NCBI GenBank assembly: GCA_945901125.1
Contig: CAMDKD010000001.1
Location: 70,894-102,893 of the forward strand
Reading direction: 5' to 3'
Source of the DNA: Bordetella parapertussis
GTDB taxonomy: Bacteria; Pseudomonadota; Gammaproteobacteria; Burkholderiales; Burkholderiaceae_C
Length of the DNA stretch: 32,000 bases
Made by a program: the position numbers and the translations under genes. Of the stretch, positions 1 through 32,000 are shown piece by piece; positions within the stretch are counted from its first letter, which is position 1; every line of letters starts with the position of its first letter. The notes under the pieces are model-generated. The model was not told the origin of the DNA. It made no database searches and worked only from the letters and a program-made list of their open reading frames with translations.

Positions 1-1457
<1,457 letters not shown>

Positions 1458-1461
<4 letters not shown>

Positions 1462-1715
1462 AACCGTCTGCGACGTGGTCCGCTCGGGCCCTTGCCTTCG
1501 ATATGTCTAAAGGTGATACGACCTTTGGTCATGTCATAAGGAGAGAGTTCCAAGGTGACTTTGTCGCCGGCCAGAATGCGGATGTGGTGCATGCGCATCT
1601 TGCCTGCGGTGTAGGCCACGAGTTCGTGGCCGTTGTCCAAAGTGACACGGTAGCGCGAGTCGGGTAGAACCTCGCGCACCATGCCGGACATTTCCAGCAT
1701 TTCTTCTTTGGACAT
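1458..1715 (-). CDS. infA: translation initiation factor IF-1, long paralogue with Arg-rich C-terminal tail
   Basis: 85 aa, with the S1-like IF-1 signature [64 protein letters not shown] plus the tail [15 protein letters not shown]. The length and tail match the second IF-1 copy found in Burkholderiales. Confidence 0.9.
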
Positions 1716-1737
1716 CAGCTGCCTTTAAGCTTGCGGC

Positions 1738-1944
1738 TTAATCGGCGGATTTGATGTTGGACGCTTGCAGGCCTTTGGGGCCGGTGGTCACTTCAAAGCT
1801 GACGCGTTGACCTTCTGCCAGGGTTTTGAAACCTTGGTTCTGGATCGCGGAAAAATGAGCGAACAAATCTTTGCCGCCGTCTTCGGGTGTAATAAAGCCA
1901 AAACCTTTGGACTCGTTAAACCATTTCACTGTACCTGTTGCCAT
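1738..1944 (-). CDS. cold-shock protein, CspA family
   Basis: 68 aa. [34 protein letters not shown] contains RNP1 (KGFGFI) and RNP2 (LFAHF). About 200 nt of noncoding sequence lies upstream (1945-2143), consistent with a long csp leader. Confidence 0.92.
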
Positions 1945-2143
1945 TTATTGCATTTCTTAAAAAAAAGGGAAGCCCCCCTCGGGGTCGAAGGTCAGAAAAG
2001 GCGATGAGACGAAGGGAGAAATACCTATGAGGGCAGAACTAAAAACGAACTACAACAACATAAACTGATAATCGAGGCCTGACTATGCACTGTTTTGGCA
2101 TATAAAGCAATCTTTATTTCAGTTATCGGCTAATATCCCGCAA

Positions 2144-2611
2144 ATGAGTGACATACGCGTACTGAAACAGGTGTTGAAACAACACCGCACCATTGCTGTG
2201 GTTGGTTTATCCGCAGACTGGTTCCGCCCTTCCTACTTTGCTGCCAAGTACATGCAAGCCCATGGTTACCGCATCGTGCCGGTCAACCCCAAGTACCAAA
2301 GCATCCTGGATGAAACCTGTTATGCCAGCCTGGCAGACATACCTTTTGCGGTGGATATCGTCGATGTGTTTCGCAAACCGGCCGATACCCCGGCGATTGC
2401 GCAACAGGCCGTAGACATTGGTGCCAAAGTGCTTTGGCTGCAACTCGGTGTGGTGAATGTTGATGCAGGTCGCATCGCTGAACAAGCCGGCCTCACCGTC
2501 ATCATGGACCGCTGTGTCAAGATAGAACACGCACGCCTGTTCGGCGGCCTGGGCTGGTTCGGTGTCAACACCGGCGTCATCTCGGCTCAACGTCAAATCC
2601 CACCTCAGTAA
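2144..2611 (+). CDS. CoA-binding domain protein (YccU-like)
   Basis: 155 aa. KTIAVVGLSADWFRPSYFAAKYMQAHGYRIVPVNPKY is a Rossmann-like CoA_binding_2 signature. Confidence 0.75.
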   Translation: MSDIRVLKQVLKQHRTIAVVGLSADWFRPSYFAAKYMQAHGYRIVPVNPKYQSILDETCYASLADIPFAVDIVDVFRKPADTPAIAQQAVDIGAKVLWLQLGVVNVDAGRIAEQAGLTVIMDRCVKIEHARLFGGLGWFGVNTGVISAQRQIPPQ

Positions 2612-2615
2612 AAAA

Positions 2616-3896
2616 ATGGCAGATCGCAATTTCGGTTTTGACACGCTCAGCCTGCACGCCGGGCAAATCCCGGACGCCGCCACCGGCAGCCGCGCAGTTC
2701 CTATTTACCAGACCACCTCGTATGTGTTTGACAGCGCTGAACACGCCGCCAGCCTGTTCAACCTGCAAACTTTCGGTAATGTGTATTCACGCCTGTCTAA
2801 CCCTACGGTCGCGGTGCTGGAAGAGCGCATTGCTGCACTCGAAGCCGGTCGCGCAGCAGTAGCCACAGGCAGTGGCATGGCGGCGCAAATGATTGCCTTG
2901 CTCAATGTTTGTGAAGCAGGCGACCAAATCGTTGCGGCCAAGACTTTGTACGGCGGCACGCACACCCAGCTTGGCGTGAATTTCAAAAAACTGGGCATTG
3001 AAACTATTTTTGTCGACGCCTCCGACCCGCAAAATTTCGCTCGCGCCATCACACCCAAAACCAAAGCCTTGTATGCCGAAACCCTTGGCAATCCGTCGCT
3101 GAATGTGCTGGATATAGAAGCTGTCGCTGCGATCGGTAACCACGCCGGCGTGCCACTGTTTATCGATAACACCTTTGCCAGCCCTTACCTGTGCCAGCCC
3201 TTCAAATGGGGCACGGCCATCAGCATTCACTCGGCGACAAAATTCATTGGCGGACACGGCACGACCATGGGCGGCGTCATCATTGAATCAGGCAAATTCC
3301 CCTGGGACAACGGCCGTTTTCCGAGCATGACCGAACCGTCCCCCGGCTACCATGGTGTGCGGTTTTATGAAACTTTTGGCGACTTCGGTTTCACCATGAA
3401 ATGCCGCATGGAAGGCATGCGCACTTTCGGCCCGGTACTCTCGCCTTTCAATGCATTTTTGTTGCTGCAAGGCGTAGAGACTTTGTCTTTGCGCATGGAC
3501 AGGCATTGCTGCAATGCGCTGTCGGTGGCCAAACATTTGCAAAACCACCCCAATGTTGCATGGGTGAACTACCCGGGCTTGGCAGATCACCCGGATCACG
3601 AATTGGCAAAAAAATACCTGCCGCGCGGTGCTGGTGCAGTATTGACTTTCGGGGTCAAAGGCGGGGCTGCGGCGGGTCAAACTTTCATTGAGAACGTTCA
3701 GTTTTTATCTCACTTGGCGAATATTGGAGATGCGAAAAGCTTGGTGATTCACCCGGCTTCTACGACGCACAGGCAACTGTCTGAAGAACAGCAGATTGCA
3801 GCCGGCGTGCCGCCAGACTTGATTCGCCTGAGTGTGGGCTTGGAGACGCTGGACGATATCATTTGGGATATTGAGCAGGCATTGGATAAGACCTGA
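2616..3896 (+). CDS. metY: O-acetylhomoserine aminocarboxypropyltransferase (sulfhydrylase), PLP-dependent
   Basis: The track ORF 2562-3896 is trimmed to the ATG at 2616 (MADRNFGFDTLSLHAGQ), the canonical N-terminus. The PLP-lysine motif is HSATKFIGGHG. The protein ends LIRLSVGLETLDDIIWDIEQAL. Confidence 0.9.
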   Translation: MADRNFGFDTLSLHAGQIPDAATGSRAVPIYQTTSYVFDSAEHAASLFNLQTFGNVYSRLSNPTVAVLEERIAALEAGRAAVATGSGMAAQMIALLNVCEAGDQIVAAKTLYGGTHTQLGVNFKKLGIETIFVDASDPQNFARAITPKTKALYAETLGNPSLNVLDIEAVAAIGNHAGVPLFIDNTFASPYLCQPFKWGTAISIHSATKFIGGHGTTMGGVIIESGKFPWDNGRFPSMTEPSPGYHGVRFYETFGDFGFTMKCRMEGMRTFGPVLSPFNAFLLLQGVETLSLRMDRHCCNALSVAKHLQNHPNVAWVNYPGLADHPDHELAKKYLPRGAGAVLTFGVKGGAAAGQTFIENVQFLSHLANIGDAKSLVIHPASTTHRQLSEEQQIAAGVPPDLIRLSVGLETLDDIIWDIEQALDKT

Positions 3897-3898
3897 TT

Positions 3899-4403
3899 TC
3901 TGACATGCGGGTTTAGCTTTGTGCAATCAGTTCACGCCATGCCGGCTCGGTCGTTGTCACGTTTCGAAAAGTAATGTGTTCACGCCATGCGGGTTTAGCT
4001 TTATGTAGTGTATTCACGCCATGCCGGTTCGGTTTTAAGCGAGGTGTTCACGCCATGCCGGCTCGGTCGCCGCTCACTGCCGCTGCGCGCCAATGTTCGC
4101 GTCGGCCCGCCCGCCATGTCGTCGTCCGTTCGCAGTTTTCTCCGATTGCATATCTTCGGTTTGATGAACCATTAATCTTTGTCAACGAAACAGCGCTCGT
4201 ACCTAAAACATCACATAGGCCGACAGAGGGGGCGTTTTTTTCGAGCGAAAGCGCAGAAAAAAATCGCACCGGATGGTTGGCCAAAGCGTGTGTTTAATTC
4301 GAGTGAAGTGTTCACGCCATGCCGGTTCGGTCGCCGCTCACTGCCGCTGCGCGCCAATGTTCGCGTCGGCCCGCCCGCCATGTCGTCGTCCGTTCGCAGT
4401 TTT
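3899..4403. repeat. Array of intergenic repeats: five copies of a TTCACGCCATGC(C/G)GG head motif, two GCGGGTTTAGCTTT units and two near-identical 95-bp copies
   Basis: The head motif starts at 3931, 3979, 4013, 4047 and 4311. ATGCGGGTTTAGCTTT occurs at about 3905 and about 3987. The long copy A (4045-4139) and copy B (4309-4403) differ at one position that I can see (CCGGCTCGG versus CCGGTTCGG). Both end in a T-run. Confidence 0.85.
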
Positions 4404-4451
4404 TTCTTCGATCGAGTTTCTGCTGTTCAATAGCTCAATAAGCACTTGAGC

Positions 4452-5351
4452 TCAAAGGTAAACAACGCCCAACACTATGAGAGCGATCAAACTGTATTTG
4501 GTCAGCTTGTACACCTTACGATTCCAGTTCTTGAAAACCTTGCGCTTTTCATCTACCAAGAAATGCCAATGCGTCAGTTTATTGATAGCCCCGGTTTGAT
4601 CCCCTGCATCATTCGGCGAACTCGCCGCTGACATCACCACGCGGCTGAACCAGCGGTTCAAAGCCGCCACCCAGGCAAACTTTGAAGGCCGCTCCACATC
4701 GCAAAACAAAATGATACGGTTATGCGCGCTCTTGTTATAAGCCTCGTGTATGTAGGTTTCGTCAAACACCACCCCCTGCCCGTCACGCCAACTGTGCCGC
4801 TCTCCGTCTACATCGATATAACACGCGTCGTCATTCGGTGTGACCAAACCTAAGTGATAGCGCAATGAACCGGCATAAGGGTCGCGGTGCCGGTTGAGTT
4901 GGCCGCCCGGCGGTAACTCTGCAAACATGGCAGCCTTGATGGTGGGAATGCTTTTTAAAATCGCCACGCTTTGCGGGCACAATTCAGCCGCAGACGGGTG
5001 TGCCGCGTCATACCATTTCAAATAAAACCGCTTCCAACCGTACTTGAAAAATGAATTGAATCCAATGTCATCGTGCTTGTCCGGTGCCTTGATGCGTTGC
5101 AATTCAGACAGATGCAAAGCCTCTGCGCGAAACACTTGCCAATTGTCTTGAATCTGTTGTAGCTCCGGCAATTCGTTCAAAGGCACATAAGGTTTGGTGG
5201 TGACTTTGGAGCACAACACCATCAAGGCATTGATGGGAGCTAACACAGCTGAGTGATCCAGAAACACTTTTTGCCATGAGGCCCTGACCCGTCCTCTGTA
5301 GTGACCGTAAAGAATGGCGGTCACCCATAGCGAAATCACAAACCATTTCAT
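4452..5351 (-). CDS. aspartyl/asparaginyl beta-hydroxylase-family Fe(II)/2-oxoglutarate dioxygenase, LpxO-like membrane protein
   Basis: 299 aa with hydrophobic N- and C-termini. Family-typical blocks are FNSFFKYGWKRFYLKWYD, LNRHRDPYAGSLRYHLGL and GVVFDETYIHEAYNKS. Confidence 0.7.
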   Translation of the reverse strand: MKWFVISLWVTAILYGHYRGRVRASWQKVFLDHSAVLAPINALMVLCSKVTTKPYVPLNELPELQQIQDNWQVFRAEALHLSELQRIKAPDKHDDIGFNSFFKYGWKRFYLKWYDAAHPSAAELCPQSVAILKSIPTIKAAMFAELPPGGQLNRHRDPYAGSLRYHLGLVTPNDDACYIDVDGERHSWRDGQGVVFDETYIHEAYNKSAHNRIILFCDVERPSKFAWVAALNRWFSRVVMSAASSPNDAGDQTGAINKLTHWHFLVDEKRKVFKNWNRKVYKLTKYSLIALIVLGVVYL

Positions 5352-5645
5352 GAAAATTTGCTTCTAAAGAATGCCACCGGCTTGTAAAAATCATGCCGCA
5401 AAGGTTTTTTCATAGTATTGATACAGGTCAACGCGCAAGAATGCCAGGGGGAAACAGCGAAGTCAGACGGCTTTTTAATCTGAGAATTCGATGATAACAG
5501 CGGCCACGGGTTTTAAAACCGGCTCGCCAGAACTTAAAAAAACAATAAATATCATCAACTTGGAAGGGACATATTCCTAGTAGATACACCTAAACACAGA
5601 CTGTGGTTTGCTAGTTATTCTGAACGTTTACCAGATTGAGCATAC

Positions 5646-6416
5646 ATGTCTTCTGACCTCAAGCAATCCATCATGTCCGGCCAGGTTGTCGCCGGTGCCA
5701 TGGTGTTCGAATTTTTTTCTCCGGGCCTGTCCAGCATTTTGCACAACGCGGGTGCGAAATATGTGATTTACGACATGGAGCACACCGGCCTGGACATGGA
5801 GTCTTTGAAAGGCTTGTTCGCTTCCTGTCGCGGTTTGCCTATTGCGCCCATGGTGCGCGTACCTGTGGGCGAATACACATGGTTAGCCCGCTCATTGGAT
5901 ATCGGCGCACACGGCGTGATGATTCCCATGGTCGAGTCGGCACAACAAGCAATCTCTATTGCCCAGGCCTGCCGCTATCCGCCCTTGGGTAGACGTGGCG
6001 CGGCCTTCGGTTTCGCACAATGCGACTACAAAGCCGGCGACATCATTCAAAAAATGCGCAACTTTCATGACCGAAACTTGGTCATCGCCCAGATCGAAAC
6101 CGAACGCGGACTCGAGCAGGTTGAAGCCATTGCGGCTGTCGACGGCATAGACGTGTTGTGGGTCGGCCATTTTGATTTGTCCAATTTCATGGGCATACCC
6201 GGTCAGTTTGATCACCCATTGTTTTTGGCCGCTATGAAACGAATTGCAGATGTTGCCAAAAAACACGGCAAAGTCGCTGGTTTCATGGCCACCGATGCCG
6301 CTTGGGCCGACAAGGTCATGGCCATGGGCTACACCATGATTGCCACGGGCACTGACACCGGCATGTTGCAACAAGGATTCAGCCACTTGATTCAGCACGT
6401 GGAAAAGCGGGGCTGA
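5646..6416 (+). CDS. HpcH/HpaI-family 2-keto-3-deoxy-acid aldolase
   Basis: 256 aa. The blocks YVIYDMEHTGLD, PMVRVP, GVMIPMVESAQQA, RYPPLGRRG, IAQIETERGL and DVLWVGHFDLS are typical of class II HpcH aldolases. Confidence 0.8.
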   Translation: MSSDLKQSIMSGQVVAGAMVFEFFSPGLSSILHNAGAKYVIYDMEHTGLDMESLKGLFASCRGLPIAPMVRVPVGEYTWLARSLDIGAHGVMIPMVESAQQAISIAQACRYPPLGRRGAAFGFAQCDYKAGDIIQKMRNFHDRNLVIAQIETERGLEQVEAIAAVDGIDVLWVGHFDLSNFMGIPGQFDHPLFLAAMKRIADVAKKHGKVAGFMATDAAWADKVMAMGYTMIATGTDTGMLQQGFSHLIQHVEKRG

Positions 6417-6418
6417 GC

Positions 6419-7399
6419 ATGGCATTCAAACTCGGTCTTTCCAAAGACCTGCTAGACGCCAGCGGCAAACCCAGTTTTGGGCCCGGTCCCATGGACATAC
6501 TGAACAAAGAAGTCGGTATCGATTATGAATTTCTGCCTGAATCGGTCAGCGAAATCACGCCTGACATCATGGCGAGTTATGACGGTTTGTACGTCAACAG
6601 CCCGCAAGTCACGGCGCATTCAGTGTCACGCGCTGATTGCAGGGTCAAGATTGTGGCCAGGCACGGCGTCGGCTATGACTCGGTCGACGTCAAAGCTTTG
6701 GCCGACAAAGGCATCATCACCACCAATACGCCGGTAGCGGTGCGTCGTCCGGTGGCAGTGGCAGCGCTGACCTTTGTGTTCGCCTTAGCCGGTCGATTGA
6801 TCACCAAAGACAAGTTAACCCGTGAAGGCCGTTGGCATGAGCGCACCAGCCACATGGGTCTGGGCTTGACCTCGCGCACGCTGGGTGTGATCGGCGTCGG
6901 TGGCATAGGCCAGGAGTTGCTGGCCTTGGCCAAACCTTTCGGCTGGCGCATGCTCGCTTCTGACCCGCATGTCGCCACTTCGCGCATAGAAGCTTTGGGC
7001 GCAGACCACGTCAGCACCGAAACCCTGCTCAGCCAAAGTGACTTTGTGGTTTGCAGTTTGATTTTGAACGCTCAGACCCGCCATTTTTTGAATGCGAAAC
7101 GTCTTGCCTTGATGAAAAAACAGGCTTACCTGATCAACATGGCACGCGGCCCTGTGGTTGACGAAGCTGCATTGATTCACGCGCTGAAATCCGGCGCGCT
7201 TGCCGGGGCTGCGCTTGATGTGTTCGAGCAAGAACCCGTGGCAAGTGATAACCCGTTGCTGACAATGGACAACGTGTTGCTAGCGCCGCATTCTCTGTGC
7301 TGGACCGATGAATGCTTTGACCATATCGCGCGAGAAGGTTTGGGGTGCATCGTGTCGTTTGCCAACGGACGCATGCCTTTATCCATAGTCAAAGTTTGA
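6419..7399 (+). CDS. D-isomer-specific 2-hydroxyacid dehydrogenase (NAD-binding)
   Basis: 326 aa. The dinucleotide fold is LGVIGVGGIGQELL, followed by LINMARGPVVDEAAL and AALDVFEQEP, with the catalytic His region LLAPHS. Confidence 0.85.
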   Translation: MAFKLGLSKDLLDASGKPSFGPGPMDILNKEVGIDYEFLPESVSEITPDIMASYDGLYVNSPQVTAHSVSRADCRVKIVARHGVGYDSVDVKALADKGIITTNTPVAVRRPVAVAALTFVFALAGRLITKDKLTREGRWHERTSHMGLGLTSRTLGVIGVGGIGQELLALAKPFGWRMLASDPHVATSRIEALGADHVSTETLLSQSDFVVCSLILNAQTRHFLNAKRLALMKKQAYLINMARGPVVDEAALIHALKSGALAGAALDVFEQEPVASDNPLLTMDNVLLAPHSLCWTDECFDHIAREGLGCIVSFANGRMPLSIVKV

Positions 7400-7449
7400 A
7401 CACAAAAGGAGGAAAACCCATACCTGTCAGTTGTTGTCGTTTGAAGGTT

Positions 7450-7482
7450 GACAGTCAGATCAGCTGCACTGTCTGTTTTTTT
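7450..7482 (+). terminator. candidate Rho-independent terminator or attenuator between the dehydrogenase gene and the binding-protein gene
   Basis: The GACAGTCAG (7450-7458) and CTG-C-ACTGTC (7464-7473) stem has one bulge and is followed by TGTTTTTTT. An alternative pairing of CTGTCA (about 7424) with TGACAG (7449-7454) is possible. Confidence 0.45.
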
Positions 7483-7505
7483 GTAAGTTTCTATCCACGA
7501 AAAGT

Positions 7506-8972
7506 ATGAAGGAGACCAATGTGAATTTTCATTTCAAAAAACTGCACTTGAGTTGTATGACAGCTTTGGCAACCGCCATGCTGTTGACTGCAGGCATGTC
7601 GCAGGCGCAAAGCACCGCTCAGCGTGCTGTTGACGCTGCCAAAAAAATGTGTAACGGCAAGACCATTACCGTTGTCTGGGAAGCCGGACTGCAATCGCTA
7701 GACCCTAAAAACTTCTCCGGTCCGATGTGGGAAAAGCTCACCAGTTGCAAGATCAACGTGATTGAGGTCCCGACCGCAGAAATGTTCACCAAAATCATGC
7801 AGGAATACCGCGCCGGTACCGGTGCTTATGACGCATTGAACGTGATTCCCTCTTGGATGCCTGACTTGGTTCAGGCTGGCGCACTCGAGCCGCTGGACGC
7901 CATGGTGGACAAATACGCTTACCGCGACGAGCTGCAAAAAATCGCGCCCACCTACCGCGATAACCAAATGAAGGTCAACGGCAAGATCTACGGTTTTCCT
8001 GATGACGGTGATGTCTTCATCATGTATTACCGCAAAGACATTTTTGCCGATGCCGCATTGCGCAAAGATTTCAAAGCCAAGTTCAACTATGAACTGGCAC
8101 CGCCTACAACTTGGAAACAGTTTTCAGAAATCGGTCAGTTTCTGACTGAAAAACTCAAAGCCAAAGGTACATTCGGCGCGTCTCAGTTTCGTGAACCCGG
8201 TTACGGCAACTTCATGTTTCAGGAACGTTTCCGCAATGAAGGCGGCAAATTCTTTGACAACAATATGAAAGCGCAAATCAACGGCCCAGCAGGCGTCAAG
8301 GTTTTGACCGACTGGCGCAATGAAAATAAATTCATGCCCCCGGGCGTGGAGAAATTCGGCTTTGTAGAAAACCTGGCTGTTTTCCTCAAAGGTGAAAGCG
8401 CCATGACTATTTCATGGCCGCCCTATGGTCGATTCGCTGCCGGTTACATCAAGGATGAAGCCATGAAGTGGGTGCCCGAGTCCAAGGTGGCCGGTAAAGT
8501 CGGTTACGCATTGCCACCAGGCGGTCATCCTGAACTCGCGGCCGGATTCGCTTTGTCTGTGACCTCCAACAGCAAGAACAAAGAACTTGCGTATTTGTTC
8601 ATTCAGTGGCTCAACAGCGAAGAGATTTCCATGCAACGTGTGCAACTGCCTTACACCTTGCGCGACCCCTTCCGCGATTCACATTTCACCAGCAAAGAGT
8701 ACATGGCGAAATGGCCAGATGCCAAAGACTATTTGGCTGCGCTGCAAGCAGGTTCTAAAACCGGTTTGCTCGATTTGTCTTTGATCCAAACCGACAAATA
8801 CGAAGAAGCATTGCGCCAGGGCATCAGCCGCTTGTGGGCCGGTGAAGATCCCAAGAAAATTCTGGACAATGTTGCCAAGTCATGGGATGAAACCACTCAA
8901 AAGGTCGGCGTAGACAAGCAAAAAGCTGTTTACAACGCCTGGGCTGCCAAAGGCGGCGCTTATCCTAAATAA
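7506..8972 (+). CDS. ABC transporter periplasmic substrate-binding protein (family 1, carbohydrate type)
   Basis: 488 aa with signal peptide LSCMTALATAMLLTAGMSQAQS. Composition is typical of a sugar-binding protein and the gene is followed by two permease genes and an ATPase gene. An alternative start is GTG 7521, preceded by AAGGAG at 7509-7514. Confidence 0.85.
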   Translation: MKETNVNFHFKKLHLSCMTALATAMLLTAGMSQAQSTAQRAVDAAKKMCNGKTITVVWEAGLQSLDPKNFSGPMWEKLTSCKINVIEVPTAEMFTKIMQEYRAGTGAYDALNVIPSWMPDLVQAGALEPLDAMVDKYAYRDELQKIAPTYRDNQMKVNGKIYGFPDDGDVFIMYYRKDIFADAALRKDFKAKFNYELAPPTTWKQFSEIGQFLTEKLKAKGTFGASQFREPGYGNFMFQERFRNEGGKFFDNNMKAQINGPAGVKVLTDWRNENKFMPPGVEKFGFVENLAVFLKGESAMTISWPPYGRFAAGYIKDEAMKWVPESKVAGKVGYALPPGGHPELAAGFALSVTSNSKNKELAYLFIQWLNSEEISMQRVQLPYTLRDPFRDSHFTSKEYMAKWPDAKDYLAALQAGSKTGLLDLSLIQTDKYEEALRQGISRLWAGEDPKKILDNVAKSWDETTQKVGVDKQKAVYNAWAAKGGAYPK

Positions 8973-9008
8973 GCTTCAAGCCTCTTTGTAGATATAACAT
9001 CATCAGCG

Positions 9009-9030
9009 CAGCGCCGTTCTCACGGCGCTG
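9009..9030 (+). promoter_or_regulatory. GC-rich hairpin just downstream of the binding-protein gene (intra-operon attenuator or mRNA stabiliser)
   Basis: CAGCGCCG-TTCTCA-CGGCGCTG forms a perfect 8-bp stem and is followed by CCTGTTTG. The T-tail is poor, so it is probably a partial terminator. Confidence 0.4.
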
Positions 9031-9075
9031 CCTGTTTGACACCTTGCATTCATTGTTCATCCGGTAGACCTTGTC

Positions 9076-9972
9076 TTGAGACATTCTGTTGCAACCCCCT
9101 CTATCCAAGACCAGCAAAAGCTGTTCGCACGCTTGCTGATCACGCCAGCCATGCTGGTGCTATTGCTGGTGGCTGTATTCCCTCTGATTTACATGATCCT
9201 GGTCAGCTTCCAGGGCATCACCATGATGGACAACAGCTCAGACTTTGTCGGGTTGGTGAATTACCGCGCTATTTTTAAAGACCAGCGGCTATGGGAAGCC
9301 GTCATGCATACCTTGATTTTTCTAGCCATTGCTTTGCCGTTGGAGTTATTCATCGGTTTGTTGATGGCGCAACTTTTTTTGAATAAATTGCCGGGTCGGC
9401 AAATCATGATAGGCCTGTTGGTACTGCCCGTGGTGGTGTCGCCCGTTGTGGCCGGGGCCATCTGGTCTTTGATGTTTGACAACCGCTTTGGTCCGATCAA
9501 CCAGGTGTTGGGTTGGTTATTCGGACAAGAGATGACCATACTGTGGACCATCAAGCCGGAACTGGTGTATCCCGCTATCCTGGTGGCAGAAATATGGCAA
9601 TGGACGCCGTTCATGTTTTTGCTGCTGTTAGCCGCGCTGGCAAATGTTGATAAATCTCAACTAGAAGCTGCCGCTATTGATGGTGCGGGTTACTGGCGCA
9701 TATTTTTTCTGATTGTTCTTCCCTCTATCTGGCCGGTAATGGCGATTGCGCTGCTGATCCGCATGCTGGATTTATTTCGATTGTTTGATGTGGTCTGGGC
9801 TTTGACTCAGGGCGGCCCGGGCACCATGACAGAAACCATTTCTATATTTACTTACAACCAAGGCTTCAGGCAATTTGAGACCAGCTACACCGCGGCTGTG
9901 GCTTTGCTGATCGTGGTCATGCTCAGTGTGGTGCTGATGTGGGCTTTAAAGCGTGTGGGATTGTCAAGATGA
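9076..9972 (+). CDS. ABC transporter permease (MalF/UgpA-like)
   Basis: 298 aa and multi-TM. The EAA-loop region is LEAAAIDGAGYWRIFFLIVLP. The track start is TTG, so the exact start is uncertain. Confidence 0.85.
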   Translation: MRHSVATPSIQDQQKLFARLLITPAMLVLLLVAVFPLIYMILVSFQGITMMDNSSDFVGLVNYRAIFKDQRLWEAVMHTLIFLAIALPLELFIGLLMAQLFLNKLPGRQIMIGLLVLPVVVSPVVAGAIWSLMFDNRFGPINQVLGWLFGQEMTILWTIKPELVYPAILVAEIWQWTPFMFLLLLAALANVDKSQLEAAAIDGAGYWRIFFLIVLPSIWPVMAIALLIRMLDLFRLFDVVWALTQGGPGTMTETISIFTYNQGFRQFETSYTAAVALLIVVMLSVVLMWALKRVGLSR

Positions 9973-10802
9973 ACCGTGTACCGCTCTCCTCCCGTATCAG
10001 CCTAGGGCTGCGCTTTTGCGCTGCCGTTTTGATCACGCTTGCGTTTTTGTTTCCCGTGTATTGGCTGGCGATGAATTCATTCAAAACCGCCGACGAGATT
10101 TACGCCTCTCCGCCTGTGTGGTGGCCGGCCGCACTGCAATGGAGCAACTATCTGGTGTTATTCAAAGACGGCGATGCCGTCTCGGTTTTTAACAGCCTGG
10201 TGGTCGCCACTGTGTCCACCGTGCTTGCCATGAGCATTGGCACGCTGTGCGCCTACAGTCTGGCGCGGTACAAAACCGGCGGAGACGATTTGTCCAACTG
10301 GATCATTTCACAGCGCATGGTGCCGCCGATTGCCGTGGTGTTTCCGATTTTTCTGCTCTATGTTTACCTGGGTTGGGTAGACACCTATGTTGGCATGATT
10401 TTGCTTTACACCGCGTTCAATCTTCCTTATGTGATCTGGATGATGCGCGGCTACATACAAGATATACCACGTTCACTGGAAGAAGCCGCTTTGGTTGATG
10501 GCTGCACACCGTGGGAGGTGTTTTACAAAGTGGTGCTGCCCATGTGCAAGGGCGGTTTGTTTGCCACCGCCATTTTTGCTTTCATCTTTGCGTGGAATGA
10601 ATTTTTATTTGCGCTGGTACTCACCCGCACCGAGGTCACCACATACACGGTACAAGTCACGCATTACTTCGGTGGTCAATCCAATTTCTGGACCAAAATC
10701 GCCGCCATGTCGGTACTCGGCACCTTGCCTGTGTTCATTGCGGTGGTCTTCATGCAACGTTACCTGGTCAGAGGCATTTCTCTGGGCGCGGTCAAAGGAT
10801 AA
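9969..10802 (+). CDS. ABC transporter permease (MalG/UgpE-like)
   Basis: Trimmed to ATG 9969 (MNRVPLSS), which overlaps the upstream stop as ATGA. The EAA loop is LEEAALVDGCTPWEVFYKVVLP. Confidence 0.88.
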   Translation: MNRVPLSSRISLGLRFCAAVLITLAFLFPVYWLAMNSFKTADEIYASPPVWWPAALQWSNYLVLFKDGDAVSVFNSLVVATVSTVLAMSIGTLCAYSLARYKTGGDDLSNWIISQRMVPPIAVVFPIFLLYVYLGWVDTYVGMILLYTAFNLPYVIWMMRGYIQDIPRSLEEAALVDGCTPWEVFYKVVLPMCKGGLFATAIFAFIFAWNEFLFALVLTRTEVTTYTVQVTHYFGGQSNFWTKIAAMSVLGTLPVFIAVVFMQRYLVRGISLGAVKG

Positions 10803-10808
10803 AAACAC

Positions 10809-11921
10809 ATGGCAGATTTGCTTATCCAAGGGCTTCACAAATACTACGGCAACAACCATGTGGTCAAAGGCATAGACCTGTCCATACCTGCCGGGGAATT
10901 CACGGTGCTGGTCGGCCAATCCGGTTGCGGCAAAAGCACATTGCTGCGAACCATTGCCGGACTCGAATATGCCGATCAAGGCAGTTTGTCTATTGCCGGT
11001 CAACGTGTGAACGACATGCCGCCTAAGGACCGCGACATTGCCATGGTGTTTCAAAACTATGCGCTCTATCCTTACATGACGGTGTTCGACAACATCGCTT
11101 TCGGACTGCGCGCGCGCAAAACCCCGGCGGCCGAGATACCGGGCAAAGTACAGCGCGCCGCCGACATGCTGGCCATCAGCCACTTGCTGGACCGCTATCC
11201 GCGTCAGTTATCCGGCGGTCAGTTGCAGCGCGTAGCCATCGGTCGCGCGGTGGTGCGGGATGCGCGTTTGTATTTGTTTGACGAGCCCTTGTCCAACCTT
11301 GACGCACAACTGCGTGACGAGATGCGCGGCGAAATCAAGCGACTGCACCAGGAACTGGGCAAGACCATGATTTACGTCACTCACGATCAAATCGAAGCCA
11401 TGACGCTGGCTGACCGAATTGTGTTGATGCGCGAAGGCCAGATAGAACAACAAGGCGCACCGCTTGAATTGTTTGAGCATCCGCGCACCCGTTACGTCGC
11501 CGGTTTTCTGGGTTCACCGTCCATGAATTTCATTCCTGCGGTGCTGCACTCAGACAGCCATGGCTTGAACGCGCAGATTGCACCCGGTTTATCGCTGACA
11601 CTGCCCCCAGTGCGTTTCGGTCATTTGCAAAACAGAACTGGCACGGCCATAGAACTCGGCATACGGCCTGAACACATGCGCAAACAAGCGTCAGAGCACG
11701 AAGATATTGCGCGAATCAGTGTTGATATTGAATTGGTGCAGCCCACGGGTTCACGCACTTTTGTCGAATTCAAACTCGGCAATACCGCGACCGTTGCTGA
11801 GTTACTCGCCCGCGATGTGCATCGCAGCGGCGAGCGATTGGCATTGGAGATAGATATGAACCGCGTCATCGTCATCGATCCCGCCAGCGGCTTGGTGATT
11901 GCGAATGGCGTAACTGTTTGA
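10809..11921 (+). CDS. ABC transporter ATP-binding protein (UgpC/MalK-like)
   Basis: Walker A is GQSGCGKST, the signature is LSGGQLQRVAIGRA and Walker B is LYLFDEPLSNLD. A C-terminal regulatory/TOBE-like extension is present. Confidence 0.9.
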   Translation: MADLLIQGLHKYYGNNHVVKGIDLSIPAGEFTVLVGQSGCGKSTLLRTIAGLEYADQGSLSIAGQRVNDMPPKDRDIAMVFQNYALYPYMTVFDNIAFGLRARKTPAAEIPGKVQRAADMLAISHLLDRYPRQLSGGQLQRVAIGRAVVRDARLYLFDEPLSNLDAQLRDEMRGEIKRLHQELGKTMIYVTHDQIEAMTLADRIVLMREGQIEQQGAPLELFEHPRTRYVAGFLGSPSMNFIPAVLHSDSHGLNAQIAPGLSLTLPPVRFGHLQNRTGTAIELGIRPEHMRKQASEHEDIARISVDIELVQPTGSRTFVEFKLGNTATVAELLARDVHRSGERLALEIDMNRVIVIDPASGLVIANGVTV

Positions 11922-11940
11922 TTTTTTTCAGGAGCACACC

Positions 11941-13932
11941 ATGGCATTGGCTGAACCTTCCTCATTGATCAAAACCACTGGCACCTTGGAAGCCGACACA
12001 GCGGGCAAAACGCTGGTAGCAGGTGCGCTGTCCGTCGAATTTGACAACGGCAATTTGCGCTACATACGCCTCAAAGGTGTCGAGGTATTGCGTGCCCTCT
12101 CCTTTCTGGTGCGGGATGAAAATTGGGGCACTTACACGCCTGTGTTGCGTAATCTTTCTGTCAAGCAGCAGCCCAGTAGCTTTGTCATCAGTTACCAGGC
12201 CAGTTGCACACGCCAAGATCAATCGATTGACTACGAAGCGCATATCGAAGGCCATGCAGATGGCTCATTGATTTTTCGCGGCAAGGCCATACCGAAAACT
12301 GATTTTCTGACTGCGCGCACCGGTTTCGTTGTATTGCATCCGCTCACAGGCGTGGTCGGCCAGGCGCTCAAGGTTGAGCACGTAGACGGCACGGTGACAG
12401 AAAGTCAATTTCCTGAACAGGTCAATCCCGACTGCCCGTTCCGCAATATCAGAGCGCTGTCACACCAAGTGTTGCCCGGTGTATGGGCGCGTTGCGTCAT
12501 GCAAGGCGATGCGTTTGAAATGGAAGACCACCGCAACTGGACCGACGCGTCTTTCAAAACCTATGTGCGCCCGCTCTCGCGCCCCTGGCCTTACACCTTG
12601 CCTGCCGGTGAGGCGATTGAGCAATCGGTCAGCCTGCATTTTTCAGGACCGGTTCCCGGGCATGCTTCTTCAGCCAAAGCCGCGCCTTTGAAAGTTCGAA
12701 TAGGTTCGGTTTCTGACACCGTGATTCCATCCATAGGTCTGGGCGTTCCCGCTGAGGAAGCGGGCAACGCACTGTCTAAATTGTCATTGATGAAAAATCT
12801 GGCGCCCCAATTTCTGGTGTGCTTCTTCGATCCTCGCCAACACCACGGCGAGGCCTTGCTGCGTCAATACGCACAACTCAGCCGCGAGTTGCGTGCACAA
12901 GTGATGCTAGAAGTGGTGGTGCAAAGTCTGGACGGTTTTGCAGCCGAACTCTTGCAGGTAGCTGCTCATGCGCAGGCGGCTGGTTTGCAACCGGATATGG
13001 TGTGCGTATGTCCTGTGGGGCATTTAAAGTCTGTGCTGCCTGGCGGCATTTACCCGCCAGCACCTGAGTTGCATTCGCTTTATCTGGCGGCGCGCCAAGC
13101 TTTTCCGAAGGCACGACTTGGCGGTGGCATGTTTTCGTTTTTCACTGAGCTCAATCGCAAACGCCCGCCTTGCGAAGCCTTGGATTTCATCACCAATTCC
13201 ACCAGCCCCATCGTGCACGCTGCCGATGACCGCTCGGTCATGGAAACGCTGGAAGCCTTGCCTTGGCAGATTGAAACCGGCCAACATTTCTCCGGCGGCA
13301 AACCGCACCACGTGGGACCCAGCGGCATAGGCGCGCGCGACAACCCGCATGGTGCGCGTTACTCGGACAACACTAACAACAGTCGAGTTTGTCTCGCCAA
13401 AATGGACCCACGTCAGCGCGGTTTGTTTTCAGCTGCATGGACACTGGGCTATGTCAGCACGCTGGTTCATGCCGGGGTGGCGCGCATCAGCATGGCCGCA
13501 CCTACAGGTCCGCTGGGTGTGATGTATTCCCGCCAAGCAGATCAAGCTCAGCCGTGGTTTGATGGTCTGCCAAACCCAATGGCAGCGCACACGGTGTTTC
13601 CGGTGTTTCATACCTTGAGCTCTTTGAATTGCGCTTCAGGACACAAACTGCTGAATATCAGCAACAGCGATTCGCAACGGCTCGCCAGCCTGGGTTGGCA
13701 AGACGCCCAAGGCAAACGCATTTTGTTTGCCAACTTGAGCGCTCAAGCCTTGAAGATAGACCTGAGCGGCCTGAGCAAAAAAGCCTGCGCAGGCGTATTG
13801 GATGAACAGAGTTTTGTGCAAGCCTGTACGGATTCACACGCATTCCGTCTGGCCAGCCATTGGCTTGACAGCAAAAAAGGCTTGACCCTGGGCGCGTACG
13901 CCGTGGCCTGTGTGTTTGATCCAAAAGGCTGA
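11941..13932 (+). CDS. conserved protein of unknown function; last gene of the ABC transporter operon
   Basis: 663-aa ORF starting 19 nt after the ATPase stop, with host-like codon usage. I recognise no diagnostic motif. Confidence 0.6.
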   Translation: MALAEPSSLIKTTGTLEADTAGKTLVAGALSVEFDNGNLRYIRLKGVEVLRALSFLVRDENWGTYTPVLRNLSVKQQPSSFVISYQASCTRQDQSIDYEAHIEGHADGSLIFRGKAIPKTDFLTARTGFVVLHPLTGVVGQALKVEHVDGTVTESQFPEQVNPDCPFRNIRALSHQVLPGVWARCVMQGDAFEMEDHRNWTDASFKTYVRPLSRPWPYTLPAGEAIEQSVSLHFSGPVPGHASSAKAAPLKVRIGSVSDTVIPSIGLGVPAEEAGNALSKLSLMKNLAPQFLVCFFDPRQHHGEALLRQYAQLSRELRAQVMLEVVVQSLDGFAAELLQVAAHAQAAGLQPDMVCVCPVGHLKSVLPGGIYPPAPELHSLYLAARQAFPKARLGGGMFSFFTELNRKRPPCEALDFITNSTSPIVHAADDRSVMETLEALPWQIETGQHFSGGKPHHVGPSGIGARDNPHGARYSDNTNNSRVCLAKMDPRQRGLFSAAWTLGYVSTLVHAGVARISMAAPTGPLGVMYSRQADQAQPWFDGLPNPMAAHTVFPVFHTLSSLNCASGHKLLNISNSDSQRLASLGWQDAQGKRILFANLSAQALKIDLSGLSKKACAGVLDEQSFVQACTDSHAFRLASHWLDSKKGLTLGAYAVACVFDPKG

Positions 13933-13953
13933 TGGCTTGTCGGTGAAACTCAG

Positions 13954-14649
13954 TCAAAGCGGCAGAGTTTTACCGTCGTAATTCAAAAATGCACCCGATT
14001 GTTTGAGCGTCAAGCCACGGAATCTGGCCAGCAGCCCGGCAGCGCTTTCCTGCGGACTGATGTCTGCACCAGCGCCACCCATGTCGGTACGTACCCAACC
14101 GGGGTGAAATGAAGTCACGGTGATGCCGGAAGATTTGAGTTCATGCGACAAAGTCACCATCAAATTGTTTGCACCTGCTTTAGATGCGCGGTAAAAGTGT
14201 GCAGATGTACCCTCGTGCTGTTGGCTTCCCATGTAGGAAGAGATGATGGCGATGCGCGGGTTTTTGCTGGTCTTGAGCTGGCTTAAAAAAGCCCGGGCAG
14301 TGAAAAATGGTCCCGCCATGTTGGTCATCAAGACCTCTGAAATAGCGGCTGCGTTGTTGTCGGTGTCTTCGATACCGCCGCGAGCACTGATGACACCGGC
14401 GTTGCACACCACCACATCGATAGAGCCTTTGACCTGAGCGGCAATCGCATTCAGCGCTGCCTCGTCGCAGGCGTCGGCGGCATACACCACGCCAGCTCCT
14501 TTGGATGCTGCAACCAATGCATTCAATTCGGTGGCCTGCGCAGGCTGACGGCAAATGGCGATCAAGCGGTCGCCGGCGGCGAGGATGCTCCGGGACATTT
14601 CTAGGCCGATGCCACGGTTGGCGCCGGTGATGAGGTAGGTGTCTGACAT
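13954..14649 (-). CDS. short-chain dehydrogenase/reductase (SDR)
   Basis: Trimmed to the ATG at 14649 (MSDTYLITGANRGIGLEM, TGxxxGxG motif). NAG is present (VVCNAGV) and the catalytic YxxxK is YRASKAG. Confidence 0.85.
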   Translation of the reverse strand: MSDTYLITGANRGIGLEMSRSILAAGDRLIAICRQPAQATELNALVAASKGAGVVYAADACDEAALNAIAAQVKGSIDVVVCNAGVISARGGIEDTDNNAAAISEVLMTNMAGPFFTARAFLSQLKTSKNPRIAIISSYMGSQQHEGTSAHFYRASKAGANNLMVTLSHELKSSGITVTSFHPGWVRTDMGGAGADISPQESAAGLLARFRGLTLKQSGAFLNYDGKTLPL

Positions 14650-14792
14650 TTTTTCTCGATCCATTGGTAAAAAGATATTTCTCAAATGTAACCAATTGAA
14701 AACACAGTCTTTTCATGATTCTTTAATAAGCAGTGGCAATCATCAATAATGATGCAATAATGCATCAATTTTTAAACTTAAAAGATCATTCC

Positions 14793-15002
14793 ATGCGAAC
14801 AACTGTGACCATTGATGACGAGCTTTATGCCCAGGCGCTGGAAGTAATTGATCCAGATATTGAAAAATCAGAACTTTTTCGCGAAGCACTGAAAGTATTT
14901 GTTCGCGTGGAATCAGCAAAGCGGCTAGCCGCCTTAGGCGGCATGGCACCGGCAATGAAATCCATACCCCGAAGACAAGCCAAACCAGCTTTGAATTCTT
15001 GA
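14793..15002 (+). CDS. vapB: type II antitoxin, VapB-like (ribbon-helix-helix/DUF2191-like)
   Basis: The internal ATG at 14793 gives MRTTVTIDDELYAQALEV, the usual antitoxin N-terminus. The stop lies 1 nt before the PIN toxin start. Confidence 0.7.
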   Translation: MRTTVTIDDELYAQALEVIDPDIEKSELFREALKVFVRVESAKRLAALGGMAPAMKSIPRRQAKPALNS

Positions 15003-15003
15003 C

Positions 15004-15381
15004 ATGGTGTTAGTGGACACCTCGGTCTGGGTACAACACTTCAGACAAAACAACCCCTATTTAGGCCATTTATTAAGCAATGACTTGGTACTGTGTCATC
15101 CCTTTGTTTTGTTGGAAATCGCTTGCGGCTCGCCGCCGTCGCCGCGACAACAAACTTTGGCATACCTCGGCAAATTACAAAAGATAAAAACAGCGACCAC
15201 GACAGAGGTTTTGAATTTCATTGAGTCGCAAGACCTGTACGAATCAGGTTGTGGGGCTGTAGATATCTCTCTGCTGGCATCTGTGCTTATCACGCCAAAT
15301 GCAAAACTGTGGACATTGGATAAAAAATTACATGCACTAGTCATCAAAACCAAAGTAGCGTTTGATACTTTGACGCAGTGA
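15004..15381 (+). CDS. vapC: PIN-domain ribonuclease toxin VapC
   Basis: 125 aa. The conserved acidic residues are D5 (MVLVDTSVW), E38 (LLEI), D87 (AVDISLL) and D106 (WTLDKK). Confidence 0.85.
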   Translation: MVLVDTSVWVQHFRQNNPYLGHLLSNDLVLCHPFVLLEIACGSPPSPRQQTLAYLGKLQKIKTATTTEVLNFIESQDLYESGCGAVDISLLASVLITPNAKLWTLDKKLHALVIKTKVAFDTLTQ

Positions 15382-15400
15382 TTTTAATTTGAAGAGATGA

Positions 15401-15412
15401 TTATTCCCACTC
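15401..15412. repeat. distal att copy: displaced remnant of the guaA 3' end (E-W-E-stop)
   Basis: TTATTCCCACTC here matches CTACTCCCACTC at 22985-22996 at 10 of 12 positions, with an 8-bp identical core TCCCACTC. It sits 19 nt after the vapC stop, exactly at the composition boundary. Confidence 0.6.
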
Positions 15413-15633
15413 AGTAGTTACTTGAATAAAATAGTCAATAAAATCAATAGGTTGCGTAACTTAAAAAACAGCGTGTAAGTTTTGTGCTACTTTTTTCATT
15501 TTTAACCCTTTAGTTCAACTAACGTAACCTATTCTTAATCAACGCTTAAGTGCCGCTTAGGTTACACAGGCTGTTGTGGGAAAGTGCTACAACGAAAAAA
15601 CACAAGCGCTCTTAATTATTTGCCATCATACAC

Positions 15634-15662
15634 GTGACATAGCACGCCATACAGCTTAAAAT
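15634..15662 (+). promoter_or_regulatory. candidate sigma70 promoter for the acyltransferase operon
   Basis: GTGACA (15634-15639), a 17-nt spacer and TAAAAT (15657-15662), about 30 nt upstream of ATG 15694. AGGA lies about 10 nt before the start. Confidence 0.35.
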
Positions 15663-15693
15663 TATTTCTAAATTTTAACAGGATTTTTGCTAA

Positions 15694-17703
15694 ATGAAAT
15701 ATAGAAAAGAGATAGACGGACTGAGGGCGTTAGCTGTATTACCCGTCATCTTGTTCCACGCAGGCTTTACAACTTTCAGCGGTGGCTTTGTAGGCGTTGA
15801 TATCTTCTTCGTAATTAGTGGCTATCTAATCACCACAATCATCGTAGATGAGATGGATAAGGGTTCATTTTCACTTCTTAACTTTTACGAACGAAGAGCC
15901 CGAAGAATCTTACCAGCCTTATTTTTTGTAATCCTGTGTACGCTTCCATTCGCTTGGTTTTGGATGTTACCGCAAGACTTGAAAAGCTTTTCACAAAGTT
16001 TAGTAGCCGTTCCACTCTTTGCCTCAAACGTTCTTTTTTGGCTTACAAGCGGTTACTTTGATACTGCCTCTGAGCTTAAGCCTTTGCTTCATACTTGGAG
16101 CTTAGCTGTTGAGGAACAGTACTATGTCTTGTTCCCACTATTCTTAATGCTTGCTTGGAAATTAGGTAAAAAGTGGATTATTTCCTTACTAATAATAGTT
16201 GCTATTGTTAGCGTATCTGCCGCGCAATATGGCTCAACAAACCATCCATCATTCACCTTTTATCTGTTACCAACACGGGCTTTTGAGATACTTATTGGAG
16301 CCTTAATATCTTTGTATATTAATCACAAACAAAGTATAATTTCAGTCAGTCAGTCAGTCAGTCAGTCAGTCAGTCTGGCTGGTTTGGCACTTGTTCTTTA
16401 CGCAATATTCGCTTTTGATAAGAACACACCATCCCCAAGTTTATACACACTTATACCAACAGTCGGCGCTGGTTTAATTCTAGTATTTGCGAACAACAAA
16501 AACATAGTTGGCAAACTACTGGGAAGTAAAGTAGCTGTAGGAATTGGTTTAATAAGTTATAGCGCTTACTTATGGCATCAGCCATTGCTAGCCTTTGCTA
16601 GATTAAGAAGCATCAATGAACCAAGCCATTTATTGCTTGGACTATTAGCAATGCTATCAATTTTGATGGGTTACTTAAGTTGGAAATATATTGAAACTCC
16701 ATTTAGAAATAAAAATACAATCAGACGTAATTCAGTCTTTGTTTGTAGCGTTACAGGAAGTATTTTTTTTATAGCTATTGGGCTTTATGGACATCTTACA
16801 AAAGGGATTCCAAACAGATTGCCCGCAAGTTCAGCTTCCATTTTCTTTGCCGTTAATGATAAAAACCCAAGGCAAGCCGAATGTCATTTTGGAACAGAAA
16901 AATTTCCTAAACCTCAAGATTCGTGCGTATTAGGAAGCCTAGATAATATACAAGGTGCTCTGCTTGGAGATTCACACGCTGATGCTATTTCCTATGAGTT
17001 AGAGAAAAATCTTGAACTAAAAAATTTAGGATTTTTGAGCCTAACTTACTCTGGATGCCCACCCATACAAAATGTTTATCGAGTAGATGCTCCAATAACA
17101 AATAAATGTTATGAATATAACGAACAAACATTCAGATTTTTACTACAAAATCCAAAAATTCATTACGTAGTTCTATCAGCTAGATGGACTTTATACCTCG
17201 AAAAAAATAGGTACAACAATACTGAGGGAGGTATTGAGGATGGGGAAGATGCGTTTATTGATGTCGTTAGTAACGGCAACAGAAAAATTAATGATGAATT
17301 AACTAGAAAAGATTTAGTAAAGAAAAGTTACCGTACAACAATTGAAAATTTACTACAAGCTGGTAAAAAGGTAATCGTTGTCTACCCAATACCAGAAGTA
17401 GGATGGGATGTTCCAGTTAGACAATTAAAGAAAATATTATTTAACGAGTCAAATGTTGAACCTATAACAACATCCTATTCATCTTTCCAAGTTAGAAATG
17501 AGTCAACAATAAGGGCGCTTGATTCAATTCCCAGCAATGTAAATCTTATACGAATAAAGCCAGAAAAAATTCTTTGTAATAGCTTTATTAAAGATAGATG
17601 TATCACTCAAATTGACTCTAAAATTCTCTATTATGATGACGATCATTTGTCGAATGAAGGAGCTAAGCTGGTAATTAACGAGGTAATGAAGTTTGTAAAG
17701 TGA
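15694..17703 (+). CDS. OafA/YrhL-type acyltransferase-3 membrane domain fused to a C-terminal SGNH domain (surface-glycan O-acyl/acetyltransferase)
   Basis: 669 aa. The AT3 N-terminus is MKYRKEIDGLRALAVLPVILFHAG followed by FFVISGYLIT, with about 10 hydrophobic segments. SGNH block I is LLGDSHADAIS and block V is YYDDDHLSNEGA. Confidence 0.9.
   Translation: MKYRKEIDGLRALAVLPVILFHAGFTTFSGGFVGVDIFFVISGYLITTIIVDEMDKGSFSLLNFYERRARRILPALFFVILCTLPFAWFWMLPQDLKSFSQSLVAVPLFASNVLFWLTSGYFDTASELKPLLHTWSLAVEEQYYVLFPLFLMLAWKLGKKWIISLLIIVAIVSVSAAQYGSTNHPSFTFYLLPTRAFEILIGALISLYINHKQSIISVSQSVSQSVSLAGLALVLYAIFAFDKNTPSPSLYTLIPTVGAGLILVFANNKNIVGKLLGSKVAVGIGLISYSAYLWHQPLLAFARLRSINEPSHLLLGLLAMLSILMGYLSWKYIETPFRNKNTIRRNSVFVCSVTGSIFFIAIGLYGHLTKGIPNRLPASSASIFFAVNDKNPRQAECHFGTEKFPKPQDSCVLGSLDNIQGALLGDSHADAISYELEKNLELKNLGFLSLTYSGCPPIQNVYRVDAPITNKCYEYNEQTFRFLLQNPKIHYVVLSARWTLYLEKNRYNNTEGGIEDGEDAFIDVVSNGNRKINDELTRKDLVKKSYRTTIENLLQAGKKVIVVYPIPEVGWDVPVRQLKKILFNESNVEPITTSYSSFQVRNESTIRALDSIPSNVNLIRIKPEKILCNSFIKDRCITQIDSKILYYDDDHLSNEGAKLVINEVMKFVK
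16342..16375 (+). repeat. perfect tetranucleotide microsatellite (TCAG)8 plus TC inside the acyltransferase CDS
   Basis: Counted base by base: TCAG x8 spans 16342-16373 and TC follows. The tract begins on a codon boundary (16342 - 15694 = 648) and is read as SVSQSVSQSVSL. Confidence 0.95.
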
Positions 17704-17732
17704 AAGTAATTTAATCAACAAAGGAGAAGGCT

Positions 17733-17945
17733 ATGAATCGCATTGAACAGATTAAGTTAGAACAAAAGAAGTTGGCAGACGAACTTGAAAGCGAGATGCT
17801 AAAAGAACGTGCCAATGTACTTGCGAGGATGAAGGAAGACATTAAGTTGTTTGGCTTTAAGACTAGTGACTTTAAGGGTGTACTTGCTACACGCAAAAAA
17901 CGTGGCACAGCGGTTAAGAAAGTTGTAGCTAAAAGTAAACCTTAA
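17733..17945 (+). CDS. small coiled-coil protein resembling the N-terminal oligomerisation domain of betaproteobacterial H-NS, without the DNA-binding domain
   Basis: 70 aa with RBS AAGGAG 7 nt upstream. The heptad-like region is IEQIKLEQKKLADELESEMLKERANVLARMKEDIKLFGFKTSDF, which compares with the H-NS pattern ...yGLTxeDl. It ends in a basic tail RKKRGTAVKKVVAKSKP and has no TWxGRG-type motif. Confidence 0.45.
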   Translation: MNRIEQIKLEQKKLADELESEMLKERANVLARMKEDIKLFGFKTSDFKGVLATRKKRGTAVKKVVAKSKP

Positions 17946-17962
17946 ACGAAACAGGTACAACT

Positions 17963-18766
17963 ATGCCAGCTCCTAAAATTCCTCGTAAGCCCATTCCTAA
18001 GTTCACAAAAGCTGAACTTAATAGAGCCAATCTTTGTGCTGAAGCACTTTGGTATGGAGTGAATTTTAAGACTGGTGACTTGTACCCTATCAGTGACGCA
18101 AACTTAATGAGCAGATTTGCGTTTAACTTTTACCATTACCACAAGAATAAGAAGAAGTTCCAGCCCGATATTTTTGTGGCTGATGTTCGTGAATTAATCT
18201 TAGCTTGTGGCATTAAGATGCTATTTCGCGGTATAGCTGAAATGGACTTAAGAAAAGGAATTAACAGTCTGTATAAAGACGTTTATCCGCTCTTTCAAAA
18301 GTCACTTAAAAGTCCAAGTAGAGTTAGCTCACATCAAGTCGCGGTTAAGTGTTTAGAAAGCTTAAGCAAAGGGCTTGTTAAAAACCCAGCCGCAAATCGT
18401 CTTAATCTTGCGTCACGCATACTGTTCTTCTTATTGCCAAACATACAGGCGTTTAATATGAATAATAGTGTTGCTATATTTTTCGGTTTACAAACACGTC
18501 CTCATCATCATTACACTGAATACTTTGAGTTGTTTAGCAAGGGATTGGTTACTAACCAAACTAACTTAAGCAAGTACAAGATGCCACCAGCACGTGATGA
18601 TTTAGACGTAGTAACTTGGAATGAAGCAAGCAGAACTGATTGGTGGAAAAGACGTGTGCTGGACTTAGCTGTGCTACTACACACAAGTCCAAACATATCT
18701 GTGTACCCTAATCTACGCTATATGATTAAACAGCAGATTAAAGCTGACAAGCTAAGCCAACCTTAA
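17963..18766 (+). CDS. hypothetical protein, 267 aa, third gene of the acyltransferase operon
   Basis: The ORF starts 17 nt after the previous stop and has island-like AT-rich codon usage. It has no motif I can assign. It appears helical and contains NLASRILFFLLPNIQAFNMNN. Confidence 0.6.
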   Translation: MPAPKIPRKPIPKFTKAELNRANLCAEALWYGVNFKTGDLYPISDANLMSRFAFNFYHYHKNKKKFQPDIFVADVRELILACGIKMLFRGIAEMDLRKGINSLYKDVYPLFQKSLKSPSRVSSHQVAVKCLESLSKGLVKNPAANRLNLASRILFFLLPNIQAFNMNNSVAIFFGLQTRPHHHYTEYFELFSKGLVTNQTNLSKYKMPPARDDLDVVTWNEASRTDWWKRRVLDLAVLLHTSPNISVYPNLRYMIKQQIKADKLSQP

Positions 18767-19428
18767 ATTAGCTCAATCGCTTTCCGTTTCATAGCGTCGT
18801 TGACGTCTATATAGCATTGTGTTGTGCTGATGTTAGCGTGTCTAGCAATGCTTTGTAATACCCTAACTGACACGCCTTTGTCAGCTAAATTGGTAATCGC
18901 CGTACGACGCGGTGAATGTGAACTAGCACCATCAATCCCAACATTGCGGAATAAGTGATGGAAGAATTGGCATAGCGTGTTGCTATTCCAACCTTCAATT
19001 GGACGCTTTTGTGAATAAAACAGCTTGTCAGTAATTGATTTATACGGCACAGCTTTAACGTAAGCTTGTAGCTCTTTGCGTAGCTTATCGCTTACAAATA
19101 CTGTCCCAGTCTTGCTACCTTTAGTCTGTTCTGCGCTTAAGTAAATCTCAGCTTTAATCTTGCCCTCAGTGTCTAATACGTCCGCATAACGCAAGCTAGC
19201 ACATTCCTTAACCCTTAATGCGGCATACAGCATTGTTAAAAACATTGCCCTATTGCGTTCTGCGTGTGGACGTGTTGCCACGTAGTCCAATACCCTACGT
19301 GTTTCTGTGGCTGTTAGCGTTTTAGCTTGTTTAGACATTAGTGCTCTCCTTAATGTAAGCTTTTCAATGTCTAAAGTGTATTTTCTTTGTTTCTTAATTC
19401 CTACCGATTTTTTGTCAAGCTGTGTCAA
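18763..19428 (-). CDS. small tyrosine recombinase (catalytic domain with a short N-terminus)
   Basis: 221 aa. The catalytic signature residues, in order, are R (AALRVKE), HxxR (SSHSPRRTAIT), H (IARHANI) and Y (TTQCYIDV). Its stop overlaps the convergent 267-aa gene's stop by 2 nt; the two convergent ORFs overlap over 18763-18766 (CTTAAA). Confidence 0.85.
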   Translation of the reverse strand: MTQLDKKSVGIKKQRKYTLDIEKLTLRRALMSKQAKTLTATETRRVLDYVATRPHAERNRAMFLTMLYAALRVKECASLRYADVLDTEGKIKAEIYLSAEQTKGSKTGTVFVSDKLRKELQAYVKAVPYKSITDKLFYSQKRPIEGWNSNTLCQFFHHLFRNVGIDGASSHSPRRTAITNLADKGVSVRVLQSIARHANISTTQCYIDVNDAMKRKAIELI

Positions 19429-19471
19429 TTAGAAATCCTCAATGATTACGCCAACTTAGCGTATGAATAGC

Positions 19472-19505
19472 AAAAAACCAAAGCTTTTACTTATTAGCTT
19501 TGGTT
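19472..19505 (-). terminator. candidate Rho-independent terminator (minus strand) downstream of the rep-like gene
   Basis: AACCAAAGCT (19476-19485) pairs perfectly with AGCTTTGGTT (19496-19505) around a 10-nt loop. On the minus strand the stem is followed by TTTT. Confidence 0.5.
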
Positions 19506-19827
19506 CTGTATTTATTGGATTTTGAAGCTGATTGCGTGATTTTTAAGCAGACTTACGTATAAGCCCTACACGCTGTTTTAAGCTAGCCCAGCTACCCAAG
19601 CTTAGCTCAGCTTGCTTTAAGCGTTTGTAGCTTGTTTAATTCAGCCTACTGTAGCTTTGCTGTTGTAGACACGCTCAGTGTTAGCTTTACTCTGTTACTT
19701 TAAGTTTAAGTTTTGACTGTTTCAGTGTTAGCTTTAAGTGTTTACTAGAATTTAGACAAAGCTTCGCCAATTAAAGCTAACAAGCTTTATTAAAATCAGC
19801 AAGATCCAAACGTGGGCGTTAGTGCTG
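19506..19827. other. iteron-like, AT-rich noncoding region (candidate origin: dso or oriT)
   Basis: There is no ORF of 60 aa or more. TCAGTGTTAGCTTTA is repeated exactly at 19675-19689 and 19722-19736. CTTTAAG and TAGCTT/AGCTTAGCT motifs also recur. The region lies directly downstream of the HUH Rep-like gene. Confidence 0.4.
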
Positions 19828-20352
19828 TTAAGCTAAGTGCCAAAGCACGTTATCCGTGTCTTTAGTACCTAGTTCTTTTGTGATGTATTCCATCCAACCG
19901 CTATCTGTAATATCAACCTTATGCTCAGCGTCAATATGTTCAACGTGTAGTTTCGCGTTTGTAACAAGCGTATCAAATTGATTAAACTTAACGTGACTTG
20001 GTAAACCGCCAATAGCAAAGTGTAAGTGTAAGTTTTTGCTACTACGCTCACCCTCAACTACTGGTAGATACATAAGCGTGTATCCAAACTTGTCAGCGTT
20101 ACGCTTACCAAATACTTGTCTGTTTAGTTTTTGTGTAAAGCGTTTAGCAATACGCTCACAGTCAGTACGTGTCAGCTTACGCTTATACGTGCCTCTGTCA
20201 GTTGTTTCTACAATAGTCTGCTTGAGTGTTAATGTTAGAGCTAGCGGAAATTCCTTACTCATACCACTTAACCACGTGCGTGTTGCCGCCTTTTGCGTCG
20301 GCAAGGCGTTTGGGTTATAGGCTGTACGAATGCGTATTTCTTGTAGTTTCAT
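19828..20352 (-). CDS. HUH-superfamily rolling-circle Rep/relaxase-like protein
   Basis: Three RCR motifs occur in canonical order: motif I LALTLTLK, motif II (HUH) NLHLHFAIGG and motif III (YxxK) WMEYITKEL. The start is taken as ATG 20352 (MKLQEI); the track uses TTG 20367. Confidence 0.6.
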   Translation of the reverse strand: MKLQEIRIRTAYNPNALPTQKAATRTWLSGMSKEFPLALTLTLKQTIVETTDRGTYKRKLTRTDCERIAKRFTQKLNRQVFGKRNADKFGYTLMYLPVVEGERSSKNLHLHFAIGGLPSHVKFNQFDTLVTNAKLHVEHIDAEHKVDITDSGWMEYITKELGTKDTDNVLWHLA

Positions 20353-20372
20353 ACTAGTATTTAGCAAGAACC

Positions 20373-20396
20373 AAAGGAAACAAGATATTTTCCTTT
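20373..20396. promoter_or_regulatory. perfect 8-bp inverted repeat in the divergent rep / 145-aa-gene control region (candidate operator)
   Basis: AAAGGAAA (20373-20380), an 8-nt spacer and TTTCCTTT (20389-20396), located between the divergent starts at 20352/20367 and 20458. Confidence 0.3.
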
Positions 20397-20457
20397 AGGT
20401 TGTCCTTAACGTAATCTGAAACTACAGTACAAATTCCTTAACTAAACGGAGATTTGT

Positions 20458-20895
20458 ATGTCAGTTATTGCCAAACTAAAGCTTATTGCTAGCAAACGCG
20501 AGCATAACCATAACCCTATTATTGTTCGTCGCAATAAACTTGCTTTGAAACTAGATGAACAACTAGCACTTTGTACAGCACAAAAAGAAGGACGTTTGTA
20601 CGCACCTAAGCGTATTAAGACTGTGACTAACGCTGATGGTGAACGTGTAAGTGTTGAAACTACCAAGCGTGTTAAAGAATGGTTTTGGACTACGAGCACA
20701 GGCAAGATTAACTTGGCTGTGCGCTATGGTAGCAAAGTGCTGGAGCTTAGCAAGGGTAAGAATGCGATTGAATTGAGTACGGGTGAAGAGCTTATCGCCA
20801 CTTTGAGTTTGCTTAAAGATGCTGTTATTGCTGGCGAACTGGATGACGCTATTACTAACGCAAGCGATAAGTTACGTTCTGGCTTTTCTAAATGA
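20458..20895 (+). CDS. hypothetical protein, 145 aa (resembles proteins seen next to integrases in genomic islands; family not named)
   Basis: The ORF has an upstream GGAG, is divergent from rep, and shows charged helical composition (KRVKEWFWTTSTGKINLAVRYGSKVLELSKGKNAIEL). Confidence 0.55.
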   Translation: MSVIAKLKLIASKREHNHNPIIVRRNKLALKLDEQLALCTAQKEGRLYAPKRIKTVTNADGERVSVETTKRVKEWFWTTSTGKINLAVRYGSKVLELSKGKNAIELSTGEELIATLSLLKDAVIAGELDDAITNASDKLRSGFSK

Positions 20896-20901
20896 TTGAT
20901 T

Positions 20902-20929
20902 AAGGACTGGCTACCAATAGTCAGTCCTT
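20902..20929 (+). terminator. weak hairpin after the 145-aa gene
   Basis: AAGGACTG and CAGTCCTT form a perfect 8-bp stem around a 12-nt loop, followed by GTCTTCTATTCTC. The U-tract is poor. Confidence 0.3.
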
Positions 20930-20968
20930 GTCTTCTATTCTCGCTAAATATAAGAATAGGAGACAATT

Positions 20969-21490
20969 ATGCGGATTAGTGAGATAACAGACGCACAAGG
21001 GCAGTTGGAGTTACTACGCACAGTAATTGACAACACTTGGACAGCAATAGCACAGCAGGCGGAACAAGAGAAACGTGCTGAGGCTGAACGTAAGGAAAAA
21101 GCTAAGCTTAAGCCACGTAGTCATAAGCCTATATCCATTCCTAAAGCACCTTCACCACCCCCACTTAAAAAGCCTAAGCCACCCCTAAGTAAACAACCAA
21201 CCCCCACACCTAATGTACCCAACCCTAACAAAGCAAATACCATAACTCCTGTACGTAGCACAACAAAACCTATACCCAATTTTCAACCCCAAGCTAACCC
21301 CCAACTTAAGCCCTTACCTAATAACGCACCTACGTCAGTACAAAACACGCCTAATCCGCCAAAAGATGGGTATTTAGACAAGAATATAGGCGTAATTAAA
21401 AAAGACGAACGTGGGGATGAAAGGCATAGTAAAAATGGTATACGCACTCTTAAAAAATTACCGCGCAATTTTCAGTACCCAAGTACTTAA
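20969..21490 (+). CDS. proline-rich low-complexity protein, 173 aa
   Basis: RBS AGGAG lies 6 nt upstream. The N-terminal helical/coiled segment (QQAEQEKRAEAERKEKAK) is followed by about 90 aa of P/K/N/T-rich sequence (KAPSPPPLKKPKPPLSKQPTPTPNVPNPN). Confidence 0.5.
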   Translation: MRISEITDAQGQLELLRTVIDNTWTAIAQQAEQEKRAEAERKEKAKLKPRSHKPISIPKAPSPPPLKKPKPPLSKQPTPTPNVPNPNKANTITPVRSTTKPIPNFQPQANPQLKPLPNNAPTSVQNTPNPPKDGYLDKNIGVIKKDERGDERHSKNGIRTLKKLPRNFQYPST

Positions 21491-21534
21491 GCTTTTGGGG
21501 TGGTGATTTTTTACCTATACCCCCACCTTATAGC

Positions 21535-22824
21535 TTACTTAGGAATCAGTAAGCCATCTTTGTAATAGTACTGTGGCATAGCGTTTTCTATCATCTTGCG
21601 TTCTGTCGTATGGTAATAAGTCTTCTCAATTTGAGCCGTACTTGTTCCACAAGTTTCAGCTACTTGAGTTGGTGAAGCGCCCTTATTAATCATATCGGTA
21701 ATGAAGTAGTGGCGGAAACTATACGGCACTAAATCTCTCACTTCTCTATTCTCAATTTCACAGCGTGTGAGTATCTCGTCAAAGTGGTAAAGGATTACAC
21801 GTGGAGTTAAAGCACTTAAGCCGTCCGTACTAAACGCTAATGTTTTGGCAAATGGCGTTGCTTTCTTGTTGTCTTTATGCGCCTTAGCGTATCTCGTATG
21901 TAGGAATGTGTATAAGTCACTAAAGTATTCCCAATCCTTTATTACAAAGCTCCTCGTCTTCCTAACCTTAGTTGTCTTGCCTCTTACCGTTATCTTTACT
22001 AAGCTGTAAGGATTTCCGTCTTCTTCCCCTTTAACGTGCTTTTCCATCCAGCTAATGTCAGCCCAAGTTAGCTGTAATTGCTCCCCTCTACGTAAGCCAG
22101 TAATGATTGCTATAAGCAAATAATAGGCTGTAATGACTTTATTAAGATTGCCATACAAGCTTAAGTCTTGCTTGGCTTCTTTAATATAGCTTTCAAGCTC
22201 AGTCTTAATGGCAACTATTTCTTCGTCTGTAAATGTGTTGCGCCTGTTCTTTTCATCACCTGTATCTACTTTAGGTAGCTTCTTAAAGTCAAATGCTTCA
22301 ATATAAGTTTCGCCACGCTTATGTAGCCAACTCATCATTGCGTTAATCGTACTTTGTTCGTTAAGTATGGTTGTACGACTGACTGGTAATTTCTTTTTAT
22401 TCTTCGTACGTTCGTGAAAATAGTTCTCACAGTCTGTACGTTCCATCTCCTTAAGCTTGGTGTCTTTGCCAATAAACTTAAGCCAATGCTCTAAGTGTGT
22501 TTTGATAGTGCTAAGCCTACCTTTAACGATTAACTCTGCTTCAGCATCTTTAGCTCTTTGCTTAACGTACTCCTCTACACCTTGCTTAGATGTCATTGAA
22601 AAGTACGTCTTGCCTGCTAATTGCTGTGCCATTAGCTCGTGATAGTACTTCTTAGCCTTTGCCTCTGCTGTATCTCTATTTCTTGTTCGTAGACTGAAAC
22701 GTGCGTACTTCTTTTCCTTAGCCAACCACATACGCATCTGCCAATACTCACCTCGTGTGTAGATTAAGGCTTCTTCGTAAATGGCTATTTCATTGGGCTT
22801 TAATGATGGTTTTTTTAGTGGCAT
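21535..22824 (-). CDS. int: tyrosine integrase (phage-integrase family) of the island
   Basis: 429 aa. The catalytic residues are R in GLRRGEQLQLTWADI, box II in PYSFRHYFITDMINKG, and Tyr in IEKTYYH. The gene is 160 nt from the guaA stop and runs in the same direction as guaA. Confidence 0.9.
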   Translation of the reverse strand: MPLKKPSLKPNEIAIYEEALIYTRGEYWQMRMWLAKEKKYARFSLRTRNRDTAEAKAKKYYHELMAQQLAGKTYFSMTSKQGVEEYVKQRAKDAEAELIVKGRLSTIKTHLEHWLKFIGKDTKLKEMERTDCENYFHERTKNKKKLPVSRTTILNEQSTINAMMSWLHKRGETYIEAFDFKKLPKVDTGDEKNRRNTFTDEEIVAIKTELESYIKEAKQDLSLYGNLNKVITAYYLLIAIITGLRRGEQLQLTWADISWMEKHVKGEEDGNPYSLVKITVRGKTTKVRKTRSFVIKDWEYFSDLYTFLHTRYAKAHKDNKKATPFAKTLAFSTDGLSALTPRVILYHFDEILTRCEIENREVRDLVPYSFRHYFITDMINKGASPTQVAETCGTSTAQIEKTYYHTTERKMIENAMPQYYYKDGLLIPK

Positions 22825-22984
22825 ATGGGATTAAAGTTACCTACGAAATTGAATAGCTACAGTTTTGTGTAGCTTTACGTGTAACTTTAATTCCACTGCC
22901 TAATAAAATCAAGCACTTGTTTGACTTGTGAAAGTTTTGTGTAACTACAAAACCTATATAAATCAAGTACTTATATAAAGAAAA

Positions 22985-22996
22985 CTACTCCCACTC
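22985..22996. repeat. proximal att copy, forming the present guaA stop and last three codons
   Basis: CTACTCCCACTC is the complement of GAG TGG GAG TAG. It pairs with 15401-15412. Confidence 0.6.
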
Positions 22997-24637
22997 TATC
23001 GTCGCCGGCGGTTTGCTGCTCACATCCATCACCACCCTGTTGATACCGCGCACTTCGTTGATGATGCGCCCCGATACTTTTTTGAGCAAACCATAGGGCA
23101 ATTCAGCCCAATCTGCCGTCATAAAGTCGCTGGTGATGACTGCGCGCAAGGCCACCACGTAATCGTAGGTGCGGCCATCGCCCATGACACCGACAGACTT
23201 CACCGGCAGAAAAACAGCGAACGCCTGGCTGGTGGCTTCGTACCAATTGCGTGGCGCTTGCGTGCCGCCGAATGCCACGGCTGACACATCGCCAGTGAAC
23301 GGCGTGTTTCGCAGTTCTTCTATGAAGATGGCATCTGCTCTGCGCAGCAAATCTGCATATTCAGATTTCACTTCGCCGAGTATGCGAACGCCCAAACCAG
23401 GCCCGGGAAACGGATGGCGGTACACCATGTCGTAAGGCAGTCCCAGTGCCACGCCGAGTTCGCGCACTTCGTCTTTGAACAAATCGCGCAGCGGCTCTAA
23501 CAATTTCAAACCGAGTTGCTCAGGCAAACCACCGACGTTGTGGTGGCTTTTGATGGTGACAGCTTTTTTGCTTTTCGCGCCGCCGCTCTCAATCACGTCA
23601 GGGTAAATCGTGCCTTGCGCCAAGTAGGTGGCGCCCTTGTGTCCGCCGTCCCCTGCTTTGAGTTTGGCCGCTTGCTCTTTGAACACAGTAACAAATTCAG
23701 CGCCAATGATTTTGCGTTTGGCCTCGGGGTCGCTGACACCTGCGAGCTTGCCTAAAAACAATTCGCTGGCATCCACACGTATGACGCGCGCATGCAGTTG
23801 GCCTGCAAACATTTGCATGACCGCATCGCCTTCGTTCAGTCGCAATAAACCGTGATCGACAAACACGCAGGTCAGTTGATCGCCGATGGCGCGGTGTATC
23901 AAGGCCGCAGCCACCGATGAATCCACGCCGCCGGACAAGCCCAGAATCACTTCTTCATCGCCGACTTGTTGACGGATACGCGCCACGGCTTCATCCACAT
24001 AACCGGTCATCACCCAATCGGCCTTGGTGTGGCAAATATCCAGCACAAAGCGATGCAGCATGGCTTTGCCTTGCACCGTGTGTGTCACTTCAGGGTGAAA
24101 TTGAACACCGTAAAAATGCCGCGCCTCGTCGGCGATCCCAGCGATTGGACAACTGTCGGTGCTGGCCATCAGTTTGAAGCCGGGCGGCAACTCTGTCACT
24201 TTGTCGCCGTGGCTCATCCACACTTTCAGCATGCCGTGGCCTTCAGGCGTGGTGAAGTCTGCAATGTCTTTGAGCAAAGCTGTGTGGCCGCGCGCGCGCA
24301 CTTCGGCGTAGCCGAATTCACGCTGATGCCCGCTTTCCACTTTGCCGCCGAGTTGCTGCGCCATGGTTTGCATACCGTAGCAAATGCCAAGCACCGGAAT
24401 GCCCAACTCGAACACCAATGACGGCGCGCTGTCTGTGTCGTCTTCATAAACGCTTGCGTGGCTGCCGGACAAAATAATGCCTTTGAGCATGCCGTCAGCA
24501 GCGTAGTCACGCAGCCATTCGTTGGTCACATCGCAGGGATGGACTTCGCAATACACATGCGCTTCGCGCACTCGCCGCGCGATCAGTTGCGTGACTTGCG
24601 AGCCGAAATCAAGAATCAGGATTTTGTGGTGTGCCAT
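22985..24637 (-). CDS. guaA: GMP synthase (glutamine-hydrolysing)
   Basis: 550 aa. It has [22 protein letters not shown], the GATase Cys in GICYGMQ, the ATP-PPase P-loop LSGGVDSSV, and the C-terminus KPPATIEWE. Confidence 0.97.
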
Positions 24638-24675
24638 GGAAGTTCTGAAATGCAGACAGTCATGTCAAAGGGAAG

Positions 24676-26577
<1,902 letters not shown>

Positions 26578-26581
<4 letters not shown>

Positions 26582-27012
26582 CGCTGGTACACCGCTTCCG
26601 CACGTTTGATAAAGGCATCGACCAGGGTGGAAGCGATTTTGTCGAACACCGGTCCAACGATGGCGCCGAACATGGAATCGAAGCTGTAAGAGAGTTTCAG
26701 CTCGACGCGGCAGGCTTGCTCTTCGCCCACAGGGATAAAGTCCCACACGCCAGAAAGATGTTTGAAAGGCCCGTCGATCAAATCGAGTTTGACTTGTCGC
26801 CCGTCAATATGCGTGTTGGCAGTGGTGAAACTTTTGTGCAAACCGCCGAACGCCATGCCTATGCGCGCTGTCATGCCGTCGTCTGTGGTGGTGAGAATAT
26901 CGGCCTTGTCGCACCAAGGCAGAAACTGCGGGTACGAGGGCACATCGACGATCAAATCGAACATTTCCCGGGCGCTGAACCAGATCAATACAGACTTCTC
27001 AACGGTTTTCAT
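26578..27012 (-). CDS. ratA: SRPBCC-family RatA / Coq10-like protein
   Basis: Trimmed to ATG 27012 ([34 protein letters not shown]), giving 144 aa. It is divergent from smpB, as in many proteobacteria. Confidence 0.8.
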
Positions 27013-27082
27013 AGAATGCAGTTCATGCCACACTGGCGTTGCGGGCGATTGTAAAGACCCCGTTGTATCCAATTTCCCTCTT

Positions 27083-27556
27083 ATGGCCAGCAAAACTGCA
27101 CCCCAAACCCGTATCGCGGACAACAAAAAAGCCGCCTTCAACTACTTTTTCGAGGAACGCCTGGAAGCAGGCATGGTCTTGGAAGGGTGGGAAGTCAAAG
27201 CTGCGCGCGAGGGAAAAGTGCAGTTGACCGACGGCTACGTGGTGATTCGCAGCGGCGAGATGTACGTCATCGGTTGTCAAATCAACCCCTTGAAAACCGC
27301 GTCCACCCACGTGAACCCGGACGCCATACGCTCGCGCAAATTGCTGCTTCACAAAGAAGAAATCCGGCGCTTGATCGGCAAGGTCGAGCAAAAAGGCTAT
27401 ACGCTGGTGCCGCTGAATTTGCATTGGAAGAACGGACGCATCAAATGTGAAATCGCACTGGCAAAGGGCAAGGCCGAACACGATAAGCGCGACACCATCA
27501 AGGACCGTGAAGGCAAGCGCGAAGTCGAACGCGCCATGAAACAACGCACCCGCTGA
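27083..27556 (+). CDS. smpB: SsrA-binding protein SmpB
   Basis: Trimmed to ATG 27083 ([39 protein letters not shown]), giving 157 aa, with a basic C-tail. The longer track ORF overlaps ratA on the opposite strand. Confidence 0.95.
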
Positions 27557-27562
27557 AGCCGC

Positions 27563-28240
27563 TCAATCCACCCAGGACGCGCGCCCTGCCTGCATCATCA
27601 AACGCCGCTCGCAGCGCTTGGACAAAGCCTGGTCATGAGTGACAAGCACCAGCGTGGTACCCAATTCTCTGTTTAACTCAAGCATCAACTGCATGATGGT
27701 CTCGCCGGTGGCGTGGTCCAGGCTGCCGGTGGGCTCGTCTGCCAAAAGCACTTGCGGCTTGACCACAAAAGCGCGCGCCAGTGCCACGCGCTGCTGCTCG
27801 CCGCCACTCATCACCTTGGGGTAATGGTTTAAACGCTCCGCCAGTCCGACACGCACCAAGATGTCTTTGGCCACGGGTTTGGGGTCGGGATGAGCAGCAA
27901 GCTCCAAGGGCAGCATGACGTTTTCAAGCGCAGTCAAGGCCGACAGCAATTGAAAGCTTTGAAACACAAAGCCTATGTGTTGAGACCGTAAACCAGCCCT
28001 GTCGTCTTCGTTCAAGGCAAACATATCCTGGCCGGCCAGATGCACCGTTCCTTGCGTCGGCGTGTCCAGTCCGGCAATGATGGCCAGCAAAGTGCTTTTG
28101 CCCGAGCCTGAAGCGCCGACGATGGCCACAGTTTGCTGAGGATCTAACTCGAAATCGATATCGCGGAGAATGTCCAAGGTACCGGTGGCATCGGTGACCG
28201 ATTTGTACAAATGAGAGACAGCAATCAGTGGTGAGGACAT
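27563..28240 (-). CDS. ABC transporter ATP-binding protein (YbbA/LolD-like)
   Basis: Walker A is GASGSGKST, the signature is [14 protein letters not shown] and Walker B is [12 protein letters not shown]. It is divergent from a tesA-like gene, as in E. coli tesA-ybbA. Confidence 0.85.
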
Positions 28241-28243
28241 TCA

Positions 28244-28891
28244 GTGAGATCCGTGTTGAGACGCAGAGACTTTAACTTGCAAGCCTTAAGCCTGTGCGCT
28301 TCGGGTCTATCGCCCGCCGTGCTGCGGGCCGCAGAACGAAAAACCATGTTGATCGTCGGCGACTCTTTGAGCGCCGAATACGGCATCGCTCGCGGCAGCG
28401 GTTGGGTGGCCTTGCTGGCCGCTCAACTTGCCAAAGATAAACCGCAATGGCAGGTGGTCAATGCCAGCATCAGCGGCGACACCACTGCCGGCGGACTGGC
28501 TCGCCTACCGGCTTTGCTGCAACAACACCAGCCGTCACTGGTGGTCATTGAACTCGGCGGCAATGATGCGTTGCGCGGTTTTTCATTGAAGATGACTGAG
28601 GGCAATTTGACAGGCATGATCACTGCCTGTCAGAAAATCAAAGCTTCAGTTTTGTTAATCGGTATGCAGGTGCCGCCCAATTACGGCGAGGGTTATGCCA
28701 AGGATTTCAGCCGTATGTTTCAAACCATCAGTCAAAAACAAAAGACATTGCTGGTGCCTTTTTTGCTCAAAGGCATTGCCGATGCAGCAGACCCGACAGC
28801 CTTGTTTCAAGCGGACCGCATACACCCCAAGGCCGAAGCGCATCCGCTGATACTGGCGAATGTCTGGCCTGTGTTGAAGAAGATGCTCTGA
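28244..28891 (+). CDS. SGNH/GDSL arylesterase, TesA-like (thioesterase I / lysophospholipase L1)
   Basis: Block I is LIVGDSLSAEYG, followed by ELGGNDALRG and DRIHP (DxxH). The GTG start gives an RRRDF-containing signal-like N-terminus. The start is uncertain. Confidence 0.8.
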   Translation: MRSVLRRRDFNLQALSLCASGLSPAVLRAAERKTMLIVGDSLSAEYGIARGSGWVALLAAQLAKDKPQWQVVNASISGDTTAGGLARLPALLQQHQPSLVVIELGGNDALRGFSLKMTEGNLTGMITACQKIKASVLLIGMQVPPNYGEGYAKDFSRMFQTISQKQKTLLVPFLLKGIADAADPTALFQADRIHPKAEAHPLILANVWPVLKKML

Positions 28892-29970
28892 TGGCAGCTC
28901 GCCCTATCACTGCCCTTCAAGCCATAGAGCGCATGGCCTTGCCATCTGAGAATGGCGGATTCAGTTGCATCATCGACGCGCGCACAGAGGACGAGTTTGC
29001 GCTGGACCATTTGCCCGGCGCTTTGAACTGGCCCTCGTTGACGAATGAAGAACGGATTCGTGTCGGCACCTTGTACAAACAAGTCAGTCCGTTTGAAGCC
29101 AACAAAGTCGGTGCCTCTTTGGTGGCCGCCAATATTTCGCGCCACATAGACCGCCATGTCATGCCTTTGAGCAAAGAATGGCAACCGCTTATTTACTGCT
29201 GGCGCGGCGGCAAACGCAGCGGCTCGCTGGCGCTGGTGCTGGGTCAGATTGGCTTTAGGGTCTGGTTGATTGAAGGCGGCTACAAAGCATTTCGCGCTGA
29301 AATGATCCAAGACATTGCGCGACTGTCTCCTTTGCTTCATTTCCAAGTCATCACCGGCCCTACAGGCTCAGGCAAAACACGTTTACTTCAAGCGCTTTCC
29401 CATTCAGGGGCTCAGGTACTCGATTTGGAAGATCTGGCGAAGCACCGCAGTTCGGTGCTGGGGCGTATTCCGGGGCAGCCGCAGCCCAGTCAAAAGCATT
29501 TCGATACGCTGGTGTGGGACAAATTACGCAGTTTTGACCCGCAGCGCACCGTGTTCGTCGAGGCCGAAAGCAAGAAAGTCGGTAATCTGGCGGTGCCTCA
29601 GTCTTTGATGGATGTGATGCGGCAAAGCCCGTGTATCGATCTGCAACTGAGTGACGATGAACGCGTGAAATTGCTGCTAGACGACTACGCTTTTTTCGCA
29701 GATGACCTTGGTTTGTTCAGCGAGCGGCTGTCGATGTTGACCGAATTGAAAGGGAAAAACGTGGTGAACGCATGGCAGCAACAGTTGGTTAGCGGAGAGG
29801 TAGAGCAAGTGGTGCGAGACTTGTTGATAAACCATTACGACCCGACTTATGCCAAATCTGTAGCCCGCAATTTTGTGCGTTACCCGCAAGCTACGGCAGC
29901 ACCGTTGGCAGACAGACATGCGGCTTCCATGCAAGCCTTGGCAGAAAAGCTCGCGGCGCAATTCGAATAA
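28891..29970 (+). CDS. selU: tRNA 2-selenouridine synthase
   Basis: 359 aa. The rhodanese domain has the active-site loop IYCWRGGKRS and the P-loop is ITGPTGSGKTRLL. The ATG overlaps the tesA-like stop (TGATG). Confidence 0.85.
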   Translation: MAARPITALQAIERMALPSENGGFSCIIDARTEDEFALDHLPGALNWPSLTNEERIRVGTLYKQVSPFEANKVGASLVAANISRHIDRHVMPLSKEWQPLIYCWRGGKRSGSLALVLGQIGFRVWLIEGGYKAFRAEMIQDIARLSPLLHFQVITGPTGSGKTRLLQALSHSGAQVLDLEDLAKHRSSVLGRIPGQPQPSQKHFDTLVWDKLRSFDPQRTVFVEAESKKVGNLAVPQSLMDVMRQSPCIDLQLSDDERVKLLLDDYAFFADDLGLFSERLSMLTELKGKNVVNAWQQQLVSGEVEQVVRDLLINHYDPTYAKSVARNFVRYPQATAAPLADRHAASMQALAEKLAAQFE

Positions 29971-30010
29971 AAAAACGCTGTCTGAAAGAATTCAGTTGAT
30001 AGCCGCTGAG

Positions 30011-31243
30011 TCAGCCCATGGAGGACAAGGCTTGCGACAGGTCTGCGATCAAGTCTTCAGCCGATTCAAGTCCGATAGCGAGGCGCACAAAGCCGGCTTG
30101 CAGCAGTTCAGCAGGCGCGTACTGGCGCATTTTTTTCAAATCGTAGGGAACCACCAGACTGACAGGCCCGGCCCAGCTAAAGCCCAGCTTGAACAGCTTG
30201 AGTGAGTTGCAAAAGCGGTCTATCTGCGCCTGACTGAACCCGGGATCAAAACGCAGACTCAGCAAGCTGGCCGCTGCCCCGCCACTGTGCACCTCAGCGT
30301 CAGCAGCGACACCACCGGCACACAAATCCCGCCAATGCGCATGACCTGGCGAAGCAACAATCGCAGGGTGCAAAACTTGGGCAAAAGCGGTCTGTTGTAA
30401 ACACCATCCGGCCAGTTTGCGGCATGTCTCATCTTGCGTTTTGTAACGCAATCCTATGCTTGGCAAAGACCGCAACACCAGCTCTGCATCATTGCCGGCC
30501 ACACCAAATCCCAGGCGCATATGACTGAGCTTTAAACTGCGCGCCAATTCATCGCTGCAAGTGGTGACGCTGCCCATCAGTACATCGCCGCCGCCACTGG
30601 GGTATTTGGTCAGAGCATGCACGCAAACATCGACGCCGAGCCGGCTACCGGCCATCTGAGGCAATAAATCAAAGGGCTGGAATGCCACACCGGCACCCCA
30701 GGTGTTGTCCAAGGCTGTGAGCACTTGTTTGTCGCTGCAAAGCTTCACCAGTGCAGGCAAATCAGGAAATTCCAAAGTCACAGAGCCGGGCGCTTCCAGC
30801 CAGACCAGACGCGTGTCAGCTTGTAGGTTGTCGGCCAGCGACTGCGGTTCCATGGGGTCGTAATACCGGTGGCTGATGCCCCACTGCTGCAATTCACCTT
30901 CTGCCAGAGATTTCAAAGGTCCGTAAGCATTGTCCGGAATCAAAATACCGTCGCCGGTTTTCAGCAAAGCCAGATTCACCTGCGCCAAAGCCGCCAAACC
31001 GCTTGGCAGCAAGACGCAATGCTTTGCGCCTTCGAGTTGGCAAATTCTTTCTTCCAGCGTGAATGTCGTCGGCGTACCGTGCAAACCGTAGGTATAGCCG
31101 GTTTTGTCCAGCCAGTTGCGCTCGCGCATGGCTTTGACATTCGGAAAAAACACGGAAGACGCTTTATGGACGGCTATTTGCGGGGACGCGAAATCCCCAG
31201 GCGGCTGGTAATCGTGGTGTATGAGCGCGGTATCAGGCTTCAT
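30011..31243 (-). CDS. metC: cystathionine beta-lyase (Cys/Met-metabolism PLP enzyme)
   Basis: 410 aa. It starts MKPDTALIHHDY, has the PLP-lysine region VHALTKYPSGGGD, and ends RLAIGLESAEDLIADL. Confidence 0.8.
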   Translation of the reverse strand: MKPDTALIHHDYQPPGDFASPQIAVHKASSVFFPNVKAMRERNWLDKTGYTYGLHGTPTTFTLEERICQLEGAKHCVLLPSGLAALAQVNLALLKTGDGILIPDNAYGPLKSLAEGELQQWGISHRYYDPMEPQSLADNLQADTRLVWLEAPGSVTLEFPDLPALVKLCSDKQVLTALDNTWGAGVAFQPFDLLPQMAGSRLGVDVCVHALTKYPSGGGDVLMGSVTTCSDELARSLKLSHMRLGFGVAGNDAELVLRSLPSIGLRYKTQDETCRKLAGWCLQQTAFAQVLHPAIVASPGHAHWRDLCAGGVAADAEVHSGGAAASLLSLRFDPGFSQAQIDRFCNSLKLFKLGFSWAGPVSLVVPYDLKKMRQYAPAELLQAGFVRLAIGLESAEDLIADLSQALSSMG

Positions 31244-31246
31244 GCC

Positions 31247-31771
31247 TCAAACCCGCCATTTCTCCAGCAACTGCAAAGGACGCATGGTGTCGTAGGCCTC
31301 GAAAGGCTGGTGTATCCAAGGGTTGGTTGACAGGTATTCGACTGAAAAATCGGGGGTGAAAGCAGACACACCTTTGGTCCAGATGACTGCACTGCGCAAC
31401 TCGGTGATAGGTGCGTAATTGTTTTTCAACAAGTCCATCACAGCGCTCAAGGTATGGCCGGAATCGGCCAGGTCATCGACCAGCAGCACGCGCCCGGCAA
31501 TTTCGCCCTGAGGTGTGGTGATGTACCTGGCTATGTCCAAATGGCCTTGCACGGTGCCGCCTTCGGAGCGGTAAGAACTGGTGGACATGATGGCCAGCGG
31601 TTTGTTAAATATGCGGGACAACACATCGCCGGGGCGCATACCGCCGCGAGCCAGACACAAAATAGTGTCGAACTCCCAGCCTGATTGGTGGATTTTGATG
31701 GCCAGTTTTTCGAGCAGGTTGTTGTACTCGTCGTAGGACACGTACAAATGTTTTCCATCTTCAGTCAGCAT
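31247..31771 (-). CDS. purine phosphoribosyltransferase (type I PRT)
   Basis: 174 aa with the PRPP-binding motif VLLVDDLADSGHTL. It sits directly downstream of purA. Confidence 0.75.
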   Translation of the reverse strand: MLTEDGKHLYVSYDEYNNLLEKLAIKIHQSGWEFDTILCLARGGMRPGDVLSRIFNKPLAIMSTSSYRSEGGTVQGHLDIARYITTPQGEIAGRVLLVDDLADSGHTLSAVMDLLKNNYAPITELRSAVIWTKGVSAFTPDFSVEYLSTNPWIHQPFEAYDTMRPLQLLEKWRV

Positions 31772-31786
31772 GGCAATGCTCGCAGT

Positions 31787-32000
31787 TCAAGGTTGAAACG
31801 GGTCACGGATCAGGATGGTGTGATCCCTGTCCGGGCTGGTGGAAATCATGTGGATAGGAACGCCGGTGACTTCTTCAATGCGCTTGAGATAAGCCTGCGC
31901 TTCAGGCGGCAGCTTGTGGTAATCGGTGATGCCCACCGTACTCACGCTCCAACCGGACATGGTTTCGTACACCGGCCGGCAATCGGCAATGTCTTCTGCA
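31787..32000 (-). CDS. purA: adenylosuccinate synthase, C-terminal part (5' end outside the window)
   Basis: The frame stays open to the window edge and reads [70 protein letters not shown], a canonical PurA C-terminus. Confidence 0.9.

Follow-up and report, generated by a model that had tools for sequence, protein, structure and literature searches.

The window analyzed here, a 32,000-nt stretch of DNA, carries guaA followed by a 7,584 bp segment (15405-22988) of low GC content (0.39 vs 0.55), with a vapBC toxin-antitoxin pair on its far side (Table 1). As the earlier note had it, a 429-aa tyrosine integrase gene lies just downstream of guaA and runs in the same direction. It starts 161 nt past the last base of guaA, a spacing found in 7 of the 7 loci with genes called on both sides. 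The rest of the backbone comprises a DUF6641 protein, a small HUH Rep, a FimB-sized second tyrosine recombinase and two unassigned ORFs, and the far end is occupied by an acyltransferase cargo gene.

Table 1. Coordinates of the features in and around the guaA-proximal segment (window positions).
Feature	Position	Strand	Basis or remark
vapB/vapC toxin-antitoxin pair	14733..15381	+	Flank, outside element; VapB Pfam 4.4e-07, VapC NCBIfam match weak
attR core TCCCACTC	15405..15412		With 15401-15404, displaced original guaA end GAG TGG GAA TAA; matches the L082 guaA end
Far-end arm	15413..15560		Conserved up to the core in L136, L138, L142, L146, L150 and L094
AT3 + SGNH O-acyltransferase (cargo), OafA/OafB type, 669 aa	15694..17703	+	ORF intact; Pfam, PHROG
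(TCAG)8.5 tetranucleotide tract	16342..16375	+	Within the acyltransferase ORF; encodes SQSVSQSVSQS
Conserved 70-aa basic coiled-coil-like ORF	17733..17945	+	Earlier labelled H-NS-like
Conserved backbone ORF, 267 aa	17963..18766	+	Found in L136 and L142; family searches without match
Second short tyrosine recombinase, 221 aa	18763..19428	-	Catalytic domain only; Pfam Phage_integrase 1.5e-26
Iteron-like intergenic region, candidate Rep origin	19540..19800		Repeated AAGCTA(A/C) and AAAGCTAACACTGA motifs (repeat family D11)
Small HUH rolling-circle Rep, 174 aa from ATG	19828..20352	-	Motifs, Pfam matches of homologues, fold
DUF6641 protein	20458..20895	+	Divergent from Rep; Pfam 4.8e-14, phrog_31551 1.6e-22
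Proline-rich ORF, 173 aa	20969..21490	+	Counterpart in L136
Integrase, 429-aa tyrosine recombinase	21535..22824	-	Full length for the family; Pfam PF00589 5.9e-12
Int-side arm	22825..22988		Also provides the new last base and stop codon of guaA (G TAG)
attL core TCCCACTC	22989..22996		Within the last codons of guaA
guaA, GMP synthase, 550 aa (target gene)	22985..24637	-	Intact despite insertion

Both ends of the segment carry an exact copy of the 8-bp core TCCCACTC, which reads GAGTGGGA on the guaA strand. Positions 15401-15412 are TTATTCCCACTC and positions 22985-22996 are CTACTCCCACTC, so that the recurrence of the terminal guaA codons had been described correctly in both place and sequence. 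Note that the repeat by itself is not significant: the 8-mer occurs twice in the window against 0.58 expected, and two or more copies arose in 14 of 100 shuffles. The boundaries are proven by external comparisons, not by the repeat. The earlier note had also taken the drop in composition as marking the boundaries. This is true of the right one, where GC content steps sharply from 0.376 to 0.568 at 23000, but not of the left one, where low GC runs about 700 bp further, through vapBC (0.386 in the island, 0.439 in vapBC, 0.553 in the host).

As anticipated in the earlier note, the empty site exists, with its junction inside the core. In metagenome contig L082, from a 95.5%-identical strain, vapC is joined directly to guaA; two stretches of the contig, overlapping by 11 bp, match 14741-15412 and 22986-24372 at 95.5%. 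A Logan contig from runs X3 and X4 has this join too, from 15404 to 22989, with 8 letters common to both sides. In more distant genomes (L083-85) vapBC likewise adjoins guaA, and the pair is thus placed outside the element. In the Limnohabitans locus L002, synteny stops at the guaA stop. In the empty site guaA ends in GAA TAA, like the displaced left copy, whereas in the occupied site it ends in GAG TAG, which comes from the element, in agreement with the replacement gene end that had been proposed. Because the element carries G TAG beside the core, guaA retains its last Glu codon and its stop codon, while the original end, A TAA, has been pushed 7.6 kb away, beside vapC.

The integrase has 1,589 homologues, and its residues R246, R371, H372 and Y404 are invariant across the family. 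The two usual His positions are replaced, by Y368 (Tyr for the His of HxxR) and by T394 (Thr at the H/W position). On its PF00589 catalytic domain and conserved Arg...Arg...Tyr residues, the protein is assigned to the tyrosine recombinase/phage integrase superfamily. The ORF is full length and both att sites are intact, in line with the earlier view of an intact int; on comparative evidence the enzyme is predicted to be active. The far-end arm contains a core-type half-site, GTAGTT (15414-15419), an AAATCAA (15441-15447) and the heptamer pair GTGTAAG/GTGCTAC (15473-15490), and the int-side arm contains the heptamers GTGTAGC (22867) and GTGTAAC (22879 and 22939), AAATCAA at 22906 and 22960, and a core-type half-site, AACTAC (22983-22988). 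Three of the four copies of GTGTA[AG]C in the window lie in the int-side arm.

The HUH Rep proposed in the earlier note was borne out by motifs, by Pfam matches in homologues and by fold. Three motifs do not vary in the family, LTLTLKQ (motif I, xTLT), HLHFAIG (metal-binding HUH motif) and EYITKE (catalytic Tyr, YxxK), and PF23343 (REP_ORF2-G2P) was matched by 11 of 18 family members, with a best value of 4.6e-06, the window's own Rep lying below the Pfam thresholds. Its AF2 model (pLDDT 80) gave as best Foldseek matches the nuclease domains of AAV Rep and parvovirus NS1, with probabilities of 0.9-0.97 and weak E values of about 0.01. The iteron-like region is a candidate origin for this Rep. 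The second recombinase, likewise confirmed, is about the size of FimB/FimE, with XerA and invertase-like NCBIfam matches below cut-off, and is conserved in L136, L142 and L147-150. The DUF6641 gene is conserved in L136, L142-144 and L150, and 136-aa ORFs occupy the position of the proline-rich ORF in L144 and L150. The truncated H-NS-like protein of the earlier note, however, was not confirmed: the 70-aa ORF gave no H-NS or Histone_HNS match, no Pfam match even at E 10 and no PDB match, whether searched as single sequence or as profile, and the best 120 of its 1,159 homologues are all 66-78 aa long, with no Pfam domain.

The cargo gene was confirmed as an acyltransferase with an internal repeat tract, with Pfam matches to Acyl_transf_3 (1.4e-32) and SGNH (7.7e-51) and a PHROG match to O-antigen acetylase (2e-163). 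As had been pointed out, this cargo is unlike that of the resistance islands at guaA: a glycan acetyltransferase, not resistance genes. The (TCAG)8.5 tract is a candidate for slipped-strand switching. The assemblies, which break at the tract, showed no variant of its length, and the only other copy, in L136, has the same 8 units. As occurs in Haemophilus influenzae oafA, a phase-variable O-acetyltransferase gene with GCAA repeats (PMC10505976), the window gene combines an AT3-family sugar O-acetyltransferase with an in-frame tetranucleotide tract, and its strong PHROG match likens it to the phage-borne O-antigen acetylases. In contrast to oafA, the tract is built of TCAG units and sits in the middle of the gene, within the membrane domain.

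Further copies carry the same signature in other hosts. In L136 the element is 94-100% identical while guaA is only 65-70% identical at the nucleotide level, and the switch in identity falls exactly at the core; GuaA of the L142, L146 and L150 hosts is 71-82% identical at the protein level. All four complete copies (L136, L142, L146 and L150) have GAGTGGGA and conserved arms at both ends, the shared boundary that the earlier note expected of other copies. Moreover, one and the same 449-aa integrase was found in hosts with 69-78% identity between their GuaA proteins (family- or order-level divergence), a sign of recent transfer.

L138 contains a junction of the attP type, in which far end, core and int end are joined, and so does a contig of 120 nt from run X5, with X5's own right-end variant. 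The L138 junction implies a circle or else a tandem array, and both junctions could stem from tandem arrays instead of circles; stacking does occur, as seen in L146. One common core is found in attB (L082-85), attL/attR (window, L136, L142, L146 and L150) and attP-type (L138 and X5) forms, a full set for the family but not for the window copy itself. For the window copy, the circular junction that the earlier note proposed to look for did not appear: the contigs of eight runs contained neither its own excision product (attB/attP) nor a 'goes back' joint, and contigs identical to the window (run X1) show the occupied state only. Note that all run data are assembled contigs, from which rare variants are dropped, so that rare forms are invisible in them.

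Our results suggest, with a probability of about 0.87, that an integrative element of 7.6 kb, site-specific and inserted at the core in the guaA end, occupies window positions 15405-22988 in the chromosome of a Limnohabitans-like member of the Comamonadaceae, and that it belongs to a large family of guaA-specific islands that is currently mobile in freshwater Betaproteobacteria. At their variable end these islands have surface-glycan or restriction-modification cassettes, the window's cassette being an O-acetyltransferase whose (TCAG)n tract would be prone to slippage. The window copy would still be able to excise; the circle may then be replicated by the HUH Rep from the iteron region, with the short second recombinase resolving its multimers. 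The element has no conjugation genes of its own and would spread via helper elements, particles or transformation.

Part of the evidence could also be read as that of a fixed passenger, acquired once and now immobile, whose differences between strains arise by homologous recombination of the flanks (a 'replacement' flexible island) and not by current integrase activity. The missing excision product fits such a history, as do the degenerate remnants seen elsewhere (L016), the nonsense codon in the L136 cargo gene and the fact that no recombination directionality factor (excisionase or AlpA-like gene) was recognised in family searches of the element ORFs. Identity, however, breaks exactly at the core and not in the flanks, and the integrase shared by divergent hosts, the attP-type junctions and the intact Int ORF and att sites all speak for mobility, making a fixed passenger unlikely. 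That the element is what remains of a filamentous (inovirus-like) prophage, or a satellite packaged by a helper phage, appears quite improbable. The appeal of this reading lies in a Rep of the ORF2/G2P family common to inoviruses, in an element size of 5.7-7.8 kb, in the proline-rich ORF beside DUF6641, which has a PHROG counterpart, and in an O-antigen acetylase cargo that is a typical phage moron. But no match to a morphogenesis (Zot-like) ATPase, coat/capsid protein or terminase was obtained with Pfam or PHROG in the ORFs scanned, no match turned up in the phage collection and no integrase relative in IMG/VR, and family members with other backbones (L146-149) are entirely without Rep.

The target site invites comparison with GIsul2, a 15.4-kb sul2/ars island of Shigella, Acinetobacter and IncC plasmids, and with the PIMEs, defined by alpA, repA/repC (or another PIME replicase), trbJ and trbL (bioRxiv 10.64898/2026.01.12.698999). 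The earlier note had called the guaA 3' end a known hotspot, correctly, as GAGTGGGA is the experimentally proven GIsul2 core at that site (PMC9376610). The window element shares with these islands this gene end and core, duplicated at both ends (PMC9376610; PMC5704250), an inward-facing integrase adjoining guaA, a regenerated guaA end and a replication module (PMC9376610; PMC5704250; bioRxiv 10.64898/2026.01.12.698999), and P4/GIsul2-type integrases do follow guaA in other Comamonadaceae (L009, L019, L037 and L039). Membership of this family, as an integrative mobilisable island hijacking IncP-type conjugation, is nevertheless very improbable and is refuted on the defining features, integrase lineage and the alpA-repA/C-trbJ/L backbone. 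No specific similarity between the window integrase and GIsul2 Int of pAB3 could be detected (BLASTP E 0.14; hhalign profile-profile probability 0.55%), and tblastn of the plasmid collection gave no match, against 673 records for a P4-type Int; on these results the integrase is not placed in the GIsul2 lineage (P4-like, N-terminal MLTD...). Family searches of island ORFs of at least 70 aa gave no match to alpA, RepA/RepC or trbJ-K-L, whose place in the backbone is taken by the HUH Rep, DUF6641 and the short recombinase described above. The window element is also half the size of GIsul2, and the hosts of its family are planktonic freshwater Betaproteobacteria. Finally, the idea that the repeat fell by chance at a change in composition, or that the assembly is chimeric, has next to nothing in its favour beyond the insignificance of the 8-mer, and is refuted by the guaA-int junction common to the independent assemblies L001, L136 and L137 and by the clean empty sites.

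The site-specific element that we favour resembles two further groups. Tn5801-type elements and ATE-1 of Gram-positive bacteria also use the guaA 3' end with short direct repeats as core, and show that this end serves unrelated integrase lineages; they differ in phylum, in an 11-bp core, in being conjugative or larger and in carrying tet(M). Tycheposons, described from Prochlorococcus and further streamlined plankton (bioRxiv 10.1101/2020.12.28.424599), are like the window element in being small and integrative, in carrying defence or adaptation cargo, and in having a tyrosine integrase that faces inward from one end, with a replication module that is small and optional; they too are without conjugation genes, occur stacked at a fixed site and have planktonic hosts. 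This likeness is one of gene layout; tycheposons target tRNA genes, of which the window has none, instead of a protein-coding gene end, and replicate by primase/helicase instead of an HUH Rep.

The literature, as far as searchable, holds no description of this element family. We put at about even odds the broader proposal that the window element is the first to be delineated in an abundant, miniature integrative-replicative family (integrase, HUH Rep and second small recombinase) that converged on the GIsul2 core through an integrase lineage not recognisably similar to GIsul2 Int, and that shuttles glycan-modification and restriction-modification cassettes, without conjugation genes, across freshwater Betaproteobacteria of family- or order-level divergence. 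The window element docks at the 8 bases used by a known antibiotic-resistance island, with a seemingly unrelated insertion enzyme, and its family carries genes for surface sugars and against phages from one lake bacterium to another, distantly related one. If the broader proposal is true, the family would be a freshwater counterpart of the tycheposons, anchored to a protein-coding gene.

Our comparisons support an island that is real and exactly bounded, and with it the interpretation of the earlier note. Both 12-mers quoted there were found, and their exact common core, TCCCACTC, lies at 15405-15412 and 22989-22996. The window contains exactly two copies of this 8-mer, where 0.58 were expected and at least two arose in 14 of 100 shuffles; since the repeat alone is not significant, the case rests on comparisons. 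A metagenome contig scan with VapC retrieved the contig L082, which is 95.5% identical to window 14741-15412 and then directly 95.5% identical to 22986-24372. The two alignment blocks overlap by 11 bp, the vapC flank running to ...GATGATTATTCCCACTC and the guaA flank beginning TCCCACTCTATCG.... In addition, a 1,693-nt Logan contig from the lake metagenome runs X3 and X4 joins 15404 to 22989, skipping 7,584 bases, with 8 letters that fit both sides. Thus, the expected empty vapC-guaA site exists, joined at the core, which establishes the boundaries of the element to single-base precision. Where the site is empty, guaA ends in GAG TGG GAA TAA, while in the window it ends in GAG TGG GAG TAG and the GAA TAA version is found at the far end of the element. 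As had been proposed, the element supplies a replacement gene end, whose last codon is synonymous and whose stop codon is new.

The composition drop, which had been read as matching these boundaries, does so only in part. GC drops to 0.32-0.43, from 0.55-0.58, over the interval from about 14.7 kb to 22,985, so that the left composition edge lies some 700 bp beyond the actual end of the element, the stretch occupied by vapBC (14733-15381; GC 0.44, versus 0.55 for the host). Three further contigs (L083-85), whose genomes are more distant at about 67% identity, also have vapBC adjoining guaA. Since it lies next to guaA in the empty-site contigs, vapBC is flank and not cargo despite its GC, and may have been acquired at this hotspot long ago and since become fixed.

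The source of the window is a Comamonadaceae chromosome. Its closest GuaA match belongs to a Limnohabitans MAG (91%), and synteny with that genome covers window 22961-31231 (guaA, guaB and everything upstream), ending at the guaA stop codon. The Limnohabitans locus L002, from the closest genome representative, was rejected as an empty site, as its region downstream of guaA is unrelated. Exact-protein look-ups gave no match for the integrase, VapC or the SDR, and the sole match for GuaA was a second copy of the same junction. Neither tRNA genes nor Rfam families were found in the window, and PADLOC returned no defence-system match. Note that the guaB ORF as mechanically called (24676-26328, 550 aa, GTG start) extends about 60 codons beyond the homologue-aligned region; the true start is probably a Met downstream of the called GTG. 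At the other end of the window, a tadA-like deaminase/hydrolase gene (1-717) has counterparts close to guaA, or to the island at guaA, in the loci L142 and L016. Compared with those relatives, the 14 kb separating this gene from vapBC therefore appears to be additional. The stretch at 717-14700 encodes a PLP enzyme, an Asp/Asn hydroxylase, an aldolase, an ABC sugar transporter, a 663-aa ORF (11941-13932; host-like GC, without Pfam match at E 1e-4) and the SDR.

Features of the target gene and of the element (window coordinates)
Feature	Position	Strand	Remark
guaA	22985-24637	-	target gene
Tyrosine integrase, 429 aa	21535-22824	-	161 nt after guaA
Conserved 70-aa ORF	17733-17945		
267-aa ORF			backbone
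Short tyrosine recombinase, 221 aa			catalytic domain only
Iteron-like intergenic region	19540-19800		
HUH Rep, 174 aa			
DUF6641 protein			
Proline-rich ORF			
AT3+SGNH O-acyltransferase, 669 aa			cargo; Pfam 1.4e-32 and 7.7e-51; PHROG 'O-antigen acetylase' 2e-163
(TCAG)8.5 tract	16342-16375		in frame within acyltransferase

The 429-aa integrase lies just downstream of guaA and in the same direction, as had been reported, and the integrase gene starts 161 nt after guaA in all seven loci having called genes on both sides. The guaA 3' end is indeed a documented hotspot: the resistance island GIsul2 inserts there at 5'-GAGTGGGA-3', a core identical to that of the window, and its integrase has been shown to excise and integrate at this site (PMC9376610). 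However, the GIsul2 Int retrieved from pAB3 has no significant similarity to the window integrase (BLASTP E 0.14; hhalign probability 0.55%), which places the latter outside the GIsul2 lineage. In other Comamonadaceae, integrases of the P4/GIsul2 type are found downstream of guaA and make up a separate group. The PIMEs, related guaA islands, are defined by int, alpA, a replicase, trbJ and trbL, and of these the element was found to have an integrase and, of another type, a replicase, while alpA, trbJ and trbL were not detected. Other unrelated integrases (Tn5801, ATE-1, IncP islands) are already known to target the guaA 3' end. Thus, tyrosine-integrase islands at this hotspot were known, and what is new here is a different integrase lineage and backbone. 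In the family alignment, the integrase invariably has a Tyr (Y368) in place of the HxxR His found in most tyrosine recombinases, and a Thr (T394) at the usual His/Trp position; a search of the Int sequence against the PDB gave no match.

On the guaA strand, attP (the far-end/core/int-end junction) reads AACTAC-T-GAGTGGGA-GTAGTT, in which a 6-bp inverted repeat flanks a 9-bp spacer containing the shared core. Paired GTTACAC-type heptamers (GTTACACAAAA[C/G]TTACAC) and TTGATTT motifs are present in both arms, and three of the four copies of GTGTA[AG]C on the + strand of the 32-kb window lie at 22867-22945. Judged from these motifs, the arm layout is that of a lambda-like integrase with putative core-type and arm-type binding sites.

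The other copies of the family were bounded as the earlier note had anticipated. There are 1,589 integrase homologues, many of them 80-98% identical, and complete copies of the island were found in the loci L136 (7.5 kb), L142 (7.8 kb), L146 (5.7 kb) and L150 (an Orrella sp. genome; 7.7 kb), all bounded by GAGTGGGA and with conserved arms common to all. L136 carries the same island: its int side is 94-100% identical to the window, guaA only 65-70%, and what follows the far end bears no relation to vapC. We considered whether guaA in L136 is a hybrid, which would have pointed to transfer by homologous recombination, and rejected this, since a sliding-identity check puts the identity switch exactly at the core. 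Moreover, four contexts share a single 449-aa integrase sequence although the identity among their GuaA proteins is only 69-78%, which implies very recent transfer across deep host lineages. The locus L016 was rejected as a second full copy. Downstream of its guaA lies only a 2-kb low-GC remnant (L016:11633-13650), a decayed member of the family in which the int-side arm and the opening codons of the integrase (MPLKK...) are fused to unrelated ORFs, and in which no second core was found.

In L146, the far-end core directly precedes GTGATTTAAGGTCTTTCGGGGACTATCG (L146:15565-15600), the start of another, P4/GIsul2-type island family that also follows guaA in L009, L031, L034 and L037; two island families are therefore stacked on one core in this locus. 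An attP-type junction is present in the locus L138, where the first 121 nt are 96% identical to the window far end and are followed by the core, the int-side arm and int. A 120-nt contig from run X5 has the same junction, with X5's own right-end variant (22974 T>G). These junctions could represent circles or tandem arrays. For the window copy, no excision product was found in the contigs of eight runs, among them four that were compared with the whole element and gave no circle-type joint, and no excisionase was recognised in the element; the empty sites found come from strains other than that of the window. That this copy is still excisable is an inference. No match to plasmids or phages was obtained by megablast with the island, nor to plasmids by tblastn with Int, and no Int relative was found in IMG/VR.

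Regarding the backbone, the Rep family has the invariant motifs LTLTLKQ, HLHFAIG and EYITKE, 11 of 18 members match PF23343, and the best fold matches of the AlphaFold model (pLDDT 80) are the nuclease domains of AAV Rep and parvovirus NS1 (probability 0.9-0.97, E about 0.01). Together these identify the protein as HUH; a search of its sequence against the PDB gave no match. Rep, the DUF6641 protein and the short recombinase recur in L136, L142-144 and L150 with differing cargo (NeuB plus a formyltransferase, or a C5 DNA methylase), and other family members retain the integrase alone or together with the short recombinase, and carry type I restriction-modification or SNF2-plus-methylase systems. 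The 267-aa ORF is also present in L136 and L142; in L150 that position is occupied by a 152-aa ORF that may or may not be related. The 70-aa ORF had been described as a truncated H-NS-like protein, and neither part of this description stands: the best 120 of its 1,159 homologues are 66-78 aa long, making it a bona fide short protein, none of these 120 has a Pfam domain, and H-NS similarity was absent in Pfam (E 10) and the PDB (single sequence and profile). In runs X2, X5-X7 and X9, backbone segments (18700-19700, 20490-20750 and 22530-23010) have 3-10 times the depth of the acyltransferase cargo, and in X2 their depth also exceeds that of the chromosomal flanks. This fits many co-occurring islands with the same backbone and other cargo or other hosts.

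Phase variation of the acyltransferase, which contains the in-frame tract, is plausible given the analogy to H. influenzae oafA (PMC10505976). The only other copy of the tract, in L136, has the same eight units as the window; assemblies are interrupted at the tract, and words of (TCAG)n occur in very large excess in the runs. In X1-X3 and X5, (TCAG)n 31-mers from 16342-16375 reach word depths of 10^4 to 10^5, orders of magnitude above neighbouring sequence, so this repeat must be very common in those lake communities. The L136 acyltransferase (L136:6075-8025) has an SGNH domain strongly divergent from that of the window and a nonsense codon (KSIS*SLV versus KSFSQSLV), indicating a mosaic cargo gene that may be inactive in that locus.

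Full-text literature searches found no description of this element family. In organisation and ecology its closest likeness is to the tycheposons of marine plankton, but the element targets a protein-coding gene and carries an HUH Rep. Two tyrosine-integrase lineages without detectable specific similarity use one 8-bp crossover sequence at the guaA end, and islands of both can stack there, a clean natural case of convergent target choice. Because the 8-bp sequence encodes the invariant C-terminal E-W-E, it is present in essentially every bacterium. The convergence also suggests that a much larger range of elements has access to the GIsul2 site than one would gather from the resistance literature. 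With att sites this well defined, occupied and empty states can be tracked directly in metagenomes. Finally, the family is large and evidently mobile, carrying surface-glycan and defence cassettes in freshwater Betaproteobacteria. O-antigen modification and restriction-modification are traits thought to drive phage-host microdiversity, and the family provides a concrete, sequence-defined vehicle by which such genes are exchanged among abundant lake bacteria, Limnohabitans and its relatives being examples.

Follow-up and report, generated by a model that had tools for sequence, protein, structure and literature searches.

A (TCAG)8 tract inside a predicted acyltransferase gene of the window, the whole 32-kb stretch of DNA analysed, is very probably a contingency locus, a site of localised hypermutation at which slipped-strand mispairing switches the predicted enzyme ON and OFF. 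Such a switch in an island-borne AT3-SGNH gene was the core of the original prediction, and it is supported by the natural length variation of the tract among homologous loci. The features of the gene were:

15694 to 17703, + strand: acyltransferase ORF of 669 amino acids, with AT3 (residues 5-322) and SGNH (residues 396-664) domains, ON at n = 8
16342 to 16375, + strand: predicted hypermutable tetranucleotide tract, (TCAG)8 plus TC, encoding SVSQSVSQSVSL at residues 217-228
16416 to 16418, + strand: TGA stop, reached at n = 0 mod 3 (e.g. 9 units, 242 amino acids)
16475 to 16477, + strand: TAA stop, reached at n = 1 mod 3 (e.g. 7 units, 259 amino acids)

Tandem Repeats Finder described 16342-16375 as an array with a period of 4, 8.5 copies, 100% matches, and the consensus TCAG. 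Since 16342 - 15694 = 648 = 3 x 216, the tract begins on a codon boundary, at codon 217 of the ORF, and the SVSQ repeat is read in all three tract frames without stops. Repeat finding and translation thus confirmed a perfect and in-frame (TCAG)8TC, the gene being ON at n = 8 with an open reading frame of 669 amino acids; this is a perfect SSR inside an ORF, with a unit length that is not a multiple of 3. The earlier statement that nothing comparable exists in the 32 kb was correct for short units, as this was the sole array of such quality with a period of at most 6, but the top-scoring array of the 32 kb was another one, with a 34-nt period (3975-4067). Matches to the 20-mer (TCAG)5 within the 32 kb, with up to two mismatches allowed, were confined to the tract, and none of 100 dinucleotide-preserving shuffles of the window contained any match. 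Simulated tract lengths gave proteins of 665 and 673 amino acids for n = 5 and n = 11, and of 259 and 242 amino acids for n = 7 and n = 9, respectively. The out-of-frame truncation point lies past approximately six of the 11 predicted transmembrane helices (TMH), so that the last five helices and the whole SGNH domain would be lost. Hence, the predicted loss of the SGNH domain stood, whereas the loss of most of the AT3 domain was an overstatement. Both predicted out-of-frame tails occurred in natural OFF alleles, namely the n = 0 mod 3 type (SGWF...RNI) in L024, L026, L030, and P0124-P0126, and the n = 1 mod 3 type (SVWL...) in L019, L020, P0128, P0391, and P0393.

A tetranucleotide tract was present at the identical site in 16 homologous loci. 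Perfect (TCAG)n tracts were found with n = 5, 6, 8, 9, 11, 13, 14, 21, and 28, and the contigs and proteins of related freshwater bacteria together spanned 4 to about 28 units. The alleles were:

n = 5 (ON): L013
n = 6 (OFF): L030
n = 8 (ON): window, L014, and L017 (first unit of L017 TTAG)
n = 9 (OFF): L024
n = 11 (ON): L018
n = 13 (OFF): L019
n = 14 (ON): L016
n = 21 (OFF): L026
n = 28 (OFF): L020

All intact ORFs had n = 2 mod 3, and all remaining lengths were truncated directly after the tract. As about half of the homologous loci were out of frame, length changes were not restricted to 12-nt steps. The repeat number varied among close relatives with unchanged flanks. Indeed, the alignment of L018 with L019 (2188 nt) contained two mismatches and a single 8-nt gap, corresponding to 11 (ON) versus 13 (OFF) units, and that of L014 with L026 (2349 nt) contained 19 mismatches and a single 52-nt gap, corresponding to 8 versus 21 units. 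Similarly, a single protein lineage sharing the same N-terminus comprised proteins with n = 4 (P0388), 5 (P0002 and P0365), 7 (P0391), and 8 (P0366, P0367, and P0369), and many database clusters consisted of N-terminal fragments ending in either of the two predicted out-of-frame tails. Tract length toggled between full-length and truncated ORFs, and the OFF alleles were otherwise unlesioned in four of the five testable cases, the exception being L007, in which the frameshift was accompanied by another stop in frame. When one unit was added or removed in silico, ORFs of 648-668 amino acids were regained in L019, L024, and L015, and an ORF of 528 amino acids, running to the contig edge, in L026.

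The alleles were read from consensus contigs of metagenomes. L018 and L019 are contigs of two different samples. The samples behind L018, L019, L020, and L026 are JGI Ga0247836, Ga0247837, and Ga0247840, whereas L013 comes from ERZ27280264 and L029 from ERZ28613768. It is very improbable that the true tract length is fixed and that the observed differences arose in assembly or sequencing. The longest tracts, 84 nt in L026 and 112 nt in L020 (the latter 24 nt from the contig end), are hard for k-mer assemblers, and the unit counts of these two loci may be wrong, as their tracts are near or beyond the resolution of short-read assemblers. However, tracts of 20-56 nt (n = 5-14), including the OFF lengths of 6, 9, and 13 units, fit well inside single short reads, the projects and assemblers that contributed the tracts were independent of each other (JGI, ENA, NCBI MAGs, and Logan), and errors would not produce a clean 8-nt gap in otherwise identical 2-kb flanks.

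Neutral instability of the microsatellite, in an accessory gene that is dispensable and for which the OFF state is the first step of loss on a decaying island, is an unlikely explanation too, although several observations fit it. The ON:OFF ratio among perfect DNA tracts (6:5, or approximately 1:1) could not be told apart from that of a neutral length distribution, and the island cargo is variable, being absent in L028, a strain whose GuaA protein is identical. In addition, some OFF alleles look like decay more than a reversible state, namely L007, with its additional stop, and the allele shared by L015 and L023, which has a degenerate tract of 7 units, would be poorly revertible, and was represented by split ORFs in at least eight contigs. 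On the other hand, the low number of further lesions in the OFF alleles argues against neutrality, as does the persistence of perfect tracts in lineages with flanks diverged by 2-20%. Moreover, interrupted ON alleles of equal length (L029 and P0379) occurred alongside perfect ones, as is seen in known contingency loci, and the critical residues of the enzyme were invariant over 30 homologues.

Orthologues with an SVSQ peptide encoded by non-repetitive codons, which the original prediction had named as a sign of selection on the protein, were not encountered. Close relatives retained the DNA repeat, either perfect or as imperfect YCAG units, the YCAG periodicity being kept in L005, in L007, and in the lineage of P0136. 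In the outgroups (among them Acidovorax and Paracidovorax), the peptide was unrelated to SVSQ, with just a CCAGCCAGCCA remnant, and the loops were of similar length and unrelated sequence. Selection for the SVSQ peptide was therefore rejected. The closest cultured homologues belonged to these two genera. A related possibility is that the SVSQ repeat forms a tunable cytoplasmic loop (5, 8, 11, or 14 units, in steps of four amino acids) modulating activity or partner binding, with frameshifts as a side effect. In-frame alleles of four lengths do exist, and mid-gene tetranucleotide tracts 'may modulate the protein function' (PMC2651432). Furthermore, the AlphaFold2 (AF2) model (mean pLDDT 84.9) places the tract between helices 192-212 and 220-240, and the low model confidence for residues 211-220 (pLDDT 64) is consistent with a flexible linker. 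Nevertheless, the perfect periodicity of the codons at the DNA level, the outgroup loops that are alike in length only, and the out-of-frame state of about half of the alleles make it extremely improbable that tuning is what the repeat is for. A tunable loop is compatible with an ON/OFF switch and does not replace it.

The enzyme itself looks functional, judging from its domains, critical motifs, structural model, and fold match. The AT3-SGNH family assignment held, with Pfam matches to PF01757 (Acyl_transf_3; E = 1.4e-32, residues 5-322) and PF19040 (SGNH; E = 7.7e-51, residues 396-664). Motifs critical for AT3 proteins are R/K-X10-H in TMH1, GG-F/Y-XGV-D/P/V at TMH2, FFXISG, and RXXR, besides a serine of the TMH3-4 loop and a glutamate after TMH10 (PMC7448272). 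In the window protein, R11-X10-H22, GGFVGVD (30-36), FFVISG (38-43), RRARR (67-71), S111, G202, and E334 were intact; except for G202, and with R68 and R71 representing RRARR, these were invariant across the alignment of 30 homologous sequences, as was the SGNH triad of S427 (LGDSHA) and D648/H651 (DDDHLS). The best fold match in the PDB was the periplasmic domain of OafB (6SE1; Foldseek, E = 2.6e-6, TM score of 0.63 normalised to the target); phmmer gave no match against PDB sequences, so the link with OafB comes from the fold search alone. The predicted substrate is most likely O-antigen, LPS, or another surface polysaccharide, the sole hint from gene context being a Wzz-family gene that adjoins the homologue in L030. 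The MAG of L030 is labelled Burkholderiales, and this label, together with the closest cultured homologues being those of Acidovorax and Paracidovorax, makes Burkholderiales the probable host taxon. A search with GuaA matched metagenome proteins at 96-100% identity and, at 90%, one MAG labelled 'Methylotenera sp.'

Mechanistically, slipped-strand mispairing at replication would lead to the gain or loss of 4-nt TCAG units, and the frame of the two-domain membrane acyltransferase would be kept only at n = 2 mod 3 (5, 8, 11, 14, and so on). The AT3 domain would then carry an acyl group over the inner membrane, and the periplasmic SGNH domain would place it on a surface carbohydrate. At other lengths, translation would end 3-45 codons past the tract, after TMH6, and acetylation would stop through the loss of TMH7-11 and the catalytic SGNH domain. 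In-frame changes would only alter the number of SVSQ tetrapeptides in a short loop between two helices, presumably the cytoplasmic TMH6-7 loop according to the OafA topology, in which length changes are evidently tolerated. The outcome would be a mixed population of acetylating and non-acetylating cells. By analogy with the rates in Haemophilus (PMC2651432), switching within a clone may be high and reversible. Eight units are at the short end of the Haemophilus tracts for which high switching has been measured.

Besides its possible role as a switch, the tract marks a boundary within a mosaic gene, made up of the following parts:

15402 to 16341, + strand: conserved head, consisting of the upstream region and codons 1-216 (TMH1-6, up to the G202 helix)
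16376 to 17703, + strand: variable tail (TMH7-11 and SGNH)

Homology with other loci begins abruptly at about 15402, and the nucleotide identity of the head was 89-100% among nearly all tract-bearing loci compared (L007 left out). Among loci with this common head, at least eight tail types occurred, with less than 55% amino acid identity. As the 3' edge of the head coincides with the tract and at least one recombination breakpoint was found less than 20 nt from it, the repeat could, tentatively, also promote cassette exchange of tails, which include the SGNH domain as presumed determinant of acceptor specificity, by acting as a patch of common homology or as a fragile site.

The acyltransferase gene is part of a predicted integrase-mediated island at the 3' end of guaA, with the following features:

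15402 to 15412, unstranded: left island end, candidate attL, with TTCCCACTCAG as core that repeats the guaA 3'-end core
15634 to 15662, + strand: promoter-like site GTGACA-17-TAAAAT, about 30 nt 5' of the ATG, a consensus match only
17733 to 17945, + strand: lysine-rich ORF of 70 amino acids, 30 nt 3' of the acyltransferase stop
17963 to 18766, + strand: co-directional ORF of 267 amino acids, kept in L016, L024, and L026, absent in L029 and L005
18763 to 19428, - strand: tyrosine recombinase of 221 amino acids, within the island
21535 to 22824, - strand: tyrosine integrase of 429 amino acids, at the guaA-proximal island end
22982 to 22995, unstranded: right island end, candidate attR, AAACTACTCCCACT, the reverse complement of the last guaA codons and stop
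22985 to 24637: guaA, adjoining the integrase

The island context proposed earlier was borne out by the low GC content (0.34-0.42 versus 0.51-0.60) and the two tyrosine recombinases. An integrase adjoining guaA, a core duplication, an atypical GC content, and a presence/absence polymorphism were found together, and the cargo differed in L028 and L029. IMG/VR gave no matches for phage carriage, whether scanned with an exact DNA pattern or on the protein level, and an integrase island was therefore preferred to a prophage origin. The DNA of the 70-amino acid ORF was linked to the acyltransferase gene in most related loci, even in combination with a different SGNH part, and no terminator-like site was found between the two genes. 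However, promoter- and terminator-like sites in the region were no more numerous than in shuffles, so that the scan allows nothing firm on co-transcription or on the polarity suggested for the downstream genes. PHROGs, PADLOC, Pfam, and NCBIfam returned no function for the island ORFs of 70, 267, 179, and 173 amino acids.

The closest precedent is oafA of Haemophilus influenzae, likewise an AT3 gene switched ON and OFF by a tetranucleotide repeat that is located, unusually, in the middle of the ORF instead of at its 5' end. The tetranucleotide precedent invoked by the original prediction, the O-acetylase oafA included, agrees with the literature (PMC10505976; PMC2651432): the mid-gene tract of this gene has 5-14 units between strains, tetranucleotide SSRs of this species change at approximately 1e-4 per generation (PMC2651432), and niche selects the state in which oafA is expressed (PMC10505976; PMC2651432; PMC6479036). 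The window gene works like H. influenzae oafA without being it, as the repeat unit differs (GCAA versus TCAG); further, oafA is a conserved chromosomal gene of a host-restricted pathogen, whereas the present gene, whose 3' halves are interchangeable, resides on a guaA-integrated island of uncultured freshwater bacteria. The AGTC tracts of H. influenzae, such as the 14-unit one in a glycosyltransferase gene (PMC2651432), are a rotation of TCAG, encode a hydrophilic uncharged peptide, and follow the same frameshift logic, but these are located just past the start codon of unrelated genes in a host-adapted species, and not in the middle of an AT3-SGNH gene. The OafA and OafB proteins of Salmonella share with the window protein an arrangement of 10+1 transmembrane helices and a periplasmic SGNH domain, and all residues critical by mutagenesis in OafA/OafB are present, although the sequence similarity is below phmmer detection against PDB chains. 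Phase variation of Salmonella oafB is epigenetic, with signature sequences upstream of the gene, and DNA methylation-dependent, according to the title of Broadbent et al. as cited therein (PMC9558356), in contrast to the SSR-based switching proposed here. Finally, other guaA 3'-end islands, e.g. GIsul2, also have a tyrosine integrase next to guaA, a guaA core repeat, a low GC content, and variable cargo (PMC9376610). Unlike GIsul2, with which it shares the target site only, the window island is without resistance cargo.

Gene callers divide the present genes into pieces with the AT3 or the SGNH part alone, so that MAG annotations are systematically wrong for phase-OFF alleles. SSR contingency loci are a textbook trait of small-genome, host-adapted pathogens, and those of environmental bacteria are mostly predictions from single genomes. 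Predictions of SSR-bearing genes, e.g. restriction-modification (R-M) genes, existed for environmental bacteria before (PMC7383803), which makes the ecological setting less surprising than was implied originally. New are the uncultured freshwater setting, the location on a guaA 3'-end island, and the mosaic gene with a conserved 5' part ending at the tract. Here, the prediction is backed by population evidence, as many independent freshwater metagenomes contained the same gene and site, some genotypes differing in unit number alone. This provides a concrete case, open to testing, of planktonic bacteria hedging their bets on surface-glycan chemistry, for which the selective agents would most likely be phages or protist grazers, through their use or avoidance of the acetylated glycan, and not antibodies. 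If the tentative cassette exchange of tails is true as well, one locus would combine stochastic ON/OFF switching with a swappable specificity of surface-glycan acetylation in free-living freshwater bacteria, and SSR contingency loci would be a common anti-phage or anti-grazer strategy beyond host-adapted pathogens.

The perfect, in-frame (TCAG)8 tract of the original prediction was confirmed by repeat detection, ORF frame and shuffling. It forms a (TCAG)8TC array at 16342-16375 (Tandem Repeats Finder: period 4, 8.5 copies, 100% matches) inside the 669-aa ORF of the OafA-like acyltransferase (15694-17703), its first base being the start of codon 217, and encodes SVSQSVSQSVSL. The claim that a comparable tract is absent elsewhere holds for arrays of this quality with a period of up to 6 nt, of which it is the sole one in the 32 kb; (TCAG)5 with at most two mismatches occurred in 0 of 100 dinucleotide-preserving shuffles of the window. 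The highest TRF score in the window, above that of the tract, belonged to a 34-nt-period repeat (3975-4067; 2.7 copies, 81% matches) overlapping the start of an ORF at 3974-4297. Because its unit is 4 nt long, the tract reads as a stop-free SVSQ repeat in all three frames. Simulated changes of the number of units (n) in the window gave products of 665 and 673 aa for n=5 and n=11, of 238 and 242 aa for n=6 and n=9 (stop TGA, 16416-16418), and of 259 and 263 aa for n=7 and n=10 (stop TAA, 16475-16477).

Homologous loci were gathered by scanning GTDB genomes and JGI metagenomes and by looking up database proteins. A tetranucleotide tract was found at exactly the same position in 16 loci, with the flanks ...AGTATAATT(TCAG)nTCTGGCTGG....

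Tract units and state of the acyltransferase ORF (ON, open; OFF, cut short by frameshift) in the window and in homologous loci (L numbers); every allele is a consensus contig
L013: n=5, ON
Window: n=8, ON
L014: n=8, ON
L017: n=8, first unit TTAG, ON
L018: n=11, ON
L016: n=14, ON
L030: n=6, OFF
L024: n=9, OFF
L019: n=13, OFF
L026: n=21, OFF
L020: n=28, OFF
L029 (99.4% identical to the window): 8 units, interrupted, TCAG TTAG TCAG ACAG (TCAG)4, ON
L005: 8 imperfect YCAG units, ON
L015 and L023: 7 degenerate units, OFF
L007: (CCAG)4, OFF

Among these tract-bearing loci, n equalled 2 mod 3 in the open genes without exception, and other lengths led to a stop 3-15 codons past the tract. Lengths were not restricted to 12-nt steps, ON and OFF alleles covering n=5 to 28, of which n=21 (84 nt) and n=28 (112 nt) lie at the edge of what short reads can assemble, the L020 tract being 24 nt from a contig end. 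Perfect tracts were ON and OFF in a ratio of 6:5, which alone is no proof of selection.

The predicted slipped-strand ON/OFF switch is supported, at the sequence level, by such length variants and by ORFs regained in silico. Indeed, L018 and L019, from two samples, differed over 2188 aligned nt by two mismatches and one 8-nt gap (11 versus 13 units); over 2349 nt, 19 mismatches and a single gap of 52 nt separated L014 from L026. With one unit gained or lost in silico, L019, L024 and L015 regained ORFs of 648-668 aa, and L026 one of 528 aa running to the contig edge, indicating that these four OFF alleles carry no other lesion. The exception was L007, a (CCAG)4 homologue in a Red Butte Creek MAG, with an extra in-frame stop in the SGNH part (1753-1755) besides the tract frameshift; this copy looks like a decaying one. 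Also, the degenerate OFF allele of L015 and L023, recurrent in many contigs, may be a fixed pseudogene.

Both states were found among database proteins (P numbers) too. One lineage with an identical N-terminus comprised n=4 (P0388) and n=7 (P0391), both OFF, and n=5 (P0002, P0365) and n=8 (P0366, P0367, P0369), all ON. Many protein clusters were N-terminal fragments of 224-246 aa with an end predicted for one of the two shifted frames (...SGWF...RNI.. or ...SVWL.), and separate C-terminal fragments of 387-433 aa occurred as well. In L030, the annotation divides the acyltransferase into an AT3 gene (238 aa) and an SGNH gene (332 aa). In gene calling, an OFF allele is broken into an N-terminal 'AT3-only' product of about 225-246 aa and a C-terminal 'SGNH' product of 303-433 aa starting at internal codons. 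These products cluster with full-length proteins (clusters of P0002, P0011, P0052 and P0131), so that phase-OFF alleles are concealed in protein catalogues.

Alternatively, selection might act on the SVSQ peptide, in which case orthologues would keep it with non-repetitive codons. This was not so. Outgroup homologues (50-70% identity) have a loop of similar length but unrelated sequence, with only a loose VSQ..SL consensus, and the DNA of Acidovorax and Paracidovorax has just CCAGCCAGCCA at the tract site. Where relatives have imperfect tracts, the YCAG period of 4 nt persists and the peptide changes (SASQSVSQLVSL in L005; SASQPVSQ... in the P0136 lineage). Since the periodicity is kept while the peptide drifts, the repeat is a feature of the DNA; it probably grew from a short proto-repeat.

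The acyltransferase comprises an Acyl_transf_3 membrane domain (AT3; Pfam, residues 5-322) and an AT3-fused periplasmic SGNH domain (residues 396-664). All critical residues of Salmonella OafA and OafB, defined by mutagenesis (PMC7448272), occur in the protein and did not vary across 30 aligned homologues:
R11-X10-H22 motif
GGFVGVD, residues 30-36
FFVISG
RRARR, residues 67-71
S111, G202 and E334
SGNH triad S427/D648/H651
In the AlphaFold2 model (mean pLDDT 84.9; top PDB fold match 6SE1, the OafB periplasmic domain), the tract-encoded residues lie between helices 192-212 and 220-240, in a part of lower confidence. If G202 corresponds to G202 of OafA, in transmembrane helix (TMH) 6, the tract would encode the TMH6-7 loop, which would be cytoplasmic according to the alternating topology of OafA. 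A frameshift there would take away TMH7-11 and the entire SGNH domain.

The acyltransferase gene is a mosaic, judging from the aligned loci. Its 5' 940 nt (upstream region and codons 1-216) were 89-100% identical among nearly all tract-bearing loci compared, L007 being outside this comparison. The part past the tract (TMH7-11 and SGNH) fell into at least eight types with less than 55% amino acid identity, and the DNA 3' of the stop codon was conserved again (86-93%). Between L014 and L018, for example, the 900 nt preceding the tract had two mismatches and the 400 nt that follow it had 130; the breakpoint lay within 20 nt of the tract (first mismatch at +19). A 70-aa ORF (17733-17945, plus strand) remains linked 3' of the gene in most loci, regardless of which SGNH type they carry. 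With its coiled-coil-like N-terminus and lysine-rich tail (…ATRKKRGTAVKKVVAKSKP), it resembles by eye a small H-NS-like or nucleoid-associated protein; it had no match in any family library searched.

The predicted island setting was borne out by low GC, two tyrosine recombinases and a guaA core at both ends. The acyltransferase gene comes first in a low-GC block (~15402 to ~22995; GC 0.34-0.42 versus 0.51-0.60 in the flanks):
18763-19428, minus strand, tyrosine recombinase
21535-22824, minus strand, tyrosine recombinase
22985-24637, minus strand, guaA, 3' end adjoining the block, guaB beyond
The right end (22982-22995, AAACTACTCCCACT) reads, in reverse complement, as the last guaA codons, and the left end (15402-15412) carries the core again, as TTCCCACTCAG, with CCCACT at both ends. 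This marks the block as an island integrated at the guaA 3' end, a documented island target (PMC9376610). L028 encodes an identical GuaA protein, yet has an IS, an amidase gene and a TctC gene at that place, and the L029 island is shorter, without window positions 17855-21310. A right-end/left-end junction in L015 (150-340) and L023, expected for tandem modules, suggests tandem or circular ones. No relative was found among the viral contigs searched. The host, an uncultured bacterium, probably falls within the Burkholderiales; a GuaA search gave it no firmer placement. Just outside the left end (14733-15381, plus strand), two small ORFs of 89 and 125 aa may make up a toxin-antitoxin pair bordering the island; the second weakly matches the VapC toxin (E=5.8e-6, short of the curated cut-off). 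Further upstream, a sugar-type ABC transporter operon (SBP_bac_1, two permeases, MalK-like ATPase) is followed by a 663-aa ORF (11941-13932, plus strand) that matched no Pfam family at E<=0.001.

By analogy, a mechanism as in classic contingency loci is supported. Closest to it is oafA of H. influenzae, likewise an AT3 acetyltransferase gene with a tetranucleotide tract (GCAA) unusually placed mid-gene, whose length differs among strains and whose state is subject to selection by the niche (PMC10505976, PMC2651432, PMC6479036). The present locus would work like oafA, although unit (TCAG versus GCAA), organism and genomic setting differ, and it is not classed as an oafA orthologue. In L030 (Burkholderiales MAG GCA_028121745.1), a gene for Wzz, a polysaccharide chain-length determinant (PF02706; 4697-5362, minus strand), lies directly upstream of the OFF acyltransferase; it is the sole context hint of an O-antigen-like polymer as substrate. 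Genes bearing simple sequence repeats (SSR) in environmental bacteria were predicted earlier for R-M systems (PMC7383803), and neither this locus nor any SSR-switched acyltransferase of freshwater Burkholderiales was reported in the literature searched. The evidence from natural populations is unusually good, and the mosaic structure of the gene could add to the interest of the locus.
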